DNA of 64,000 bases, taken from NCBI GenBank assembly GCA_965248965.1, contig CBDFKZ010000003.1, positions 501,306-565,305 of the forward strand, read 5' to 3'. This document shows positions 1 through 64,000 of this stretch, in pieces (the first letter of the stretch is position 1; each line of letters starts with the position of its first letter). The notes under the pieces were generated by a model. It saw only the letters and a list, made by a program, of their open reading frames with translations. It was not told the origin of the DNA and searched no databases. This DNA is from Sphingomonas sp. GTDB taxonomy: Bacteria; Pseudomonadota; Alphaproteobacteria; Sphingomonadales; Sphingomonadaceae. The position numbers and the translations under genes were made by a program.

Positions 1-1
1 T

Positions 2-118
2 TCGGTTGAAGTGATCGAAGTGGTCGCCGCCGCCGACAAGGCAAAGGCGAAGCATCGCACTGTCCAGAAGGCGAAGGCCGCGGACAAGGATGCCAAGAAG
101 GCCGCTGCCAAGGCCTGA
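2..118 (+). CDS. rplO: 50S ribosomal protein L15, C-terminal fragment
   Basis: Open frame SVEVIEVVAAADKAKAKHRTVQKAKAADKDAKKAAAKA ends TGA at 116-118, directly upstream of secY (conserved rplO-secY order). Confidence 0.8.
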   Translation, partial: SVEVIEVVAAADKAKAKHRTVQKAKAADKDAKKAAAKA

Positions 119-193
119 TTCCATATCGGGCGGTTAGACAACGCGTGCTGCCGCCCTATATGACGCGCTGAGCATCCAGGAACCGAACGTCTT

Positions 194-1561
194 ATGGCAT
201 CCGCAGCCGACCGCATGGCCAGCAATATCAGCCTCGGCAAATTCGCCCAGGCCACCGAACTCCGCAAGCGCCTTTGGTTTACCCTGGGTGCACTCGTCGT
301 GTTTCGCTTTCTGAGCCACGTGCCGTTGCCGGGCGTCGATCCGCGCGCGCTGGCGACGCTGTACAATACGACGCGTGGCGGCGTGCTCGACTTCTTCAAC
401 AATTTCTCGGGCGGTGCGCTTGAGCGCATGAGCGTGATCGCGCTCGGCGTGATGCCTTACATCACGGCATCGATCGTGGTGCAGCTTTCCACCTCGCTGT
501 CCCCGCAACTCGCGGCGATCAAGAAAGAGGGTGAGAGCGGGCGCAAGCGGCTCAACCAGTACACGCGCTATGGCACCGTGCTGCTGACCGCGATCCAGGG
601 ATGGTTCATCGCGGTAGGCCTAGAGAACTGGGGTGCGGCGCAGGGCATTTCCGCCGTTATCGAACCGGGCCTGCTCTTCCGTATCACCTGCGTCGTATCG
701 CTCATCGGCGGCACGATGTTCCTGATGTGGCTGGGCGAGCAGATCACCAGCCGTGGCATCGGCAACGGCGTGTCACTGATCATCATGGCGGGTATCGTCA
801 GCCAGCTGCCGCGTGCGCTGGTAAACCTGTTCGAGGGTGCGCGCACGGGCACGATGAATCCGCTGCTGATCCTCGGCATTCTTGTGCTTGCAATAGGGCT
901 GATCGCGTTCATCTGCTTCATGGAGCGGGCGCAGCGTCGCGTGCTGATCCAATATCCGAAGCGCCAGACCGCGCGAGGGATGATGCAGGGCGACAAGAGC
1001 TTCCTGCCGCTCAAGATCAACACATCGGGCGTCATTCCGCCGATTTTCGCGTCCTCGCTGCTGCTGATGCCGCTGACCGTCGCACAGTTTGCAGGCAAGA
1101 GCGTGGCAGGCGAGAGCACGGCCGGCGACATCATGCTGCAGGTGACGAGCCTGCTCCAGCACGGTTCGCCGCTGTACATGGCGCTTTATGGCGCGGGCAT
1201 CATCTTCTTCAGCTTCTTTTACACCGCCGTCGTCTTCAATCCTGAGGAAACGGCCGAGAACCTGAAGAAATATGGCGGCTTCGTGCCGGGCATTCGTCCG
1301 GGCAAGACGACCGAAACCTATCTCGACTATGTGCTGACCCGCATCACCGTGATCGGCGCGGCCTATCTGACCCTGATCTGCCTGGTGCCGGAATTCATCA
1401 CGTCGCAGTTCGGTATTTCGCTGGCACTGGGCGGCACGAGCCTGCTGATCGTGGTCAATGTGACCATGGACACGGTGACGCAGATCCAGAGCCACCTGCT
1501 CGCACATCAATACGGCGACCTGATCAAGAAGTCGAAGCTGAAGGGCGCCCGTAACCGCTAA
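194..1561 (+). CDS. secY: Preprotein translocase subunit SecY
   Basis: Polytopic membrane protein with SecY motifs (SVIALGVMPYITASI, GIGNGVSLII, GGFVPGIRPG, LGGTSLLIVV). Confidence 0.99.
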   Translation: MASAADRMASNISLGKFAQATELRKRLWFTLGALVVFRFLSHVPLPGVDPRALATLYNTTRGGVLDFFNNFSGGALERMSVIALGVMPYITASIVVQLSTSLSPQLAAIKKEGESGRKRLNQYTRYGTVLLTAIQGWFIAVGLENWGAAQGISAVIEPGLLFRITCVVSLIGGTMFLMWLGEQITSRGIGNGVSLIIMAGIVSQLPRALVNLFEGARTGTMNPLLILGILVLAIGLIAFICFMERAQRRVLIQYPKRQTARGMMQGDKSFLPLKINTSGVIPPIFASSLLLMPLTVAQFAGKSVAGESTAGDIMLQVTSLLQHGSPLYMALYGAGIIFFSFFYTAVVFNPEETAENLKKYGGFVPGIRPGKTTETYLDYVLTRITVIGAAYLTLICLVPEFITSQFGISLALGGTSLLIVVNVTMDTVTQIQSHLLAHQYGDLIKKSKLKGARNR

Positions 1562-1594
1562 GGGGCGGCCGGGTTCTTAGGGGAGTTGCGGGCG

Positions 1595-2245
1595 ATGAAC
1601 ATCATTCTGCTCGGCCCGCCAGGGGCTGGCAAAGGCACGCAGGCCCAACGTCTTGTCGAAGATCGCGGCATGGTTCAGCTTTCGACGGGCGACATGCTGC
1701 GCGCCGCCGTCAAGGCGGGATCGCCGATCGGCCTGAAGGCCAAGGCAGTGATGGATGCGGGCGAGCTCGTCAGCGACGAAATTGTCGACGGCCTGATCGG
1801 TGACAAGCTCGATGCAATGCCTACGACGCAAGGTGCCATTTTCGATGGCTATCCCCGTACAGGTGCGCAGGCCGCGTCGCTCGACAAGATCCTGGCCGAC
1901 CGCGGTCGGACGCTGGACGCGGTGATCGAGCTCGAGGTCAACGAGGATGCACTCGTCGACAGGATCACCGGCCGCTACACGTGCGCGAAGTGCGGCACGG
2001 GCTATCATGATCGCTACGCCAAGCCCAAGGTCGAAGGCGTGTGCGACACTTGCGGTTCGACCGAATTCAAGCGTCGACCCGACGATAATGCGGAAACCGT
2101 CCGCACGCGCATGGCTGAGTATCGCGCCAAAACGGCGCCGATTCTGCCGATTTACGAAGCGCGCGGCCTTTTGACGCGGATCGACGGGATGGCTGATATC
2201 GACGTCGTGTCGGCAGCCATTGAAACTGTCCTGGGCGTCCGCTGA
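1595..2245 (+). CDS. adk: Adenylate kinase with Zn-finger LID
   Basis: GPPGAGKGTQA P-loop, LSTGDMLR, DGYPRT, CxxC...CxxC LID; follows secY. Confidence 0.98.
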   Translation: MNIILLGPPGAGKGTQAQRLVEDRGMVQLSTGDMLRAAVKAGSPIGLKAKAVMDAGELVSDEIVDGLIGDKLDAMPTTQGAIFDGYPRTGAQAASLDKILADRGRTLDAVIELEVNEDALVDRITGRYTCAKCGTGYHDRYAKPKVEGVCDTCGSTEFKRRPDDNAETVRTRMAEYRAKTAPILPIYEARGLLTRIDGMADIDVVSAAIETVLGVR

Positions 2246-2307
2246 CACCTGCTTCGAGCGAAGCGCGCCCGGCCCTGGAACATGCCAGCGCGACGATGCC
2301 AGCCTTG

Positions 2308-2332
2308 GGAACGTCAAACTCTTTTCGCCGTT
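2308..2332 (+). promoter_or_regulatory. Putative EcfG (general stress sigma) promoter 1
   Basis: GGAAC-N16-CGTT matches the alphaproteobacterial EcfG consensus. Confidence 0.55.
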
Positions 2333-2401
2333 CATCATTCAGGGCAGTTGGGCTGATGCCCCGGGCTTGGTCCGTGACCCTTGGCAAACTGCAGCTGTCG
2401 G

Positions 2402-2426
2402 GGAACGACGGTCCCGACGATGTGTT
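2402..2426 (+). promoter_or_regulatory. Putative EcfG promoter 2
   Basis: GGAAC-N16-TGTT about 20 nt upstream of the DUF2945 start. Confidence 0.6.
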
Positions 2427-2447
2427 AGCCTTCGAAAGGAGCATGGC

Positions 2448-2660
2448 ATGACAGGGAAGACATTCGCTAAGGGCGATGCCGTCGAATGGGATTCGAGCGG
2501 CGGGCACTCGATTGGCAAGGTGGTCAAGAAAATCACGAAGCCGACCCAGATCAAGGGGCACAAGGTTGCCGCCTCGAAGGACAACCCCGAGTATCTCGTC
2601 AAGTCGGACAAGTCGGGCGCGGTAGCTGCGCATAAGCCCGCAAGCCTGAAACCGAGGTAA
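2448..2660 (+). CDS. DUF2945 / hypervirulence-associated TUDOR-like small protein
   Basis: 70 aa, FAKGDAVEWDS...ASKDNPEYLVKSDKSGAVAAHKP pattern; AAGGAG RBS before ATG 2448. Confidence 0.8.
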   Translation: MTGKTFAKGDAVEWDSSGGHSIGKVVKKITKPTQIKGHKVAASKDNPEYLVKSDKSGAVAAHKPASLKPR

Positions 2661-2732
2661 GGGTAACGCCGATATTAGGATCTCGTTAACCGTGTCAGGC
2701 TAGACCGTCCTCTCGCCACAGAGGGCACCAGC

Positions 2733-3764
2733 TTGCATCAAGTCATTGATCTCGAGACGTTGCGTGCCACGGCGACGGGGCTACACGCAGATTACCGACC
2801 GGGCATGCCGCAGTCGCCGGTGTTCGTGTCAATCGTCGTTCCGGTGAAAGACGAAGAGGCATCGATTGTCACGTTCGTCGAGCGCGTGTCGGCAGTGCTG
2901 GACCGCGTCGCGCCGATGGGTGACTGGGAAATCCTGTTCATCGACGACGGCAGCCGCGATGCGACGTATGCTGTCATCTGCCAGGCCAACCGCAACGATC
3001 CGAGGATCAAGGCGCTCTCGCTGTCTCGGAATTTCGGCAAAGAGGCCGCGCTTTCGGCGGGTATCGATCACTGTCGCGGCCAAGTGGTCATCCCGATCGA
3101 CGTCGATCTGCAGGATCCGCCCGAAGTGATCGTGGAAATGATCGCCCGCTGGCGAGAGGGCTATGAGGTCGTTTACGGCGTGCGGCGAAGCCGGGCTTCT
3201 GACAGCTTCGCCAAGAGGTTGACGGCGCATCTCTACTACCGCGTTCACAACGGATTGTCCGAAGACAAGATCCCCGAACATGCCGGCGATTTCCGCCTGC
3301 TCGATCGCAAGGTCATCGCGACGTTGCGTCGGATGCCGGAACGCAACCGTTTCATGAAGGGCCTGTTTGCCTGGAGCGGATTTCGCCAAACGGCGGTCAC
3401 CTATGATCGGGTCGAACGCACAGCCGGGAAAAGCAAATTCAGCGGCTGGAAGCTATGGACGCTTGCGATCGACGGCATCACTTCCTCGTCGACGGTACCG
3501 TTGCGCGTCTGGAGCTATATCGGCGGCGTCATTGCCCTGGGCGCCTTGTCCTATGCGCTGTTCGTGACGGCGCGAACGGTCTTTTTCGGATCGCCGGTCA
3601 GCGGCTACCCGTCGATCATGGTTTCGATCATGTTCTTCGGCGGCGTGCAACTTTTGTCGCTGGGGGTGCTGGGCGAATATGTCGGCCGGGTCCTGATCGA
3701 AACGAAACAACGGCCGCTCTATGTCGTCCGCGACAGGGTGGGCAACGAGGAGCTTCCCGAATGA
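2733..3764 (+). CDS. GT2 glycosyltransferase, GtrB/polyprenol-phosphate glycosyltransferase type
   Basis: SIVVPVKDEE, FIDDGSRD, LSRNFGKEAA, DVDLQDPPE, GDFRLLDR and two C-terminal TM helices. Confidence 0.92.
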   Translation: MHQVIDLETLRATATGLHADYRPGMPQSPVFVSIVVPVKDEEASIVTFVERVSAVLDRVAPMGDWEILFIDDGSRDATYAVICQANRNDPRIKALSLSRNFGKEAALSAGIDHCRGQVVIPIDVDLQDPPEVIVEMIARWREGYEVVYGVRRSRASDSFAKRLTAHLYYRVHNGLSEDKIPEHAGDFRLLDRKVIATLRRMPERNRFMKGLFAWSGFRQTAVTYDRVERTAGKSKFSGWKLWTLAIDGITSSSTVPLRVWSYIGGVIALGALSYALFVTARTVFFGSPVSGYPSIMVSIMFFGGVQLLSLGVLGEYVGRVLIETKQRPLYVVRDRVGNEELPE

Positions 3765-4519
3765 CCGCAGCAGCGGCCCCCCGCCAGGGCGACATCGCGT
3801 TTCAGGCAAATCTATACGACGATCCCAACCCGACGCGGCGTGGCCTGCATCGCGCCCGCCGCGCGTGGGTCGAGGAGGCCGTGGACGAATTTCTGCCGCC
3901 CGCCGGCACGGCGATCGAAGTCGGCATCGGCTGCGGCCTGTTCACCCGCTTCATTGCGGGACGCGGGGGGGCAGTGACGGCAGTCGACATCAACCCTGCC
4001 TTCGTCGACGGGGTCCGCGACGTGGCGGGGGTTCGGGCCGTCCTGACCGATGCCACGCAAAAGATGGCGCTGGGCGAGCATGATTTGGCGCTCTGCACCG
4101 AAGTTCTTGAGCATGTGCCGCCGGCATCGTCGCTGGGCATGCTCCGCGCCTTGGCGGATGCGCTCCGCCCCGGCGGGGTCCTCGTCCTCACCACGCCGCA
4201 AGCGTTCTCGGTCGTGGAACTGTTCGCTCGTCTGCTGCGCTTCCCGCCCTTTCTGGCGCTGGCAAAGCAGCTGTACGGTGTCGCCGATGAACTGGGACAC
4301 ATCAACCTGCTGACCGCACGCCAGCTTCACGCACAGATCGAGCAAGCGGGTTTCATGATCGAGCGTGAAAGCCGCTTCGGATTCTATCTGCCGGGCATCG
4401 CCGAATTCGGTGGTATTGCCGGGCAGCGTGTCCTCACTTCGGTCGGCAACCGGCTGTCGAAGGTCGCCGGGCTACGCGCGCTGCTGTGGACGCAGGCTTA
4501 TGTGTTGCGCAAAATCTAG
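3761..4519 (+). CDS. Class I SAM-dependent methyltransferase
   Basis: IEVGIGCG motif I, VDIN, CTEVLEHV, LRPGGVLVLTTP; ATGA overlap with the GT2 stop. Confidence 0.88.
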   Translation: MTAAAAPRQGDIAFQANLYDDPNPTRRGLHRARRAWVEEAVDEFLPPAGTAIEVGIGCGLFTRFIAGRGGAVTAVDINPAFVDGVRDVAGVRAVLTDATQKMALGEHDLALCTEVLEHVPPASSLGMLRALADALRPGGVLVLTTPQAFSVVELFARLLRFPPFLALAKQLYGVADELGHINLLTARQLHAQIEQAGFMIERESRFGFYLPGIAEFGGIAGQRVLTSVGNRLSKVAGLRALLWTQAYVLRKI

Positions 4520-4528
4520 CGAGAGGGA

Positions 4529-4744
4529 CTATCGGTCGGCGCGTGCGGCGACAAAACACGCCGCATAGACGCGCGCGGCGCGCCCCACGAGCCGGATGTC
4601 CCGGACAAGAAAATGCACGAGAAGGCGGAGCAGGGTCAGCGGAATGGCAACCGCAAGCATGACCAGTCCCAGCGCCAGGCTACCGCGCACCGTCGAGGAC
4701 GGCTCAGCGACAACGGCGGGTATTTCAATTTTGCCCATGTACAT
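4529..4744 (-). CDS. Small hypothetical membrane protein
   Basis: 71 aa with one hydrophobic segment; GGAGA RBS upstream of the ATG. Confidence 0.5.
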   Translation of the reverse strand: MYMGKIEIPAVVAEPSSTVRGSLALGLVMLAVAIPLTLLRLLVHFLVRDIRLVGRAARVYAACFVAARADR

Positions 4745-4853
4745 CGCATTTCTCCTGCCGACGTCGGCACTCTGGAGCGATACGGTTAACGACGCGTAAA
4801 CGGTAACTGCCTGCTCCTTACTCCGGAAGCTCAGGCGCAGGCTGCGCTCACGC

Positions 4854-4882
4854 TTGACAGCTTTGGCTCATGTGCTTATCGG
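4854..4882 (+). promoter_or_regulatory. Putative sigma70 promoter of the rpsM operon
   Basis: TTGACA followed by a 17-nt spacer and a weak -10 (TATCGG), about 130 nt upstream of rpsM. Confidence 0.45.
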
Positions 4883-5012
4883 CGCGGGTTCCCATCAGAC
4901 AGTCGGAACGGCGGGTGCTTTTGCGCGCGCCGTATTCGTCGTTCGCTGTTGGGAATGACGCGAAGAGATAGGGTGTCTCGCCAGGCACCCTGTGGAGCTG
5001 GAGGATTTTTTT

Positions 5013-5381
5013 ATGGCACGAATTGCGGGAGTTAACATTCCCACCAACAAGCGCGTCCACATTGCGCTGACCTATATCCACGGCATTGGAAATACCAAGG
5101 CCAAGGAAATCACGACGAAGCTGGGCATTTCCGAATCGGCGCGCGTCCAGGACCTGACCGACCAGGAAGTGCTGCAGATCCGCGAAGCGATCGATGCGGG
5201 CTATACCGTCGAGGGTGACCTTCGCCGTACCGTGTCGCAGAATATCAAGCGCCTGATGGATCTTGCCTGCTATCGCGGCCTTCGTCACCGCAAGGGTCTG
5301 CCGGTCCGCGGCCAGCGCACGCACACCAATGCGCGCACCCGCAAGGGCAAGGCAAAGCCGATCGCCGGCAAGAAGAAATAA
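5013..5381 (+). CDS. rpsM: 30S ribosomal protein S13
   Basis: [10 protein letters not shown]...[27 protein letters not shown]. Confidence 0.99.
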
Positions 5382-5438
5382 GCCTGCGCGAGGCCCCCAA
5401 GGCCCCCGGGTTTCCTGCAAGATTAGGACAGCACAGAT

Positions 5439-5828
5439 ATGGCACGCGAACCACAGCGGATTAAGCGCCGCGAACGCAAGAACATCACCTCCGGCGTTGC
5501 GCATGTGAACGCCAGCTTCAACAACACGATGATCACGATCACCGACGCACAGGGCAACACGATCAGCTGGTCGAGCGCTGGCATGATGGGCTTCAAGGGT
5601 TCGCGAAAGTCGACCCCTTACGCGGCCCAGGTTGCCGCCGAAGATGCGGGCAAGAAGGCGTCCGAACATGGCGTCCGCACGCTCGAGGTCGAGGTCAAGG
5701 GCCCCGGCTCGGGTCGCGAAAGCGCTTTGCGCGCCCTGCAGGCCGTCGGTTTCAACATCACGAGCATCCGTGACGTGACGTCGATTCCGCACAATGGCGT
5801 GCGTCCTTCGAAGCGTCGCCGCGTTTAA
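5439..5828 (+). CDS. rpsK: 30S ribosomal protein S11
   Basis: [44 protein letters not shown]. Confidence 0.99.
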
Positions 5829-5916
5829 TTCGCGACAGATGCTCGAAGACGCACTCAATTCCGAATACCCGGCTGACCCGCTGACGAGCGCGTCGCCCAA
5901 CCCCAAGGGGAACACC

Positions 5917-7008
5917 GTGGCCGTCAACTCCAAGAACTGGCAGGAACTCAAGAAGCCCGTCGCGCTCGAGAAGAAAGCGGGCGGCGATACCAAGCGTCGT
6001 GCGACGTTCATCGCGGAGCCGCTCGAGCGGGGCTTCGGCCTGACGCTCGGCAATGCGCTGCGCCGCGTGCTGCTGTCTTCGCTGCAGGGCGCCGCCGTCA
6101 CGAGCATCAAGATCGAAAACGTGCTCCACGAGTTCAGCTCGCTGGCCGGCGTTCGCGAGGACGTGACCGACATCGTGCTCAACGTGAAGCAGATCGCGCT
6201 GCGCATGCAGGGCGAGGGGCCCAAGCGTCTCCAGCTGAGCGCGACCGGTCCGGCCGACGTCACCGCGGGCATGATCGCCATGTCGGGCGACATCGAGGTC
6301 ATGAACCCTGACCTCCTTATCTGCCATCTCGACGAAGGTGCAACGCTCAACATGGAGCTCACCGCCGACACGGGTAAGGGCTATGTCGCCGCCGCCAGCA
6401 ACCGACCCGCAGACGCGCCGATCGGCCTGGTCCCGGTCGACGCGCTCTATTCGCCGGTCAAGCAGGTCGCCTACAAGGTGGAAAACACCCGCGTCGGGCA
6501 GGAGCTCGACTATGACAAGCTGACCCTGACGATCGAGACCGACGGCACGATCACGCCCGAGGACGCGGTGGCCTATGCCGCGCGGATCCTGCAGGACCAG
6601 CTCAGCCTGTTCGTCCACTTCGACGACAGCTCGGCAGTCAGCCAGTCGCCGATCATCGGCATGGCGGCGCCCAGCGGTGCGGCGGGCGGCTTCGGCGGCG
6701 GTGTGCCGGCGAGCGAGAGCGACACCAACCAGCTCAACCGTTACCTGCTCAAGAAGGTCGACGAACTGGAACTGTCGGTGCGCAGCGCCAATTGTCTGAA
6801 GAACGACAACATCATCTACATCGGCGACTTGGTCGGCAAGAGTGAGGCAGAGATGCTCCGCACGCCGAACTTCGGCCGCAAGAGCCTGAACGAGATCAAG
6901 GAAGTGCTCTCGAGCATGGGCCTGCGCCTCGGCATGGACATCCCCGGATGGCCGCCCGAGAACATCGAGGACATGGCCAAGAAGCTCGAAGCGGAGCTGA
7001 TGGGCTAA
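5917..7008 (+). CDS. rpoA: RNA polymerase alpha subunit
   Basis: [48 protein letters not shown]; GTG start 5917 after an AAGGGG RBS. Confidence 0.99.
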
Positions 7009-7037
7009 AAGCCCCGAAGCAAAGCTTCAAGAGAGCC

Positions 7038-7091
7038 GCTCAAACAGAAAGAGCGCGTTACCGAGAGGTAGCGCGCTCTTTCTGTTTGAGC
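7038..7091. repeat. Long hairpin / REP-like inverted repeat with GAGA (GNRA) loop
   Basis: GCTCAAACAGAAAGAGCGCG-t-TACC-GAGA-GGTA-g-CGCGCTCTTTCTGTTTGAGC: 25-bp stem including one G-U pair, between convergent rpoA and the small secreted ORF. Confidence 0.85.
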
Positions 7092-7161
7092 CGGGCCGCG
7101 CCCGACCGGCCCTGGCGTCAGCCATGGACCGGCGAAGGCGCGGGTCTTGCCTGCGTTGCGC

Positions 7162-7344
7162 TCAGACCGGCTTCGCGCCCGGGGTGCCGCACTTGGCGAA
7201 TTTGCCATTGGCCTTGCAGCGTACCGGCGCCTTGGGAGCCGGAGGGCACTTGGTGAACTTGCCCTTGGCGTCCTTGCAAGGGGCGGCGAGCGCAGGGGTT
7301 GTCATCAGGCCGAGAGCGGCGATGGCAGCGAGCATGAGGCGCAT
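7162..7344 (-). CDS. Small secreted Lys/Cys-rich protein
   Basis: Signal peptide (MRLMLAAIAALGLMTTPALA) and a mature part with two C-K-x(2-3)-GKF-x-KC motifs; GGAGA RBS. Confidence 0.8.
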   Translation of the reverse strand: MRLMLAAIAALGLMTTPALAAPCKDAKGKFTKCPPAPKAPVRCKANGKFAKCGTPGAKPV

Positions 7345-7594
7345 GTGTGTCTCCGTTCAGACGGCGCCATCTCCTGTGGCGCCAATCATAGAATACGCGC
7401 GCGTAACGACAATTGCGAGATAAATTCAATGGCTTGAGTCCCGAGGTCCGGCGAGCGCCGACGCCGCACGCGCCAAGCGCTGCATCGGGCCGATGCTACG
7501 CTATGATGGCAGTGCGGGCTGTCGCGCGGGCCAAGGCGCGCTGCGGGGGCACACGCTCCCGACCAGTTCCCGGCGCGCCAAGGAAAGGTGGCGC

Positions 7595-9580
7595 TCAGTC
7601 GGCGGACGTCTTCATGAAGATGTATTCGTGCTGGGCATCATTGAGGACGAGAGCGGGCTTTGCCTCGCGCGTGGTCGACAGGAAAACAAATCCCCCCGAT
7701 CCCGGCGAGAAAGTGACAAGCGAAGTGGTGCCATCCTGGTTTTTCTTGGTCGCCACTTCCGACCAGATCGACGTGGCACGGGCCATGAGCTTGCCGCCCT
7801 CATAGCCGATGGTGAGGGGGCCCAGTTCGGGATTGCGGTAGGTGCCGACAAAGGCCCTGGCCTGTTGCGGCTTGACGGGGCGAGTGAGCTCGCTGCGGAA
7901 TTTGGCAAGCTCCTCGTCCGACCGCTTTGCGGCTGACGCGACGTTTTCAACGGCCTCAGGCTTCCCGTCGTAAAGAAGTTCGAGAAGGCGGCGCTGGACC
8001 GCGCGCGTCAGCGTATAGCCGGTCTCGCCGTTCGTCAGCACGACGACGCCGACCTGCGCCGCGGGGATGGCGAACCAGTTGCTCTTGTAGCCGAACATGC
8101 TGCCGCCGTGCTGGATGACCGACACGCCCATGCTGGCATCGTCCTCGAGGCCCATGCCGTACCAGATATTTTCGCCTGTCGGGACATTGTGGACCCGGCG
8201 CGCGAGCAGGTTCTCGACCGAGACGAGGCGCTTTCCGTTCGGCAAGAGGCCCTGGTCGAGCTCGTTACGGACATATTGCGCCATGTCGTGCGCCGACGAC
8301 CAGGCGCCGCCAGCGGGTCGGTAGGGAGCGACCGTGTCGTTGAAGCGAACGTCGAGAGTCGCGATCCTGCCGTCGATGTCGGTGTCGTAGGGCTTCGCCC
8401 AGTCGCCGGCCATGGCCTGGCGGTTGCTGAGCGTGGTGTTGCTCATGCCGAGGGGGTCGAAGATGCGCTCCTTGATCGCCTTGTCGAAAGCAGCGCCCAA
8501 TTCCATGTCCGGATAGATGATGTGGGCAGCGAGATAGCCTGCGGCGCTCGCCATCAGGTTGTTGTACTGGAATACCTCGCCGAATCCGCTGGTCGGCTGG
8601 GTCGCGGCGAGCTGGGTGAAGGTCTCCGTCGCCGCCGTGTCGGGCCGCGTGTTGAACAGCCACTGCATGTCCTTGCGCGGCAGGCCGGTGCAGGCGCAGA
8701 CGAGGTGCTTGACGAGCACCTTGCGCGTCGTTTCGTCGCTGCCGAGGCGGAAGGTCGGCATATAGTCGATGACCGGCTTGTTCCAGTCGAGCTTGCCCTG
8801 ATCGACGAGCGTCGCGAGCAGCAGCGTCGCCATGCCCTTGGTGTTGGAGGCGATCATGAACAGCGTGTCCTTGTCGACAGGCGCGCCGGTTGCCGTGTCC
8901 TTCACGCCGATGCCGCCTTCGTAGACGATCTTGCCCTGGTCGATGACGGCGAGGCCGACGCCGGGCACTTTGAGCGCCGTCATCGAGCTCTGGATGAAGC
9001 GCTTGAGTTGCTCGATGCGGGCGGCATCCATGCGGTGCGCGACTCTGCCCGCGAAATTTTCCTTGGCGAAGCCGGCCGGGCGCAGCGTGTCGGCCGAAGC
9101 GCCGAACTGACCGCCGCGCTTGGCGATGGTCGCGATCGCACCCTGCACGGCAACGACCGTCCAGGCCGTGCCCTTGCGGAAACCCACGGCCTGGGCAAAC
9201 GCCTTTTCGGCGGGGGGCACGTCGTAGCTGACGACGACCATTTCGTCCCAGCCGTCGCGTGCGGGCTGCGGCTGGACGAGGCGCACGGGGCGGGCGAAGG
9301 CGGGATCGGCGCTTTTCCATCCGGCGACGACGGCGCTGGCCCCGTCCTTCGCCACGGGCACGGCGACCAGGACCACGCTGAGGTCTTTTTCGGGTGCCGT
9401 GAATCGGACCGTTCCGCCGTCACGAGTGACCGCCCATCCTTCGGGGGGAACCATGGTGGCGTTGGCGCCAACGTTGAGGGGGGCGGCCGCACTCGCGGGC
9501 TTTTCCTGCGCAAGCGCGGCGCCGGTCGCCAGCGGTGCAGCCGAGACGGCCAATGCGGTTACGAATAGCTTGAGTCGCAT
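7595..9580 (-). CDS. Secreted serine hydrolase, beta-lactamase/class C-like family
   Basis: Signal peptide, SxxK (IASNTK), YxN (FQYNN) and HGG motifs, with extra N- and C-terminal domains. Confidence 0.9.
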   Translation of the reverse strand: MRLKLFVTALAVSAAPLATGAALAQEKPASAAAPLNVGANATMVPPEGWAVTRDGGTVRFTAPEKDLSVVLVAVPVAKDGASAVVAGWKSADPAFARPVRLVQPQPARDGWDEMVVVSYDVPPAEKAFAQAVGFRKGTAWTVVAVQGAIATIAKRGGQFGASADTLRPAGFAKENFAGRVAHRMDAARIEQLKRFIQSSMTALKVPGVGLAVIDQGKIVYEGGIGVKDTATGAPVDKDTLFMIASNTKGMATLLLATLVDQGKLDWNKPVIDYMPTFRLGSDETTRKVLVKHLVCACTGLPRKDMQWLFNTRPDTAATETFTQLAATQPTSGFGEVFQYNNLMASAAGYLAAHIIYPDMELGAAFDKAIKERIFDPLGMSNTTLSNRQAMAGDWAKPYDTDIDGRIATLDVRFNDTVAPYRPAGGAWSSAHDMAQYVRNELDQGLLPNGKRLVSVENLLARRVHNVPTGENIWYGMGLEDDASMGVSVIQHGGSMFGYKSNWFAIPAAQVGVVVLTNGETGYTLTRAVQRRLLELLYDGKPEAVENVASAAKRSDEELAKFRSELTRPVKPQQARAFVGTYRNPELGPLTIGYEGGKLMARATSIWSEVATKKNQDGTTSLVTFSPGSGGFVFLSTTREAKPALVLNDAQHEYIFMKTSAD

Positions 9581-9662
9581 GTGTTTTCCCCTCCGTTGGG
9601 GAAGTTGTGCGAAGACCCTAGGGGCATTGCAAGCACGATCTGGTCGCGGCCCGCGATGTTAG

Positions 9663-9748
9663 TGGTGGACAGGGTTGGATTCGAACCAACGTACCCTTGC
9701 GAGAGCAGATTTACAGTCTGCCGCCTTTAACCACTCGGCCACCTGTCC
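9663..9748 (-). tRNA. tRNA-Tyr (GUA)
   Basis: Reverse complement GGACAGG...GACTGTAAATC...long variable arm...GGTTCGAATCC...CCTGTCC-A-CCA. Confidence 0.97.
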
Positions 9749-9857
9749 ACATCGCCTCGATGCCTTGCGGCGTCTGCGGCGAGCGGGCGTCATTGGCGAA
9801 GCGGGCCTTGCCTGTCAATTGCGTGCGGGCGTAGGGCGTCTCGAAGAGGGAGACAAC

Positions 9858-10610
9858 ATGCGCCGGGGTAATCGTACAAGCAGCCATAACATCCAGCGAC
9901 CACGCTTTTGGGGTCGGCATGCGGTGACGGCCGCGCTCGCCAATCCGGAGCGCGTTGTCCACAAGATCTGGGGGACGCGCGAGGCGATCGGCAAGCTCGA
10001 ACTGCCGCCGGTCATCCCCATCGTCTATGCCGATGTCGCCGACCTGGGACGAATGGTGCCGCACGACGCGCCGCACCAGGGGCTGGTAATCGAGGTGAAC
10101 CCGCTCGAGGATGTGTGGCTGGGCGACCTGATGGACCAGGGGGCTGCAGACCGGCGGGCGCTGCTGGTGCTCGATTCGGTAACCGACCCGCACAATGTGG
10201 GTGCGATCCTGCGTTCGGCCGCAGCGTTCGACGCGCTGGGGATCGTTACACAGGACCGGCATGCACCGCCCGAGTCGGGTGCATTGGCAAAGGCCGCGTC
10301 GGGCGCGCTCGAGATCGTGCCCTGGGTGCGCGTGGTGAACCTGGCCCGGGCGCTCGACGAGATTGCCGAGGCGGGGTTTTGGCGGATCGGGTTGGCGGGT
10401 GAGACGCGCACAACGCTGGCACAGGCCCTGGGGCCGCAGAAAGTCGCGCTCGTGCTGGGCGCCGAGGGCGAGGGTATGCGGCAGAACGTCGCGGCGCATT
10501 GCGATGCGATCGCGCGCCTGCCGATTTCGCCGCGTGTCGAAAGCCTCAACGTGTCGAACGCGGCCGCGATCGCGCTCTATGCGGCGGCCCAGGTGGGGGT
10601 GACGGCATGA
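9858..10610 (+). CDS. rlmB: 23S rRNA (G2251-2'-O) methyltransferase, TrmH/SpoU family
   Basis: WGRHAVTAAL, PHQG, LDSVTDPHNVGAILRSA, VLGAEGEGMR, VESLNVSNAAAI. Confidence 0.93.
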   Translation: MRRGNRTSSHNIQRPRFWGRHAVTAALANPERVVHKIWGTREAIGKLELPPVIPIVYADVADLGRMVPHDAPHQGLVIEVNPLEDVWLGDLMDQGAADRRALLVLDSVTDPHNVGAILRSAAAFDALGIVTQDRHAPPESGALAKAASGALEIVPWVRVVNLARALDEIAEAGFWRIGLAGETRTTLAQALGPQKVALVLGAEGEGMRQNVAAHCDAIARLPISPRVESLNVSNAAAIALYAAAQVGVTA

Positions 10611-11305
10611 ACATGATTGCGCGGGCGGCGTTGGCGTTGGCGATGCCGCTGTTGCTGTGGGGATGCGTGCTGACGCCGGGCAAGTTCGTGTCGTCGCTGA
10701 CGATCAACGCCGACCGAACTTTCGTCTTTGCCTATAAGGGCGAGGTGATCGCGATCGATCCATCGTCGGCGCTGAAGGGGATCGGGGAGAGCAAGCCGGG
10801 GGAGGGCAAAGAGACAAAAGCCGACCCTGCCGTGGCCCGACTGCCAGCCGATGTCGATCCGGAGACAAAGAACCGTGCAATTGCCGACGCCCTCAAGAAA
10901 GAGGCTGGCTACCGCTCTGTCGTGTACCGGGGGAACGGCAAGTTCGACATCGACTATGTCATGTCGGGCAGCCTTACCCATGCTTTCCTGTTCCCCTTCA
11001 ATGCCGATGCGCAGGCGATCATCCCGTTCGTGATGGTCGAGGTGCGCCAGGCCGGCACCGTGCGCGTGCGCGCCCCGGGCTTTGCCAGCAATCAAAGCGG
11101 CACCATGACGGGCATGGGCGGAGGCGGGTCGGACGGGCCTAAATTTCTCGACGGCATTTTCACGCTCGATACCGACGCCGAAATCGTCAGCCAGAACAAT
11201 GAGGATGGCGCCAAGACTGCAGGCCCGCGCAAGCAGATCACGTGGCGCGTGACACCCGCTACCTGGGAGGAACCGTCAGCCGTGCTGCGGCTGAATAAGC
11301 TCTAG
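10607..11305 (+). CDS. Hypothetical lipoprotein
   Basis: Lipobox-like LLWGC after a hydrophobic leader; ATGA overlap with the rlmB stop. Confidence 0.8.
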
Positions 11306-11619
11306 TCTTCCTGCGCGATCGTCACCTTCAGCCCGTCGAGCGCCGCGGTGAAGGGCAGCTGGCACGACAGGCGCGAGGTTTCGTTGCGGTGGTCGGACGA
11401 ATCGAGCAGGTCGTTTTCGTCCTCGCCCATCGGCGCGACGAGCGACGCGAATTCGGGATCGACATGGACGTGGCAGGTCGCGCACGAACAGCAGCCGCCG
11501 CACAACGCCAGCAACTCGTCGATGCCATTGTCACGGATGACTTCCATCACGCTCAGGCCGGATTTGCCTTCGAGCTCGACAGTTTCTCCATCGCGCTTCG
11601 TGACGATCAGCTTCGGCAT
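11302..11619 (-). CDS. fdx: 2Fe-2S ferredoxin, adrenodoxin/putidaredoxin type
   Basis: [12 protein letters not shown]...RLSCQ ligands. Confidence 0.93.
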
Positions 11620-11690
11620 CGATAACTCCTGTCCCACCGGTTCGCCTGCGCCTATGTCGCGGCAGACACGCCAAGGCAAGGATGCGCGCA

Positions 11691-12308
11691 ATGGGATTGA
11701 GTGCCGAGCAACTGAAAGCGCATCTCGACGCGTTGGCGGCGCGCGACCCGCGCTTCGCCGCAGCGCTGGCGCTCGCCGATTATCCCGAGCCGCGTGTGCG
11801 CGACCGCGGCTATGTGACGCTGCTGCGCACGATCGTCGGGCAGCAGATCAGCTTCAAGGCAGCGGATGCGGTGTGGCTGAAGCTGGTTGCCGCGATTGGC
11901 GACGTTGCCGACCCGAACGCCCTGATCGCGCGCAGCGACGAAGCGTTGCGCGCGGCCGGATTGTCGCGGCAGAAGATCGGCTATGCCCGCAGCCTGGCAG
12001 AGCTGTGCGCGTCGGGCGCGCTGGATCTCGACGCGCTGCCTGCGGACGACGAGGAGGCGATCGCACGGCTCGTGCAGGTCAAGGGCATCGGCCGCTGGTC
12101 GGCGGAGGTGTATTTGCTGTTCGCCGAGGGACGTCCCGACATCTGGCCTGCGGGTGACCTGGCCGTTCAGGAATCGGTTCGCCGGATCATGAGCCATGAC
12201 GATCGCCCCGACGAGAAGGCGACACGGGCGATGGCGGAAGCGTGGCGGCCGTATCGCGGTGCGGCGGCGATCTTTGCCTGGCACCACTACAAGATACCGG
12301 TGATTTAG
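11691..12308 (+). CDS. DNA-3-methyladenine glycosylase II (HhH-GPD)
   Basis: [23 protein letters not shown] HhH motif, [14 protein letters not shown]. Confidence 0.92.
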
Positions 12309-12312
12309 GACG

Positions 12313-12344
12313 AGGCGCCGCCAGTGCCGGCACTGGCGGCGCCT
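12313..12344. repeat. Perfect spacerless 32-bp palindrome
   Basis: AGGCGCCGCCAGTGCC/GGCACTGGCGGCGCCT between convergent genes. Confidence 0.9.
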
Positions 12345-12353
12345 GTCCGTGGC

Positions 12354-13052
12354 TCAGGCGTAGCGCACTGACATGCGGGGCCGGCGGCGCATCGCAGCGC
12401 CGAAGATCCCGACGCCGGCGATCATCATCGTCCAGCTGGCGGGTTCGGGCACCGCCGAGATCGTCGCCGCGAACGTCAGGTCCTGCGACCCGTTGACAAC
12501 CTGGGCGAATGACAGCTCGTCGAGGTTCGCGCCCCGGGCACTGCCGACGATTGCACGTCCCAGGTTCGGATTTGCGTTCGCGATGGCGCAGGCACCTCCA
12601 GAGAAAGGATTGCACGACGAGATGTTCGCCGAGCCTGTGCCCGTGGTATAGTAGGTGCTGAGGAACGCGACGTAATTCTGCCCCGCCTTGACGTTGACGC
12701 CGGTCGGGTTGAAGTCGAGCACACCCGAAGCACCGGCGACGGCGCCGCTGCGCCACAGTTCGGCGCCCGGCGTGAAGGTCGTGGTGAGCGGCCCGTTCAG
12801 CGCGTAGACGATGGCCTGCACGGACGTCAGCGTCGATCCGCCGAGAAGAGTAAATTGCAGGTTGGTGAGATTGCCGGTCGTGGCGGCAGCGAAGCTCTCG
12901 CCGATAAAGACGGTCTGGCAGCCGCCGCCTTGATAGGGCCAGCCGCAGAGCGGGCCGACACTCGAGCCGCCATTGGGGTTACTGATCGTTTCGGCGTGTG
13001 CCCAACTTGCGCCGAAGGCGAGGGCGGCGGCGACAACTATTAACTTTCTCAT
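12354..13052 (-). CDS. PEPxxWA-CTERM surface protein
   Basis: Signal peptide plus C-terminal VPEPASWTMMIAGVGIFGAAMRRR. Confidence 0.92.
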   Translation of the reverse strand: MRKLIVVAAALAFGASWAHAETISNPNGGSSVGPLCGWPYQGGGCQTVFIGESFAAATTGNLTNLQFTLLGGSTLTSVQAIVYALNGPLTTTFTPGAELWRSGAVAGASGVLDFNPTGVNVKAGQNYVAFLSTYYTTGTGSANISSCNPFSGGACAIANANPNLGRAIVGSARGANLDELSFAQVVNGSQDLTFAATISAVPEPASWTMMIAGVGIFGAAMRRRPRMSVRYA

Positions 13053-13261
13053 GCAAATCAACTCCTCACACGGCACTCAACGCAGTGCCTTTGACACATC
13101 GACTCCGGGATTTCTGATCGGGAGAGCTGTGTTCGCCATCCCCGAGACGCGACAGTGCTGGCACGCCTAGATGACGTGGCGGTGACGTTTCCGCGACGTG
13201 TTAACGTCGTTCTTGTCGTGATCTTCGCGGGCGCAGGTGCGCCGGCTGCTCGTCGGTCGCG

Positions 13262-13744
13262 CTATTCAGCTGCGACCCGGTGAATCGTCCCTTCGAGAGT
13301 GGCAACGTTCAGACCGAATTTGTGGAACGACATGGAATTGCGGGCGCTGCGGCCATCTTGAGCAAAGGTCAGGCTCTGCACGACGCGCACCCCGTCGTCC
13401 ATGACGTAGTTCAAGCGTAGCACGCCATTGGCGTAGCGACCGGTGACGCCCGTTTTGGCACCCGTCAGCGTGCCCGCCACGACGCCCGGCGAGACTTCAC
13501 GCAAGCGCCAGATGCGGCGACGCGCGGGCTCGCCGGGACGCTCGACGACCTGGTCGAGGACGGTCGTGCCATCGGACTCGACTCTGCCGCTGCCGTGGTC
13601 GCGTACGGTTTCTGCGGCGCGAAAGATGATCTTTAGGCGTCCGGCGCTCTCGAGGCGTCCGACGAAAAAGCGTTCAGGTGAGGGAGCTTCGGCCCGAGCG
13701 GCGCCTGCCAGCAGGACGATGGGGACGAGAAGTGTAAATCGCAT
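13262..13744 (-). CDS. DUF3833-like exported beta-barrel protein
   Basis: Signal peptide, PERFFVGR...G, RRRIWRL, KFGLNVATL pattern. Confidence 0.65.
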   Translation of the reverse strand: MRFTLLVPIVLLAGAARAEAPSPERFFVGRLESAGRLKIIFRAAETVRDHGSGRVESDGTTVLDQVVERPGEPARRRIWRLREVSPGVVAGTLTGAKTGVTGRYANGVLRLNYVMDDGVRVVQSLTFAQDGRSARNSMSFHKFGLNVATLEGTIHRVAAE

Positions 13745-13866
13745 CGGTCAATCTGGTCGCGCACGACGCTTCAACGCAACCGAAAACTGGCTGCCGAATG
13801 GGACGCGACGCTGGAAGTTGCGAAGAGGCGCGGCGCCCAGACGTGCGCCGCGCCCCCAGTGCTTAA

Positions 13867-15279
13867 TCAGCCACTATAGTACATGTCGAATTCGACAGGG
13901 CTGGGCGCCATTTCCCAACGGTACACTTCCTGCCACTTCAACTCCATATAGGCGTCGATCTGGTCCTTGGTGAAGACGCCGCCTTTGAGCAGGAACTCCT
14001 GGTCGGCCTCGAGCGACTGGAGCGCCTCGCGCAGCGAGCCGCAAACGGTCGGGACCTGCGAGAGCTCCTCGGGCGGCAGGTCGTACAGGTTCTTGTCCAT
14101 CGCCTCGCCAGGGTGGATCTTGTTCTGGATCCCGTCGATGCCCGCCATCAGCAGCGCCGAGGTGGCGAGATAGGAGTTGCACAGGGGATCGGGGAAGCGG
14201 AACTCGACGCGCTTTGCCTTGGTGCCTGCGCCATAGGGAATGCGGCACGAGGCCGAACGGTTGCGTGCCGAATAGGCGAGCAGCACCGGCGCCTCGAACC
14301 CGGGGACCAGCCGCTTGTAGCTGTTGGTCGTCGGGTTGGTGAAGGCGTTGATCGCCTTGGCGTGCTTGATGACGCCGCCGATGAAGTAGAGGCAGGTGTC
14401 CGACAGGCCGGCATAGCCATTGCCCGCGAAGGTGTTTTCGCCCTTGTTCCAGATCGACATGTGCGTGTGCATGCCGCTGCCGTTGTCGGCCTTGATCGGC
14501 TTGGGCATGAAGGTCGCGGTCTTGCCATAGGCCTGGGCGACCATCTTCACGACGTACTTGTAGATCTGGATACGGTCGCAGGTCTCGACGAGCTTGCCGA
14601 AGGTCAGGCCGAGCTCGTGCTGCGAGGCGGCGACTTCGTGGTGATGCTTGTCCATGGGCAGGCCCATTTCCATGAGCGTGGTCACCATTTCGGCGCGGAT
14701 GTCGGTGGTGACGTCGACCGGACCGACGGGGAAATAGCCGCCCTTCGCACGCGGGCGATGGCCGAGGTTGCCGCTGTCGTACTTGGTGCCGCTGTTGGTG
14801 GGCAGTTCCGTGTCGTCGAGCTTGTAGTAGCTCGAGGCATAGGTGTTATCGAATTCGACGCTGTCGAACATGAAGAATTCGGGTTCCGGCCCGATGTAGA
14901 TCGTGTCGCCGAGCCCCGTCGACTGGAGATAGGTTTCGGCGCGCTTTGCGGTCGAGCGCGGGTCGCGCGAATAGAGCGAGCCGTCCTCGGGCTCCACGAT
15001 GTCGCAGATCAGGATCAGCATCGGCGTGGCCGAGAAGGGATCGATGTAGACCGCGTCCAGATCCGGCTTCAGGATCATGTCGCTCTCGTTGATTTCCTTC
15101 CACCCCTCGATCGACGATCCGTCGAACATCAGGCCGTCGGTCAGTTCGTTCTCACCGATGACGCCCGAACACATGGTCAGGTGGTGCCAGGCCCCCTTGG
15201 GATCGGTGAAGCGGACATCGACCCACTCGATCTCCTGGTCCTTGATCATCTTCAGAATGTCGGCCGGTTTGTTCGCCAT
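13867..15279 (-). CDS. glnA: Glutamine synthetase type I
   Basis: FDGSSIEGW, HHHEVA, ATFMPKP, DNGSGMH, NSYKRLVPGFEAP, RVEFRFPD, NLYDLPPEE. Confidence 0.99.
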   Translation of the reverse strand: MANKPADILKMIKDQEIEWVDVRFTDPKGAWHHLTMCSGVIGENELTDGLMFDGSSIEGWKEINESDMILKPDLDAVYIDPFSATPMLILICDIVEPEDGSLYSRDPRSTAKRAETYLQSTGLGDTIYIGPEPEFFMFDSVEFDNTYASSYYKLDDTELPTNSGTKYDSGNLGHRPRAKGGYFPVGPVDVTTDIRAEMVTTLMEMGLPMDKHHHEVAASQHELGLTFGKLVETCDRIQIYKYVVKMVAQAYGKTATFMPKPIKADNGSGMHTHMSIWNKGENTFAGNGYAGLSDTCLYFIGGVIKHAKAINAFTNPTTNSYKRLVPGFEAPVLLAYSARNRSASCRIPYGAGTKAKRVEFRFPDPLCNSYLATSALLMAGIDGIQNKIHPGEAMDKNLYDLPPEELSQVPTVCGSLREALQSLEADQEFLLKGGVFTKDQIDAYMELKWQEVYRWEMAPSPVEFDMYYSG

Positions 15280-15311
15280 GTGAAACTTGCCCTTCGCTCA
15301 GTGATAAAAAT

Positions 15312-15787
<476 letters not shown>

Positions 15788-15819
15788 GTCGTAGCGACCC
15801 GTGCCGCGACGGGTCGGCG

Positions 15820-16644
15820 CTAAAGAAAGGGGTGATGGCGTCCGGTGGGGCTGGTCGTGAAAACCTCGCACCCGGTGTCGGTAATCCCGATGCTATGTTC
15901 GAACTGCGCCGACAAAGTCTTGTCGCGGGTGACCGCCGTCCAGCCGTCCTCGAGGACCTTCACATCGCCGCGGCCGATGTTGATCATCGGCTCGATCGTG
16001 AAGAACATGCCGGGGCGCAATTCGGGACCGGTGCCGGGGCGGCCGGCGTGGACGACCTCGGGCGCGTCGTGGAACAGTCGGCCGATGCCATGGCCGCAGA
16101 AATCGCGGACGATGCCGTAGCGGTGCTTTTCGGCGAAGGTCTGGATGGCGTGGCCGATGTCGCCGATGGTGTTGCCGGGCCGCGCGGCCTCGATGCCGCG
16201 CATCATCGCCTCATAAGTCACCTCGACCAGTCGCTGTGCCTTGATCGGCAGGCGGCCGACCGCATAGGTGCGGTTGGTATCGCCGTGCCAGCCGTCGACG
16301 ATGCTGGTGACGTCGACATTGACGAGATCGCCCTCCTGCAGCCGCTTGCTGCCGGGAATCCCGTGGCACACGACATGGTTGATCGACGTGCAGCAGCTGT
16401 GGGTGAAACCGCGGTAGCCGAGCGTCGCCGGCAGGGCACCTGCATCGAGGGTCATCTGGCGGACATGGTCGTCGATCGCCTGAGTGGTGATGCCCGGCAC
16501 GATGACGTCGAAAAGCGAGTCGAGGATCTGCGCCGAAAGGAGGCCGGCACGGCGCATGCCGGCGAAGCCGTCTGCCCCGTGCAGCTTGATGGTTCCATCG
16601 CGCGCCTGACGGGCGTCGGTTTCGGCGGTCACATAGGTAGTCAT
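15820..16644 (-). CDS. map: Methionine aminopeptidase type I
   Basis: SINHVVCHGIP, VNVDVT, GWHGDT, FCGHGIG, TIEPMIN, SAQFEHS. Confidence 0.98.
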   Translation of the reverse strand: MTTYVTAETDARQARDGTIKLHGADGFAGMRRAGLLSAQILDSLFDVIVPGITTQAIDDHVRQMTLDAGALPATLGYRGFTHSCCTSINHVVCHGIPGSKRLQEGDLVNVDVTSIVDGWHGDTNRTYAVGRLPIKAQRLVEVTYEAMMRGIEAARPGNTIGDIGHAIQTFAEKHRYGIVRDFCGHGIGRLFHDAPEVVHAGRPGTGPELRPGMFFTIEPMINIGRGDVKVLEDGWTAVTRDKTLSAQFEHSIGITDTGCEVFTTSPTGRHHPFL

Positions 16645-16672
16645 GGCCCCGATATAGGGTTAGGGCGCGGCC

Positions 16673-17431
16673 ATGACCAGCCAACGCATTTGGACCGCCG
16701 CGCTTGCCGTGATCGGCGACGAAATCCTGTCGGGCCGCACGCAGGACAAGAACATCGCCCAGATCGCGCTGTGGCTGAACCTGCAGGGCATCCGCCTGCG
16801 CGAAGTCCGCGTCGTGCCCGATGTCGAGGACGCGATCGTCGAGGCCGTAAACGAGCTGCGGGCGCGGAACGACTATCTGTTCACGACCGGCGGTATCGGG
16901 CCGACGCACGACGACATTACGGTCGATGCGATGGCCAAGGCGCTGGGCGTCGAGGTGGTCGTGCACCCCAAAGCGCGGGCGGTACTCGAAAGCTATTACG
17001 AGACGCGCGGCGGCATCACCGAGGCGCGGCTGCGCATGGCGCGGGTGCCGGAGGGCGCGACGCTGATCGAGAACCGCATGTCGGGCGCGCCGGGCATCCG
17101 CCACGGCAATGTCTTCATCATGGCGGGCGTGCCGCACATCACCGCGATGATGCTCGACGCGCTTTCGGGAACGCTGGAAGGCGGCGCGCCGCTACTCAGC
17201 GCGACAATCGGCTGCTGGGTCGCGGAAAGCGAAGTGGCCGACCTGCTGCGTTCGACCGAGAAGGCGCGTGAGGGCTGCCAGATCGGGAGCTATCCATTCT
17301 TTCGCGAGGGACGGGTGGGTGCCAATTTCGTGGTGAGATCGACCGATCAGACGGTGCTCGACACCTGCATCGCGGCGCTGCGAGCCGGCCTCGAGGCGAC
17401 GGGACGCGAGACGGTCGCGGGCGGGATCTAG
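16673..17431 (+). CDS. CinA-like / molybdopterin-binding domain protein
   Basis: IGDEILSGRTQDKN, TTGGIGPTHDDIT, MAGVP. Confidence 0.88.
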   Translation: MTSQRIWTAALAVIGDEILSGRTQDKNIAQIALWLNLQGIRLREVRVVPDVEDAIVEAVNELRARNDYLFTTGGIGPTHDDITVDAMAKALGVEVVVHPKARAVLESYYETRGGITEARLRMARVPEGATLIENRMSGAPGIRHGNVFIMAGVPHITAMMLDALSGTLEGGAPLLSATIGCWVAESEVADLLRSTEKAREGCQIGSYPFFREGRVGANFVVRSTDQTVLDTCIAALRAGLEATGRETVAGGI

Positions 17432-18639
17432 CCGGGCTGCACCCGAGGCAAGCGCCGCAGCAGCACGAGTGCCAGCGCGCCGAAGATCGCCGCCACCGCA
17501 AAGGCCGCGCCGGGGAAATAGAACGGCGCCGCGCCGCTGGTGAACCAGGCCATCGGCTGCACCAGAACGAGCGGACCGACGATCGATCCGATGCCCAGCG
17601 CCATCGACGAGATGCCCTGGACCTCGCCCTGCGTCTCGGGAGTCGCGCGCCGGCTGAGCATCGCCATCAGGCTGGGCTGCACGAAACTCTGGATCGTGAT
17701 GAAGCCCATGGCGAGGAATGCCTGAAAGGTCGTGTGGACGAAGGCATAGGCAATGAAGCCGCATATCGCGACGACAAGACCGATCGTCGCCGCATCGCGC
17801 TCTCCGAAGCGCTTCACGGCGCGCCCGGTCAGGAAGATCTGGCTGAGCGCAATGGTCACCCCGACGGCAGCGAGGCTGAGGCCGATCATCCGTGGCGACC
17901 AGCCGAGCTGCGCGATGGCGTAAAAGCTCCAGGTCAACGGATAGACGAGGCTCGCGATCTGCCAGATGACAAGCACCACGGCGACGCCGAGCATGCCGGG
18001 CGCGGCGCGTGCGGCCCGGAGCGCACCGAAGGGATTGGCGCGTCGCCAATGGAACGGACGGCGATGGGCGGCGTCGAGCGTTTCGGGGAAGACGACCAGG
18101 CCGTAGAGGACATTGAGCGCGGCCATGGCGGCAGCTGCGTAAAAGGGCGCGCGGGGGCCCATTTCGCCCAGCAGCCCGCCGATCGCAGGCCCGAGCACAA
18201 AGCCGATGCCGAAGGCCGCGCTGACATAGCCGAAGGTCTTGGCGCGGTCTTCCGGCGTCGAGACGTCGGCGACGGCGGCCATGGCGGGCGCGTAGCTGCC
18301 GCCGAATGCGCCCGACATGACGCGCCCGATGAAGATGAGCGGCAGCGTATGGGCGACGGCAAGCAGCAGATAGTCGAGCGCGAGAAAGCTCAAGGCCGCC
18401 AGCAGCACCGGCCGACGCCCGAAGGCGTCGGACAGGTTGCCGAGCACGGGCGCGGAAAAGAACGACGCCGCCGCCATGGCCAGCCCCATCCACGCGCCGA
18501 TGCCGATGGCGTGGCTCAAGTCGATCCGGCCCACGGTCATCAGCAGTTGCGGCAACACGGGCATGATGAGCCCGAACCCGATGGCATCGATGAAGATGGT
18601 CACCAGCACGAACAGGGCGGAATGATTTCGTGCCGCCAT
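17428..18639 (-). CDS. MFS exporter, DHA1/TetA-like family
   Basis: IDAIGFGLIMPVLP, GNLSDAFGRRPVLL (motif A), GFVLGPAIGG (motif C), GEVQG. Confidence 0.92.
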   Translation of the reverse strand: MAARNHSALFVLVTIFIDAIGFGLIMPVLPQLLMTVGRIDLSHAIGIGAWMGLAMAAASFFSAPVLGNLSDAFGRRPVLLAALSFLALDYLLLAVAHTLPLIFIGRVMSGAFGGSYAPAMAAVADVSTPEDRAKTFGYVSAAFGIGFVLGPAIGGLLGEMGPRAPFYAAAAMAALNVLYGLVVFPETLDAAHRRPFHWRRANPFGALRAARAAPGMLGVAVVLVIWQIASLVYPLTWSFYAIAQLGWSPRMIGLSLAAVGVTIALSQIFLTGRAVKRFGERDAATIGLVVAICGFIAYAFVHTTFQAFLAMGFITIQSFVQPSLMAMLSRRATPETQGEVQGISSMALGIGSIVGPLVLVQPMAWFTSGAAPFYFPGAAFAVAAIFGALALVLLRRLPRVQPG

Positions 18640-19033
18640 GATGTGTCTTTCCCCCCGGTTGATCCGGATGGGGTTGCACGGAATGCCGCGTGGCTCAAGG
18701 GGCGCGGGCCATGCGCGCGCACCCTGTCCAAAGGTCACGAAGGTCCCGCCAGATCGGCCGGATACTCCGTTCAACCGTGGTTGACGCGCGACGAAGCGAG
18801 TGCAGCTGTCAATTGCGACGACGAGAAAGAGCCGGACGTCCCAACGAGACGAGTCGGCAAAGGATGATGGCAATATCGCGTGTAGGACAGCGATTTCAAT
18901 CTGCCGGACAGGTCGGAAATTCGGTGGCCGTGCGGTCGCGGGGCCGGTTGCGGTCGGGCGATGTCCCGCCGTGCTCGTCGTGGTCGGTCGGCTTGTTGAA
19001 CGTCCGCGTCGATGCGGCGCCCGTCACGAGCGT

Positions 19034-19065
19034 GGCGCAGCAGGAAACCGGGTCCCTGCTGCGCC
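19034..19065. terminator. GC-rich hairpin downstream of the PEP-CTERM gene
   Basis: GGCGCAGCAGG / CCTGCTGCGCC 11-bp stem; no clear U-tract. Confidence 0.45.
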
Positions 19066-19092
19066 GATACCCCGCTCAAAGATTGCGGATTG

Positions 19093-19821
19093 TTAAGCGG
19101 CGAGGGCTGCCTTTTGCGGCTGGCTGCGGCGTCGCAGCGCAGCACCCATCGTCCCGAAGCCCAGCAGCATCAGCGCCCAGGTGCCGGGTTCGGGCACGGC
19201 AGGCGTTGCCGCCGAGCTGAACGTGCCCAGACGGCCATTGCCGTAGAAGCCCTGGCCACCCGCGACGGAATATCCCAGACTCTGCGAGAGGTTCAGGCGG
19301 TTGTTGCCGGTGAAGGTCACGGCAGGGTCGTAGTTCAGCCCGGCGATCGGCGCATTGAACAGCGAATTGTCGAGCCTGAACTCGAACGTCGTCAGGCCAT
19401 TGGTCGTCGTCGACGCGACGTTGAACAGCGAGGAAGCCAGCGCGACGCTGCCGCCGACGCCGGGTACGAAGGCGTTGACGCCGGTCAGGCCGATTTCGAA
19501 CCCGAGGTCCGAACCGCTCCGCGTGGTCGAATCCAGGTCGAAGTACAGGTTGGCGAAGGGCCCGACGGCTTCGCCACCGGTCTGCGACACCAGCCCGTAC
19601 AGCGATCCATTGCTGTCGAGCAGGTTGATCGTGTAGCCCGCCGTCGCCTGATTGGTCGGCGTGCCGAAGTTGCCGTTGGGGGCCAACGGGTTGGTTTCCA
19701 CCGTAGCGGACGTCCCGCCCGCATATTCGGTTCCGCCGGTATTCTGACCGTCAACGGTCTGGGCCACAGCCGGCATCGCACTTGCGGCAAGAAGAACGGC
19801 CGCGAACTTGATCATCTTCAT
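19093..19821 (-). CDS. PEPxxWA-CTERM surface protein
   Basis: Signal peptide plus VPEPGTWALMLLGFGTMGAALRRR. Confidence 0.93.
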   Translation of the reverse strand: MKMIKFAAVLLAASAMPAVAQTVDGQNTGGTEYAGGTSATVETNPLAPNGNFGTPTNQATAGYTINLLDSNGSLYGLVSQTGGEAVGPFANLYFDLDSTTRSGSDLGFEIGLTGVNAFVPGVGGSVALASSLFNVASTTTNGLTTFEFRLDNSLFNAPIAGLNYDPAVTFTGNNRLNLSQSLGYSVAGGQGFYGNGRLGTFSSAATPAVPEPGTWALMLLGFGTMGAALRRRSQPQKAALAA

Positions 19822-19956
19822 ATTTTCACTCCCTAAGCTAAGCTACATCGACACGAAACAATCGCTCCCGAACTCGCGACGAGCCGGGCCCCACGCGTCC
19901 CCAAAACTTCGGCCGGTGTGGAAATTGCTGCGAACATGACATGCCCGCCGCGCTGC

Positions 19957-19997
19957 AGCATAGAAAAAACAGATATGTTTTCAATCCCATAATGGGA
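19957..19997 (-). promoter_or_regulatory. Sigma70-like promoter with overlapping palindromes
   Basis: Minus strand TTGAAA-N16-TATGCT; dyads AAAACA-N4-TGTTTT (19966-19981) and TCCCAT-A-ATGGGA (19985-19997). Confidence 0.5.
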
Positions 19998-20033
19998 CAC
20001 TGCCATTGTGGGACGGGCGGCCGGAGCCGGCGC

Positions 20034-20471
20034 TCAGCAGCCCGTTACGATCGCGTCGATCCGGCGCAGCGTGGCAACGAAGGCGCGCAGTTCGTCCTCG
20101 CCGAGGCCGCCGAAGATCCGCCTTTCGAGCTCCAGTGCCTTCGGGGCCACCTGGGCATAGAGTGCCTGGCCCTCGCTGCTGAGCGCGAGGTCTTGCGAGC
20201 GGCGATCCGTGGGGATCGGGACACGCGATACCAGGCCGCGCGCGGCGAGCGCGATGGCCGCGCGGCTTACTGTAACCTTGTCCATGCCGGTGCGGGCACA
20301 GATCGCCGCCTGGGTGATGCCGTCATGCTCGGCGATCACCGCGACGAGGCGCCATTCTGGGATCGTCATGCCGAACAGGCTTTCATAGGTGCGGGCAATG
20401 GCCTCGCTGACGAGGTTCGACGTGTACGACAGCCGATAAGGGACGAAATCGTCGAGGCGGAGCGTGCTCAT
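20034..20471 (-). CDS. MarR family regulator, divergent from hppD
   Basis: LTIPEWR-like helix, MDKVTVSRAA, DRRSQDL wing; 145 aa. Confidence 0.92.
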   Translation of the reverse strand: MSTLRLDDFVPYRLSYTSNLVSEAIARTYESLFGMTIPEWRLVAVIAEHDGITQAAICARTGMDKVTVSRAAIALAARGLVSRVPIPTDRRSQDLALSSEGQALYAQVAPKALELERRIFGGLGEDELRAFVATLRRIDAIVTGC

Positions 20472-20479
20472 TGCACGGT

Positions 20480-20528
20480 CGTATCAATTGACACGACCCG
20501 GTCAACTCCATATCGTTACATCTGATAC
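20480..20528. promoter_or_regulatory. Two putative MarR operators
   Basis: CGTATCAATTGACACG (20480-20495) and GTTACATCTGATAC (20515-20528): related imperfect dyads in the 75-bp divergent gap. Confidence 0.6.
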
Positions 20529-20546
20529 TATATCGGAGTGACGCGC

Positions 20547-21641
20547 ATGACCGACCTGTTCGAAAATCCCCTCGGCCTCGACGGGTTCGAGTTCGTCGAA
20601 TTCGCAGCGCCCGAGCGCGGCCTGCTGGAGCCCGTCTTCGCCGCCATGGGGTTCAGCCATGTCGCGCGGCACCGGTCGAAGGACGTCGACCTGTGGCGGC
20701 AGGGCGGCATCAACCTGATTGCCAATTACGAGCCCAAGTCGCCGGCCGCCTATTTCGCAGCCGAGCACGGGCCGTCGGCGTGCGGCATGGGGTTTCGCGT
20801 GCGCAATGCGCGTGCCGCCTATGACGCGGCGCTGGCTCGCGGCGCCGAGCCGGTCGAGACGCGCACCGGGCCGATGGAGTTGCGGCTGCCCGCGATCCGG
20901 GGGATCGGCGGCGCGATCATCTACCTGATCGACCGTTATGCGACGCTCGATAAGCCCGATGCGCTGTCGATCTACGACATCGACTTCGACTGGCTGCCGG
21001 GCGTCGACCGCGTGCCCGAGGGCGCCGGGTTCAAGCTGATCGATCACCTGACGCACAACGTCTATGGCGGGCGGATGGACCATTGGGCCAAGTTCTACGA
21101 GCGCATCTTCAACTTTCGCGAGATCCGCTATTTCGACATCAAGGGCGAGTATACCGGCCTTACCAGCCGCGCGATGACCGCGCCCGATGGCAAGATCCGC
21201 ATTCCGCTGAACGAGGAAGGCAAGCAGGGCGGCGGGCAGATCGAGGAATATCTGCGCGCGTACAACGGCGAGGGCATCCAGCACATCGCGCTGATCTGTG
21301 ACGACCTGATCGCCTGCATCGACCGGCTGCGCGCGAACGGCGTGCCGCTGATGGCGCCGCCGCCGGCCACCTATTATGCGCAGCTCGACGACCGCCTGCC
21401 GGGCCATGGCGAGCCGGTCGAGGAACTCAAGGCGCGCGGCATATTGCTCGACGGATCGACCGAGGGCGGCGACCCGCGGCTGCTGCTCCAGATTTTCGCG
21501 CAGGCGCAGATCGGGCCGGTGTTCTTCGAGTTCATCCAGCGCAAGAAGGACGAAGGGTTCGGTGAAGGCAATTTCACCGCGCTGTTCAAGAGCATCGAAG
21601 CCGACCAGCTCGAGCGCGGGGTGCTGGAGGGGGCGCAGTGA
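20547..21641 (+). CDS. hppD: 4-hydroxyphenylpyruvate dioxygenase
   Basis: [50 protein letters not shown]. Confidence 0.98.
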
Positions 21642-22363
21642 GCGGGGATCGTCTGAGGGAGCCCCTCCCCCTTGGGGGAGGGGTTGGGGTGGGGCAGTCA
21701 CGCGCCACCGGGACTGCGACTTCGGGAGAGAGACTGCCCCACCCCAACCCCTCCCCTGAAGGGGAGGGGCTTAGACGGCTGAACCCCTCCCCTGAAGGGG
21801 AGGGACTCAAGACTTTGCCCTTCACGCTCAACAAGATCCACCACGTCGCCTATCGCTGCCGCGACGCCAAGGAGACGGCGGACTGGTATGCGCGCATGCT
21901 GGGCATGACGTTCCAGACGGCGTTTTCCGAGGACCATGTGCCGTCGACCGGCGCATACGACCCGTACATGCACATCTTCCTCGACTGCGGCGGCGGCAAT
22001 GTGATCGCGTTCTTCGAGTTGCCCAAGCAGCCCGAAATGGGCCGCGACCCGAACACGCCCGAATGGGTGCAGCACATCGCGTTCCAGGTTGCCGATTTCG
22101 ACACGCTGAAGGCGGCGAAGGCGCACCTGGAAGCGCAGGGCGTCGACGTGCTGGGGCCGACCTATCACGGCATTTTCCGGTCGATCTATTTCTTCGACCC
22201 GAACGGCCACCGGCTGGAACTGGCGTGCGACATCGGCACGCCGGACCAATATGCCGAGCTGGCGCGGGTGGCGCCGCTGATGCTCGACGAATGGGTGCAG
22301 ACGAAGACCGCACCACGCCATGCCGACTGGCTGCATGTGGACCCGGGCTCGCTGGCGGAGTAG
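21638..22363 (+). CDS. VOC/glyoxalase family protein (start GTG 21638 through the repeat, or TTG 21815)
   Basis: [28 protein letters not shown] motifs. Confidence 0.9.
21660..21805. repeat. REP/RPE-like cruciform palindromic element with duplicated terminal hairpin
   Basis: Three CCCCTCCCC-loop-GGGGAGGG(G) hairpins (21660-21685, 21746-21772, 21782-21805); GGGGTGGGGCAGTC pairs with GACTGCCCCACCCC. Confidence 0.9.
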
Positions 22364-22398
22364 GCCCTGGGCCGAACGATAAAATAGCGGAGAGAGCC

Positions 22399-23400
22399 TT
22401 GAAACTTGCCTCACTCAAGGGTGGTCGTGACGGCCGCCTCGTCGTCGTGTCGGACGACCTGGCCTGGTGCGCGGATGCCGATCATATCGTCCCGACGCTG
22501 CAAGGCGCGCTCGACGACTGGGACCGGGTGAAGCCGCTGCTCGAGGCCCTGGCGACCGACCTCAGCCATGAGGCGATCCCGATGCGGCGCTTTCACGAGC
22601 GCGACGCGGCGGCACCGTTGCCGCGCGCATTCCAGTGGGCCGACGGATCGGCCTATGTAAACCATGTCGCGCTGGTGCGGCAGGCGCGCGGGGCAGAAAT
22701 GCCCGAGACGTTCTGGCACGATCCGCTGGTGTACCAGGGCGGCAGCGACGGCTTTCTGGGACCGCGCGACGCGATCCCGCTCGCCAACGAAAGCTGGGGC
22801 TGCGACATGGAAGCCGAGGTCGTGGTCGTGACCGGCGACGTGCCGCAGGGAGCAAGCCGGGACGAGGCACTGGCGGCGATCCGGCTGGTGGGGCTGACCA
22901 ACGACGTGAGCCTGCGCAACCTGATCCCGGGCGAGCTCGGCAAGGGGTTCGGATTTTACCAGTCGAAGCCGGCGAGTGCGTTTTCGCCCGTCTTCGTGAC
23001 GCCCGACGCGCTGGGCGACGCCTGGGCAGACGGCAAGCTGCACGGCGCGCTGAAGGTCGATCTCAACGGCCAGCCGTTCGGGCGCGCCGATGCGGGCGTC
23101 GACATGACGTTCGATTTCGGCACGCTGATCGCGCATCTGGCGAAGACGCGGTCGCTGGGGGCGGGCACGATCGTGGGGTCGGGGACGGTGTCGAACCGTG
23201 ACGCCGACGGCGGGCCGGGCAAGCCGATCAGCGAGGGCGGCCACGGCTATTCGTGCATCGCCGAAGTGCGCACGGTAGAGACGATCCGGTCGGGCGCGGC
23301 GGTGACGCCTTTCCTGAAAAAGGGCGATACGGTGCGCATCTGGATGGACGATGCCAAGCACCATCCGGTCTTCGGGGTGATCGAACAGACGGTCGGCTAG
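22399..23400 (+). CDS. Fumarylacetoacetate hydrolase family protein
   Basis: MKLASLK...RDGRL, PRAFQWADGSAY, DMEAE, NDVSLR, GSGTVSN. Confidence 0.93.
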   Translation: MKLASLKGGRDGRLVVVSDDLAWCADADHIVPTLQGALDDWDRVKPLLEALATDLSHEAIPMRRFHERDAAAPLPRAFQWADGSAYVNHVALVRQARGAEMPETFWHDPLVYQGGSDGFLGPRDAIPLANESWGCDMEAEVVVVTGDVPQGASRDEALAAIRLVGLTNDVSLRNLIPGELGKGFGFYQSKPASAFSPVFVTPDALGDAWADGKLHGALKVDLNGQPFGRADAGVDMTFDFGTLIAHLAKTRSLGAGTIVGSGTVSNRDADGGPGKPISEGGHGYSCIAEVRTVETIRSGAAVTPFLKKGDTVRIWMDDAKHHPVFGVIEQTVG

Positions 23401-24398
23401 GTCCCGAGCGCGAGCAGCGCGAGCAGCGCGAACGTCGCGAGCCAGTGGCTCCCCATGTAATCGTCGTCGAGGTGCGGCAGGCTGGCGGCCAGGTGAAGGT
23501 CGGCTGACGCACGCGCCGGCGCGATGGCGGGATGCCCGGGCGGCAGCGCAGCGGCGATGGCGCGCCAGCACCACGCGCGCGACAGGTTGAGCCCGTCGAG
23601 ATGCGCGATCTTGCCGTCGCTGCGGTCGGAGACATGGGCGGGCGTGAAAAGCGTCGCGGGCGATCCGGCGGCAGCACGCGGCAGGAAGGCGTCGAACCAG
23701 ACGGCGAACGCGTCGGCCGGCAGGACGCGCGCCATCAGCAGCGCCTCGCACAAGGCCGACGACAGGAATTCGTCGCCGCCGGGCTCCCAGGCCTGGCAAT
23801 CGCGGTCCTCCGCGAACCAGTCGCGGGCGCGGGCGTCGACCAGGGTAACGAGATCGAGGTCGTGGTCGACCGCCCAGTCGCGGGCGAGCGTCAGGGCGAA
23901 GCTGCTGTTGAAGTGCGTGCCGACGCGGATCGGGTAGGTGAGCTTTGGCAGGTAGGTGCGGAACCCGGCGGCGATGACGCGGGCCAGCGGTTCGAGCGCG
24001 GCCGCCCAGCCTGCATCGTGCCGCGCCAGTTCGCCGTGCAGCGCCAGCGCCCAGGTCCAGCCATAGGGGCGCGAAAATCCGCTGCTCGACGGGCGCGACA
24101 GGTAATCGACTTCGCCCGCCACTTTCGCGGGGACGAGCATGACATCGGCGCGGGCGCGGATGGCCGGTGCCTGGGGCAGGTCCGGGAAGCGGCGGAGAAT
24201 GGTCATCACTTGCCACCAGCCATGAACGCAGCTGTGCCAGTCGAAACTGCCGTGGAAGATGGGGTGCACTTCGGCCGGAGCGCGGATGTCGCCCGGTCCG
24301 GCCAGGACATGGTCGGGCTTGTAGGGCCACTGCCGGCCGAGATGCCCGAGCGTGATCTGCGCGAAGCGGCCGGCGAGATCGGGCGAGAGGTAGCTCAC
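23397..24398 (-). CDS. DUF2891 family protein
   Basis: HPIFHGSFDWHSCVHG, RPYGWTW, IRVGTHFNS, WEPGGDEFLS, HLDGLNLSRAW, HWLATFA; GTGA overlap with DUF979. Confidence 0.88.
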   Translation of the reverse strand: MSYLSPDLAGRFAQITLGHLGRQWPYKPDHVLAGPGDIRAPAEVHPIFHGSFDWHSCVHGWWQVMTILRRFPDLPQAPAIRARADVMLVPAKVAGEVDYLSRPSSSGFSRPYGWTWALALHGELARHDAGWAAALEPLARVIAAGFRTYLPKLTYPIRVGTHFNSSFALTLARDWAVDHDLDLVTLVDARARDWFAEDRDCQAWEPGGDEFLSSALCEALLMARVLPADAFAVWFDAFLPRAAAGSPATLFTPAHVSDRSDGKIAHLDGLNLSRAWCWRAIAAALPPGHPAIAPARASADLHLAASLPHLDDDYMGSHWLATFALLALLALGT

Positions 24399-25336
24399 CG
24401 GAACGCCAGGAAATAAAGCAGGGCGATATTGACCGCGAGCAGGGGCAGGGCGGTGGCGACCTGTGCCTTGATCACGGCGTTCCTGTCCCTGAGTTCGAGC
24501 AGCGCGGCGGGGACGAGGTTGTAATTGGCGGCCATGGGCGTGAGCAGCGTGCCGCAAAAGCCGGCCAGCATGCCGATGGCCGCGACGATCGCCGGGTCGC
24601 CGCCATAGGTCCGCACGAGAAGCGGGATGCCGATGGCGCCGGCCATGACGGGGAAGGCGGCAAAGGCGTTGCCCATGATCATCGTGAACAGCGCCATGCC
24701 GAGGCCATAGGCCATGACGGCGCCGAATATGCTGCCCGCCGGAATGGCGTTTTCGGCAATGCCGCCGACGACGGTGCCGACGCCCGCGAGCGCGAAGACG
24801 GCACCGAGGCTTGCCAGCATCTGCGGCAGGACGGCGGCCCAGCCGACCCCGTCCATCAGGCGGCGCCCTTCGTGGAACGGCGTGGCGGGGCGGGGGCGGA
24901 GCCAGGCGTAGTTGGTGGCGATGGCAACCAGCGTGCCCAGGGTCAGCGCGACGAGCGTCGTCTGCTTGGGGTCTACCAGTCCGGGCAACTGCTTGAACGC
25001 GAAGGTGCCGAGCAGGGCGACGGCGGGGATGATCAGCGCCGGGAGGAAGAGCCGGTTGCCACGCCGCGCCGCCTCCACGGCGCGTTGTTCGGGGCTGGTG
25101 GTGGCGCCTGCACCCTTGCCCATGGCGCCGCTGCCCGCGATGGCGACGAGGCCGAGCACGAGGACCCCGTTGCCGAGATTGCCGAGCCGGTCGCCGAACA
25201 GGAAACTGGTCGCGATGAGGGCGTAGAAGGCGGCATTGCCCCAGCGTTTCGGGTTGGTCGCATCACGTGCGCTGAACAGCGCGAAGGCGCCGAAGGTGAG
25301 CCCGGCCACCAGGTAGATCAGGTTCAGGCCGATCAT
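24395..25336 (-). CDS. DUF979 membrane protein (predicted 5-oxoproline transporter subunit)
   Basis: LPQMLASLG, FTMIMGNAFAAFPV, GFCGTLLTPMAANYN. Confidence 0.9.
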   Translation of the reverse strand: MIGLNLIYLVAGLTFGAFALFSARDATNPKRWGNAAFYALIATSFLFGDRLGNLGNGVLVLGLVAIAGSGAMGKGAGATTSPEQRAVEAARRGNRLFLPALIIPAVALLGTFAFKQLPGLVDPKQTTLVALTLGTLVAIATNYAWLRPRPATPFHEGRRLMDGVGWAAVLPQMLASLGAVFALAGVGTVVGGIAENAIPAGSIFGAVMAYGLGMALFTMIMGNAFAAFPVMAGAIGIPLLVRTYGGDPAIVAAIGMLAGFCGTLLTPMAANYNLVPAALLELRDRNAVIKAQVATALPLLAVNIALLYFLAFR

Positions 25337-25998
25337 CGCCGCGCGTCCCGGGCGAGGCGCCGGTCGAACAGCAGCAACCGGGTTCCGTGGATGAGCAGCG
25401 CGGCGATGGCGGTAGGGATCGCCCAGACCGAAAGCTGCAGGGGCTCGACCATGATGCCATATCCTTCGAGCACGCCCTTCATCAGCAGGATCGAGCCGAT
25501 GGCGATGAAGATGTCCTCGCCGAAGAACACGCCGATGTTGTCGGTGGCGGCGGCCATGGCGGGGACACGGTCGTCGCCCCGGTCGCGGTCGGGATACTGC
25601 TTGTCGGCGGCGGCCTCTGCCATCGGGGCGACGAGCGGGCGGACCGTCTGGGCGTGACCGGCAATCGAGATCAGGCCAAGCGCGGCGGTGAGCTGGCGAA
25701 AGACCAGATAGGCAAGCAGCAGGCGCCCGACGGTGGCGCCGCGCAGTTTTTCGATGAGGTCGCGGGCGCGCTGCTGCAGGCCGTGGCGTTCGAGCAGGCC
25801 GATGACGGGCAGGACGATGTAGATGACGGTGACGTAGCGGCTGTCGTTGAACGCCTTTCCGAAGGCCGCAACGATGGCGAGCGGGTCGAGCCCGGCGGCA
25901 AGCCCGGTGACCAGCGCGGAGACGGTGACGACCAGCAGCGGATTGAAGCGCAGCAGGAAGCCGGCGACGATTACCCCGATGCCCGCGAGCACCAGCAT
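25333..25998 (-). CDS. DUF969 membrane protein (predicted 5-oxoproline transporter subunit)
   Basis: RFNPLLVV, GLLERHGL, GHAQTVRPLVAPMAE, DNIGVFFGED. Confidence 0.9.
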   Translation of the reverse strand: MLVLAGIGVIVAGFLLRFNPLLVVTVSALVTGLAAGLDPLAIVAAFGKAFNDSRYVTVIYIVLPVIGLLERHGLQQRARDLIEKLRGATVGRLLLAYLVFRQLTAALGLISIAGHAQTVRPLVAPMAEAAADKQYPDRDRGDDRVPAMAAATDNIGVFFGEDIFIAIGSILLMKGVLEGYGIMVEPLQLSVWAIPTAIAALLIHGTRLLLFDRRLARDARR

Positions 25999-28900
25999 CA
26001 GGCGACCTTCCCGAAGCCGCCGCCGCCGGGCGTTTCGATGACGAAGACGTCGCCCGGGGCCATTTCGACGCTTGCCGTGGCGCCGAGCAGCTCGACGGTG
26101 CCGTCGCTGCGCTCGACGCGATTGATGCCCGTCCGGCCCGCGCCGCCGCCGGCCAGCCCGAAGGGCGGCACGCGCCGGTGATTGGACAGGATGCCCGCGT
26201 CCATGGCCTCGCGGAAAAGGATGCGGCGCACGACGCCGTTGCCGCCCCGGTGCGCGCCGGTACCGCCCGATCCGGCGCGGATCGCAAAGCTTTCGACGAG
26301 GACGGGGAATCGTGTCTCGAGGATCTCGGGGTCGGTGAGGCGGCTGTTGGTCATGTGCGTCTGCACGGCATCGGTGCCGTCGAAGCCCGGCCCCGCACCC
26401 GAGCCGCCGGCGATCGTCTCGTAATATTGGTGGCGCGCGTTGCCGAAGGTGAAGTTGTTCATCGTTCCCTGCGACCCCGCCAGTGCGCCGAGCGCGCCGA
26501 ACAGCGTGTCGGTAATGACCTGGCTCGTCTCGACATTGCCGGCAACCACGGCGGCATCGGGGCCGGGGTTGAGCATCGACCCGACCGGGACGCGGATGGT
26601 CACGGGGCGCAGGAAGCCGTCGTTGAGCGGGACCGGCGTGTCGATCAAGGTCCGCAGCACGTAAAGCACGGCGGCACGTACGACCGCGACGGGGGCGTTG
26701 AAATTGCTGGTTTGCTGTGGGCTCGTTCCGGCGAAGTCGATGTCGAGCGTGGCGTCTTCGCCGACGGTGACGTTCGCCCGCACGACCGATCCGTCGTCGA
26801 GTTCATAGGCGAAGCTGCCGCTCGACAGCGTCGGGATCAGGCGGCGGACGATGTCCTCGGCGTGATCCTGGACATGATCCATATAGGCGCGGACGACGGG
26901 CGCCCCGTAAAGCCCGCAGGCATCGAGCAGGCCCTGGGCCCCGCGCGCACAGGCCGCCGCCTGCGCGGCGAGGTCGGCGATGTTCATGTCGATGTTGCGC
27001 GCCGGACAGGGGCCCGACCCGAGCAGCGCGCGCGTCTCGGCTTCGCGCAGCAGCGCGTTCTCGACGAGCAGGAAATTGTCGAAGATGATGCCTTCCTGAT
27101 CGAGCCGCGTGCTGTCGGGGGGCATGGAGCCGGGGCTGATTCCGCCGATGTCGGCATGGTGCCCGCGCGCGGCGACGAAGAAGTCCGGCGTCGCGCTGTC
27201 GTCGCCGGCGAAGACCGGCTGGATCACGGTGATATCGGGCAAGTGGGTGCCCCCGTCATAGGGGGCGTTGAGCGCGTACACGTCGCCGCGACGGATGCCG
27301 CGCCCGTCGTCGGCGCGTCGGCGCAGGATGGCGCGAATGCTTTCGCCCATCGAACCGAGGTGGACCGGAATATGGGGCGCATTGGCAATCAGCGCGCCGT
27401 CGCCGGCGAACACCGCGCACGAGAAGTCGAGCCGCTCGCGGATGTTGACCGACGAGGCGCTGTGGCGGAGTGCCGCGCCCATTTCCTCGGCAATGCCCAT
27501 GAACATGCCGGCAAAGATCTCAAGGCGCGCCGGGTCGCGCACGGTGCCGATGGCGACGACGCTGCGCGCCGCCGCGCCCTTGAGGATCAGCACGCCGTCC
27601 GGATCCACCGTGGCGGTCCAGCCGGGCTCGACCATCGTCGTCGCCACGGGGTCGACGATCAGCGCGGGTCCCGGGATGGTCGCGGCTGCAGCAAGCTCGC
27701 TGCGGTTGAACACGGGCACGGGGCGACGCCGACCCTCGTGCCACATGTCGACCGTTTCGACGGGTGGGGCGCTGGCAGCGGGCAGGGGCGTTGCCGCCAA
27801 GTCCTTCGCGCCCGGCGACACGGCCTCGGCCCGCAGTGCGTCGACGACCAGCGTGCCCGCGTCGGCATAGCCGAAGCGCCGGCGGAACGCCGCGGTGAAG
27901 GCGGACGTCATGGCATCGACGGCGCCGAGCGGGATGTCGAAGCTGCTGTCGGATCCCTGGGTCCGCAAAAGGGCCGTGATCTCGACAGCGATGCCCGCCT
28001 CGTCCAGGCCCTGAGCGACGAGAGCATCGCGGGCCTCGGCAGCCAGTGCCGCCGCCTCGCGCTCGATGGCCGGCAGGGTCAGTGCGGAGAGGGGCATCGC
28101 GAGCGTGCGCTCACGCAAGACGCGCCGGTCCGCCAGACCCATGCCATAGGCCGACAATACCCCGGCGAGCGGATGGACCAGGACCGTGTCGATGCCCAGC
28201 GTCTCGGCGACCAAGCAGGCGTGCTGTCCGCCGGCGCCACCGAAACAGGCAAGCGCGAAACGGGCGACGTCATGGCCCCGTGCAATCGAAATCGCGCGGA
28301 TGGCGTTGGCCATGTCGGCCACGGCAATGCGAACGAAGCCTTCGGCGATATCCTCGACCGCGGTGCCGCCCATCGCTTCGGCGACTTCGCGCACCCGCGC
28401 AAACGAAGCAGCGGCGTCCAACGGCGCGTCGCGTGCCGGGCCGAACACCATCGGAAAATGCCGTCCCTGCAACTTGCCGAGCACGACATTGCAGTCGGTG
28501 ATCGTCAGCGGCCCGCCGCGGCGATAGCAGGCCGGGCCGGGATCGGCCCCGGCCGAGGCCGGACCTACGGCCAGCCGCCCGTCCTCGTACCGGCAGATCG
28601 AGCCACCGCCAGCCGCCACGGTATGGATCCGCAACATCGGCGCGCGAATGCGGACGCCCGCGACGATCGTCTCGTTGTCGCGTTCGTAGCGGTCGGCATA
28701 GAGCGAGACGTCGGTCGACGTGCCGCCCATGTCGAACCCGATGACCCGGTCGAACCCGGCGCAGGCCGAGGTTTGCGCCATGCCGACGATACCGCCGGCC
28801 GGGCCCGAAAGGATCGCGTCCTTGCCCTGGAAATGACGTCCCGGCGTGAGGCCGCCGTTCGACTGCATGTACAGCGGCTCGGCGCCGGCGAGTGCCGCCT

Positions 28901-29579
28901 CCAAGCCGTCGACATAGCGGCGAAGCACGCGCGACAGATAGGCGTCGACCACGCTGGTGTCGCCACGCCCGACAAGCTTCGCCAGCGCGCTGACCCGGTG
29001 GCTGACCGACACCTGGGTAAAGCCGATCTCGGTCGCGAGGTCGGCGAGTGCCGCCTCATGGGCGATGTGGCGGTAGCCGTGCATGAGCACGATCGCGACC
29101 GCGCGCAGCCCGCGCGCGTAAGCCGCCGTCAGCAGGGGACGCGTCGCCGCCAGGTCAAGCGGCACGAGCACTTTGCCTTCAGCCGTGACGCGCTCGTCGA
29201 TTTCCGCCACTTCCGCGAACAGCGGCATCGGGCGGACGATGTGCCGCGCGAAGATGTCAGGCCGGTCCTGCGTTCCGATGACCAGCGCATCGCCGAAGCC
29301 GCGCGTGATGATCAGCAGCACCGGTTCGCCGGTACGCTCGAGAAGCGCGTTGGTGGCGATCGTGGTGCCGAGGCGTATGTCGAGTGGCGGCAGGGGCCCC
29401 GAGGGCGTTTCGGTCAGGTCGCGGATAGCGGCGACGGCCGCGTCGTCATAGCGCCCGGGATCGACCGAGAGCAGTTTGGCGACACGAGACTCGCCTGTGG
29501 GTGTCCGCGCAATCACATCCGTGAACGTGCCGCCCCGGTCTATCCAGAAACTCCAGCGGGGTTGAGGGGCGGATGGCAC
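25998..29579 (-). CDS. ATP-dependent 5-oxoprolinase (fused hydantoinase A/B)
   Basis: [71 protein letters not shown]; 1193 aa. Confidence 0.95.
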
Positions 29580-30440
29580 TTATCCAGATAACGGCATTCG
29601 CCGCGGCATGGGAAGTGCCGATGCCCGACAAACGATGTCGACCCCGGCGATGGCTCAGGCGACATGCGCTGCGCCCGGGAAAAACATCGCGGCTGATTAT
29701 CGGATCGCCACGCACGCCAAGACCCTATGATCGCCGGCGGAAAGGTGGTAGCGTTCTCAACAAGGGCCGCGTTCGATAAACCAGATTTGGAGCAGAGGGC
29801 GCCCGCCGGCATCAGCCCGGCCTGTCGCACCCTGTCGGAAGTCTGTCTGCAGGGGGCCCGAAGCATGTGCGCACCTATTTCTGTCGCGTCGGTCGGTATG
29901 ACGTCCTGTCTCGAGCGCAGCGTTGCAGGCGCTGGAATTCCGGGACGTCTCGAACGGACTGCGTCTTCGCGGCGCCGGCCCAAGGCGCCCCAATGTTAAG
30001 GCGTTTTTGCGGTGATGCCGACGCAGCTGCGCAGGAATTCGCGTCACGCATGCCGATGCGCGTCGATCATGCTATATATATAGGAGAAACCGTGACGGTC
30101 CCGAAGCTTGGCCGGTACGGCTTAACATAGGTAATTTCCGAAGCTTTTCGCTGCCACCAAGACCGTCTATTCCCAATGATGGACCTAATGTGGCAGGGCA
30201 ATAAAAAGGGGCCGACTTCGTAGTAAAATCCGTTGTCAATCGCGAGTTTAGTCTGAATCGAAACTTGTTACATCGTATTCGGATCTCAACTCATACCGTT
30301 ATACGTATTTATAGATTTACCTCTGTTCCGCCCGTGTTGTATAGTCGATGTAGCAATTGACGAACATGATACATGACTGGCTCGGTAAGCGGGATTAATC
30401 TGTTGAAGAACTTAGGGAATTCAACTTGTTGTGCAGTCAG

Positions 30441-31106
30441 TTGACCAATTGCGAGAAGCCGGTTCAGGTATCGCGAAGCGTCTATGTGATCGACGATAAC
30501 GCTGACGTCCGCAAATCCTTGCACTTCCTGTTATCCGTATCGTCGATCACGGCGTGGCCCTTCGCTACCGCGACCGATTTCATCGAACAGCTTCCCGAGC
30601 TGGTGCCCGGACCCATTCTTCTCGACGTCCGCATGCCGCAGATCGATGGCCTCGAGATGCTGTCGATGCTCAAGGAGCGCGCGGTCGACTGGCCCGTCAT
30701 CGTGATGACGGCGCACAGCGATGTGCGCATTGCCGTCGGTGCGATGAAGCTGGGCGCGATCGACTTTCTCGAGAAGCCGTTCAAGACAGAACTGCTCGAA
30801 AAAGTGCTCGACCAGGCGTTCTCGCTCATCGATCAGGCAGACGGCACGCTCCGCCTGCGCGCAGAGGCGCGCGAGCGTTTTGACCGGCTGTCGCGGCGCG
30901 AACGCGAGGTCATGGCCAGCCTTGCCGATGGTGCGCCGAACAAGGTGGCCGCGCGCGAGCTGGGTCTCAGCGCCCGCACGGTCGAGATGCACCGGGCAAA
31001 TGCGCTGGGCAAGCTGGGCCTGAAGAGCATCGCCGAAGTCGTGAAGCTGGAAGTCGCGGCCGGTTTTCTCGACCGCTCCCTCAGATCGCAGAACAGCCTC
31101 AACTAG
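30441..31106 (+). CDS. FixJ/NarL-like response regulator
   Basis: VIDD, LLDVRMP phospho-Asp, FLEKPF, LSRRERE...NKVAA...TVEMHR LuxR HTH. Confidence 0.93.
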   Translation: MTNCEKPVQVSRSVYVIDDNADVRKSLHFLLSVSSITAWPFATATDFIEQLPELVPGPILLDVRMPQIDGLEMLSMLKERAVDWPVIVMTAHSDVRIAVGAMKLGAIDFLEKPFKTELLEKVLDQAFSLIDQADGTLRLRAEARERFDRLSRREREVMASLADGAPNKVAARELGLSARTVEMHRANALGKLGLKSIAEVVKLEVAAGFLDRSLRSQNSLN

Positions 31107-31152
31107 CGGTTCGACGTCCTGCCGGTGATGTCGAGCGGTTTGCGTCGGCGGA

Positions 31153-32343
31153 TCAAGGAAATACAGCGGCAACGATGCCGGCGACGTCCTGGGCGTCGAG
31201 TTCGTCGATGTTGACTGCCATGTCGGGCACGACGCTGTACCCTGTCGTAGCCCCCGAGCGGTCGAGCGTGACGCTCATGATGCGATAGGCGTCGCCGAAG
31301 CGGATCGCGGCAAGGCTGCCCACTGTGGCCGGACGGTCCGGGTCGGCAATCACGATCGTGCTTGGCGGCAGGCCGGCGCCGAGCGTGGCGCGGCAGACGC
31401 GCAGTGCAAAGGCCCGCGGCCCCGCACCGGCCGGCGTCTCGACAATCGCGCCGGTGGGCTCGGTGGCAATCAGCCCGCCCTGCAAGGGTGCGCCGAGCAC
31501 GGACAGGCGGCGAGGCTCGGGCGACATCGGCGCGTCGGATGAGCGCGGCCTGTGCTCGACGCGTTGAGGTTTCGCTTGCTGAAGCGCGGACGCCTGCCGA
31601 GCCGGATCGTCGGATTCGCGGGCGGCCGCGCGCAACTCCAGGCGCAGCTCGGCGATCTTGTTGCGCGTACGCGACCATCTTGCTTCCGGATCGGTGATCG
31701 TGGCCACGAAAGTGTCGAACTCACCCATCAGATAGCGTTCGGCGAGCTGCGCGACCAGCGTCTCGGTATCGGCCACGCCGAACAGACGACAGATCGATGC
31801 GAGTGTGGCATCGTTCCAGCGGGTCAGCGGCTTCTGTGCATTTTCGAGGCGAGAGAGAATGACGGCCGGAAGACCGAATTCCTGGTCCAGTCGGGCAATG
31901 GTCAGGCTCCGGTCCTTGTTTCGCTGCCACCGCAGGGCCGCACCGAGCAGAACGGCGTTCCGTTCGTCCTGAACGTCCCAACTTCGCGGGTCGTGAAAGG
32001 GGTCCGCCCAGGCCGCGATGTCGAAATCGGGCGCATCGATGTCGATCAGGAGATGCTCGGGGGCGATGCCGAGCGCGTCCGCGATGCGGATCAGTTCGTC
32101 GGCCCGTGCCGAGACTTCGCCCCGCTCGATCTTCGAAAGCCGGATGTAGGGAATGTCGGCCAGCTGATTGCTGAGCGCCATGAGCTTGTACAGTCCGCGC
32201 GACTGCCGATGCTCACGCACGCGGTTGGGAAAGACGAAGCCGCGATATCGGTCCGGGCAGATTTCCTCGAGCGAACGTGCCGTTGCCAGTTGCGCGTCAA
32301 GCGCGCGCGGCGACCGGCCCGTCCCTCGGCTTGCTGTTGCCAT
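31153..32343 (-). CDS. Regulator with two XRE HTH domains and a degenerate S24-like C-terminal domain
   Basis: NRVREHRQSRG...RLSKIERGE; LGAALRWQR...ILSRLENAQ; AFALRV...IVIADPD. Confidence 0.8.
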   Translation of the reverse strand: MATASRGTGRSPRALDAQLATARSLEEICPDRYRGFVFPNRVREHRQSRGLYKLMALSNQLADIPYIRLSKIERGEVSARADELIRIADALGIAPEHLLIDIDAPDFDIAAWADPFHDPRSWDVQDERNAVLLGAALRWQRNKDRSLTIARLDQEFGLPAVILSRLENAQKPLTRWNDATLASICRLFGVADTETLVAQLAERYLMGEFDTFVATITDPEARWSRTRNKIAELRLELRAAARESDDPARQASALQQAKPQRVEHRPRSSDAPMSPEPRRLSVLGAPLQGGLIATEPTGAIVETPAGAGPRAFALRVCRATLGAGLPPSTIVIADPDRPATVGSLAAIRFGDAYRIMSVTLDRSGATTGYSVVPDMAVNIDELDAQDVAGIVAAVFP

Positions 32344-32441
32344 TGCTCGTAACCCCGGATCGCGAAGGGGCCACCCGTCCCCCTGCCTGAGCCGATGATA
32401 TAGGAGCAATCGTGAGAATTCAATTGACGCTCAATTAGTTG

Positions 32442-32933
32442 CTAATGGAGCACTTCGCTGGCTGGTGGCGCGACCAGATTTGCCCATACGCTGTTGGCGG
32501 CAAAGGGAAGCAGACAGGTCGTCGGACACAGCCCCGATTGGTGGCGCGCCAGCCAGCCGGGTGAGAGCGGCGAGGGGTTGTCCGATGAGAACGCAACCCC
32601 GCCGCCGTCGGTAAAAATCCCCAGCGCCGGTGGCAGTGCGTTCACGGGCCAGCGGCGCGCGATTTCGGCGAGCAGGACCACGGCGGCATCCTCCAGCGCG
32701 GCAAGGCTCCAGCTGAGCGGGTCGCCGGAGGAAATCGGCGCCAGATCGACGACGCGACAACTGCCGTCCCATGCGCTCGTGGTCAGCCTTGAGCGGTCGT
32801 CCGTCCCGGTAAGGGTGGCACTCAGCAATATGGCGCTGTTTGCCGCGAGAACCGGTCTTGCATGGAGGGCCAGGCGCTCGGCGATCCGGACCAACGCGGT
32901 GGGGGCACCGGGGAGCTTGCGCGCCCTGGACAT
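32442..32933 (-). CDS. Hypothetical protein
   Basis: 163 aa ORF filling the gap between the sigma and XRE genes, same strand; no motif recognised. Confidence 0.65.
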   Translation of the reverse strand: MSRARKLPGAPTALVRIAERLALHARPVLAANSAILLSATLTGTDDRSRLTTSAWDGSCRVVDLAPISSGDPLSWSLAALEDAAVVLLAEIARRWPVNALPPALGIFTDGGGVAFSSDNPSPLSPGWLARHQSGLCPTTCLLPFAANSVWANLVAPPASEVLH

Positions 32934-33068
32934 CGGTGCGCCGTGATGCGGGACGCTCCACCCGTTGGACGACTTCATGCGGCGCTTATCCCTTATATCA
33001 ACAATGCAGTACTGCGCCTGCTGTCACGCAAGGGGAGCACCGCAAGTGCGGGTGCTCCCAAACGGCCG

Positions 33069-34169
33069 TCAATGCCGGGCGGCGCTGCCCGGCGCGTTTC
33101 CGCCCAGCCGCTTCATGGCGGGAACCGGAGCGGGATTGGGGGCAATCGAGTCGATATCGACAAGCGAGGGATGCGACGCGGCCACCACATTGGCAGGTAT
33201 GGCAATGACGCGCGACAGCGTGTTGTGCGGCTGGCCTTCGGCAGGCAGCATCGACACCTTGGGCTGCTCGCCGGACACCTTGGGCGCACGCGTGCGGGCC
33301 GGCTTTGCGTAGCTTTTGCCGTATTCGGCCATTACGGCGAACTGCGGCTCGCTGGCGGCCAGTTCGGCGATCGACCGCGAGGCGCGCTTGGTGATCTGGC
33401 GGACACGTTCCTTCGTGACTCCGGTCGTCTCGCCAAGCTGGTCAAGCGTGTCGGCCTGGAAGACCCGACGCTCGACGATTTCGCGATCGCGATCCAGCTT
33501 TTGCTCGAGCTTTTCGAGTTCTTCGGGGCAGATGCCGTGCGTCCGCGTGCGGCGGAGCAGGGCGGCCGCGCGTTCGACCGGATCGGTCACCGACAGGCGT
33601 TTTGCCCGCGGCCGCTTGCGCAGCTGGTCAAGCGCGGCGGCGCGCTGATGATTGATATAGCCGTCCACGAGCGACCGGGTCGCCGCATGGGCAAGATAGT
33701 CGGACGCAGCGGATTCGGTGCGCGCCAGCGCGCATTCGTCCTCGATGATGGACTCGAGCGTGGATTCCTCGCCGTCGGCGCCCGACGTGACCGAGTGAAG
33801 GGAGACCGTCGTCGCCGCGACCTTCTTTGCCGAGGGACGCTGGTCGGTCATGACCCGGAAGCGAAGCGACTGAAGCTCGCCGCGGATCTGCCAGTTGACG
33901 AAGGTCGTGAAGAGTGCCTTTTCGGGGTCGTAACCCTGGATCGCCCGGTGCACGGCGATGGCGCAGCACTGCTCGGCGTCTTCCCAATGGGCCGTCAGGC
34001 CGTACTGGCGGATGAAATGGCGGATGCGCGGTGCGATCAGCTTGAGGATCGAGGCGAACGCCCGGTCCACGGCGGCACGCTGCCGCGCGCTGGACACGTC
34101 GTCACCCTTCGGCATGCTCTCGATGACTGCCGCAACGGCCGCCTCCAGCGCAATCGTGGTCTTTGACAT
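33069..34169 (-). CDS. Divergent sigma70-family RNA polymerase sigma factor
   Basis: Region 2 EDAEQ...VHRAIQGYDPEK...FTTFVNWQIRGE; region 3.2 VSLHS...STLESIIED; region 4.2 TLDQLGETTGVTKERVRQI. Confidence 0.85.
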   Translation of the reverse strand: MSKTTIALEAAVAAVIESMPKGDDVSSARQRAAVDRAFASILKLIAPRIRHFIRQYGLTAHWEDAEQCCAIAVHRAIQGYDPEKALFTTFVNWQIRGELQSLRFRVMTDQRPSAKKVAATTVSLHSVTSGADGEESTLESIIEDECALARTESAASDYLAHAATRSLVDGYINHQRAAALDQLRKRPRAKRLSVTDPVERAAALLRRTRTHGICPEELEKLEQKLDRDREIVERRVFQADTLDQLGETTGVTKERVRQITKRASRSIAELAASEPQFAVMAEYGKSYAKPARTRAPKVSGEQPKVSMLPAEGQPHNTLSRVIAIPANVVAASHPSLVDIDSIAPNPAPVPAMKRLGGNAPGSAARH

Positions 34170-34338
34170 GGTTAACCCCCAGAAAAGAAAAGCAGGTTGG
34201 CCCCGCGCCAACCGTCGCCCTCACCACGTCTTTCTGGCATCGGAGAGTTAATAGGAGTGTTATCATCCTATACGAAAATATACGTAACCATCCTATAAAA
34301 GCATGGTGCTGAGGATGTTTAGCGGCGAGTGGACCCGG

Positions 34339-35295
34339 TTAAGACGCGAAACGCCCCGGCGTTACGTGGCGATCGACATAGTCGAGCAGCCACGACCGAT
34401 GGGCGCTGGCGGCGTCGCCTGTCGCCGCAATCCGGCGGTTTGCGCTGGCCGTGCCGACCTGGGCATCGAGGAGGACCCTGGCGCGTCCACTGTCGAGCCC
34501 GCCCTTCAGGAAGCGTATCGCGTCGCCGGTCCCCAGGTGATGGCCGATATAGGCGGCGCGCGCCACCGTGGCGACGTCGCCGCCGATGGCGATCCCCGCA
34601 TTCTTCAGCTTTTCGACGCTCCGCAACGCATAGTCGGCGGTCGCGTTGATCGATGCGGATCCATCATAGCGGAGCGCCAGCAGCGCCGAGCGGGCAGCGG
34701 GGAGAATGCGTCCGTCACTGCCGAGCCAGCCCTGTCGACTGGCAACGCCGTTCAGCCAGGTACCCGCGCGCTCGGCCTCGCTCTGCCAGGTGCCGGCCAG
34801 AAACTGGCCGAGGCCGGCTGCGCTCGAGCGCGGATTGCGCGACGTCGTGTTCCATTTCCCGTCACAGTTCTTGCCCGCTTCCGCATCGACGATGGCGGCC
34901 AGGGCGGCAGGCGGCAGACCCGTGCGCTCTGCCGCGGCATGGATCGTGTCGCGATAGGCACTGTTGGGACCCAGGCCCGCAACGGGCGCGCTCGTCGAGG
35001 CGGCAACCGGCGACCCGGTCGCAACGGGAATCTCCGCCGCGGCAGCATCGTCTTTCACGGGATCGGCAGGCGTCGCTGCCGACGCTTTCGTCGACTGCGG
35101 CCCGAGCAGCGACAACAGCGAATCGAGATTGAACGTGTCGCAGCGCTGCGCCGATTGCGCCTGGTCTTCCGCATCGGATTCGCTGCCGAGTGCGGCGCGC
35201 CACAGACGCGCCGTTACGTCGCTCTGCGCCTGGGAATAGATGAGCGCGGCCTTTTCACTCGGGCTCATGCGGCTGAGATCGTTGGCAATCAGCAT
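34339..35295 (-). CDS. Lytic transglycosylase/muramidase, possible FlgJ-like rod peptidoglycan hydrolase
   Basis: AIVDAE catalytic Glu and SSAAGLGQF lysozyme-like motif; overlaps the fliJ stop. Confidence 0.75.
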   Translation of the reverse strand: MLIANDLSRMSPSEKAALIYSQAQSDVTARLWRAALGSESDAEDQAQSAQRCDTFNLDSLLSLLGPQSTKASAATPADPVKDDAAAAEIPVATGSPVAASTSAPVAGLGPNSAYRDTIHAAAERTGLPPAALAAIVDAEAGKNCDGKWNTTSRNPRSSAAGLGQFLAGTWQSEAERAGTWLNGVASRQGWLGSDGRILPAARSALLALRYDGSASINATADYALRSVEKLKNAGIAIGGDVATVARAAYIGHHLGTGDAIRFLKGGLDSGRARVLLDAQVGTASANRRIAATGDAASAHRSWLLDYVDRHVTPGRFAS

Positions 35296-35744
35296 GCGGC
35301 CGGCCCTTCAAGACGCCTTTGCCCCGCGCCGACACGATTTAGCCGGTTGAAACGCGCGGCCGAGAAGTCGTCGATCTGATCCTGCTCGGCCTTTGCCAGC
35401 ACAAGGCTCGCTTCGCTTCGAAAGCGATCGGCGGCGCCTTCGATAGCGGCCATTTCGCCAAAGGCCTTCGCCGCTTCCTGGCGAAGGCTGCCGAGCCGTG
35501 TTCCCACGGCGACGGCGTCGCGCACGATTTCCGTGCGCGCTGCGCGCATGCGCGCGCCAAAGGCCGGGGCCGCGCAGCGCCAGTCGCTGGCGGCGAGAAG
35601 TGCCTCGTCACGCAAAGAGGTCTCGATCGCCTGATGTCTTTGGCCGAGGATTTCGAGCTGATTCAGTTCGGCAGCGATCGACAGGCGCATCGCGTCGATC
35701 TGGCGCTGCAGCAGCCGCAGCACGGCATCATAGGGCGTTTTCAT
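35289..35744 (-). CDS. fliJ: Flagellar export protein FliJ
   Basis: Coiled-coil protein coupled to fliI, with EQDQIDD C-terminal motif. Confidence 0.7.
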   Translation of the reverse strand: MKTPYDAVLRLLQRQIDAMRLSIAAELNQLEILGQRHQAIETSLRDEALLAASDWRCAAPAFGARMRAARTEIVRDAVAVGTRLGSLRQEAAKAFGEMAAIEGAADRFRSEASLVLAKAEQDQIDDFSAARFNRLNRVGAGQRRLEGPAAC

Positions 35745-37066
35745 TCGGCGACCTCGAGCAGGGCCGCCAGTCGGGCGAAGCTGTCTTCGGGGGAGCCGCG
35801 GTCCTGCTTGGTCTGCGTCAGCAGTGCCTCGATCTGCGGTGCGAGCGCAATGGCGCGATCGACCTCTGCGTTCGCGCCGGCGGCATAGGCCCCCAGCCGC
35901 ACGATCTCTTCCATGTCGCCATAGGTCGACAATATCGACCGCGCAGCGAGGCGGAGCCGGTTCTGGTCGTCGTCGAGCGCGCCGGGAAGCGTGCGGGAAA
36001 CCGACTTCAATATGTCGATCGCCGGGTAGCGGCCGCGCTCGGCAATGCGTCGCGTAATGACGATATGCCCGTCCAATATGCCGCGTACGGCATCGGCAAC
36101 GGGCTCGTTATGGTCGTCGCCATCGACGAGCACGGTGAACAAGCCGGTTATCGAGCCCTGGCCCGGCAGTCCGGGGCCAGCGCGTTCGAGCAGGCGCGGC
36201 AGCTCGGCAAAGACGGTAGGTGTGTAGCCCTTGGTCGCGGCCGGTTCGCCGCTGGCGAGGCCGATCTCGCGCTGAGCCATGGCGAACCGGGTCACCGAGT
36301 CCATCAGGCACAGGACATTCAGCCCCTGATCGCGAAAATGTTCCGCAACCGCCATTGTCGTCCAGGCAGCCTGGCGGCGCATCAGTGCCGGCTCGTCGGA
36401 CGTCGCCACGACGACGACGCTGCGTGCCAGCCCTTCGGGTCCGAGGTCGTCCTCGACGAATTCCTGAACTTCACGGCCCCGCTCGCCGATCAGGCCGATG
36501 ACGGCGACGTCGCATCCTGTCCAGCGGGCAAGCATGGACAGCAGGACCGACTTGCCGACGCCGGAGCCGGCAAACAGACCCAATCGCTGCCCCTGGCAAA
36601 GCGGCGCAAAGATATCGAGGGCGCGGACTCCCGTTGCCACATAACTGCCGACGCGGGCGCGTTGCGCCGCCGGCGGCGGGGAGGCCTTGATGGGATAGAG
36701 GTCATGGCCGGGCAAGATCGCTCCCTTGCCGTCGATGGGGTTGCCGAGCCCGTCGACCATGCGGCCGAGCCAGGCGGCACCGGGCCGCACCGAAAAGCGG
36801 CCGGCGATCAGGTTTGCGCGCGCACCCGACATGATGCCCTGGGGGTCGCTGAAGGGCAGGCAGTGCGCCACGTCGCGATCGAGCCCCGTGACCTCGGCGG
36901 CGACAATGCCGTCGGCGGCAACGACGTCCACGTGCGACCCGATCTGGGCCGCCCCGGTCAATCCCTCGACCTCGATCAGGGCGCCCCGCACGCCGATCAC
37001 CCGACCGAAGCGCTGGTCGGGCACGTGTTCCCGCATCGTGCGCGCGGCAGCAGCAAGTGACCTCAT
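35741..37066 (-). CDS. fliI: Flagellar export ATPase FliI
   Basis: GLFAGSGVGKS, LIGERGREV, MDSVTRFAMAQREIG, LDGHIV. Confidence 0.97.
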   Translation of the reverse strand: MRSLAAAARTMREHVPDQRFGRVIGVRGALIEVEGLTGAAQIGSHVDVVAADGIVAAEVTGLDRDVAHCLPFSDPQGIMSGARANLIAGRFSVRPGAAWLGRMVDGLGNPIDGKGAILPGHDLYPIKASPPPAAQRARVGSYVATGVRALDIFAPLCQGQRLGLFAGSGVGKSVLLSMLARWTGCDVAVIGLIGERGREVQEFVEDDLGPEGLARSVVVVATSDEPALMRRQAAWTTMAVAEHFRDQGLNVLCLMDSVTRFAMAQREIGLASGEPAATKGYTPTVFAELPRLLERAGPGLPGQGSITGLFTVLVDGDDHNEPVADAVRGILDGHIVITRRIAERGRYPAIDILKSVSRTLPGALDDDQNRLRLAARSILSTYGDMEEIVRLGAYAAGANAEVDRAIALAPQIEALLTQTKQDRGSPEDSFARLAALLEVAE

Positions 37067-37074
37067 CGATCTGG

Positions 37075-37479
37075 TCAGGCAGCCTGGGGAACGGCGCGTT
37101 CAAGCGCCGTCGTCTCATAGTCGATCAGCACGCGGCAGTCGGCGAGGGCGCGATAATAATTGCCCGTTGCCACCTTGTGGGCGAACCGCGCGCACAAGGC
37201 CTTGGCCTCGAGGGATTCGAGCGCGCCGAGAAGGTCGCTCAGATACTGAATGATCGCATCCTGATGCTTGGTCTGCGACTTGGGGTCGATGTAGGCCATC
37301 ATGCAGGAAAAATAGAGCCGCCGCGCCGGTGTCACGGCGTCTTCCGCGGACATGACCTCGCGACCGCGCAGAAGAGAGACATTGTTCTCCACGATCAGGT
37401 CGGTGCGGCCGACCGCGCGCATCACGGCGCCGTTCACGATCATCTTCTCACCGTCGCGCAGGGAAATACGAAGCGTCAT
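37075..37479 (-). CDS. flbT: Flagellin translational regulator FlbT
   Basis: MTLRISLRDGEKMIVNGAV...TPARRLYF...YYRAL. Confidence 0.92.
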   Translation of the reverse strand: MTLRISLRDGEKMIVNGAVMRAVGRTDLIVENNVSLLRGREVMSAEDAVTPARRLYFSCMMAYIDPKSQTKHQDAIIQYLSDLLGALESLEAKALCARFAHKVATGNYYRALADCRVLIDYETTALERAVPQAA

Positions 37480-37639
37480 CACAGGTCCTTTGTGGCTTAG
37501 TGGTCTTATAGGATGGTGGCGCCCCGCAGGCGGCGCTTTGCCGAATTTTTGCCAAATGCCCCGACCCGGCAAAGTTCATCCTACAATTAAAGTCACGAGC
37601 GCCACCCGACGCTCAAATGCTTATTGCCGGAGAACCTTC

Positions 37640-38941
37640 TTGAGCCTCTATTCTGCCCTGTATGCCGGTGTCTCCGGTCTGAGCGCGCAAGCCAACGCAA
37701 TGGCCAGCGTCGCCGACAACATCACCAACATCAACACCGTCGGCTACAAGAATGCGGAAACGCAGTTCCGCACGCTGGTTTCCGACGGTCGTGGCAATGT
37801 GCCCTATTCGGCGGCTGGCGTCAGCGCGACGACGCGCACGCTCGTTTCAAAGGAAGGCGTTCTCCAGGCCTCGAGCAGCGTGACCGATCTCGGAATCGCC
37901 GGCGCCGGCTTCTTCGTCACGCGCGACGGCATCGGTCCGAATGCGAGCATCGCCTATACCCGGGCCGGCTCGTTCGCACCCGACACCCAGGGCTATCTGA
38001 AAAACTCGGGTGGCTATTTCCTGCAGGGCTGGCCGCTCGATTCGCTGGGCAATTTCGTCAACAGCGGCAGCACGGACGCGCTTATTCCGATCCGAGTCAC
38101 CCAATTGACGGGCACGGCTGCGGCGACGAGCAAAGTCGAAATGCGCGCCAATCTGGATTCCACGGCGACGGCCATCACCGGCCCCTATGCAGCGGGCAAC
38201 ATGGCGGCGGGCACGGTGGTGCCCCAGTTCTCGCGCCAGGTGGATGTGACCGATGCGCAGGGCGGCAGCCATGCCGTGACGCTCGCGTTCGTGAAAACCG
38301 GGTCGAACACCTGGGCCGGCGAAATCTATGCGGTACCGGCGACCGATGTATCGACACCCAATGGTCTGCTCGCCAGCGGCACCGTGAAGTTCAACGCGGA
38401 TGGGTCGCTCGACCTGACCAACTCCAGCCCTGCGCTCTTCGGCACGATCACACCTTCGTGGACCAATGGCGCGGGCACCGGACCGATCGTGCTGAGCCTC
38501 GGCACGAACGGCGGTCTCGATGGCCTCACCCAATTCGGCAGCCCGTCGGCCGTGATTTCGTCGACCGTCAACGGCGGCCTGCTCGGCAGCGTGGCGTCGA
38601 TGCGCATCTCTGAAGCGGGCGTCGTCAGCGCCGTCTTCGACGACGGGACGTCGCGCGCTGTGTTCCAGCTGCCCCTCGCCAGTTTCCAGAATCCCGACGG
38701 GCTTACGCGTTTGCCAGGCAATGGATTCGGCGAGTCGGACCAGTCGGGCAGCGTCGCCATCAACAGTCCCGGCGCCCTGGGGACCGGCAAGATCGCCTCG
38801 AACACCCTCGAAGCGTCGACTGTCGACCTGGCACAGGAGTTCACCAACATGATCCGGTTCCAGCGCGCCTATAGTGCTTCGTCCAAGATCATCACGACGG
38901 TGGACGAGATGCTGCAGGAAGTCAGCAACCTGAAACGATAA
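37640..38941 (+). CDS. flgE: Flagellar hook protein
   Basis: GVSGL...ADNITNINTVGYK, YTRAGSF, LEASTVDLAQEFTNMI; TTG start after GGAGA. Confidence 0.96.
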   Translation: MSLYSALYAGVSGLSAQANAMASVADNITNINTVGYKNAETQFRTLVSDGRGNVPYSAAGVSATTRTLVSKEGVLQASSSVTDLGIAGAGFFVTRDGIGPNASIAYTRAGSFAPDTQGYLKNSGGYFLQGWPLDSLGNFVNSGSTDALIPIRVTQLTGTAAATSKVEMRANLDSTATAITGPYAAGNMAAGTVVPQFSRQVDVTDAQGGSHAVTLAFVKTGSNTWAGEIYAVPATDVSTPNGLLASGTVKFNADGSLDLTNSSPALFGTITPSWTNGAGTGPIVLSLGTNGGLDGLTQFGSPSAVISSTVNGGLLGSVASMRISEAGVVSAVFDDGTSRAVFQLPLASFQNPDGLTRLPGNGFGESDQSGSVAINSPGALGTGKIASNTLEASTVDLAQEFTNMIRFQRAYSASSKIITTVDEMLQEVSNLKR

Positions 38942-38999
38942 TCGCATGAGCCGGGCAAGGAGCCGACGATAAGGGCTGCTACCAAGAGGAACTACAGAG

Positions 39000-41093
39000 G
39001 TGTCACTGAACGAGATTTTGGGATCAGCCATATCCGGCCTGAATGCGTCGCAGGCAGGATTGCGCTCGGTTTCCAACAATATCGCAAATGTCGGCACGCC
39101 TGGCTATGCGCGCGAAACCGTCGCCCAGACAACGGGCGTGACCGCTGGTCGCGTCAACGGCGTGACCGTCGGCGAACCGAGCAGGGTGGCCGACCGGTTC
39201 CTGGAAGCCACCGTTTTTCGGCGCTCGGGCGACATGGGTTCCGCGGACGTGACGTCCAACTACCTGGGCCGGCTGCAATCGCTGCTGGGGGCGCCGGGTT
39301 CCGAATTCGGGCTCCCCGCGCGCCTGGACGCCATCGATTCCGCTGCCGTCGCAATGACCGGGACGCAGGCTTCGCCCCAGGCCGTCGCCTCTTTTGCGGC
39401 CAACGTCCAGGGCGCGATCTCGTCGCTCAACCAGCTCGGCAAGGACGTCGAGGGGTTGAAGGGCGACGTCCAATCCGAAGTCGGCGATACCGTCGACCGG
39501 GTAAACGCGCTGCTCGTGCGCATCGACGACCTCAACCACAGCGTCGCGCGCCTCGACGGCACCGGCTATAGTTCCGCCGGGGCGGCCGACCAGCGCATGG
39601 CGGCGATCGAGGAATTGAGCGGGCTGATCAAGCTGACGGTGCGGCAACAGCCCGACGGCAAGTTGTCGCTGGACACAGCCTCGGGCGTCCCGCTGCTCGA
39701 CAACCGGCTGCGGCAATTGTCGCTGCCGGCTTCCAGCGGGCCGCAGGTCAGCTATCCGGCGATTACCGTCCGCTTTGCAGACACGGCAAGTGGCCCCGGC
39801 CCGGCGACCGGCGACAAGCTGGATTCGGCGTCGGTCGGCGGCAAGCTTGGCGGGCTGATCGATCTGCGCGACCGGGCGTTGCCGGCTTTCTCCGAGCAGC
39901 TGGGGGTCTTGTTCACCGGGCTTTCGCAGAGCCTCAACAGTGTCGCGAATGCCGGCACGACAGTGCCCGCGCCCGCCCGGCTGGATGGTCGGGCGTCGGC
40001 ATTGACGGGTACCGATCGCCTGGGCTTTACCGGCTCAGCCATCTTTGCCGTGACCAAGGCGACGGGCGAGCTTGTGGCGTCGACCACGATCGATTTCTCG
40101 GCGCTGCCCGCGAATGCGACGCTCAACGACGTCCTGGCGAGGATCAACACGGATCTCCAGGGCAGTGCCACCGCCTCGTTCAGCGGCGGCGTCCTTTCGT
40201 TCAAGGCAAACAGCCCCGGCAACGGCGTCGTGATCGCCCAGGACGCGACGGCGCCCAGCGACCGGGGCGGCGTCGGTTTCTCCCAATATTTCGGCATGAA
40301 CGACATGGTTCGCAGCGCGACCAGCACGCTTGTGCCATCGGGCTTCGCGCCGACCGACCCCCATGGGTTCGCGACAGGACAGACCGCCAATTTCGTCCTG
40401 CGGGATGCGTCGGGACGCGCGCTGACCAGCTATACCATGACGGGCCAGACCGGACCGACCTTTGGCGACCTCGTCAGCGAACTCAACGCCAGCCCGCTCG
40501 CCGGCTTTGGCAGTTTCGCCATGGACGCGAAGGGGCGTATCCAGTTCGCGCCCAGCGCGAACGTGCTCGGAACGTCGCTGTCGGTCACCTCGGATTCGAC
40601 CGACCGCCTGGGTACGGGCCAATCCTTTTCCAACATCGCTCAGCTGACGGGCGCGTCGAGCGGCCTGACGACGGCAAGTGTCAGGCCCGACATTCTGACA
40701 AGTCCGGGCAAGCTCGGTCTTGCGCGCTTTCAGCAGGGCATGAACGTCGGCGCCAAGGTGCTCGGAGCCGGTGACAATCGCGGCGCGACGGCGTTCGTCG
40801 ATGCCCTTGCCGCGAACGTGGACCTGGGCAAGGACGGCATCAATTCGACGAGCGCACGCGCCGCCACCCTTTTGGGCAGTGCCGGCACGGCTGCGTCCCA
40901 GGCGGCATCGAGCCTTGCCGACGCGACCGCGCGGCGCGACGATGCGGTCAACCGTCGCGACAGCTTTTCCGGCGTCAATATCGACGAGGAACTCTCGAAC
41001 ATGGTGGTCCTCCAGAACAGCTATTCCGCCGCCGCACGTGTCATCAGCACGGCCAGCGACATGTACGACACCCTGCTGTCGATGGTCCGATAA
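39000..41093 (+). CDS. flgK: Hook-associated protein 1
   Basis: SNNIANVGTPGYAR...SGVNIDEELSNM...SYSAAAR. Confidence 0.96.
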   Translation: MSLNEILGSAISGLNASQAGLRSVSNNIANVGTPGYARETVAQTTGVTAGRVNGVTVGEPSRVADRFLEATVFRRSGDMGSADVTSNYLGRLQSLLGAPGSEFGLPARLDAIDSAAVAMTGTQASPQAVASFAANVQGAISSLNQLGKDVEGLKGDVQSEVGDTVDRVNALLVRIDDLNHSVARLDGTGYSSAGAADQRMAAIEELSGLIKLTVRQQPDGKLSLDTASGVPLLDNRLRQLSLPASSGPQVSYPAITVRFADTASGPGPATGDKLDSASVGGKLGGLIDLRDRALPAFSEQLGVLFTGLSQSLNSVANAGTTVPAPARLDGRASALTGTDRLGFTGSAIFAVTKATGELVASTTIDFSALPANATLNDVLARINTDLQGSATASFSGGVLSFKANSPGNGVVIAQDATAPSDRGGVGFSQYFGMNDMVRSATSTLVPSGFAPTDPHGFATGQTANFVLRDASGRALTSYTMTGQTGPTFGDLVSELNASPLAGFGSFAMDAKGRIQFAPSANVLGTSLSVTSDSTDRLGTGQSFSNIAQLTGASSGLTTASVRPDILTSPGKLGLARFQQGMNVGAKVLGAGDNRGATAFVDALAANVDLGKDGINSTSARAATLLGSAGTAASQAASSLADATARRDDAVNRRDSFSGVNIDEELSNMVVLQNSYSAAARVISTASDMYDTLLSMVR

Positions 41094-41103
41094 GGAAAAA
41101 CCT

Positions 41104-42012
41104 ATGTCCCGCGTCGCGACGATCCCCTTCCAGCGCACCATGTCCTCGGCCATGCAGCAGGCGCAGCAGGCGCTTTCCAAGACACAGGTGCAGCTCGCCA
41201 CGGGCAAAAAGGTCAGCGACTATGCGGGCCTCGGGACGGCGGCCGTTCGAAACATCTCGAGTCACTCGCTGCTGGCGCGACACGAGGCCTATGCCGCCGC
41301 GTCCACTGTCGCCGGCACGACGCTCGCCTTCAACGACGCGCACATGAGCGCGATCGACACCGGCGCGATGTCGCTGAAGAAGGATATCCTCACGGCAATC
41401 GGCACCGGCAAGGGAACCGGATTGCAGGATTCGATCAACGCGGCCTTCTCGCAGTTCCGCGCCTCGCTGAACGCCGCCGAAGGCGGTGGCGCGCTCTTCG
41501 GGGGATCGCAGACCAACGGACCGCCCTTCCTGGTGAACACGGTCGCCGATTCACTGAACACACCGGCAAGCGCCGCATTCGCCAACGACAGCATCAAGTC
41601 TTCGGCACGGCTGGCGGACGGCACCGACGTCGAATTCGGCGTCACCGCAAGCGAGATCGGCAGCGGGCTGTATGCCGCCTTTCAGACGCTCGCCAGCGCG
41701 GGGACGATCGGCGACAACCCGACGCAGGCACAGCTCGACATACTCGGTCAGGCCGCCGGCCAGATCGATGCCGGTCTATCGACGCTGCGCGACGTCAACG
41801 CGGAGAACGGTCGCAAACAGGCGCAAACCGAAGCGCTCGGGACGCGGGCGTCCGACCGGGCGACCCTGCTGCAGGGCGTGATTTCGGTGGATGAAGACGC
41901 CGACCTCGGCCAGGTCGCCATCGACCTGGCTCAGCAAAAGTCGGTGCTGCAGGCCAGCTATTCGGTGTTCTCGCAGCTTTCCGGGCTCAGCCTCGTCAAC
42001 TTCCTGAAATAG
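41104..42012 (+). CDS. flgL: Hook-associated protein 3
   Basis: QLATGKK, LFGGSQT, EDADLGQVA...LSLVNFL; follows flgK. Confidence 0.88.
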   Translation: MSRVATIPFQRTMSSAMQQAQQALSKTQVQLATGKKVSDYAGLGTAAVRNISSHSLLARHEAYAAASTVAGTTLAFNDAHMSAIDTGAMSLKKDILTAIGTGKGTGLQDSINAAFSQFRASLNAAEGGGALFGGSQTNGPPFLVNTVADSLNTPASAAFANDSIKSSARLADGTDVEFGVTASEIGSGLYAAFQTLASAGTIGDNPTQAQLDILGQAAGQIDAGLSTLRDVNAENGRKQAQTEALGTRASDRATLLQGVISVDEDADLGQVAIDLAQQKSVLQASYSVFSQLSGLSLVNFLK

Positions 42013-42054
42013 TCGCCCCAAGGCTGTCCCGACCGGGTTTCCGGCCCGCGCGGT

Positions 42055-43926
42055 TCAGCCAACCGGGGCGGACGGGACGGCCGCCGTATCGACGAGGTCG
42101 GCGATGTCGCCGGCTGGGCTGGCGGACGGGATCGCAGCCATGGCGGTCGTCATCGTGGCCGGGTCGATCGTTCCGATCGTACCCGTCAGCGTATTGAACG
42201 TCGCGGCAGTGGGCAGTTTGGCGAAGGCGGCCACGTAACGGTCATGCAGGCGCGCCAGCGCGTCCTCCCGACCCAGCATGGCCAGCGCAATCGCGTAGCG
42301 CAGGATCTTGGCCTGAACGACCTCCGTAAGCGGCTCCGACTTCCCGAGCGACGTTTCGGTCACATCGACAAGCGCCTTCCAATCGCGACGCTTCCAGTAG
42401 AACTCGCCCCGAATGGCATCGCCGTCGGGTACGTCCTGAAGGACGGCAAGCGCTTCGTTCGCGCGTCCCAGCTTGTCGAGCGCCACGGCTTCGACGCGGT
42501 GGCGCGCCCAGAGCATCTCGTCGGGATAGACGTTCCCTTCGGTCTCGCGGATCGCATCGAGCGCCCGGGCCGGTTTTCCTGCCAGGATGAACAGCGTGGC
42601 GACACGTGCCGACAAGGGTCCCTGGGCGACGTCCTGCGTCCGGACGACAAGCTGGTGTTCGAGCAACTCGGCGGCGCGTTCGTAAAGCCCGGCCGTCTGA
42701 AGGCGGTCGGCAAATTGCGAGACGAGCAGGTCGCCGGCCGCCCCCGCCGGCGACAGGTCCCGATAATCCCAGTAGAGCCCGGCGACCTGATCGAGCGGCA
42801 TGGGGTTCTGGGGCGACAGCGTCGCGGCAAGTACCGATTGAAGTTCGGCAAGCAGCGTCGAGCGATTGCTGCCCCCCCCGAAATAGCGAAAAAGTGTCGC
42901 GCCGGCTTCGAGCGTGCCCCGCATGTCGCCGCCCAGCTTCGACAGCGTGTAGGAAAGTTGCAGGGCGCGCTGCTCGATGTCGTCGCCGCGCCACAGGAAC
43001 CGGATCCGTTTCAGCCGGGCCATGGTGTCGATCGGAATACGACCCGTGCCTGCCTTTGCCTCGAGCCGGCTAAGCTCGGCATCGAGGCGCTGGCCATAAT
43101 CTCCCGACTTGCCGACGCGCGCGAGCAGCAACTGTCCGGCTGCGATATTGCCGCGCGCGACCATCGCCCGGCCGCGCAGCAAATTCGCGGCAGGATCCTT
43201 CTCGGGCATCGTCCTGAGCAGTTCGATCACAAGCGCCGGATTGCCGGTGCGGGCTGCGCTGGCCGCTACCGCCAGAAGAAAAGGCGCGCGAACGGCGCCA
43301 TGTCGCCGATTGAGCGCTGGTATGGCGCAGTTGACCTGGCGGAGTGCGAGGACGTCGTCGCCATTTTCGGCGAAGGCACGCATGCGCCACGCGCAAGCCT
43401 CGGGATTGGTGGCAAGGGCCTCGCTCGACAGGGCGGTGACCGCGGCGGCGGGGCGCCGCAGCTGGGTCAGCGTTGCGCCGAGCGCGAGGTCGAAATTCGG
43501 CACCAGCGCGATGTCGGGCTCGTCCTGTTGCATGACCTCGAGCGCGCCCAACGCCTCGGCGGCGCGGCCGCGACCGATCTGGCTTCGCGCATAGTCCCAT
43601 CGGGCCGCCTGCCGCGTGGCCGGCGTCGCGTTCGTCAACCCTTTGAGGGTCGCATCGTAACTGAGGACTTTCCACCCGCCGGGGAGGGATATCGCGGGCT
43701 GTCCGGCAAATTGCGGCGCAAAGGGCGCGACGTTGCTGGGGCGGCGGAACGGGGCAAACGTAGCCTGTGCCGCATCGGCCGGAACGTCGTCCTTGGCAGC
43801 AGCGGGACCGGCTGCCTGCGGCGCGGTCGTCGCCACGGGTGCCGCGGCCGTTGGAGACGGGTCGGCAGCCGGCGGCGCGCCGGCTGTCGTCGCCGCAATC
43901 GCCAGGAGCGAAATCGCCGAGCGCAT
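42055..43926 (-). CDS. Exported TPR-like flagellar accessory protein
   Basis: Signal-like N-terminus, Pro/Ala linker and long helical repeat-like body; within the flagellar cluster. Confidence 0.75.
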   Translation of the reverse strand: MRSAISLLAIAATTAGAPPAADPSPTAAAPVATTAPQAAGPAAAKDDVPADAAQATFAPFRRPSNVAPFAPQFAGQPAISLPGGWKVLSYDATLKGLTNATPATRQAARWDYARSQIGRGRAAEALGALEVMQQDEPDIALVPNFDLALGATLTQLRRPAAAVTALSSEALATNPEACAWRMRAFAENGDDVLALRQVNCAIPALNRRHGAVRAPFLLAVAASAARTGNPALVIELLRTMPEKDPAANLLRGRAMVARGNIAAGQLLLARVGKSGDYGQRLDAELSRLEAKAGTGRIPIDTMARLKRIRFLWRGDDIEQRALQLSYTLSKLGGDMRGTLEAGATLFRYFGGGSNRSTLLAELQSVLAATLSPQNPMPLDQVAGLYWDYRDLSPAGAAGDLLVSQFADRLQTAGLYERAAELLEHQLVVRTQDVAQGPLSARVATLFILAGKPARALDAIRETEGNVYPDEMLWARHRVEAVALDKLGRANEALAVLQDVPDGDAIRGEFYWKRRDWKALVDVTETSLGKSEPLTEVVQAKILRYAIALAMLGREDALARLHDRYVAAFAKLPTAATFNTLTGTIGTIDPATMTTAMAAIPSASPAGDIADLVDTAAVPSAPVG

Positions 43927-44144
43927 TACTGTAGACCCAGCTTCGGCAGCAGCGAGATACCGGCGGCGCCGATCATGCTGCCGATGAGAAAAATCATGGC
44001 ATAAAGCACGCCCGACGAAGAAGTTTTGGGGGAAACCGATGCCTCGCCTGCCGCCGGCACGACGTCGTCGGCGCGGCGGACCGGCACCGCAGGTGTCGAG
44101 CTGTCGACCAGCTTGACGCGGGCCGGCCTCTGATCTCGGCTCAT
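43926..44144 (-). CDS. Small single-pass membrane protein
   Basis: 72 aa with a C-terminal TM helix; TAATG overlap with the TPR gene. Confidence 0.7.
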   Translation of the reverse strand: MSRDQRPARVKLVDSSTPAVPVRRADDVVPAAGEASVSPKTSSSGVLYAMIFLIGSMIGAAGISLLPKLGLQ

Positions 44145-44220
44145 GGATGTCCCTTCTGTGCTTGATATCCTCTATTATAGGGGGAGCGAGGCGCGCGCGT
44201 GCGCCCCGCCCGGAGTTCCT

Positions 44221-44625
44221 GTGACTAAAAAGACCCTCTTCAAGGCCGCGTCGCTGCTCGCTCTGGCCTCGACCGGCAGCGCCAGTGCGGCGGACAATGG
44301 CCCCCCCGACCGGCCCGAACCGCAGTTCGTGCCCATGCCGCTGATCGTCGTGCCGATCGTGGGTGCCGACAGCATCGAGGGATCGCTGCGCTTCAAGCTC
44401 GTGCTGTCTGCAAAAGACGAAGCGGGGAAGGAACATCTGACCGAGAAATTGCCGGTTCTGCGGGCTGTTTCCGTCGCAGGCGCCATGGAGTTCGCCCGCC
44501 TTTTCGCGTCGGCGCAAAGACCCGTGGACGTGAGCAAGCTGAGCAGCGACCTGACGAAGGCGCTGCGAACGGCCGACGCCCAGGTCGACCGCGTGCTGAT
44601 CGTCGAGGTCTCGGCCGTCAGCTAG
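44221..44625 (+). CDS. Second FliL-like protein
   Basis: Signal peptide, QFVPMPLIVVP, FKLVL, VDRVLIVEV FliL-like fold pattern; GTG start after GGAG. Confidence 0.6.
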   Translation: MTKKTLFKAASLLALASTGSASAADNGPPDRPEPQFVPMPLIVVPIVGADSIEGSLRFKLVLSAKDEAGKEHLTEKLPVLRAVSVAGAMEFARLFASAQRPVDVSKLSSDLTKALRTADAQVDRVLIVEVSAVS

Positions 44626-44628
44626 CAG

Positions 44629-45183
44629 CTAGGGCGCGGCTCGCCGCCCGGAAGGCAGCGGCGGGGCGAGTACGGGCTTCGGCTTCAGGGCTTCCTTGCG
44701 GGCAAGCGACATGCTGAGATCTGCAGCTCCCTTGGGGGTCATGGCTGCCAGGATCATCGCCGTCGACCGGTCGCGCATCCGCTGTGCAACTTTCATCTGA
44801 ACGTCCATGTCGAGCTGCTCGAAGACCAGGGCAGCCTTGCCCGGTTTCATGCTCTGGTAGATCTTGGCCAGATTGTCATATTGCGCCTCTTGCGCAGCGG
44901 CAGGACTGCCGGGTGCGGCGGGGCCGCTTGCAGCCTGCTGGCGCGCCCGCAATTCTGCCTTCAGCCGTTCCTCGGTGGCTCGGGCGGCTTGCTCACGCAA
45001 CTCGAGCGCCCGACCGCGTTGACGGGCGTTTGCATCGCGCGTGGCGACGTCTTGCTTGATGGCCGTGCCCAATCGGGTTGCGGGGGCTTCCGACGCCGGC
45101 GACACCGCGCCCACGGCGTGCGCGACGGTCGATACGGCGGCGGCGACAGCGGTCAGCATCAGGAGTGACGGTTTGCGCTTCAT
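44629..45183 (-). CDS. MotE-like protein (MgtE N-terminal-like domain)
   Basis: LAKIYQSMKPGKAALVF...AMILAAM. Confidence 0.82.
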   Translation of the reverse strand: MKRKPSLLMLTAVAAAVSTVAHAVGAVSPASEAPATRLGTAIKQDVATRDANARQRGRALELREQAARATEERLKAELRARQQAASGPAAPGSPAAAQEAQYDNLAKIYQSMKPGKAALVFEQLDMDVQMKVAQRMRDRSTAMILAAMTPKGAADLSMSLARKEALKPKPVLAPPLPSGRRAAP

Positions 45184-45596
45184 GCGACCGCACTCACCTG
45201 GCGCCGCGGCGCAGGTTGTGGCGCGACCTTTGGCTTGGTGGCCTTGACCTTGGGCTCGATCGCCGGCGGCATTACCGCCTTTTTGCTCATGCTGACGGCC
45301 TCGACGATGCGTTCCGCCACGGAATCGGCGATGCCGGACATGACGGTCAGTTCCTCGCGCATGGCGGTTCCGCTCGCGATGACCTGTGCATTGGCCGCAC
45401 ATTCGGTCCTGAGAATTTCGCGCAGGTCCGCCAGGACCGTTCGAGCCTCCGCCGTCGACGCGTCGAGCGCCGAGATAATGGCGCCGAAGTCATCGCTTTT
45501 CACGGCGCGCAGTGCCCGGAGAAGGCGAAGGCTCTGCACCAGCACGGCTATGCAGAACATCATGGTGAGGATGTTGCTAAAGGTTGCGAAGGTCAT
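45180..45596 (-). CDS. DUF6468 / possibly PflI-like membrane-anchored coiled-coil protein
   Basis: N-terminal TM helix, coiled coil and Pro/Lys-rich tail; third gene of the fliL-fliM operon. Confidence 0.65.
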   Translation of the reverse strand: MTFATFSNILTMMFCIAVLVQSLRLLRALRAVKSDDFGAIISALDASTAEARTVLADLREILRTECAANAQVIASGTAMREELTVMSGIADSVAERIVEAVSMSKKAVMPPAIEPKVKATKPKVAPQPAPRRQVSAVA

Positions 45597-46609
45597 CGCT
45601 TGGTCTCCTTGAACATGTCGGTCACGAGCCGGACCGCGACATTATTGCTGCGCTGGCCGATTTGCGCCCGCCCGAGCGCTATGCCCCCGCACTGGACCTC
45701 GAGAGCGTCGTCGGGCGCGGTGTGAAGCGCGATCGTCTGGCCGACCTTGAACGCGCCGACCTCTTCGAGCCGCAACGTCCGTTCGCCCAGGACCACGTCG
45801 ATCGAAACATCCGTCTTCAACAGTTCGGAGGCCATGTGTGCCTCCCAAATGTTGCCGCGGCCGACCTTGCGGCCCATGAAACGCTGCAGCAGCTTTTCAC
45901 GGACCGGCTCCATCGTCGCATAGGGTAGCAGGATGCTGAACCGGCCACCGCGGCCTTCCATGTCGACGCGGAAGGTTGCGACGGCGGCGATATTGGTGGG
46001 CTCGGCGATCGCGGCAAAGCGCGGGCTGGTCTCCACGCGCTCGAGCTGCATGTTGATCGACGCAATCGGTTCGAAAGCTGCGGCCAGATCCGCGAGGGCG
46101 AGCTGCAGCATCTGGGAAACCAGCGTCGTCTCGATGGTCGTGAAGGCCCGTCCTTCGATCCGCCGCGTATTGCCGCCCCGCCGGCCGCCGAGCAGCGCGT
46201 CGACGACGGCGTAGATCAGGCTCGATTCGACCGTAACGATCCCGTAATTGTCCCACTCCGGGACATTGAAGACGCCGATCATGGCCGGCATCTCGAGGCG
46301 GCTCATGAAATCGCCGAAGCGGATCGACGTCAGTTCGTCGAGGCTGACGTCGATGGCGTCGGTCGTCAGGTTGCGCATGCTCGAGGCGAAGCTGCGCACC
46401 ATGTGCTCGCACACGACCTCGAGCATCGGCAGGCGCTCGTGACTGATGATGTTGGACTCGATGACGGCCTTGAGGCCGCTCTTGCGCGCGACCGGTGCGG
46501 TGTCGCCGAACAAGGCGTCGATGCCAGCCTGGTCGAAGGCGTCGTCCTCTGCCAGGCCGTCGGCGATCGGCGGGTCGGGCAGGTCGAAGTCGATGGCTTC
46601 CTCGCTCAT
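45593..46609 (-). CDS. fliM: Flagellar motor switch protein FliM
   Basis: FDQAGIDALF CheY-binding-like peptide, ERLPMLE, RAFTTIE, C-terminal SPOA domain. Confidence 0.95.
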   Translation of the reverse strand: MSEEAIDFDLPDPPIADGLAEDDAFDQAGIDALFGDTAPVARKSGLKAVIESNIISHERLPMLEVVCEHMVRSFASSMRNLTTDAIDVSLDELTSIRFGDFMSRLEMPAMIGVFNVPEWDNYGIVTVESSLIYAVVDALLGGRRGGNTRRIEGRAFTTIETTLVSQMLQLALADLAAAFEPIASINMQLERVETSPRFAAIAEPTNIAAVATFRVDMEGRGGRFSILLPYATMEPVREKLLQRFMGRKVGRGNIWEAHMASELLKTDVSIDVVLGERTLRLEEVGAFKVGQTIALHTAPDDALEVQCGGIALGRAQIGQRSNNVAVRLVTDMFKETKR

Positions 46610-47115
46610 TGCTGGATCAGGTCCTGAATGAGTATGTCCTTGATCTGGTTCGGCCCTACCGCGCCCACCGCGCGCACCAGCATTTCTTCCTTGATCCGGA
46701 AGACCGCCGCAGAACCGCTCAGATCCTCGGGGCGCAGTTCGCGCAGGAAGGGCTGGAACGCATCGACGATCAGGGGAAGCTTCTTTTTGAGATCGTCCGC
46801 CTTGCTCGCGGTGACGGGTACCAGCGTGAAGCGGATCTTGAGAAAGCGGGCCGAGCCGTCCGCCTCGCGCAGGTTGACCACCATCGGCGGCGCCTCGATG
46901 TACCTGACCTCGCCCTCGTCATGGGCTTCGGACGCGACCTCGTCGGTCGGCTCGCTGCGGCCGAGCAACATATAGGCAGCTCCGCCACCGACCAGGAGCA
47001 GGGCGGCAACGGCGGCGGCGATAATGACCAACTTCTTGCTAAAACGCGGTTTTTTGGGTGCAGACGTACCTTCGGGTACCTCTTCTGCGACGATTTCCGG
47101 CACGGCTTCTGACAA
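46606..47115 (-). CDS. fliL: Flagellar basal-body protein FliL
   Basis: N-terminal TM helix, MVVNL, FLRELRPEDLSGSAAVFRIKEEM. Confidence 0.93.
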   Translation of the reverse strand: MSEAVPEIVAEEVPEGTSAPKKPRFSKKLVIIAAAVAALLLVGGGAAYMLLGRSEPTDEVASEAHDEGEVRYIEAPPMVVNLREADGSARFLKIRFTLVPVTASKADDLKKKLPLIVDAFQPFLRELRPEDLSGSAAVFRIKEEMLVRAVGAVGPNQIKDILIQDLIQQ

Positions 47116-47254
47116 CGGCTTGCCTTTCGTTCCACGGACGCAGGAGAAATTGTTCCCGCCGCCCCAATTCATCTCGTTCCGTCTATTATAGGAGAGGTAC
47201 CGGGCAAATTCTGCCTAGTGCCATCGGAACGAAGATTTATCTGGAGCGAACGAG

Positions 47255-47998
47255 ATGGATGTCTCATCCTATGTTCTGTTGAGCCACGAGCAGGCGCTGC
47301 GCCGGCGGCTGGACGTCGCCGCCAACAACATGGCCAACAGCAGCACGGTCGGCTTCAAGCGCGAACAGCCGGTGTTCCACGAATATGTCGAGCAGGCAGG
47401 CGACGCGAGCGTGCCGGCTGCGGGCAACACGTCTTATGTGCTCGATTACGGAGCCGTCCACGACACGGCGGCAGGGGCGTTCCAGCAGACCGGGAATGCG
47501 CTCGACGTGATGATCGACGGGCCGGGCTACCTCGGCGTCGAAGCACCCGATGGCAGCACGGCCTATACGCGCGCCGGCTTCGTCAAGGTGCTCGGCTCCG
47601 GCGATCTGGCAACGGCCGGCGGGCAACGACTGCTCGATGAAAACGGCAAGCCGATCAACGTCCCGCCCGACCAACAGGCGAACCTCAGCATCGGCAGCGA
47701 CGGCTCGGTCATGAACGGCACCGATGTGCTCGGCAGGCTCGCCGTGACGGTGTTTGCCGATGAAGGCGCAGTGTCGCCGCGCGGCGACGGCATGATGATC
47801 GGGACGGGCGGTCGCGTGCTTGGCGCTGCCGAAACCAAGCTGAAGTCGGGCGGCGTTGAATCCTCGAACGTCCAGCCGATCGCCGAGACGACGGCCATGG
47901 TCGAGATCCTTCGCTCCTACCAGACGAGCCAGCGCCTGTCGCAGGCGCTCGACGATCTTCGCAAGAACGCCATCGATCGGCTCGGCCGGATCACCTGA
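47255..47998 (+). CDS. flgF: Basal-body rod protein FlgF
   Basis: DVAANNMANSSTVGFK, TGNALDV, YTRAG, ESSNVQP. Confidence 0.93.
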   Translation: MDVSSYVLLSHEQALRRRLDVAANNMANSSTVGFKREQPVFHEYVEQAGDASVPAAGNTSYVLDYGAVHDTAAGAFQQTGNALDVMIDGPGYLGVEAPDGSTAYTRAGFVKVLGSGDLATAGGQRLLDENGKPINVPPDQQANLSIGSDGSVMNGTDVLGRLAVTVFADEGAVSPRGDGMMIGTGGRVLGAAETKLKSGGVESSNVQPIAETTAMVEILRSYQTSQRLSQALDDLRKNAIDRLGRIT

Positions 47999-48043
47999 TG
48001 CCTGTCGCTTCCCGCTTCCTGATTTCTTCCTGAAAGGATTTCC

Positions 48044-48826
48044 ATGCGCTCTCTCTCGATCGCCGCCACGGGCATGCTGGCCCAGCAGACCAACGTGGAC
48101 GTCATCTCGAACAACATCGCCAACATGAGCACGACCGCGTTCAAGCGGCAGCGCGCCGAATTCCAGGATCTGCTGTATCAGCAGGTCTCGCGTGCCGGTG
48201 CCGCGTCGGGCAGCAATACCAAGTTGCCGACCGGGATCGAGATCGGCGCAGGCGTGAAGACCGGCGGAGTCTATCGCATTTCCGAACAGGGCGCGCTTTC
48301 TCAAACGGGGAACCCGTATGACATGGCGATCCAGGGCCGCGGGTTTTTCCAGATCACCCTGCCGAGCGGCGAAACCGGCTATACCCGCGACGGGTCATTC
48401 CAGCTGTCCGACCAGGGCGAGCTGGTGACGGCCGACGGCTTTCCGGTCCAGCCGGGCATCACGGTACCGCAGGGTGCGGTTGCCGTGACCGTGTCGAAAA
48501 CGGGCGAAGTGCAGGTCACCATTGCCGGCACGCCGGCGCCCCAGACGGTCGGGCAGCTGCAGCTGGCGACTTTCGTCAATGAAGCGGGACTGCAGGCGCT
48601 CGGCGGCAATAATTTCCTGGAGACCGCAGCGTCGGGCCAGGCGACGATAGCGTCCCCGGGCGAACCCGGCTTTGGCACCCTCACGCAGGGGTTCATCGAA
48701 CAGTCGAACGTGAATCCGGTCAGCGAGATCACCGCGCTGATCACGGCGCAACGCGCCTATGAAATGAACAGCCGGGTGGTGAAGACGGCGGACGAGATGC
48801 TGGCGACCACCAGCCAGTTGCGCTGA
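48044..48826 (+). CDS. flgG: Distal rod protein FlgG
   Basis: ISNNIANMSTTAFKRQRAEFQDLLYQ...AQRAYEMNSR. Confidence 0.97.
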   Translation: MRSLSIAATGMLAQQTNVDVISNNIANMSTTAFKRQRAEFQDLLYQQVSRAGAASGSNTKLPTGIEIGAGVKTGGVYRISEQGALSQTGNPYDMAIQGRGFFQITLPSGETGYTRDGSFQLSDQGELVTADGFPVQPGITVPQGAVAVTVSKTGEVQVTIAGTPAPQTVGQLQLATFVNEAGLQALGGNNFLETAASGQATIASPGEPGFGTLTQGFIEQSNVNPVSEITALITAQRAYEMNSRVVKTADEMLATTSQLR

Positions 48827-48827
48827 C

Positions 48828-49301
48828 ATGCGGACCGTCCACATCCTGGTCGTGGGTATCGGCTTGCTGGCGGCGCCGCTGTTCGCTCAGTCCACCCTGC
48901 CGCCGGATCCGGTGGCGCCGACGGTCACGGTCCCCGTGCTCGACCATGCCGTCGCCAAGGGCGATCTGCTGAGTGCCGGCGATTTCGTGCCGAAGGAAAT
49001 ATCCGCGGCAGAAGCGCGCGGGGCTCCCGCGCTGAAGCAAGTCGTCGGCATGGAAGCGCAACGGGCATTGTCCGCAGAGAGCGTCGTCCGCACGTCGGAC
49101 GTCATCCGCCCGCAACTCGTCCGCCGCGGCGAGCCGGTCACGATCACCCTGCGCGATGGCGGCCTGTCGATCAGCACCGAGGGGCGCGCACTGGGCAGCG
49201 GCGCTGCGGGCGAATTCGTTCGCGTCGTCAGCCTGTCGACCAATCGCACGCTCGACGGCGTCGTCGAAGGCACCGGCGCTGTCCGCGTCGCAGCCCATTG
49301 A
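48828..49301 (+). CDS. flgA: P-ring chaperone FlgA
   Basis: SAF domain, VRRGEPV, GRALGSG; lies between flgG and flgH. Confidence 0.9.
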   Translation: MRTVHILVVGIGLLAAPLFAQSTLPPDPVAPTVTVPVLDHAVAKGDLLSAGDFVPKEISAAEARGAPALKQVVGMEAQRALSAESVVRTSDVIRPQLVRRGEPVTITLRDGGLSISTEGRALGSGAAGEFVRVVSLSTNRTLDGVVEGTGAVRVAAH

Positions 49302-49323
49302 ATCTTATCCCGGGAAATCGATC

Positions 49324-50091
49324 ATGAAACATTTCGCATCAATGACCTTGCTTGCCGGCCTGCTGTCGGGCTGCGGCGCCGTCGGCCACCTGAAAGCCGT
49401 CGGCAAACCGCCCAAGATGACGGCGATGGAAGAGATGCCGAGCCCCGCCGTGCAGCCCTCGATCGGCCTTCAGGGCGCGAGCAACCGTGCAGGCGGCGAG
49501 GTTGCGGCGGTCGCGCCGACGCCACCGGCGCCGGCGCCCAGTGCATCGCTGTTCCGTACCGGCGCCGGTGCGTTCTTCCGCGACCAACGTGCCGGGCGTG
49601 TGGGCGATATCCTGACGATCCGCATCAATGTCGCCGACAAGGCCGCGGTCGACAACACGACGACGCGCAGCCGCGGCGGCAGCGAGAAGTCGGGCATAGC
49701 GTCGCTGCTCGGCTTGCAGACCCCGTTGGCCAAGCTGACAGGCACGGATCCGTCGAAGCTGGTCGATACCAACTCGACGTCGCAGTCGAGCGGTGCCGGC
49801 AACACGAGCCGAAGCGAGACGATCAACATGACCATGGCGGCAACCGTCGTCGGCGTCATGCCCAACGGCAATCTGGTGATCCGCGGCAAGCAGGAAGTGC
49901 GCGTCAACTTCGAACTCCGCGAACTTGTCGTATCCGGCATCGTCCGCCCGGAAGATATCGCGCGTGACAACAGTATCCGCCACAGCCAGATCGCCGAAGC
50001 CCGGATCAGCTATGGCGGGCGCGGCCAGCTGACCGATGCGCAGCAGGCCCGCTGGGGACAGCAAATCTACGACGCGTTGTTTCCGTTCTGA
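49324..50091 (+). CDS. flgH: L-ring protein FlgH
   Basis: Lipobox LLSGC, FFRDQRA...VGDILT, GNLVIRG, ARISYGGRG. Confidence 0.96.
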   Translation: MKHFASMTLLAGLLSGCGAVGHLKAVGKPPKMTAMEEMPSPAVQPSIGLQGASNRAGGEVAAVAPTPPAPAPSASLFRTGAGAFFRDQRAGRVGDILTIRINVADKAAVDNTTTRSRGGSEKSGIASLLGLQTPLAKLTGTDPSKLVDTNSTSQSSGAGNTSRSETINMTMAATVVGVMPNGNLVIRGKQEVRVNFELRELVVSGIVRPEDIARDNSIRHSQIAEARISYGGRGQLTDAQQARWGQQIYDALFPF

Positions 50092-50109
50092 CTACAGTCA
50101 CTTGGTACA

Positions 50110-50125
50110 CTAACCCACAGTTAAC
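50110..50125 (+). promoter_or_regulatory. CtrA-like box upstream of flagellin
   Basis: CTAA-N7-TTAAC, one mismatch to TTAA-N7-TTAAC. Confidence 0.45.
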
Positions 50126-50267
50126 CTTAAATAAAACTGGGTGTTGATTTTGGTTAGCCTGTAATCCTTCCCACAATGAAGGGCGAGCCGGAAGACTTCG
50201 GTGCGTCGCGGGCCAGCGCTTCTGGCCCAGGTCGCAGAAGCGACCTTTCATCCAGAAGGACAAGATC

Positions 50268-51122
50268 ATGGGTTTATCGGTCAACACCAACACCGGCGCG
50301 ATGGCAGCTCTCCAGAGCCTGACATCGACCACCAAGGCACTCAGCATGACGTCGAACCGGATCACCACCGGTATGAACGTCTCGTCGACCAAGGATAACT
50401 CGGCAGCCTATACGACTGCCCAGAGCCTCCGCAGCGACCTGGGCGGCCTGCAGGCGGTGACTTCCTCGCTGGCACGCGCCAAGAGCGTGACCGACGTGGC
50501 GATCGCCGGTGCCGAGCAGATTTCCGATGTCGTCAACCAGATGAAGGCGAAGGCCTATCAGGCGGCCGATGCGGGAATCGATCAGTCAGCGCGTGACAAC
50601 ATCAACAAGGACTTCACGGCCCTTCGCGATCAGATCACGACGATCGTCAACGCGTCCAACTTCAACGGGACCAACCTGCTGAAGGCAAGCGGCGGCAGCG
50701 TTAGCGCGCTTCAGTCGCTGCAGGACTCGAACAGCACGACCACCGGCTGGCAGCCAGATGCGCTGTCGGTCGCCAACCAGGGCCTTGACCTGGGCGGCTC
50801 GGTGATCACGGTCGCCGCAAGTGGCAACGTCAGCACGGCTGCTGCTGCCACGTCGATGATCGACACGCTGACGACGACCCAGACCAACCTGGCCACTTCG
50901 CTCAGCGATCTGGGTTCGGCTTCGCGCAACATCGATGCGCAGTCGACGTTCACCAGCAAGCTGTCCGATTCGATCGATGCAGGTATCGGCAACCTTGTCG
51001 ATGCCGATCTGGCCAAGGAATCGGCGAAGCTTCAGGCTCTCCAGGTCAAGCAGCAGCTTGGCGTGCAGGCCCTGTCGATCGCCAACCAGGCGCCGCAGAC
51101 GATCACGTCGCTGTTCCGTTAA
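50268..51122 (+). CDS. Flagellin, Caulobacter Flj-type
   Basis: SVNTNTGAM...RITTG...GNLVDADLAKESAKLQALQVKQQLGVQALSIANQ; 284 aa. Confidence 0.97.
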   Translation: MGLSVNTNTGAMAALQSLTSTTKALSMTSNRITTGMNVSSTKDNSAAYTTAQSLRSDLGGLQAVTSSLARAKSVTDVAIAGAEQISDVVNQMKAKAYQAADAGIDQSARDNINKDFTALRDQITTIVNASNFNGTNLLKASGGSVSALQSLQDSNSTTTGWQPDALSVANQGLDLGGSVITVAASGNVSTAAAATSMIDTLTTTQTNLATSLSDLGSASRNIDAQSTFTSKLSDSIDAGIGNLVDADLAKESAKLQALQVKQQLGVQALSIANQAPQTITSLFR

Positions 51123-51134
51123 GGAATGGAGACA

Positions 51135-51156
51135 CCTCCGGCAGCAATGCCGGGGG
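51135..51156 (+). terminator. Hairpin after flagellin
   Basis: CCTCCGGCA-GCAA-TGCCGGGGG; further hairpins follow to about 51230. Confidence 0.5.
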
Positions 51157-51260
51157 CTTCTGCAGGGGGGCCGGGACGACGTGTATCGTCTCGGCCCTTC
51201 GCGTTTCCGCCGCCGGAATTCGTCCGGCGGCTCAGTTTGCTTTAGGTGGAGGAATCCGCT

Positions 51261-51665
51261 GTGTTTCCAAGAATTCGCGAGATCACGGATGCTTTCGGTG
51301 CGTGTCTGCGGGTCAGCGTCGATGCGCACCCGACCGGGGCGCTGGTGGTTTTCGACCGGCCCGACCGCATGCTCTATCCGACGGCCGTGCTCGATGGATA
51401 TGGCGCCGAGGTGCTGTGTGGCTATATCATGGCGGCCCGCCTGGCCCTGCCCAACGATCTGCCCGAAGAGGTCGTCGACGGGCCGTTCGCGTCGCGCTTC
51501 GGCCTTGAGCAAGGGGATCGCACGGCGCTGGTCGTCAAGCAGTCGGGCGCTCGCCATGATTTCGAGATCCCCGCGCCGTTCTGGGACCGGCTGTACGCCG
51601 AATTGTGCGTCGTCATCGCGCATTCGCGCGAGATCGGGCGCCGGTCGGCGACGCGGCTTCAATGA
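51261..51665 (+). CDS. Hypothetical protein
   Basis: GGAGGA RBS before GTG; globular-looking 134 aa; no family recognised. Confidence 0.75.
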   Translation: MFPRIREITDAFGACLRVSVDAHPTGALVVFDRPDRMLYPTAVLDGYGAEVLCGYIMAARLALPNDLPEEVVDGPFASRFGLEQGDRTALVVKQSGARHDFEIPAPFWDRLYAELCVVIAHSREIGRRSATRLQ

Positions 51666-51779
51666 CGTAGCAATACCTAGGCATTTTTCCTGAATAGTCG
51701 GCGCGCTCGGTCGCGCCCATCCGATTGGGGCCGGCGCATCTCGATGCGTCGGCTTGTCGCTTAACTCGCGGGGGGTCGC

Positions 51780-52226
51780 ATGAAACCGGAATATGTCGTC
51801 CTTGGCCAAGACCGGGCTGCTTATGCAAACACGCAGCCGCAGCCCGAATTTCGGGTCAGCCTGACGCTTGCCATTTCGGACACGCGCGCCCTCTGGACGG
51901 CGGCCGCGGCTCGCCTGCTTGCCGTGCCGGGCACCACGCTGGAAGAGGTGATCGAGGTTATCGGACCGAGTGAAGATCCCTCGCCGCATGACTGCCTTGC
52001 CGCGCTGACCAAGCCCGACGTCTTGCCCGGCTGTGTACTTGCCGATTTCTGGATCGACGGCTTGCCCGAGACCAAGGCGCGCCATGAGCCTGTCCGCAGC
52101 GCCGTGGAGCGCCGCGTGATCGCGGCCGAGCGTCCCGTAAAATCGATTTCTGCGCGAACAGAGGTTGCGCCCGGCTTGCGCATTTCCCTTTCGGACGGGT
52201 CCCCGCATCAACGACAGGTAAACTGA
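51780..52226 (+). CDS. Hypothetical protein
   Basis: 148 aa ORF with a G-rich RBS-like stretch, followed by a terminator. Confidence 0.7.
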   Translation: MKPEYVVLGQDRAAYANTQPQPEFRVSLTLAISDTRALWTAAAARLLAVPGTTLEEVIEVIGPSEDPSPHDCLAALTKPDVLPGCVLADFWIDGLPETKARHEPVRSAVERRVIAAERPVKSISARTEVAPGLRISLSDGSPHQRQVN

Positions 52227-52264
52227 CAGATCGAAGTTTCTTCGGGATCGCATTCACAAGAAAC

Positions 52265-52297
52265 AAAAAAAACAGGCCGGAAACGGCCTGTTTTTTT
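52265..52297. terminator. Bidirectional intrinsic terminator
   Basis: A8-CAGGCC-GGAAAC-GGCCTG-T7. Confidence 0.92.
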
Positions 52298-52380
52298 ATG
52301 TCGGGATAGGGACGGCGGGGAAGGTGGGAACCCGGAAGCAGTGGGGGCGGGGTGGGGGTGGGGGATGCTTCCGGGCTCCT
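52265..52380 (-). ncRNA. Candidate small RNA (or flgD 3' UTR element) with a C-rich loop
   Basis: TATAAT at 52386-52391 (minus strand); 14-bp stem starting at the predicted +1 with a 25-nt C-rich loop; U8 terminator. Confidence 0.55.
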
Positions 52381-52447
52381 GTTTCATTATAGAAAGGCGT
52401 CTTGCGTTGCGGCCTTTCTGCAAAAAAACTTTCTTACTTTCAGATGC

Positions 52448-53137
52448 TTACGCTGCAGAAGCGAGGCCGATCAGCGTGTTGATCGGCAATTGGGCACCGT
52501 TTACGTCGAGCGAAATTCCGCCGTTTTCCGCGCTGATGCCCCCGACCGTGCCGACGCTGTGGATCGTTACCGGCACGGTCGCCCCAGCGGCATTCCGAGC
52601 GGTCATCGACAGAGTGTAGGCACCTGCCGGCGCCTTGTCGCCATTGGCGAGCGTGCCGTCCCAGCTGAAGCTGCCCTGGCGACCGCCAAGGTTCACGTCG
52701 CGCGTGTCGACCACGGCGCCCGCGGCGTTGGTGATCTGCATCTTGCCCGAAGCTACGGCGACGTCCGCCGAATAGGTCCAGCTCGCCGGCTTCGCGCCCA
52801 GCCCGGCCACCGCGGAGTTGAATTCGGCGTCCTTGCCGATGAAGCCCGATGCCTGGGCCATGGTCTGGTTCGTCAGGCTGGCAAGAATGTCCTTCAGCGT
52901 CGACGATTGCTGGACGGTCTGTTCGACCTGCGAATATTGCACGAGCTGCTGGGTATATTGCGCGCTGTCCATGGGGCTCAGCGGATCCTGGTTCTGCATC
53001 TGCGTCGTCAGAAGCTTCAGGAACATGTTGAAATCAGCGCCGATTGTGCCCTTCGGCGATGTACTGGCAGTCGCCAGCGACTGCAGGCCGGTGCTCGCCG
53101 AAGCCGGAAGGCTGGCTGAGGGAGAGATGAGTGTCAT
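52448..53137 (-). CDS. flgD: Hook capping protein FlgD
   Basis: FLKLLTTQMQNQDPLSPMD, QYSQVEQ, FSWDG. Confidence 0.96.
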   Translation of the reverse strand: MTLISPSASLPASASTGLQSLATASTSPKGTIGADFNMFLKLLTTQMQNQDPLSPMDSAQYTQQLVQYSQVEQTVQQSSTLKDILASLTNQTMAQASGFIGKDAEFNSAVAGLGAKPASWTYSADVAVASGKMQITNAAGAVVDTRDVNLGGRQGSFSWDGTLANGDKAPAGAYTLSMTARNAAGATVPVTIHSVGTVGGISAENGGISLDVNGAQLPINTLIGLASAA

Positions 53138-53149
53138 GTCGGCTGTTTC

Positions 53150-54520
53150 CTATGCCATGAGGTTGTAACGGCCGCGCGTCTGCAGGGTGCGGAACGCGGT
53201 CTGGTCGAATATTTCGGGCTCTACATCGGCCCCGTTGCCCTGCCTGGGCGTGGCAGTCTGCCATGGCGTGCGCGGCTGGCCGCCGCTGCCTCGCTCACCG
53301 CTGTCGAAGCGCAAAACATGGGTTTCGCTGCGGAACCCGGCGTCGTTCAGGGCGCGCGACAGGTCGGCACTGTCCCGGCGCAACATGTCGAGCGCGGCCG
53401 GCTTGTCGGCAGCGAACACCGTGCTCAGGCCCCCGCGATCGTCGAACGACATGCGCACTTCGATCCGGCCGAGTTCGGCCGGCGAAAGATGGACGACCAG
53501 CTGGTCGCCGCCCGCAGAGATGCGCCGGACGACTTCCACGCCAAGATCATGGCCGAGGCGTCCGGGTTGTGCCGCGATGACCGGCTGCGCAGCCGGTGGC
53601 GCCTTTGCGTCCGGGGCATGGGTCGGCGCGCGCACGGACTCTTGACCGGTAAGGGCTGATGCACCCACCGACGTCTCGCCCTTGGCGGATGCCGCCGTCG
53701 GAAGCGCGAAACCCGCCGCATCGCCGTCAGGGCTCGCACGGGTCGCCTGACCAGTGGTCGGGTCGATGTCGTGTGCCGGGTGCCCCGAAATGCCGGTGAC
53801 GGCACCTTTGCCTGTCGCGGGATCGGGATCGACGCTGCCCCGGGTGCCCGGTGCGGCGCCGTTCACGCCCGGCACCGGCACGGCAGGAAGAGGAACGGCC
53901 GGCGACGCAACCGCCGCGACGGGCTCGCCGCCGAGTGCAGGATCGGGGTCTTTTTCGGCCTTTCCCGTGTCCGCCTTTCGCTCGGAAGGCTGCGCGTTGC
54001 GAACGGGTCCGGATCGGTCGAACGGCCGGGAAAGCACGACCATGCAGACACCGGCGGGCAGCGACGGGTCCGCTTCGCCTTCACCGGTATTTTTTCCAGT
54101 TTTCGGATCGCCCTTCGAGACAAGCTGGTCTGTCGGCTGATTCACTCCCTTTTGCACGGCGTTCTGGACAGGAACCGGCGGCGCCTCTCCGGTGCCGGGC
54201 GGAAGCAAGGGCTCAGCTTTGACGATCTGCGGCGACGGCGGCTCGAGCCCGGATGCGCCTGGCGTCGGTTCCGCCGGCACAGGCGCGCCGTCACTCGGAC
54301 CGGCGACCAGAATGTCCGGCCCGAAAAGGGGCGACGAGAGCGGCGTCTTCCCGCTTGCTCCCGTCGATGGTGCATCATTCTGCGTCGATGCGCCTGCAGT
54401 CCCCGCGAGCGACGAGTCGACCGCCGAGGCAAAGCCCGCGCTGCTTTCGCTTGCGGAGGCAGGGTCGGGTCGCAAGCTGGCAGGCGGTCTGACGGGTTGG
54501 GGCTTTACGGCGTAATCCAT
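53150..54520 (-). CDS. fliK: Hook-length control protein FliK
   Basis: Low-complexity Pro/Ala N-terminus and LSPAELGRIEVRM T3S4 domain; upstream of flgD. Confidence 0.9.
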   Translation of the reverse strand: MDYAVKPQPVRPPASLRPDPASASESSAGFASAVDSSLAGTAGASTQNDAPSTGASGKTPLSSPLFGPDILVAGPSDGAPVPAEPTPGASGLEPPSPQIVKAEPLLPPGTGEAPPVPVQNAVQKGVNQPTDQLVSKGDPKTGKNTGEGEADPSLPAGVCMVVLSRPFDRSGPVRNAQPSERKADTGKAEKDPDPALGGEPVAAVASPAVPLPAVPVPGVNGAAPGTRGSVDPDPATGKGAVTGISGHPAHDIDPTTGQATRASPDGDAAGFALPTAASAKGETSVGASALTGQESVRAPTHAPDAKAPPAAQPVIAAQPGRLGHDLGVEVVRRISAGGDQLVVHLSPAELGRIEVRMSFDDRGGLSTVFAADKPAALDMLRRDSADLSRALNDAGFRSETHVLRFDSGERGSGGQPRTPWQTATPRQGNGADVEPEIFDQTAFRTLQTRGRYNLMA

Positions 54521-54590
54521 GCAATGCCTCTCATCGGGGCGCGCAGGCCCTTGTCTCTCTTATAGACGGCTGGCGCTGCAGACGGCCGAT

Positions 54591-56672
54591 TCAGCCGATC
54601 GTCCCCAGCGCCCGCACCCGCGCGCGGGCGTGAATTTCATTCTGCGACAGCACCACGGTGGCGGGCCGCACCCGCTCGATGATCGAGCGGACGAAGGGCC
54701 GGATCGACGGATTGGTCAGCATGCACGGGATGTCACCATTCGCGGCCAATCGGTCGTATGTTTCGCGCACAGCGGCAATGAAGGCCTGCAGGCTCGACGG
54801 TGCCATCGCCAGATGACGGTCGTCGCCCTGGCCGACGATGCTTTCGGCGAATTCATTGTCCCAGTGCGCCGACAAGGTCAGGATCGGAATCGTCCCTTCC
54901 CGGGTTTGCTGGGCCGAGATCTGGCGCGCCAGCCGGCTGCGGACATGCTCGGTCATCAGCGTCAGATTCTGGTGCAGCGGCGCGGCCTCGGCGATCCCTT
55001 CCATGATCGTCGGAATGTCGCGGATCGAAATGCCTTCGGACAGCAGGTTCTGCAGGATGCGCTGGACGCCCGAGATCGAGATCTTCGACGGCACGATTTC
55101 GGAAACGAGCTTCTCTGAATCCTTGTGGATTTCGGTAATCAGCTTGTGCGTTTCGGTGAAGGACAGCAGGTCGGCGATATTGTCCTTGACCAGTTCGGTC
55201 AGGTGGGTCGTGATGATCGTGCCGCAATCCACCACCGTCAGGCCGCGGACGCCGGCCTCGTCCCGCATGGCGCGGTCGATCCACAGCGCCGGCAGGTTGA
55301 ACACGGGTTCGCGCGTTTCCTCGCCTGAAATGCCGAGATTGCCCCCGTCGGCGTTGATGACGAGCAGCTTGTCCAGCCGGATCTCGCCGCGTGCCGCCTC
55401 GGTCTCCTTGATGTAGACGACGTATTCGTTGGCCTGCAGCGCCATGTTGTCGATGATGCGGACCGCGGGCAGGACGAAGCCGAAGTCGAGCGCCATCTGG
55501 CGGCGCAATGCCCGAACCTGGTCGTCGAGGCGCGGCTCGGCCGTGGAATCGTTGATCAGGGGCAGCAGCGCATAGCCGATTTCCAGTCGAACGGAGTCGA
55601 TCGCCAGCGTCCGGGAAACCGGTTCGTCGGCCTGTTGCGCCGCGGCACCGGCGGTGGCTTCGACAAGACGCTCGGCCGCGACCTCGGCTTCGGCGCGCTT
55701 GGTCATCTTCCACGCCAGCCAGCCGGCAAGTCCGGCGAAGGCGGCAAACGGGATAAAGGGCAGTCCCGGCATGATCGCCAGGCCGCCCATCAGCGCCGCT
55801 ACCATGCCGAAAGCCTTGGGATACCGGCCAAGCTGGACGCCGAGAGCGGCGCCCGTCTTGCCGCTGACGCCGCCCTTCGACACGAGAAGTCCGGCTGCGG
55901 TCGATACGATCAGGGCGGGGATCTGGCTGACCAGCCCGTCGCCGACGGTCAGGATGGTATAGCTGTGGAACGCCTGGTCGATCGGCACGCCGTGAATCGC
56001 CACGCCGATGATGAGGCCGACGATGATGTTGATCGCCGTGATCATCAGGCCGGCAACCGCGTCGCCCTTCACGAACTTCGACGCACCGTCCATGGCGCCG
56101 TAGAACCCGCTTTCGGCTTCGATCTCGCTGCGGCGTTCGCGCGCCTGCTGTTCGGTGATCATGCCCGCCGACAGGTCCGCATCGATCGCCATTTGCTTGC
56201 CGGGCATGGCGTCGAGGCTGAAGCGCGCGGCGACCTCTGCAATTCGGCCCGAACCCTTGGTGATCACGACGAAATTGATGACGACGAGAATGGCGAAGAT
56301 GGTGAGGCCGATGACCGGTTCGCCCCCCATCAGGAATTCGCCGAACGCGCCGATGACGCCGCCGGCAGCCTGGCTGCCTTCGTGCCCGTGCGACAGGATC
56401 AGCCGGGTCGATGCGAGGTTGAGGCCCAGCCGCAGCATCGTGGCGATCAGCAGGATCGTCGGAAACGCCGACAGTTCGAGCGGCTTTTCGATGAACAGCG
56501 CCGTCATGAGGATCATCACCGACAGGGTGATCGACAGCGCAAGCCCCATGTCGAGCATCCACGCCGGCAATGGCAGGATCAGCATGGCGATGATGGCGAC
56601 GACCGAGCCCGCCAGCGCGATGTCCGGCGTAAGCCCGAAGCGCCGGGTCAGGTCGTTCAGTATCGATTTCAT
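54591..56672 (-). CDS. flhA: Export gate protein FlhA
   Basis: RIAEVAARFSLDAMPGKQMAIDADL, FYGAMDGASKFVKGDA, TVGDGLVSQIPAL. Confidence 0.98.
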   Translation of the reverse strand: MKSILNDLTRRFGLTPDIALAGSVVAIIAMLILPLPAWMLDMGLALSITLSVMILMTALFIEKPLELSAFPTILLIATMLRLGLNLASTRLILSHGHEGSQAAGGVIGAFGEFLMGGEPVIGLTIFAILVVINFVVITKGSGRIAEVAARFSLDAMPGKQMAIDADLSAGMITEQQARERRSEIEAESGFYGAMDGASKFVKGDAVAGLMITAINIIVGLIIGVAIHGVPIDQAFHSYTILTVGDGLVSQIPALIVSTAAGLLVSKGGVSGKTGAALGVQLGRYPKAFGMVAALMGGLAIMPGLPFIPFAAFAGLAGWLAWKMTKRAEAEVAAERLVEATAGAAAQQADEPVSRTLAIDSVRLEIGYALLPLINDSTAEPRLDDQVRALRRQMALDFGFVLPAVRIIDNMALQANEYVVYIKETEAARGEIRLDKLLVINADGGNLGISGEETREPVFNLPALWIDRAMRDEAGVRGLTVVDCGTIITTHLTELVKDNIADLLSFTETHKLITEIHKDSEKLVSEIVPSKISISGVQRILQNLLSEGISIRDIPTIMEGIAEAAPLHQNLTLMTEHVRSRLARQISAQQTREGTIPILTLSAHWDNEFAESIVGQGDDRHLAMAPSSLQAFIAAVRETYDRLAANGDIPCMLTNPSIRPFVRSIIERVRPATVVLSQNEIHARARVRALGTIG

Positions 56673-56682
56673 CGGACGGTGC

Positions 56683-58023
56683 TCAATGCGCCGGCTCGAC
56701 GGCAATGCCGGCCTCGATGAATGTCCTCAGCTTGTTGCGCATCGTGCGCACCGAGATGCCGAGGATCGTCGAGGCCGTGGTGCGGTTGCCGCCGCAATGT
56801 TCGAGCGTGTGAAGGATCAGGTCGCGTTCGACATCGTCGACGGTGCGACCGACGAGGGACGCGGCCGGATCTCGGCCGATCGTGGGCTTCGATGCCCCCA
56901 GAGGCTTGCCGTCGGCCGCGACGATCGCGCTGCCCTGGATCCGTTCGCCCTGGGCAAGCAGGACGGCGCGATGGATCACGCTTTCGAGCTCGCGGACATT
57001 GCCGGGCCACTCATGGCGGGTGAGCGACTGTATGGCATCGGGCGCGAAGGGACGCGCGGCCAGGCCGTTCGCGGCGGCGAACCGCGCGCCGAAATATTGC
57101 GCGATGGCGATGATATCGTCGCCACGTGTGCGTAGCGGCGGTATCGCTACGCGGACGAGGGACAGGCGCGTAAGCAGGCTGCCGAGGAACTGCCCCTTGG
57201 CGACGAGGGCGTCGAGATCGACGGACGTGCCGGCGATGATGCGCGCGTGCGACATCGGGGCGCCGCCTTCGGCGGACCTCGCTTGCTGCACCTGGAGCAT
57301 CGTCAGCAGGCGCGCCTGGGTGGCGAGCGCCAGCGATCCGATTTCGCGCAAATAGATGGTGCCGTACCGGGCGTCCTCCAGCCCGCCACGGCGCGGCGCG
57401 ACGGCACCGGCGAAATCGCCGGCGCCATGGCCGAACAGTTCGGAGTCGATGATGTCGCTGCTCGTGCTGGCGCAGTCGACGGTCAGGAAGCGTCCGGTCC
57501 TTGCCGATGCGGCGTGCACGGTGCGGGCGAAGATTTCGCGACCGCTGCCGAGCTCCCCGCTGATGATAATGGGTGCGCTCGACGGCGCCATGGCAAGGCC
57601 GAGCGACAGCGCGCGACGCAGTTCCGGGTCGTCGCCGACGAGCCGGGCGCCATGCCGGGCCACCGACAGGATTGCCGCTGCAATGAGATCGGCCTGCGGC
57701 GGCAGCGGGACATAGTCGCGCGCGCCGCCCCGAATGGCGGCAACGGCGCGGTCGGCCGACGCGTCGATACCGCAGGCGATGACCGGGACGGCGATATGTT
57801 CGGCGCGGAGTTGCGCGATGAAGCGCGCAACGTCCTCGGCGACGTCGATCATGACAAGATCGCTGCCCGTGTCGCGCAATTTGCGAAGCGCCGTGCCGGC
57901 GTCGTCCGCCATGACGACATTGGCGCCGGTCTCTCGGGCCATCGCGGCGGCGGTGCGGAATTCGCTGCCGGGCGCGCCGACCAGAAGCATGTGAATGGAT
58001 CCGGTAGCCAGCACCACGCTCAA
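56683..58023 (-). CDS. flbD: FlbD-like regulator with degenerate AAA+ domain
   Basis: Receiver + AAA+ + Fis HTH (ILGISVRTMRNKL), downstream of fliN as in Caulobacter; catalytic motifs altered. Confidence 0.88.
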   Translation of the reverse strand: MSVVLATGSIHMLLVGAPGSEFRTAAAMARETGANVVMADDAGTALRKLRDTGSDLVMIDVAEDVARFIAQLRAEHIAVPVIACGIDASADRAVAAIRGGARDYVPLPPQADLIAAAILSVARHGARLVGDDPELRRALSLGLAMAPSSAPIIISGELGSGREIFARTVHAASARTGRFLTVDCASTSSDIIDSELFGHGAGDFAGAVAPRRGGLEDARYGTIYLREIGSLALATQARLLTMLQVQQARSAEGGAPMSHARIIAGTSVDLDALVAKGQFLGSLLTRLSLVRVAIPPLRTRGDDIIAIAQYFGARFAAANGLAARPFAPDAIQSLTRHEWPGNVRELESVIHRAVLLAQGERIQGSAIVAADGKPLGASKPTIGRDPAASLVGRTVDDVERDLILHTLEHCGGNRTTASTILGISVRTMRNKLRTFIEAGIAVEPAH

Positions 58024-58394
58024 TGCTCCTGGCGGACGATTTCGGTCAGCGTTACGCCAAGCGAATTCTCAATCATCACGACCTCGCCGCGGGCGATGAG
58101 GCGGTTGTTGACGAAGATGTCGACCGGCTCGCCGACGCGGCGATCGAGCTCGACCACGGCGCCCGCTTTCAGCTGCATCAGCGCGCCAATCGCAATGCGT
58201 GACCTGCCGAGCACGGCCTGTACCTTGACGGGCACGTCATAGACGGCCTCCAGGCGTTCGGCCGCCGCCTCGGGCGTCTCGCTTACCGGGTCGGGCCCGC
58301 CGAAATCCTCGAGCGGCGGCGGGTTACCGGGAAGGTTTTCCGCCAGCATCACTTCCTGCGCTTCGCTGTCCATGTTTTGGGGAGTCTCCATCAT
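58020..58394 (-). CDS. fliN: Motor switch protein FliN
   Basis: AVYDVPVKVQAVLGRS...GEPVDIFVNNRLIARGEVV. Confidence 0.95.
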   Translation of the reverse strand: MMETPQNMDSEAQEVMLAENLPGNPPPLEDFGGPDPVSETPEAAAERLEAVYDVPVKVQAVLGRSRIAIGALMQLKAGAVVELDRRVGEPVDIFVNNRLIARGEVVMIENSLGVTLTEIVRQEH

Positions 58395-60031
58395 GCGTTC
58401 ATCCACTGGCGGATCACCGACGCCGCTTCGGCGGGGCTTTCACTGACCGATGTGCCGATCTTCTTGAGCGACGACAGTTTGATGCGGCCGTCGACCTGGG
58501 CGAGGGCGATTTCCTGGTCGAGCAACGCGGTGTCTTCGCCCGCGACCCGCATCGCGTCGATCTGTTGCAGCGCTTCGGGGTCGCCGCTGGCGATCCGCGT
58601 CGCGAGTGCCTGCGCGTCGGCCGTCTGGTTCGTCAGCAGGCGTTCGTCGTCGGCACGCTGGCCGGGCTTGGGTCGCAGCATGCGCATGGCAATCAGTCCC
58701 GCCCCGGCGATCACCAGCAATTTCAGCAGGCTGAATATCTGATCGGCCGAGATCCAGGAGACATAGGACATGAGCCCGCCTTGTCCGTCGCCAGCCGCGT
58801 CGGCTGCGGCAAAGGCCATGTTCTCGACGACGACGCTGTCACCGCGTGCCTGGTCGAAACCGACCGCATTCTGGACGAGGCGCGTCAGCCTCGCGATCTC
58901 GGGTGCCGGCAGGCCTTTCTTGCCGCCGTCGACCATGACCGCGACGGTCAGCCGCGTCAGCTTGCCCGGTGCGCGCACCGTGATGGTGTGCGTCTGGCTG
59001 TTCTCGTACGTCGTGTCCTCGGACGTCTCGTTGCGTGCGGACTTGCGGGTGTCGCCGCCGCCAGCGCCGGTCCCCGCAGCGCCCTGGTTTTCGGGGAGCT
59101 GCGTGCCGACGGAAACGCCGGCCGGGGCAGGGCCGTTCTCGTTGCTCTGGTCGCCGCTTTCGACGGTGACCTGATGGCCGATCACCTGCTTGTCGGGATC
59201 GAAGACATTGGTTTCCTCGCGGGTCTGGTCGCGCGCGACCTGAGCCGACACTTCGGCGCGAACCTTGCCAATGCCGACGATCGGTTCGAGCATTCCTTCG
59301 ATCTGCGATCGAACACGGTTCTCGATGCCGGTCTGGCGCTCGTCCGCCGCAGAGGCGCCTGCGTCGTCGGCATCTCCCGCCCGCGCGAGCAACGCGCCGG
59401 TCTGGTCGACGATCGACACCTGTTCGGCCGAAAGTTCCGGCACCGACGAGGAGACGAGATAGCGGATCGCCTGTACCGCGCTGGCGGGAAGCCGTCCGCG
59501 CGTCTTGAGCGACACGGCCGCGGTGGCCTTGCGCGTCTCGGCGGCGAACATCGCCCGTTCGGGCATGACGATATGCACGCGCGCCTTGGCCACATTGTCG
59601 AGGCTCTGAAGCGACTTTTCGAGTTCGCCTTCGATCGCGCGCGTCTCGTTCATGCGCGCGCGCGACGACGACACGCCGAACGGCTGTTCCGCGTCGAGCA
59701 CTTCGTAGCCGACCTTGCCGCTCAACTTGTCGGCAGCCATCGCCATGCGCAGCTCGGGCAATTTGTCCTTCGGCGCCATGATCGACGTGCCATCGGCGGA
59801 AAGCTGGAACGGCACGTTCTGCGCAGTCAGCTTGGCGGTGATCGCCTGCGCGGTCGAGGCATCGAGGTCGGTATAGAGAAAGCCCATTTCGCTGGATCCG
59901 CCGCGCATGGCGACGGTCGCGAGCACGCCGAGGAGGGCGAGGGCGACACCGCCCATGATGAAGAGGCGCCGCGACCCCAGCTGCGCGAAAAATTTCTGCA
60001 ATCCGTCCAAGACCGGCTCCGCCACTGACAC
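58391..60031 (-). CDS. fliF: MS-ring protein FliF
   Basis: Two TM helices, GYEVLD, RAIEGEL, ARVHIV, RLTVAVMVDG, NAVGFDQARGD. Confidence 0.96.
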   Translation of the reverse strand: MSVAEPVLDGLQKFFAQLGSRRLFIMGGVALALLGVLATVAMRGGSSEMGFLYTDLDASTAQAITAKLTAQNVPFQLSADGTSIMAPKDKLPELRMAMAADKLSGKVGYEVLDAEQPFGVSSSRARMNETRAIEGELEKSLQSLDNVAKARVHIVMPERAMFAAETRKATAAVSLKTRGRLPASAVQAIRYLVSSSVPELSAEQVSIVDQTGALLARAGDADDAGASAADERQTGIENRVRSQIEGMLEPIVGIGKVRAEVSAQVARDQTREETNVFDPDKQVIGHQVTVESGDQSNENGPAPAGVSVGTQLPENQGAAGTGAGGGDTRKSARNETSEDTTYENSQTHTITVRAPGKLTRLTVAVMVDGGKKGLPAPEIARLTRLVQNAVGFDQARGDSVVVENMAFAAADAAGDGQGGLMSYVSWISADQIFSLLKLLVIAGAGLIAMRMLRPKPGQRADDERLLTNQTADAQALATRIASGDPEALQQIDAMRVAGEDTALLDQEIALAQVDGRIKLSSLKKIGTSVSESPAEAASVIRQWMNA

Positions 60032-60105
60032 CGGGCTGCAAAGCCCGTCAGATCATTATAGGAGGAAGCGGTGGGAAAAATTTGCCGGGTAGGAAATTCT
60101 TGCCG

Positions 60106-60786
60106 TCAGGCGGGGTCAGCCGTCGCCTCGGCCGCCGCCGGCACGTCGAGGCCAAGTTCGGTCAGGATCGCCGCCCGGCGCGCCTCGGCGTTGAGCGCAA
60201 GGCCTCCCTGCTCCCAGGAAATCAGGGCATCGCCAATGGCCTGTGTTGGATCGCCGATGGCAAGCAACGACAGGCGACGCCGCTCGCGCCCCTGCCGCCC
60301 GGCGATCAACTCCTCTGTCGCCTCGAGCAGCGACGGATGAACCCGGATCTGCAATTCCTGCCCGCGGGCAACTTGTGTGAGCACACGGCCGATGGCTTCG
60401 TCGATAGCTGCAGTCGGGTCGCTTTCCAGCGCGCGAGCAGCCAGCCCCTCTGCAGCGGCCATCGCGACTTCGGCGGCGGCGCGCGACGTGCGCAGCTCGA
60501 CGGCCTCGAATTCGTTCTCCACGGCTTCGATCGAGCTGTGCAGTGCGTCGGTTGCCGCGAGCATCGCCGCGTTGACCTCCCCGCGCGCATGCGCAAGTCC
60601 GGCCTCGAAGCCTTCGGCACGGGCAACCGCGACATTCGTCTCGAGCATCGATCGCAACAGGTCGACCTCGGCGGTCAGGGCCATGATGCGTTCGCTGTCG
60701 TTCTGTCCGGGCGCCGCGCGCGCGGGGCTGGCCGCCGCGAAGACGCGATCGAAAGCAAACGGCTTGATGTGAAATGACTGGTCCAA
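60106..60786 (-). CDS. fliH: FliH (FlbE-like)
   Basis: IKPFAFDRVF N-terminus, GFEAG, GDALISWEQGG. Confidence 0.85.
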   Translation of the reverse strand: MDQSFHIKPFAFDRVFAAASPARAAPGQNDSERIMALTAEVDLLRSMLETNVAVARAEGFEAGLAHARGEVNAAMLAATDALHSSIEAVENEFEAVELRTSRAAAEVAMAAAEGLAARALESDPTAAIDEAIGRVLTQVARGQELQIRVHPSLLEATEELIAGRQGRERRRLSLLAIGDPTQAIGDALISWEQGGLALNAEARRAAILTELGLDVPAAAEATADPA

Positions 60787-60813
60787 ATGCCGTCCCCGTC
60801 CCGTTCGCTCAGT

Positions 60814-61863
60814 CTACAGGATCATCGCGTCGTCGTTCTTCGGATCGACGAGCATGATTTCGCCGCTGTCGGCGAGTTGCTTGGCAAGCCGGACGAGTGC
60901 GCTTTGAGCCTCTTCGCATTCGCGCGCGCGCACCGGACCCATCGCCGCCATGTCTTCCTTGAGCAGCTTGGACGCGCGTTCGGTCATCGCCCCGAAGAAA
61001 AGGTCGCGCATCGGCGCCGGCGCCCCCTTCAGGGCGAGCGCCATTTCGCGCTTGTCGGCGTTGCGGACGATCGTGGCGACGGCCGGTTGCATCAGGTTAC
61101 CGAGATCCTCGAAGGTGAACATCAGCGCGCGGATCCGTTCGGCAGCGTCGGGCGCCTTTTCGTCGAGCGCCGACAGCATGGCTTCCTCGGTCGCGCGGTC
61201 GAGCGCGTTGAACACTTCTGCCATTGTTTCGTGCGGGTCGCGCCGCTGCGAGCGTGACAGGTTGCTCATGAACTCGTTCTTCAGCGTATGCTCGACCTCG
61301 ACCAGCACCTTTTTCTGGACGGTATCCATGCGGAGCATGCGCATGATGACGTCGACCGACAAGTCGCGCGGCAGCTCCGCCAGGACGCGTGCGCCGTGGT
61401 CGGGCTTGAGCTTGCTCAGGATGACGGCGACGGTCTGGGGATATTCGTTCTTCAGATAGTTGGCGAGGACGTTTTCGCTGACGTTGGACAATTTGTCCCA
61501 CATCGTGCGGCCTGAGGGGCCGCGGATGTCCTCCATGATTTCCTTAACCCGGTCGTCGGGCAAGATGCCGTCGAGCAGCCGCTCGGTCGTTTCGAACGAT
61601 CCATGCAACGACGCCATGCTCGAAATCTCGCCCGAAAACTGGACGAGCAAGTGTTCGACGACGACCGAGGGCACACGGCCCAGCTGCGCGATGGCCGCCG
61701 ACAGCTCGCGCACCTCGTCGTTGGACAGCATTTCCCAGATGGGCGCGCCGTGTTCCTTTCCCAGCGCCAGCATCAACGCAGCAGCCTTTTCGTGGCCGGA
61801 AAACTTCTTCAGCTCGGCAGGCGGATTACTCAGCGCCAACATACTCTTTCGGCTCCCAGACAT
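60814..61863 (-). CDS. fliG: Motor switch protein FliG
   Basis: EKAAALMLALG, EYPQTVAVIL, MFTFEDL, NMTE-like AMTERAS, EEAQ. Confidence 0.96.
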   Translation of the reverse strand: MSGSRKSMLALSNPPAELKKFSGHEKAAALMLALGKEHGAPIWEMLSNDEVRELSAAIAQLGRVPSVVVEHLLVQFSGEISSMASLHGSFETTERLLDGILPDDRVKEIMEDIRGPSGRTMWDKLSNVSENVLANYLKNEYPQTVAVILSKLKPDHGARVLAELPRDLSVDVIMRMLRMDTVQKKVLVEVEHTLKNEFMSNLSRSQRRDPHETMAEVFNALDRATEEAMLSALDEKAPDAAERIRALMFTFEDLGNLMQPAVATIVRNADKREMALALKGAPAPMRDLFFGAMTERASKLLKEDMAAMGPVRARECEEAQSALVRLAKQLADSGEIMLVDPKNDDAMIL

Positions 61864-61947
61864 ATAATGAAGGTTAACGCGTCATCACGGCGGCACATGC
61901 GTCTATTATAGGAAGGAGAAGACGCGCGGAGCTCAAGCGGTGATCTT

Positions 61948-64000
61948 ATGACGGTAAATCTTTCAAACGGCCTGGCCGCCCTGTCGATGCTGTCGAACAC
62001 GAACAGCTATGCCGATTTTGCAACCCCGGCAGCGCCGGAATCGCTTGCCGTCCGCAAGGCGAAGGCTCAGTTCACGCTTGCGCCCACGACCCCGCCCTGG
62101 AAGCAGCCTGCGACGAAGACGCCCGAAGCTTCCCGTATCACGGCGATCAAGCAGCTCAGCACCATCATCGACAATACCACGACGTCGCCCACTGCCGGCT
62201 CGCGCGATGTCCAGACTGCGTTCACAACCTACAAGGCGCTCGACAAGCTGATGCTGCTGGCGACGGCCGCGTCGCGGACGACGACAACCGACAGCGAGCA
62301 CGTCAGCCTGCAGACGGCATTCGCCAAAGGGCTGAGCGATCTGCAGCAGTTCCTGGGCCAAGCCGGGTCGGACAAGGTCAATTTGTCGTTCGGGCTTCCC
62401 ACGCGCCGGGCGGAGACCGTGCCGATAACGCCGTCCGATCCGGTCAAGTTCACCGGCAAGGGCATCGTCGACGCGCGCGACGCGCCGCTGCCGCTCGACG
62501 GAACCGAAGTTTTCAAGATCTCGCTCGACAAGCCGGGTGCGAGCGACACGCTGACCATCGACATGTCGAAGGTCGTGCTGCCGGCAACGCTCGATCGATT
62601 GTCGAGCGCCTTCAACGATGCCATCAAGGCGATCGAACTGCGCAAGCCCGATGGCTCGGTCGTGCTCGACGACAACGGCAATCCGACGCCCCGCTGGCTC
62701 GTTCGCTTCCTGCCCGACAAATCCACGGGCAAATGGGGGCTGTCCGTGCAGGCGCCGAACGGCGCCGAGCGCGTCTCGATCGATCAGGTCGGTGCGCCCG
62801 ACGCGCTCGTCGTCGCCACCGGGCAAACGGCGGTGGGCGCTGCGCCGGTGACGCAAATGCTGCGCTTCAACGACGCTGCCGGCGACCTGGCCCGCGATCC
62901 GCTGGCGACGATCGCCGCGACCGACACCGCGGGAACGGCGCGTGCGAAGCTGACGGCGACGAAGCCCAAAACCCTTCCCGGCACCACGCCGCCGCCGGCA
63001 CCCGGTCCCCTGCAGGCCGCAACGACCACGCAAGCGATCACGACCGACGCTGCCGGTAACACCTATCTCGTCGGCACGACGGCCGGCGACCTTCAGTCCA
63101 ACCGGTCGAGCGGTTCGGAAGATCTCTTCCTGACGAAGCTCGACAGCGAAGGTGCCGTGGTCTGGCAACGCAGCCTCGGTGCGCCCGCGGGCGCAAAAGG
63201 TGCAGCCATTGCCGTCGCTGCCAATGGCGATGTCACGGTTGCGGGCACGGTGACGGGCATGCTGGATGGGCAGAGCACCGACGGCGACATGGTCGTTGCG
63301 CGCTACGCCGCAAATGGCGACGAGAAGTTCGCCACGGTGTTGCAGTCGGCAGGTCCCGACAGCGCCAATGCGCTGGCGCTGGGCGCCGATGGCTCGGTCT
63401 TTGTCGGCGGCAAGGCCGCGACCGGCGGCGGCGATGCGTTTGTCGCGCGCCTCGACGCATCCGGCAAGGTCCAGCAACGCCGCACGATCGACGGCGGCGG
63501 CAGCGATTCCGTCACCGCGCTGGCCGTGGACGGCGACGGCAATTTGCTTGCCCTCATCAACAGCAACGGCGTGGCGCAGCTGCGGCGTCTGAGCTCGGAC
63601 GCGCTTGGTACCGAGCTCGGTAGCCTTTCGCTCGGCCAGGCCGATGCGCGCGCACTCGCCGTGGCGCCCGATGGCCAGATCGCTGTCGCCGGCGCAACCA
63701 GCAAGGCGCTGAACGGCGCACAGGCGAATTCGAGGAGCGACGGGCGCGACGGCTTTGTCACGCGGATCAACAGCGCGCTTGGCAACGCCACGACCACCTA
63801 TATTGCAACGCCCGCCGACGACCAGGTCGACAGCGTCGCGTTCATGAACGGTGCGATCTATGCCGGCGGCCGCACCGCCGGGGCGATCGAAGGCAACCGC
63901 ATCGGCTCGGTCGACGGCTTTGTTGCCCGGCTCGACGCCGCCAGCGGCGGCATTCAGGACGTGACCCAATTCGGCCAGCAGGCGATGTCGAGCGAACCCG
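61948..64000 (+). CDS. Large SBBP beta-propeller repeat protein, FlaEY-like (runs off the window end)
   Basis: Frame from ATG 61948, translated at its start and around 63.0 kb, with no stop seen: TTPPW N-terminal motif and repeats such as ITTDAAGNTYLVGTT...DLFLTKLDSEG. It is absent from the ORF track, consistent with no stop inside the window. Confidence 0.8.
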   Translation, partial: MTVNLSNGLAALSMLSNTNSYADFATPAAPESLAVRKAKAQFTLAPTTPPWKQPATKTPEASRITAIKQLSTIIDNTTTSPTAGSRDVQTAFTTYKALDKLMLLATAASRTTTTDSEHVSLQTAFAKGLSDLQQFLGQAGSDKVNLSFGLPTRRAETVPITPSDPVKFTGKGIVDARDAPLPLDGTEVFKISLDKPGASDTLTIDMSKVVLPATLDRLSSAFNDAIKAIELRKPDGSVVLDDNGNPTPRWLVRFLPDKSTGKWGLSVQAPNGAERVSIDQVGAPDALVVATGQTAVGAAPVTQMLRFNDAAGDLARDPLATIAATDTAGTARAKLTATKPKTLPGTTPPPAPGPLQAATTTQAITTDAAGNTYLVGTTAGDLQSNRSSGSEDLFLTKLDSEGAVVWQRSLGAPAGAKGAAIAVAANGDVTVAGTVTGMLDGQSTDGDMVVARYAANGDEKFATVLQSAGPDSANALALGADGSVFVGGKAATGGGDAFVARLDASGKVQQRRTIDGGGSDSVTALAVDGDGNLLALINSNGVAQLRRLSSDALGTELGSLSLGQADARALAVAPDGQIAVAGATSKALNGAQANSRSDGRDGFVTRINSALGNATTTYIATPADDQVDSVAFMNGAIYAGGRTAGAIEGNRIGSVDGFVARLDAASGGIQDVTQFGQQAMSSEP

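Follow-up and report, generated by a model that had tools for sequence, protein, structure and literature searches.

A divergent sigma-70-family gene and a shared -10-like element in the flagellar clusters of sphingomonads

Which RNA polymerase sigma factor reads the flagellar genes of sphingomonads? Flagellar regulation is the textbook case of a sigma hierarchy, built on sigma-28 and sigma-54, and the alphaproteobacterial scheme is borrowed from Caulobacter. A 2022 study of Sphingomonas sp. WG, which has the same type of flagellar cluster as the one considered here, reported that fliA and flhDC are absent and assumed a Caulobacter-like CtrA/FlbD/sigma-54 scheme (PMC8921679). The window analyzed here, a 64-kb stretch of Sphingomonas DNA, carries within such a cluster a gene for a sigma-70-family protein. 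This gene is not mentioned in PMC8921679, the only paper that we found on the cluster type, and our literature search returned nothing relevant on a flagellar sigma factor in sphingomonads, on this gene, or on the sequence motif described below. A preliminary description of the locus, made from the sequence, had remarked that Caulobacter-type clusters were not known to carry a sigma factor of their own. Published descriptions of sphingomonad flagellar clusters have probably missed a layer of control. Our preferred reading, to which we assign a probability of roughly 0.55, is that the gene encodes a dedicated motility sigma factor that would have taken over promoters served by sigma-54 in Caulobacter.

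The cluster in the window is of Caulobacter type, with FlbT, FlbD, flgE-flgK-flgL, fliL-fliM, flgF-flgG-flgA-flgH, and a flagellin gene, along with the blocks flgD-fliK-flhA-flbD-fliN-fliF and fliH-fliG, and it includes no fliA gene. The left 30 kb of the window is occupied by housekeeping genes, including secY, adk, rpsM, rpsK, rpoA, glnB-glnA, and map. The sigma gene and its neighbors are arranged as follows:

37075-37473, reverse strand: flbT
35741-37066, reverse strand: fliI
35289-35744, reverse strand: fliJ-sized open reading frame
34339-35295, reverse strand: gene for a 318-aa protein
33069-34169, reverse strand: sigma-70-family gene, 366 aa plus stop
32442-32978, reverse strand: p178, which accompanies the sigma gene; no Pfam match, product ending ...LH
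31153-32409, reverse strand: gene for an XRE-type protein that has two HTH regions; third gene of the module; start likely at 32343

The preliminary description placed the sigma gene directly downstream of flbT-fliI-fliJ-muramidase on the same strand. This order and strand are correct, and the muramidase identity is plausible but unproven: the 318-aa protein has no match in Pfam, and its ortholog in Erythrobacter aureus is annotated as a peptidoglycan-binding protein.

The start of the sigma gene is the ATG at 34169, which is preceded by a GGGGG ribosome-binding site; MSK(T/I)T opens all homologs. An alternative start, TTG at 34211, was rejected and sits within the hairpin listed here together with the parts of the gene. 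We also considered this hairpin as a terminator-like structure and dropped it, the leader folding like shuffled sequence (z = -0.2).

34195-34213: hairpin upstream of the sigma gene
33855-34049, reverse strand: region 2 (aa 41-105)
33534-33620, reverse strand: basic low-confidence linker RKRPRAKRLSVTDPVERAAALLRRTRTHG (aa 184-212), 7 Arg per 30 residues
33318-33527, reverse strand: region 4 (aa 215-284), recognition helix TKERVRQI
33069-33317, reverse strand: disordered Ala/Pro-rich tail of 82 aa (14 Ala, 12 Pro), ending ...ARH

Regions 2 and 4 are separated by about 110 aa. Each of the unusual traits that had first drawn attention to the protein was recovered, namely a region 2 end of the FTTFVNWQIRG type (FTTFVNWQIRGELQS, aa 87-101), a region 4.2 that is RpoD/RpoH-like rather than FliA-like (TKERVRQI, aa 252-259, in TKERVRQITKRASRSI, aa 252-267), a long basic insert ahead of region 4, and a Pro-rich tail of about 80 aa.

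Profile and structure comparisons place the protein among sigma factors. Pfam Sigma70_r4 (PF04545) is matched at E = 1.7e-8 (34.3 bits, cut-off 24.1) and Sigma70_r2 (PF04542) is sub-threshold (17.7 bits, cut-off 24); with the family profile, region 2 can be aligned to RpoS and SigA at 30 bits. Searched against PDB sequences, the same profile retrieves RpoS (1.6e-14), SigA, RpoH (2e-11), and FliA (6e-9), with no ECF structure in the top 60 matches. The AF2 model, computed from an 80-sequence alignment, has a mean pLDDT of 82, with values above 90 over residues 1-185, low confidence in the basic linker, and very low confidence beyond residue 285. When this model was compared with the PDB by Foldseek, the top 20 matches were all sigma factors (probability 0.99-1.0), the best being full-length SigA, SigB, WhiG, and FliA (probability ~1.0 over ~340 columns); the low TM-scores reflect a domain arrangement that differs between free and holoenzyme-bound sigma factors.

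Assignment to a class is another matter, since no curated NCBIfam cut-off is reached. RpoH provides the best-scoring specific models, with alignments spanning aa 43-281, and these models (TIGR02392, NF005143, and NF005693) give 33, 34.4, and 30 bits against cut-offs of 323, 241, and 315. Scores are 24.9 bits for FliA/WhiG (TIGR02479, cut-off 189.6), 26.4 for RpoS (cut-off 394), and 29.4 for RpoD_Cterm (cut-off 354), and for ECF factors the generic TIGR02937, the top match, reaches 39.6 bits with a cut-off of 42.9. The open reading frame encodes a genuine sigma-70-family protein in which an atypical middle separates the sigma-2 and sigma-4 domains, and it lies outside every curated subgroup; its superfamily-level membership and its fold are directly established, which bears out the initial view of a divergent sigma factor belonging to none of the standard classes.

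A rival reading is a protein that resembles a sigma factor but has lost its binding to core RNA polymerase, such as a repressor or activator at TATAGGA/TCCTATA or a partner-switch decoy like PhyR, which plays that role in alphaproteobacteria. We consider a mimic of this kind unlikely. Its region 2 falls under the Pfam cut-off, the middle of the AF2 model is a single long helix instead of a clear three-helix sigma-3, and many members carry the NCBI label "sigma factor-like HTH DNA-binding protein" (JGI often labels relatives "sigma-32"), all of which would suit a mimic. Against it, conservation in family alignments is highest at D64, Q67, F87, T89, W93, and R96, of which the first four are invariant and W93 and R96, along with E98, near-invariant. 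These region 2 positions align with the core-binding (beta-prime coiled-coil) and DNA-melting residues of sigma-70, which are D403, Q406, F427, T429, W433, and R436 in the Escherichia coli numbering. A decoy of the PhyR type is further disfavored by the lack of any Response_reg match in Pfam, and the protein has no receiver or other switch domain.

Relatives of the protein are rare and taxonomically narrow. When 1.84 billion representative proteins were scanned exhaustively with HMMER, only 266 were returned at E <= 0.001, and a scan covering 185,579 species genomes gave relatives in 287 species, the best 80 of which are all Sphingomonadales (Sphingomonas, Novosphingobium, Stakelama, Sphingosinicella, and Sphingosinithalassobacter, plus Erythrobacteraceae). 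By tblastn mapping, the order flbT-fliI-fliJ-318aa-sigma-(p178)-XRE is kept in about 65 of these 80 loci, with p820 flanking, flgL-flgK-flgE running leftward and the flbT-to-XRE run rightward. The same layout occurs in two complete genomes, in a metagenomic relative with 48% identity, and on a 408-kb plasmid of Erythrobacter aureus. This synteny is directly observed, and the gene that had been noticed inside an alpha-type flagellar cluster is a fixed member of that cluster across Sphingomonadales. In one locus (L075) the sigma-p180-XRE trio is intact though distant from flagellar genes, and the three genes therefore form a module. The middle gene evolves fast: p178 has only 13 detectable homologs, and its AF2 model (pLDDT 47) is too poor for a fold search. 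Casting p178 as a candidate sigma partner or anti-sigma factor is speculative.

Not all copies sit beside flagellar genes. Second copies are found in unrelated, non-flagellar surroundings (loci L045, L046, L077, L078, L080, and L082), and Sphingosinicella plasmid p1 carries a copy (55% identical) among phage-/plasmid-like genes, in a region with neither the motif described below nor any enrichment of it. These non-flagellar and motif-free copies count against a motility sigma factor. Together with distant relatives of 500 aa, which combine a TM segment with a SPOR-like C-terminal part and have ParB and helicase genes as neighbors, the plasmid homolog could instead indicate a mobile-element sigma factor that hitch-hikes alongside the flagellar cluster without any part in motility. 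That explanation seems very improbable to us, given a slot between the 318-aa gene and p178-XRE that is stable across genera and down to 48% identity, and a motif that the sigma gene has in common with flagellar promoters. So far the lineage appears to be confined to Sphingomonadales, their plasmids, and distant metagenomic relatives.

Eight copies of the heptamer TATAGGA (TCCTATA on the opposite strand) are present in the window, where 0.48 would be expected; all are intergenic and fall between 30 and 62 kb. An early reading in which TATAGGA points to the downstream gene was dropped after comparison of the flgE/flbT intergenic regions, which gave TCCTATAAT as the functional orientation. Within the window the element precedes fliL, fliF, fliG, and the XRE gene in addition to flbT and flgE, and variants precede fliK, p178, p820, and the flagellin gene:

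37506-37513, reverse strand: TCCTATAAg, element of the flbT-fliI-fliJ-318aa operon
37579-37587, forward strand: TCCTACAAT, element of flgE-flgK-flgL
47186-47193, reverse strand: TCCTATAAT before fliL-fliM, adjoining the palindrome GGCAAATTCTGCC (47203-47215)
50169-50177, forward strand: TCCCACAAT, one-mismatch variant before the flagellin gene
54559-54567, reverse strand: GTCTATAAG, variant before fliK-flgD
60056-60063, reverse strand: TCCTATAAT before fliF; FlbD-type half-palindrome nearby, at 60074-60086
61906-61913, reverse strand: TCCTATAAT before fliG-fliH
32398-32405: TCCTATAT at the XRE gene

The motif and its positions are direct observations, and both recur across loci. Among 63 unique loci, 43 have TCCTATAAT starting 39-43 nt upstream of the flbT ATG (55 when the pattern is relaxed), and in 37 of 64 the TCCTACAAT form starts 52-83 nt (mostly 52-72) upstream of flgE. 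Information content is about 2 bits at CCTA.AA, and in the flbT/flgE intergenic comparison nothing is conserved at the position expected of a -35 box. Strict matches number 170 in 1.5 Mb of loci and about 6 in first-order Markov simulations, the surveyed loci being related sequences whose counts are not independent. These matches fall before flbT (42), before flgE (37), upstream of the sigma gene (24), and before p178 (8), and most others lie just past the sigma stop codon and ahead of p178, behind XRE, or in front of motA, MCP, fliL, and GGDEF/EAL genes. The window's 30 kb of housekeeping genes (secY, rpsM, rpoA, glnBA) contain no motif, and perfect TATAAT occurs just 6 times in 64 kb, every time within the flagellar cluster; the element therefore marks a motility regulon and not a general -10. 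At structural genes it occurs as one strictly oriented copy whose distance from the start codon is fixed. This is how a promoter behaves and not how the operator of a sigma-like mimic would.

We assign the motif to the -10 position from its location and its resemblance to TATAAT, which a housekeeping sigma factor could read too. The sigma factor might be functional while RpoD, helped by activators (CtrA, FlbD, or the XRE protein), reads TCCTATAAT, leaving the new sigma factor a subset of genes (late or condition-specific) or an unrelated function. We regard this division of labor as somewhat unlikely, even though the motif core, TATAAT, is the standard sigma-70 -10 hexamer, palindromes of activator type fill the would-be -35 space, and sigma paralogs exist beyond flagellar contexts; in S. 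melonis, moreover, CtrA is reported to be the master regulator of motility (cited in PMC8921679). Against it stand a TCC prefix conserved as much as the hexamer, the absence of the motif from the window's housekeeping intergenic regions, and its restriction to motility genes in the 80 loci. The sigma, p178, and XRE genes themselves bear the motif, as is usual for self-regulated alternative sigma operons. One property of the protein weighs the other way, against a motility sigma factor: region 4.2 keeps RpoD-like residues for -35 contact although no -35 is conserved.

The -24/-12 patterns of sigma-54 (TGGC-N8-TGC, TGG-N8-TTGC) are absent from the flagellar intergenic regions of the window, and we rejected sigma-54 promoters as candidates, these patterns being no more frequent than chance and none of them flagellar intergenic. 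The presumed partner of sigma-54 is altered as well:

56683-58023, reverse strand: gene for an FlbD-type enhancer-binding protein with GDFAGA replacing GAFTGA

In an alignment with ZraR and NtrC1, GDFAGA stands against GAFTGA, whose threonine is required for sigma-54 contact. This threonine is missing in 118 of the 120 closest sphingomonad FlbD orthologs, most of which have GAFPGA. Enhancer-binding proteins without the GAFTGA loop, for example NtrC of Rhodobacter capsulatus, act with sigma-70-type holoenzyme. Binding sites for FlbD may be represented by a palindrome, GGGCAAAATTTGCCGGG, which at flbT and flgE precedes the motif by about 24-41 nt and which we take to be "FlbD-type" from its position and by comparison with ftr sites. 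It is distal at flbT and flgE, and closer, overlapping the -35 region, at fliF and fliL; given this placement relative to the motif, FlbD could directly activate or repress motif promoters. Direct action would fit the loss of its sigma-54 contact motif. In Caulobacter, FlbD bound at ftr sites activates hook genes and represses fliF (PMC3930126).

The region upstream of the sigma gene itself contains motif copies in both orientations:

34170-34338, reverse strand: control region of the sigma gene
34266-34272 and 34291-34297: reversed motif copies TATAGGA upstream of the sigma gene
34249-34256: forward variant TCCTATTA upstream of the sigma gene

A forward TCCTATAAT is found in many genomes beyond the stop codon of the 318-aa gene, 205-243 nt ahead of the sigma ATG. 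Of 63 unique loci, 32 have one or two reversed copies (ACATATAGGA) around position -95 and 40 the forward variant TCCnTTAA(A)GG, and inverted repeats of the form TATAGGA-N9-11-TCCTATT occur. That the motif directly upstream of the sigma gene is mostly reversed counts against a motility sigma factor; the reversed copies might be an operator, or competing or divergent binding sites with negative feedback, and such operator-like inverted repeats are what a sigma-like regulator without core binding might also use. A second element, TTAACC, abuts the sigma ATG in the window, and the CtrA half-site-like TTAACC(AT) is present upstream of the sigma gene in 41 of 63 unique loci. A search of the window for full CtrA boxes (TTAA-N7-TTAA) gave 0 matches, and therefore we claim only half-site-like TTAACC elements.

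Taken as a motility sigma factor, the protein would bind core RNA polymerase through its conserved region 2 and recognize the extended -10-like element TCCTATAAT (TCCTACAAT at flgE), with no need for a -35 box. We infer that it probably drives the TCCTATAAT promoter before motility genes. FlbD would serve as proximal co-regulator, activating or repressing motif promoters directly, and the sigma factor would regulate its own synthesis via the motif copies upstream of its gene. Since TTAACC resembles a CtrA half-site, CtrA may act above the sigma gene, and p178 may be a partner of its product. Ortholog C-termini end in His in Sphingomonas and in ..LAA/..PAA in Novosphingobium, Sphingosinicella, and Erythrobacteraceae; endings of the His or ssrA-like ..LAA type hint at proteolytic control, and the resemblance of ..LAA/..PAA to ssrA/ClpXP tags weakly suggests a degron in the tail.

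A more far-reaching version, possible but on balance doubtful, holds that the whole Caulobacter-type hierarchy has been rewired in Sphingomonadales. Practically all flagellar and chemotaxis promoters would then have passed from sigma-54, and from direct control by CtrA, to the lineage sigma factor, which would read an extended -10 TCCTATAAT without a -35, with the loop-less FlbD as proximal activator or repressor; the sigma factor itself would be gated by CtrA, by reversed copies of its own promoter, by p178 acting like FlgM, and by proteolysis through a C-terminal degron.

If a motility sigma factor of this kind is confirmed, there exists a third, non-orthologous flagellar sigma factor, and FlbD, an enhancer-binding protein, has been recruited to work with a sigma-70-family holoenzyme. 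Annotations of these clusters as sigma-54 dependent would be misleading for a large order of environmental and industrial importance, and the predicted promoter motif makes the regulon readily mappable. Flagellar alternative sigma factors are a known concept; what is new here is a candidate that is not a FliA ortholog and comes with a different promoter logic.

How does this system compare with characterized ones? With ECF (group 4) factors it shares TIGR02937 as top match, a probable self-regulation, and a small uncharacterized gene that follows. In ECF factors regions 2 and 4 are joined by a short linker, whereas the spacer here is about 110 residues, and the promoter lacks the ECF-type -35 AAC. 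The likeness to FliA/sigma-28 is one of role and of some residues: a sigma-70-family alternative factor is encoded among flagellar genes and proposed for motA, MCP, and flagellin promoters, region 2.4 has IRG(E/A)-like residues, and a small, partly disordered partner may be encoded nearby. However, the new sigma factor is not an ortholog of FliA; it has the RpoD/RpoH-like region 4.2 and is about 120 aa longer, owing to its basic linker and disordered tail. The sigma-28 consensus is TAAA-N15-GCCGATAA, which TCCTATAAT does not resemble, and TCCTATAAT precedes the early genes fliF and fliG too, not late ones alone. The -10 elements of RpoH are C-rich before TAT (CCCCATAT; CYTAT in alphaproteobacteria) and in that respect not unlike TCCTATAAT, but motif promoters have no CTTGAA-type -35, and genomic context and C-terminal tail differ; no RpoH-box motif was seen in the protein sequence when read by eye.

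A further comparison is with the hierarchy of Caulobacter crescentus (CtrA, then FlbD/FliX with sigma-54, then FlbT/FlaF). Gene content and order are of the same type (flbT, flbD, fliF-fliN-flbD-flhA), and FlbD-type palindromes that are distal at flgE/flbT and overlap the promoter at fliF match the activation and repression described for ftr sites (PMC3930126). Unlike that system, the window has neither -24/-12 promoters nor TTAA-N7-TTAA, and its FlbD is without the GAFTGA threonine; the sphingomonad cluster has instead an additional sigma gene and a shared -10-like motif.

Relatives of the sigma factor encoded in the flagellar cluster are also carried on plasmids. The 408-kb plasmid of Erythrobacter aureus (L090) bears a complete flagellar cluster, sigma gene included, and plasmid p1 of Sphingosinicella sp. 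BN140058 encodes a 55% identical homolog (L091, 8932-9930) whose neighbors are hypothetical, restriction, RNA-ligase, and ung genes and near which the putative promoter element shared by motility genes (TCCTATAAT) is absent. More distant relatives of ~500 aa (database proteins P0201, P0208, P0232, and P0276, along with locus L086 8001-9512) have a sigma-like N-terminus fused to a predicted membrane segment, with a SPOR-like domain at the C-terminus. One of them is encoded on a low-GC contig, adjoining ParB_N, UvrD, and helicase genes, suggesting a mobile element or phage. Two other database proteins, P0141 and P0122, join a FliF or MotA N-terminus to a sigma factor of this family. The fusions are probably assembly or gene-calling chimeras, although both partners are flagellar proteins.

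Further features of the window are as follows:

30060-30090, motif copy GCTATATATATAGGAG, embedded in a (TA)n run
30426-31106, LuxR/FixJ-type response regulator
32442-32450, C-terminus of p178, the fast-evolving protein encoded beside the sigma gene
33069-33080, C-terminus of the sigma factor, compared in loci L028, L053, L058, L063, and L064
42055-44517, (-), large protein p820, 820 aa
52258-52391, (-), structured element directly past the flgD stop (52448)
56683-58023, (-), FlbD-type enhancer-binding protein
61948-63999, (+), large protein of at least 683 aa

In Sphingomonas the last residues of the sigma factor are ...RH, ..LH, or ..MH; its counterparts from Novosphingobium, Sphingosinicella, and Erythrobacteraceae instead finish with ..LAA or ..PAA. 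The ending of p178 is likewise constant, ..LH. These termini may act as C-terminal degrons. The two large proteins flank the flagellar operons and have no Pfam domains. The one beside flgL, p820, is kept in most loci, and its longest open reading frame contains a CCCTATAAT ~340 nt in, so the true start probably lies further downstream. The GCTATATATATAGGAG copy falls in a gap of ~850 bp with no gene assigned, bordered by a 5-oxoprolinase-like gene and the response regulator.

In the element after flgD, a TATAAT sequence precedes a 14-bp stem whose 25-nt loop (UCCCCCACCCCCACCCCGCCCCCAC) is rich in C; downstream come a C-rich tail and a strong terminator. Its minimum free energy is -48.2 kcal/mol (z = -9.65 versus shuffles), and it matches no Rfam family. 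It is a candidate small RNA or structured flgD 3′ untranslated region. Its C runs resemble an anti-Shine-Dalgarno sequence; in the loci examined, the ribosome-binding site of the sigma gene is a G run.

FlbD itself departs from the expected sigma-54 contact motif, reading GDFAGA at the GAFTGA position. The threonine is missing in 118 of 120 sphingomonad orthologs, most of which read GAFPGA, and despite this loss these proteins are labeled "sigma-54-dependent" in databases.

Follow-up and report, generated by a model that had tools for sequence, protein, structure and literature searches.

The window, a 64,000-nucleotide stretch of Sphingomonas DNA, carries a flagellar gene cluster in which fliF, fliN, a gene for an FlbD-like sigma-54 activator, flhA, fliK and flgD form a tightly packed string on the minus strand, with flgD as its last gene. 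A predicted sRNA gene, counted from its TATAAT box, begins 56 nt past the flgD stop codon and runs towards the convergent orf148. The features of the locus are as follows.

52448–53137, minus strand: flgD, coding for the hook-capping protein (Pfam FlgD, FlgD_ig and FlgD_tudor)
52413–52435, minus strand: A/T-rich stretch AAGAAAGTTTTTTTGCAGAAAGG, about 25–45 nt 5' of the -10 box (read from the sequence)
52386–52391, minus strand: putative -10 box TATAAT in the context cctttc-TATAAT-gaa, with the predicted +1 at about 52379–52380
52385–52380, minus strand: spacer GAAACA between the TATAAT box and hairpin SL1
52265–52379, minus strand: predicted sRNA of about 115 nt, made up of the 5' hairpin SL1, a CU-rich linker and an intrinsic terminator (sequence, fold and homologues)
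52327–52379, minus strand: SL1, with a 14-bp stem that includes one G-U pair (fold and covariation)
52379–52366, minus strand: SL1 5' arm, GGAGCCCGGAAGCA
52341–52365, minus strand: SL1 apical loop, UCCCCCACCCCCACCCCGCCCCCAC, 25 nt with C-tracts C5, C5, C4 and C5; proposed seed or anti-Shine-Dalgarno region
52340–52327, minus strand: SL1 3' arm, UGCUUCCGGGUUCC
52298–52326, minus strand: single-stranded CU-rich linker, CACCUUCCCCGCCGUCCCUAUCCCGACAU, 29 nt (sequence, fold and unpaired probability)
52265–52297, both strands: bidirectional intrinsic terminator A7-CAGGCCG-UUUC-CGGCCUG-U8, common to the sRNA and the convergent orf148 (terminator scan)
51770–52226, plus strand: convergent orf148 (CDS 51780–52226) with a G6 Shine-Dalgarno sequence at 51770–51775; low-confidence candidate target

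An earlier, sequence-only reading of this DNA had placed a TATAAT on the minus strand at 52386–52391; we find it there base for base, and the stem starts 7 nt downstream. That reading also had the stem fully paired on the minus strand only, which is borne out by 14 pairs, the single G-U being an A-C mismatch on the plus strand. The C-rich loop, the second C-rich stretch and the U8 terminator of an RNA of about 115 nt all lie, with the same sequences, where it had put them. In the window, the 7-bp GC stem and U8 predict a discrete 3' end, and the sRNA carries an A7 tract as well as the U8 tail.

The element recurs after flgD across Sphingomonadales

FlgD was used to fetch 80 related loci, one genome per species, all of them Sphingomonadales-like, and these were searched with a covariance model of the box and the hairpin at a cut-off of E<1e-3. 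The model matched 37 of the 80 flgD loci, including loci outside the seed, and each matching locus had one copy, in every case co-directional with flgD and immediately 3' of it. The match in the window spans 52319–52391 with 62 bits and is the sole copy in its 64 kb. With the filters off, 8 further divergent loci gave a weak best match at the same place after flgD. Including such weak members and those recognised by eye, about 50 of the 80 loci carry the element, and about 30 of the 80 have no detectable copy directly after flgD.

Carriers were found in Sphingomonas, Sphingobium, Stakelama, Sphingosinicella, Blastomonas, Citromicrobium and other Erythrobacteraceae, and Pacificimonas; the cultured ones include Sphingomonas sp. 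Root241, S. leidyi, S. kyeonggiensis and Citromicrobium. The layout common to the family is C-TATAAT, 6–7 nt (usually GAAnnA) and a 13–19-bp hairpin with a C-run in its loop. The three closest relatives of the window (L001–L003) have the same element with loops of 25–28 nt, and distant relatives keep the layout with other stem sequences. A simple rule that looks for a hairpin followed by a T-run picks out a terminator in 34 of the 51 members, and the RNAs predicted in this way have a median length of about 122 nt. Between flgD and the box, relatives have anywhere between about 40 and 250 nt of unconserved spacer, and the CU-rich linker is variable even among L001–L003.

Fold, covariation and coding potential

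The minus-strand RNA folds at -50.4 kcal/mol (z = -9.2), a value matched by 0 of 200 shuffles; the plus-strand fold of the sRNA region is weaker (z = -4.7). Double-sided changes occur in all 13 of the modelled SL1 pairs, in an alignment that was fitted to the covariance model and hence favours structure. In the same alignment 84.2% of stem cells are paired, compared with 48–51% when the 3' partner is slid by 1–3 columns, these slid controls being drawn from that very alignment. Shuffled alignments gave 64% paired cells and 45 compensatory cells against the 108 observed, and none of 500 shuffles reached the observed values. G-U or U-G pairs make up about 12% of the SL1 stem cells and would be A-C on the opposite strand, and therefore the structure is that of an RNA transcribed in the same direction as flgD. 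Given the homology and covariation in relatives, the hairpin is more than a chance fold, and we consider it very probable from these comparisons that the locus is a genuine structured RNA gene.

The sequence-only reading had named covariation in relatives and an Rfam search as ways to check its proposal; the former was found at every modelled SL1 pair, and the latter matched no family at the element. At the gathering threshold of Rfam 15, the sole match in the window was a tRNA at 9666–9748, and 20 homologous loci gave no match. Relaxing the search of 52150–52500 to E<=10 produced only weak, terminator-driven matches far below threshold. We therefore rejected membership of a curated Rfam 15 family, the alphaproteobacterial sRNA families and sX13 included, because the threshold was not reached. 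Full-text literature searches returned no description of a flagellar sRNA in Sphingomonadales; in Sphingopyxis granuli TFA a single sRNA, SuhB, has been characterised, and it is a different RNA. Judged by sequence, the predicted sRNA belongs to a previously undescribed family, spread across Sphingomonadales at a fixed position of the flagellar cluster and new as a family of a known functional kind.

The same reading had described the RNA as having no ORF, which stands insofar as no ORF keeps its frame, its length or even its presence from one relative to the next; taken literally it does not, since mechanical ORFs exist, one of 71 codons at 52208–52423 (minus strand) with a TTG start and another from the ATG inside TATAATG. 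A small protein read from either start would account for these ORFs and for the presence of that ATG in 36 of the 51 members. It is nevertheless exceedingly improbable: the ATG is missing in the other 15, the ORFs that begin at TATAATG run from 2 to more than 80 codons and shift frame even among the four closest relatives, they have no Shine-Dalgarno sequence, and the stem substitutions are compensatory.

The TATAAT box and a putative flagellar promoter class

TATAAT with the following GAA is by far the best-conserved block of the region. The hexamer lies 6–7 nt from the base of the hairpin and reads TATAAT in 40 of the 51 members, with TATGAT, TACAAT, TATATT, TATAAG, TATACT, TATAGT and TATATC as variants. 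T1 and A2 are invariant and T6 is mostly kept, and the pattern of variation is thus that of a -10 element. A -35 consensus is absent, and a simple sigma-70 scan gives no -35/-10 pair.

Only six copies of TATAAT lie in the 64 kb, where 1.4 would be expected. Of these, five stand on the minus strand immediately 5' of fliL, fliF, fliG, a small ORF and the sRNA, and have the context YCC-TATAAT-(A/G)A in common. Those other than the box of the sRNA are the following.

44174–44179, 47185–47190, 60055–60060 and 61905–61910, minus strand: taken together, and not in gene order, the TATAAT boxes of fliL, fliF, fliG and a 72-codon ORF

Similarly, flbT, in a flbT-fliI operon, is preceded by YCC-TATAAG at about 37500, and the flagellin promoter region reads TTCCCAcAATGAA across the order. 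Three boxes of this kind, those cited being before fliL, flbT and the small ORF, lie in divergent intergenic regions, where a promoter must therefore exist. We read the TATAAT 5' of the sRNA, from its sequence context, as a real -10 box of this promoter class of the flagellar cluster. Because the YCC-TATAAT-RA box is common to fliL, fliF and fliG, the sRNA likely belongs to the flagellar regulon.

T-rich or TTYCC motifs lie 28–37 nt 5' of the box in other members, and also before flbT and fliF; in other clades the upstream stretch takes the form TAGSGG-N2-3-TTYCC. The A/T-rich stretch upstream of the sRNA could be an UP element or an activator site. A sigma-54 promoter was rejected, since no TGGC-N7-TTGC occurs anywhere in the flagellar cluster, although the FlbD-like activator is encoded there at 56683–58023. 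A sigma-28 reading of the upstream AAAGTTT...GCCGCAAC was likewise discarded, its spacing and -10 being unconserved in relatives. A 380-aa protein (33069–34211, minus strand) has its only match to sigma-70 region 4, and a LuxR-type response regulator (30426–31106, plus strand) is encoded just outside the flagellar cluster. Either could control the unusual YCC-TATAAT promoter class.

A hairpin, CUGACGGGCU-UUGC-AGCCCGGUGUCAG, at 60032–60054 (minus strand) directly follows the fliF TATAAT box, where the fliF mRNA is predicted to begin. Hairpins at a predicted +1 thus recur in the cluster, in the sRNA, fliF and the flagellin leader. The fliL box lies only 12 nt from the annotated ATG of fliL (46606–47172, minus strand), so the fliL mRNA is either nearly leaderless or has its true start further downstream.

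Transcripts of the region in public sequence data

The window's own sequence was found only in metagenomic, DNA-like contigs, and soil and aquifer metatranscriptomes yielded nothing for its variant. Pieces of the RNA region of relatives, without flgD, are present at low depth in the RNA-labelled runs X24, X25, X26 and X29, where several of these Logan contigs may be Sphingomonas DNA or kit contamination. An identical 208-nt contig, at a depth of about 16, comes from each of two soil metatranscriptomes that have contigs of at most 3–4 kb (X47 and X50); it covers the homologue at locus L067 and gives no 5' end. The contig begins 37 nt 5' of the TATAAT, has no flgD coverage, and ends about 30 nt past the first terminator-like hairpin, with an extra C-loop hairpin included. 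It supports the existence of a discrete and relatively abundant RNA in this relative.

Since the contig spans the -10 box, at least some of the molecules must have begun upstream of it or come from flgD by read-through. L050, L051, L053, L057, L067 and L077 share a second conserved promoter-like motif, TTCCGTACAATCAC-TTAGCGG, about 55 nt 5' of the box. Together, this motif and the contig suggest a longer isoform of the sRNA in the clade with TTCCGTACAATCAC, that of L067. Tandem starts, or read-through followed by processing, are a possible second origin of the RNA.

C-rich loops and candidate targets

In partition-function folding, the SL1 loop of the window has an unpaired probability of 0.97–1.0. 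Across the 31 members that were folded, the SL1 C-run is unpaired with P of about 0.9–1.0, and C4–C7, CCUCC or CUCCC motifs in general have a predicted unpaired probability of about 0.8–1.0. The conserved unpaired feature of the family is a run of at least four C (or CUCCC) in the SL1 loop, which in other members has 7–20 nt and a single C-run. Each member exposes accessible C-rich motifs in one to three loops: most clades show CCUCC, CCUCCUCC or CCCCC in the loop of a second hairpin and/or the terminator, and one clade has the motif on a small extra GCGC-CCCN-GCGC hairpin. The clade of the window is without extra C-loops and has instead an enlarged SL1 loop with four C-tracts. As extra loops elsewhere correspond to a four-tract loop here, the conserved property is that of several anti-Shine-Dalgarno-like seeds per molecule. 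The RNA strand of the SL1 loop could also form an i-motif.

Among five local genes, orf148 had the best mean loop-duplex energy (-10.3 kcal/mol). A Shine-Dalgarno G-run of at least four (G4–G7) precedes orf148 in 22 of the 37 sRNA-positive loci, and the same run is found at flgD, fliK, orf139 and flagellin in 0–11% of loci; the starts of these four genes have ordinary AGGA-type Shine-Dalgarno sequences that pair poorly. The conserved seed would form 5–7 bp with the orf148 Shine-Dalgarno sequence, at about -9.5 kcal/mol. The G-run also occurs at orf148 in 4 of the 12 loci without a detected sRNA, and several non-flagellar G-rich start regions in the window outscore orf148 against the long loop. 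With a pairing this short, the run present in sRNA-negative loci and better scores elsewhere, orf148 is only a candidate, and from these modelled duplexes we would name any specific target with low confidence.

Other candidates were rejected. The flagellin mRNA has no conserved complementarity in its leader or Shine-Dalgarno sequence (AGAAGGA). An 11-bp match of the linker to fliL at codons 3–6 (GGGGCGGCGGG), and fliH as a target, were treated as fortuitous because the linker is unconserved in L001–L003. A full-length RNAduplex ranking of targets was set aside as meaningless, since it ignores intramolecular structure.

A proposed mechanism and its alternatives

Taken together, the comparative evidence supports, at the level of sequence, the model of the sequence-only reading: a non-coding RNA of about 115 nt that would be transcribed independently, expose a C-rich loop and be linked to the flagellar genes. 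The reading that we favour, and hold to be probable, is that of a trans-acting sRNA gene, probably with its own promoter, whose C-run pairs with G-rich ribosome-binding sites. The sRNA would be transcribed from the TATAAT promoter, with no recognisable -35 and an A/T-rich upstream element, and some transcripts would come from flgD read-through. The RNA would start at the base of the long 5' hairpin, hold its C-runs in a fully open loop and end at the intrinsic terminator with a U8 tail. The C-runs would then mimic an anti-Shine-Dalgarno sequence and pair with G-rich ribosome-binding sites, and this pairing would prevent the start of translation, most likely on mRNAs of flagellar or motility genes. 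By analogy with characterised sRNAs, we propose the anti-Shine-Dalgarno mechanism and the flagellar role with moderate confidence.

The sequence-only reading had itself allowed that the RNA could be only the flgD 3' UTR. It would then lack a promoter of its own and be a folded end of the fliK-flgD mRNA that stabilises or terminates the transcript, or else an sRNA that endonucleolytic cleavage releases from this mRNA, with the AU-rich CUAUAAUGAA as a conceivable RNase E site. Its place 56 nt past the flgD stop codon, with no convincing terminator between, would fit such an origin, as would the RNA-seq contigs of relatives that cover the TATAAT and sequence upstream of it; the hook-locus sRNA CJnc230 is processed from an upstream mRNA (PMC11187230). 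We nonetheless find a 3' UTR rather unlikely: the hexamer varies as a -10 box would, with T1 and A2 kept, identical boxes stand before fliL, flbT and the small ORF in divergent regions where only a promoter makes sense, the distance from flgD to the box drifts between about 40 and 250 nt, and the contig from X47 and X50 stops short of flgD.

A decoy or sponge, in which the C-tracts sequester an RNA-binding protein or some G-rich RNA such as a leader or a second sRNA, would explain why C-motifs are multiplied (one to three loops per relative, four tracts here), along the lines of CsrB-type decoys, and a short conserved seed would suit protein recognition or kissing contacts. However, no bacterial poly-C-binding regulator is tied to the locus, the window shows no partner, and the C-rich loops of characterised sRNAs act on mRNAs (PMC3771888), which makes a sponge improbable. 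The plus strand of the loop, G5-N-G4-N-G5-N-G5 (52341–52365), is a canonical G4 motif, and the element could in principle function as DNA where two flagellar operons converge, as a G-quadruplex or i-motif tract or as a protein-binding palindrome. This is far less probable still, because only the window's clade (L001–L003) has the four-tract loop, about 12% of stem cells are G-U so that the structure works on one strand only, as RNA, and strand-specific covariation and a detectable transcript argue against it.

A more specific version of the trans-acting sRNA, which we regard as doubtful, would make it a checkpoint. The shared YCC-TATAAT promoter class would drive the sRNA at the end of the fliK-flgD operon, so that it is made with the early or hook-stage genes, and it would mask the poly-G Shine-Dalgarno sequence of orf148, coupling hook assembly to late-gene translation. 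Here orf148 would be the last gene of a convergent flagellin-orf139-orf148 operon in a Caulobacter-type FlbD/FlbT hierarchy, and the number of seeds would be kept as their location changed (spread over three loops in most clades, gathered in a single four-tract loop in the window). If true, this would place an sRNA layer in the FlbD/FlbT hierarchy, where none is known.

Comparison with known sRNAs

The nearest functional parallel is sX13 of Xanthomonas, an RNA of three stems with 4C/5C apical loops, in which repression needs the C-loops and G-rich motifs near the start codon of the target; about 5% of genes have such motifs at their ribosome-binding site, the regulon includes motility and chemotaxis genes, and sX13-type RNAs act without Hfq (PMC3771888). 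Like sX13, whose host is GC-rich, most members of the present family combine stable stems with several C-rich loops per molecule. The two have no sequence or model similarity (Rfam was negative) and differ in host lineage; the 5' end of sX13 is unstructured, whereas here a hairpin starts at the predicted +1, and sX13 has no tie to a flagellar locus, whereas the present sRNA adjoins flgD.

In genomic position the closest counterpart is CJnc230 (FlmE) of Campylobacter jejuni, which lies directly 3' of the hook-stage gene flgE, regulates components of the flagellar hierarchy, and is reported both to be co-transcribed with and processed from the upstream mRNA and to have its own RpoD promoter 3' of the CDS (PMC11187230). 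Both RNAs follow a hook-stage gene; ours has a putative promoter box, and read-through is suggested for it by the contig of a relative. Unlike CJnc230, the present RNA follows flgD rather than flgE and is unrelated in sequence; the C-rich multi-loop design is not claimed for CJnc230, and its targets flgM and Cj1387c have no identified counterpart here. The E. coli sRNAs UhpU, MotR, FliX and FlgO come from UTRs of flagellar genes, depend on sigma-28 and feed back on flagellar synthesis (PMC10578931). They share no homology with the element described here, whose box is sigma-70-like and whose cluster encodes a Caulobacter-type FlbD-like activator.

C-rich loops are also known from RepG (HPnc5490) of H. 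pylori, which targets a chemotaxis receptor, and from RNAIII of S. aureus (as cited in PMC3771888). Neither of these, nor any of the alphaproteobacterial RNAs CcsR, AbcR and GsrN, has an Rfam match in the window or in 20 loci, and promoters and contexts differ. All of these RNAs use exposed C/U-rich loops (UCCC, CCUCC, C-tracts) to pair with G-rich leaders or Shine-Dalgarno sequences, and GsrN, which depends on the general-stress sigma factor, has its C-tract in a 5' hairpin. No GGAAC-N16-CGTT box was seen at the sRNA locus.

To our knowledge, sRNA control of flagellar assembly has been elucidated in just a handful of gamma- and epsilonproteobacteria, and in the literature on alphaproteobacteria with a Caulobacter-type FlbD/FlbT hierarchy we found no flagellar-locus sRNA described. 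A predicted sRNA that recurs across an order at one point of the flagellar cluster, with clear covariation, would offer a testable entry to such control in alphaproteobacteria. It would also extend the pairing of C-rich loops with G-rich ribosome-binding sites, a design seen repeatedly, to a separate lineage, one in which the multiplicity of seeds appears to be retained while their position within the molecule shifts. The sRNA alignment can serve as the seed of a new Rfam family.

Neighbouring genes and the flagellin leader

Between flagellin and flgD, about 49 of the 80 loci carry orf139 (51246–51665, plus strand) and orf148. Neither has a Pfam, NCBIfam or PDB sequence match; orf139 is 60–100% identical across Sphingomonas. 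An assignment of the pair as FlaF and FlbT was rejected, as they have no domain match and the true FlbT is encoded elsewhere, at about 37075–37479.

The flagellin 5' leader (50170–50267, plus strand) has a conserved three-hairpin structure in about 45 loci, which precedes the Shine-Dalgarno sequence AGAAGGA. Compensatory changes are found in 16 of its 22 predicted pairs, loops such as CAGAA are conserved, and it has no Rfam match. This leader may be a site of FlbT/FlaF-type translational control.

Follow-up and report, generated by a model that had tools for sequence, protein, structure and literature searches.

FlbD serves as the textbook case of a sigma-54 activator, linking the assembly of the flagellum to the expression of late genes in Alphaproteobacteria. 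Whether this role extends to the flbD-like gene of the Sphingomonas sp. DNA analysed here (64,000 nt, referred to as the window) is difficult to accept at face value, as several residues that an enhancer-binding protein (EBP) uses for ATP hydrolysis and sigma-54 contact are altered in its product. The initial annotation proposed that the protein is a pseudo-EBP, which may be kept as a DNA-binding repressor or a sigma-70-type activator, and this proposal is supported by every available computational test.

The ORF reads through intact, with no frameshift, as had been claimed. Counted from a TTG it has 446 codons; the GTG at nt 58017, which gene callers choose and which is the likely start, gives 444 codons and a product of 444 aa. 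It abuts the fliN stop codon (nt 58020–58022) within a fliF-fliN-flbD-flhA operon, and the gene order is the same in two canonical loci (L001, L002). FliX (PF10768) is encoded about 9 kb upstream in four related loci (L081, L082, L084, L086), and the matching position falls past the end of the window. By far the best NCBIfam model is FlbD (NF050807), at 440.5 bits, which is below the equivalog cut-off of 750. Pfam recognises the AAA+ core (PF00158) and lid (PF25601, 68 bits), and the FlbD-type HTH is intact, as initially described (Table 1). The protein matches the ZraR structure 1OJL (E = 2.4e-55) and is 41–43% identical to its nearest canonical relatives. An exact-sequence look-up of the window's own protein returned no match, and every named homologue match is annotated as a "sigma-54-dependent transcriptional regulator".

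Table 1. Coordinates within the window of the flbD-like gene, its domains and motifs, and the promoter-associated features of the flagellar cluster
Feature	Position (nt)	Strand	Remarks
flbD-like gene	56683–58023	-	maximal ORF; receiver, Sigma54_activat, AAA_lid_14 and HTH_8
Pseudo-receiver domain	57664–57996	-	Asp codon kept; acidic pair and conserved Lys gone
Degenerate AAA+ (sigma-54 interaction) core	57148–57642	-	Pfam 126 bits
AAA+ lid domain	56929–57132	-	sensor-II Arg retained in GNVRELE
Fis-type HTH_8 DNA-binding domain	56725–56841	-	Pfam 46.1 bits
Walker A, GELGSGRE	57535–57558	-	Lys to Arg; read from DNA and structure alignment
L1 loop, GDFAGA for GAFTGA	57403–57420	-	read from DNA and structure alignment
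Walker B, IYLRE	57343–57357	-	Asp to Arg; read from DNA and structure alignment
Switch-Asn position (LNCAA)	57475–57477	-	here Asp; clade alignment
PspF R162 equivalent	57184–57186	-	here Leu (FRxDL to FLGSL); clade alignment
Tandem half-degenerate GGCA-N5-TnCC sites, fliF operon promoter	60092–60104 and 60074–60086 (60074–60104)	-	two putative operators
Perfect palindrome between fliL and flgF	47203–47215	.	GGCAGAATTTGCC; 11 nt upstream of fliL CTATAAT
Degenerate palindrome copy between flbT-fliI and flgE	37541–37553	.	CCGAATTTTTGCC
CTATAAT -10-like element, fliF-fliN-flbD-flhA operon	60055–60061	-	one of eight in cluster
CTATAAT -10-like element, fliG	61905–61911		
CTATAAT -10-like element, fliK	54559–54565		
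CTATAAT -10-like element, candidate sRNA	52386–52392		
CTATAAT -10-like element, fliL	47185–47191		
CTATAAT -10-like element, unknown gene	44174–44180		
CTATAAT -10-like element, flbT-fliI	37505–37511		
CTATAAT -10-like element, flgE	37581–37587	+	
Divergent sigma-70-family gene in flagellar supercluster	33069–34169	-	region 4 34 bits, region 2 weak

The three altered AAA+ motifs lie at exactly the coordinates first assigned to them: GELGSGRE (GGG GAG CTC GGC AGC GGT CGC GAA), GDFAGA (GGC GAT TTC GCC GGT GCC) and IYLRE (ATC TAT TTG CGC GAA). HMMER alignment with the structures of ZraR, NtrC-family proteins and NifA (E = 2e-55 to 6e-47) places these stretches opposite GDSGTGKE, GAFTGA and LFLDE, so that they represent the true motif positions. 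Three departures add to those first listed: the sensor-I Asn is missing, Leu stands at the PspF R162 equivalent, and the switch position, where the Asn of enhancer-binding proteins pairs with the Walker B Glu (the glutamate switch; PMC7175178), is Asp. The R-finger (LLTRLS) and the sensor-II Arg are still present.

Whether orthologues share these substitutions was assessed in the 120 closest protein clusters, all Sphingomonadaceae, and the answer differs by position. The changes at Walker B, the GAFTGA Thr and the switch are lineage-wide. No relative has the Walker B Asp, which is found in all canonical FlbD-like representatives, and 116 of the 120 have Arg; 118 lack the GAFTGA Thr (Pro in 76, Ala in 24); and the switch position is Glu in 75, Asp in 44 and Asn in just one, while it is Asn in 15 of 15 canonical representatives. 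The sensor-I Asn is likewise lost clade-wide. By comparison, Walker A Lys to Arg (8/120, including the whole subclade P0001–P0005 of 81–100% identity) and GAF to GDF (6/120) are confined to the small subclade of this protein, and the PspF R162 equivalent is variable (Arg 81, Asn 23, Gln 9, Leu 7). In more divergent members, namely the P0133 cluster (Sphingorhabdus sp. M41), P0140 and P0168, the L1 loop is wholly deleted. The pseudo-EBP phenomenon is a property of the whole clade and not of this gene alone. Profile scanning of genome contigs with the clade alignment caught generic EBP patterns, including in unrelated phyla, and loci L001, L002, L007 and L042 served as canonical controls.

The remodelled nucleotide pocket raises the possibility that it senses some other ligand, either c-di-GMP, as in the precedents FleQ and VpsR (PMC6158489; FleQ as cited in PMC12754779), or Mg-free ATP, and so gates DNA binding or oligomerisation. 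The changes are conserved, coordinated and non-random, as the Walker B Arg and the acidic switch residue (119/120) illustrate, and a GGDEF/EAL gene adjoins the cluster in L087 and L088. The P-loop (Walker A) Lys is kept in 112/120 relatives, the R-finger in 103/120 and the sensor-II Arg in 108/120, so that most clade members may still bind nucleotide, and this binding may be of importance. No ligand motif stands in support of this, however, and the subclade to which the protein belongs lacks the R162-equivalent Arg as well as the P-loop Lys, a pattern that points to nucleotide binding being lost further and not to a tuned site. We regard a ligand-sensing role as unlikely.

The receiver domain had been described as having its Asp intact. 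This holds for the residue itself (nt 57844–57846), which is Asp in 120 of 120 relatives, but the remainder of the phospho-acceptor pocket is gone. GAPGSE is read where the acidic pair should follow beta-1, the position of the conserved Lys is occupied by Leu ('DYVPLPP' versus 'EFLEKPF' of 3DZD), and the Pfam score (26.1) does not reach the gathering threshold of 30.2. The domain is a pseudo-receiver. A receiver without a phospho-acceptor pocket has likewise been reported for Caulobacter FlbD, which is controlled by FliX and not by phosphorylation (PMC3096577).

The loss of several catalytic residues might also mean that the gene is a functionless, decaying relic in a flagellar cluster that is silent, and a cluster-bearing relative, Sphingomonas sp. 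CJ20, reportedly lacks motility in culture (PMC13576999). The evolutionary data point the other way. An unbroken ORF is found here and in over 120 clusters, its GC3 (0.83) resembles that of neighbouring genes, synteny is kept across genera, and dN/dS is 0.09–0.15 overall, indicating purifying selection. By domain, dN/dS is lowest in the HTH (0.01–0.08), followed by the receiver (0.05–0.11) and the AAA+ core (0.12–0.16). Mean identity within the clade follows the same order (HTH 81%, receiver 63%, AAA+ core 53%), which is inverted relative to canonical FlbD, where the AAA+ core is the most conserved domain (61%) and the receiver averages 29%; the AAA+ core is now the least conserved. In addition, mRNA of the adjacent flagellin (0 or 1 mismatch) is abundant in three freshwater metatranscriptomes, whose contigs cover flbD and the promoters too thinly for mapping transcript ends. 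As the key substitutions are lineage-wide and the neighbouring flagellin is abundantly transcribed, strain-specific decay of a silent cluster, the outcome that would have undone the original proposal, is ruled out, and the relic explanation, already largely refuted, retains next to no credence.

If the protein still served sigma-54, its target promoters should be recognisable. In the window as a whole, sigma-54 promoter matches are not in excess (71 versus 73.6 expected). With GG and GC fixed and no more than one mismatch allowed, nt 44001–64000 of the window and loci L081, L086, L087 and L088 contain no -24/-12 candidate, and L084 and L085 have one each, neither at a flagellar promoter. Judged by sequence, no flagellar promoter in the window or in the loci of eight relatives has a -24/-12 (GG-N10-GC) element. 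In their place the flagellar operons, including those for hook, rod and ring, carry a tCCTATAAT or CTATAAT-type -10-like element (Table 1). CTATAAK occurs seven times (0.13 expected), six of them upstream of flagellar operons, and elements of the CTATAAT type are conserved at the same places in L081–L088. A candidate reader of the tCCTATAAT promoters is the product of the divergent sigma-70-family gene, whose orthologues in the same genomes are 58–90% identical, with synteny preserved in L087 and L088. The motif TTAACC...TAAA was seen upstream of flagellin and fliG, and a CtrA-box reading of it was considered. Among other members of the cluster, the candidate sRNA belongs to no Rfam family, five ORFs (nt 42055–44142, 51246–51665, 51780–52226, 32431–32961 and 34339–35295) have no Pfam or NCBIfam family, and a sixth (nt 44629–45402) shows a weak Pfam match to MgtE_N and none in NCBIfam.

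These data bear directly on whether the protein could be a genuine sigma-54 activator, in which non-canonical residues hydrolyse ATP and the retained L1 Phe contacts sigma-54. The L1 Phe is indeed invariant (120/120), ESELFGH is kept in the clade together with the R-finger, the sensor-II Arg and, in most members, the Walker A Lys, and a possible -24/-12 element upstream of glnB (nt 15674–15688) hints that the organism has sigma-54; a sigma-54 role is also assumed in a study of Sphingomonas sp. WG (PMC8921679). Set against this are the clade-wide loss of the Walker B Asp, switch Asn, sensor-I Asn and GAFTGA Thr, the absence of the Walker A Lys from this particular protein, the deletion of L1 in sister lineages, the rank of the AAA+ domain as the least conserved one, and nine loci in which the flagellar promoter regions show CTATAAT-type elements and no -24/-12. 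Activation of sigma-54 is, on this evidence, highly improbable.

Candidate operators of the type GGCA-N5-TGCC are conserved at the fliF, fliL and flgE/flbT promoters only. At the fliF operon the centres of the two tandem sites are near -50 and -32 from the start deduced from the -10-like element; six relatives share the pair, and L086 has a perfect version of the proximal site. At fliL the palindrome is centred near -31 by the same reckoning, and no block other than this palindrome with its -10 element is conserved as far as L085 and L086. Distances of 26 and 28 nt separate the copy between flbT-fliI and flgE from the -10 elements of the two divergent promoters, and at the same spacing L087 and L088 have perfect copies (GGCAAAATTTGCC). 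Across about 170 kb of sphingomonad loci, all seven perfect AT-centred palindromes are found in fliL, fliF or flgE/flbT promoter regions. Counted simply as a pattern, GGCA-N5-TGCC shows no enrichment in the window (4 matches versus 1.8 expected), so the support for these sites comes from their positional conservation. They are connected with FlbD through one canonical control locus, L002, in which GGCAGTTTCTGCC and a neighbouring CtrA-like box closely precede fliF, and through a presumed likeness to the ftr-type operators that FlbD binds.

It could be argued that the palindromes belong to another factor, and that regulation by this protein works chiefly via contacts with other proteins, such as titration of FliX or of the sigma factor encoded in the cluster. 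Most CTATAAT promoters lack a palindrome, the receiver and AAA+ domains are under selection though catalytically dead, and Caulobacter FliX-FlbD complexes are very tight (PMC3096577). This, too, appears quite unlikely, as the HTH is the most constrained domain, the canonical locus has the same type of palindrome at fliF, and the palindromes are found at exactly the operons that are under FlbD control in Caulobacter.

Acting as a DNA-binding regulator is consistent with all of the main observations: the loss of catalytic residues, purifying selection, an HTH more conserved than any other domain, the lack of sigma-54 promoters, and conserved palindromes within sigma-70-like promoters. Because the residues for ATP and sigma-54 are lost but selection persists, the most likely explanation is that in the sphingomonad lineage FlbD now serves purely as a DNA-binding switch, on flagellar promoters of the ordinary type. 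For the more specific proposal, that it is a sigma-54-independent, FliX-partnered DNA-binding regulator and no longer an enhancer-binding ATPase, the chances appear slightly better than even; the nucleotide-binding residues kept by most clade members and the invariant L1 Phe speak against it. Under this proposal the protein would bind GGCA-N5-TGCC operators, a palindrome type also present at the fliF promoter of the canonical locus, and these would lie inside sigma-70-type flagellar promoters that have a tCCTATAAT -10 and no -24/-12. At fliF, in its own operon, and at fliL, the site would overlap the -35/spacer region (centres near -31 and -32), where repression is the most likely outcome, so that the negative class II feedback seen with FlbD in Caulobacter would be preserved. 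The site shared by the divergent flgE/flbT promoters, centred near -46 and -48, could allow the protein to activate RNA polymerase directly, without ATP hydrolysis. These positions (-31, -46) are deduced from the -10-like elements. Site geometry thus suggests both roles, which sequence cannot separate: fliF and fliL are probably repressed, and flgE may be activated. The AAA+ domain would be retained as a scaffold for oligomerisation and FliX binding, with FliX remaining the assembly-checkpoint input. The Walker B Asp to Arg and switch Asn to Glu/Asp changes, as a pair, may create a salt bridge (Arg224 with Asp181 in this protein) that occupies the Mg-ATP site and holds the domain in one conformation.

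More tentatively, and with less than an even chance of being correct in all its parts, the flagellar hierarchy of the Sphingomonadaceae and at least Iodidimonas may have been rewired away from sigma-54. The highly divergent sigma-70-family factor of the cluster would then read tCCTATAAT promoters, dominated by the -10 element, at practically all flagellar operons, and FlbD would be an ATP-independent, FliX-gated, operator-binding switch, its pocket sealed by the co-evolved Walker B Arg and switch Glu/Asp, with a regulon that includes a conserved C-rich small RNA.

The closest known system is FlbD of Caulobacter crescentus, which is resembled in the best NCBIfam model, the receiver-AAA+-HTH_8 architecture, the fliF...fliN-flbD-flhA neighbourhood, the presence of FliX in the cluster (here as seen in related loci) and a pseudo-receiver free of phosphorylation control (PMC3096577). 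Targets of Caulobacter FlbD are PfliF, which it represses, and class II promoters, to which it binds (PMC3930126, PMC4083442), and an operator at the fliF promoter together with a dual repressor/activator role (PMC3930126, PMC3096577, PMC4083442) is what we propose for the Sphingomonas protein. Unlike the latter, it carries GAFTGA (bioRxiv 10.1101/2023.06.06.543975), and canonical FlbD-like representatives have standard Walker motifs, whereas the Sphingomonas protein lacks five catalytic or coupling residues. Caulobacter FlbD also activates sigma-54 class III/IV promoters, while the target operons here are without -24/-12 elements.

With an EBP fold and a GAFTGA motif that is non-functional by sequence and alignment, the protein resembles a group of EBP-like regulators that act independently of sigma-54. 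NtrC of Rhodobacter capsulatus and Caulobacter are alphaproteobacterial EBP homologues from which the loop that contacts sigma-54 has been lost, and the promoters at which they act are of the sigma-70 type (bioRxiv 10.1101/2023.06.06.543975). Those proteins delete L1, keep the Walker motifs and stay under phosphorylation control, and ATP binding is needed in R. capsulatus, with binding and hydrolysis predicted to matter in Caulobacter; in the present case L1 is kept with substitutions, the Walker B Asp is replaced by Arg, and the receiver is no phospho-acceptor. VpsR of Vibrio cholerae and FleQ of Pseudomonas aeruginosa use an EBP fold at sigma-70 promoters as activator and/or repressor, with the AAA+ domain repurposed for ligand binding (PMC6158489; FleQ as cited in PMC12754779), and FleQ is also a flagellar regulator. 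They differ in being gammaproteobacterial, c-di-GMP-binding members of other orthologous groups, and FleQ still activates sigma-54 promoters. NtrX of Alphaproteobacteria (PDB 5M7N), another receiver-AAA+-HTH protein without a classical GAFTGA, matches the query at 4.6e-44. NtrX belongs to another orthologous group, however; its L1 loop is shorter, its receiver is a true phospho-receiver that pairs with NtrY, and its regulon is not flagellar. TyrR/PhhR, whose sigma-54-type AAA+ domain has no functional GAFTGA, are both repressors and activators at sigma-70 promoters. The NCBIfam TyrR model matches the query at 1e-46, but these proteins differ in their ACT/PAS sensory domains, their ligand- and ATP-dependent hexamerisation, and the lack of any flagellar link. 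Degenerate enhancer-binding proteins are already known, and the sphingomonad form of FlbD would join them as a new type.

Publications on Sphingomonas, as well as database annotations, transfer the sigma-54 role of FlbD by homology (PMC8921679). If an ATPase-dead FlbD and sigma-70-type flagellar promoters hold true for the whole lineage, current annotations and regulatory models would be wrong for a large and ecologically important order. The lineage would also represent a natural experiment in which an enhancer-dependent circuit was converted to an ordinary activator/repressor circuit with FliX and the operators kept, and its defined, co-varying pocket substitutions would offer a means to probe why a catalytically dead AAA+ ring is retained.

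The FlbD homologue lies within an alpha-type flagellar cluster (see table), and its reading frame is unbroken, as the initial annotation had stated. By its composition (65% G+C) and by named homologues, the window is assigned to Sphingomonadaceae. Pfam recognizes Sigma54_activat (126 bits), AAA_lid_14 and HTH_8 domains and, below the threshold of 30.2 bits, a receiver (26.1 bits). Among NCBIfam models, Caulobacter-type FlbD ranks first by a wide margin (440 bits; equivalog cut-off 750). The positions previously given for degenerate Walker A, GAFTGA and Walker B motifs are exact, and these are the true motif positions, since they lie opposite the canonical motifs when aligned by HMMER with solved ZraR, NtrC-family and NifA chains. 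Further losses affect the switch Asn (now Asp), the Arg equivalent to PspF R162 (now Leu) and the sensor-I Asn. The receiver was described as having an intact Asp; this residue is kept, but the acidic pair and conserved Lys are missing, and it is therefore a pseudo-receiver, as likewise reported for Caulobacter FlbD (PMC3096577). GAFTGA is present in the Caulobacter protein (bioRxiv 10.1101/2023.06.06.543975).

Coordinates of the flagellar cluster and associated features
Feature	Position (strand)	Remark
flbD-like gene	56683–58023 (−)	
fliG, fliH, fliF, fliN, flbD, flhA, fliK, flgD	(−)	
fliL-fliM	(−)	
flgF-flgG-flgA-flgH	(+)	
Flagellin gene (stretch with mRNA matches)	50219–51041 (+)	
Flagellin upstream region	50092–50267	
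flbT-fliI, flgE, flgK, flgL	35–42 kb	Further along
FlbT	37075–37572	
tCCTATAAT(R)(R) −10-like elements	61905–61911, 60055–60061, 54559–54565, 52386–52392, 47185–47191, 44174–44180, 37505–37511 (−); 37581–37587 (+)	
flgE/flbT palindrome	37541–37553	Degenerate
Candidate sRNA	~52262–52392 (−)	Downstream of flgD
Sigma-like gene	33069–34169 (−)	
CATCCTATA(C/A)	34260–34300	Two copies, 25 nt apart
TGGCACGCTTATTGA	15674–15688 (−)	38 nt upstream of glnB-glnA start
ORFs conserved in position in relatives	42055–44142 (−), 44629–45402 (−), 51246–51665 (+), 51780–52226 (+), 32431–32961 (−), 34339–35295 (−)	
HTH_31-like gene	31153–32409	Cluster edge
FixJ-type response regulator	30426–31106	Cluster edge
GGDEF/EAL gene, Sphingomonas sp. 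CJ20 locus (L087)	9980–11599	
GGDEF/EAL gene, Stakelama tenebrarum locus (L088)	10005–11585	

Strain-specific decay, which could have produced such motifs, is ruled out, as losses of the Walker B Asp, GAFTGA Thr and switch Asn are common to orthologues and run through the 120 closest 90%-identity clusters (53–100% identity; those named are all sphingomonads). The Walker B Asp is replaced by Arg in 116, Ser in 3 and His in 1, and is retained in none; the GAFTGA Thr is Pro in 76, Ala in 24 and retained in just 2; the switch position carries Glu in 75, Asp in 44 and Asn in 1. The L1 Phe is retained throughout (120/120), the Walker A Lys in 112, the sensor-II Arg in 108 and the R-finger Arg in 103. 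The changes Walker A Lys to Arg, GAF to GDF and FR to FL are largely limited to the protein's own subclade (clusters P0001–P0005, 81–100% identity), the first being found in only 3 other clusters, and the second and third in 6 and 7 of the 120 relatives. Among 50%-identity representatives, searched exhaustively, about a dozen clusters share this Walker B Arg, including one from Iodidimonas; in several Walker B-Arg clusters, such as that of Sphingorhabdus sp. M41, the L1 loop is wholly deleted. The next relatives (41–43% identity) are wholly canonical (GESGTGKE, GAFTGA, LLLDE).

Measured against three close relatives (L081–L083; dS 0.66–1.13), whole-gene dN/dS of flbD is 0.09–0.15: 0.01–0.08 for the HTH, 0.05–0.11 for the receiver, 0.12–0.16 for the AAA+ core and 0.10–0.21 for the lid (neighbouring flhA, fliF, fliN and fliG, 0.01–0.07). 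The order of domain conservation is inverted in the sphingomonad clade relative to canonical FlbD-like proteins, with mean identities of 81% versus 44% (HTH), 63% versus 29% (receiver), 55% versus 45% (lid) and 53% versus 61% (AAA+ core). The protein is therefore maintained, but constraint has shifted away from the motor domain and towards the receiver and the domain that binds DNA.

Nor is the cluster silent, as the initial annotation had allowed, since flagellin contigs with 0–1 mismatch occur in three freshwater metatranscriptomes (word depth 33–144 per bin); the remainder of the cluster is hardly covered in these. The region upstream of flagellin has a conserved, CtrA-box-like TTAACCTTAAATAAA block and a weaker −10 (CTGTAAT), and the 5' leader of about 100 nt is strongly conserved. 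As FlbT is encoded, flagellin probably remains under post-transcriptional control. A candidate sRNA with a flagellar-type CTATAAT promoter has at its 5' end a hairpin of 14 bp whose C-rich loop spans 25 nt, besides a C-rich linker and an intrinsic terminator (MFE −47.9 kcal/mol, z = −9.0); the hairpin is retained across six lineages and shows 9 compensatory pairs, and the sRNA matches no Rfam family.

The sigma-54 pattern TGGCAC-N5-TTGC (up to 2 mismatches) has 71 matches in the window against 73.6 expected, none in flagellar intergenic regions. With GG and GC of the −24/−12 fixed and at most one mismatch, there is no candidate in window 44001–64000 or in the relatives' loci L081, L086, L087 and L088, and one each in L084 and L085, neither at a flagellar promoter. 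Upstream of glnB-glnA, TGGCACGCTTATTGA is a near-consensus −24/−12 in which A replaces the −12 C, a sequence hinting at continued use of sigma-54 for nitrogen metabolism in an organism with no such site in its flagellar cluster. CTATAAK(R)(R) occurs 7 times in the window against 0.13 expected, six of them being minus-strand copies that precede fliG, fliF, fliK, fliL, an unknown gene and the candidate sRNA; the flbT-fliI and flgE elements were added by weight matrix. Elements stand at matching places, and at flgI, in the loci of eight relatives (FlbD identity down to 54–59%), and essentially every flagellar operon is marked by tCCTATAAT(R)(R), with no common −35 evident at these elements. The hook, fliK-flgD and flgI operons are sigma-54-dependent class III in Caulobacter (PMC3930126); their sphingomonad counterparts have a TATAAT-type −10.

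A highly divergent sigma-70-family gene in the flagellar supercluster (region 4, 34 bits; region 2 weak; weak matches to RpoH, ECF and FliA models) is 58–90% identical across the same named sphingomonad genomes that have the degenerate FlbD, and in Sphingomonas sp. CJ20 and Stakelama tenebrarum it also adjoins flbT-fliI. We consider its product a candidate sigma factor dedicated to flagellar genes and infer that it reads the tCCTATAAT motif. Between it and the upstream gene, the CATCCTATA(C/A) copies face away from both flanking genes and could serve the sigma gene as an antisense or autoregulatory element. L087 and L088 carry a GGDEF/EAL gene after the sigma-like gene and one for an XRE-type HTH protein. 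Five of the six positionally conserved ORFs match no Pfam or NCBIfam family, and for 44629–45402 the sole match is a weak one to Pfam MgtE_N; one of the six, a 695-aa ORF, is served by a flagellar-type promoter of its own.

Three promoter regions share a conserved palindrome, GGCA-N5(A/T-rich)-TGCC: it is perfect and 11 nt upstream of CTATAAT at fliL, occurs in two tandem copies at fliF, and lies between flgE and flbT, 26 and 28 nt from two divergent −10 elements (with perfect copies in L087 and L088). Taken by itself the pattern shows no enrichment in the window, so the evidence for it is positional conservation: across about 170 kb of sphingomonad sequence, all 7 perfect copies with an A/T centre fall in these regions. 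In the canonical FlbD locus L002, GGCAGTTTCTGCC lies immediately upstream of fliF, adjoining a CtrA-like box; the Caulobacter protein is a repressor of PfliF, to which it binds, and is found at class II promoters as well (PMC3930126, PMC4083442). Relative to inferred starts, the fliL and fliF sites centre near −31 and −32, with another near −50, and would be typical of a repressor; those of flgE and flbT, near −46 and −48, would be typical of an activator.

Changes of the same kind are seen in NtrC (Rhodobacter, Caulobacter), NtrX, TyrR and VpsR, and no description for FlbD was found in the literature searched. The sphingomonad signature is distinctive in pairing Walker B Asp to Arg with switch Asn to Glu or Asp. 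FliX is present in the flagellar cluster of every relative's locus, and the degenerate FlbD is predicted to keep this partnership as well as the operator binding of the family. The sequence evidence fits the earlier proposal of a pseudo-enhancer-binding protein retained as a DNA-binding repressor or a sigma-70-type activator, here read as a FlbD descendant that would have abandoned ATP-driven, enhancer-type activation and probably kept its dual repressor/activator logic, now on sigma-70-type promoters.
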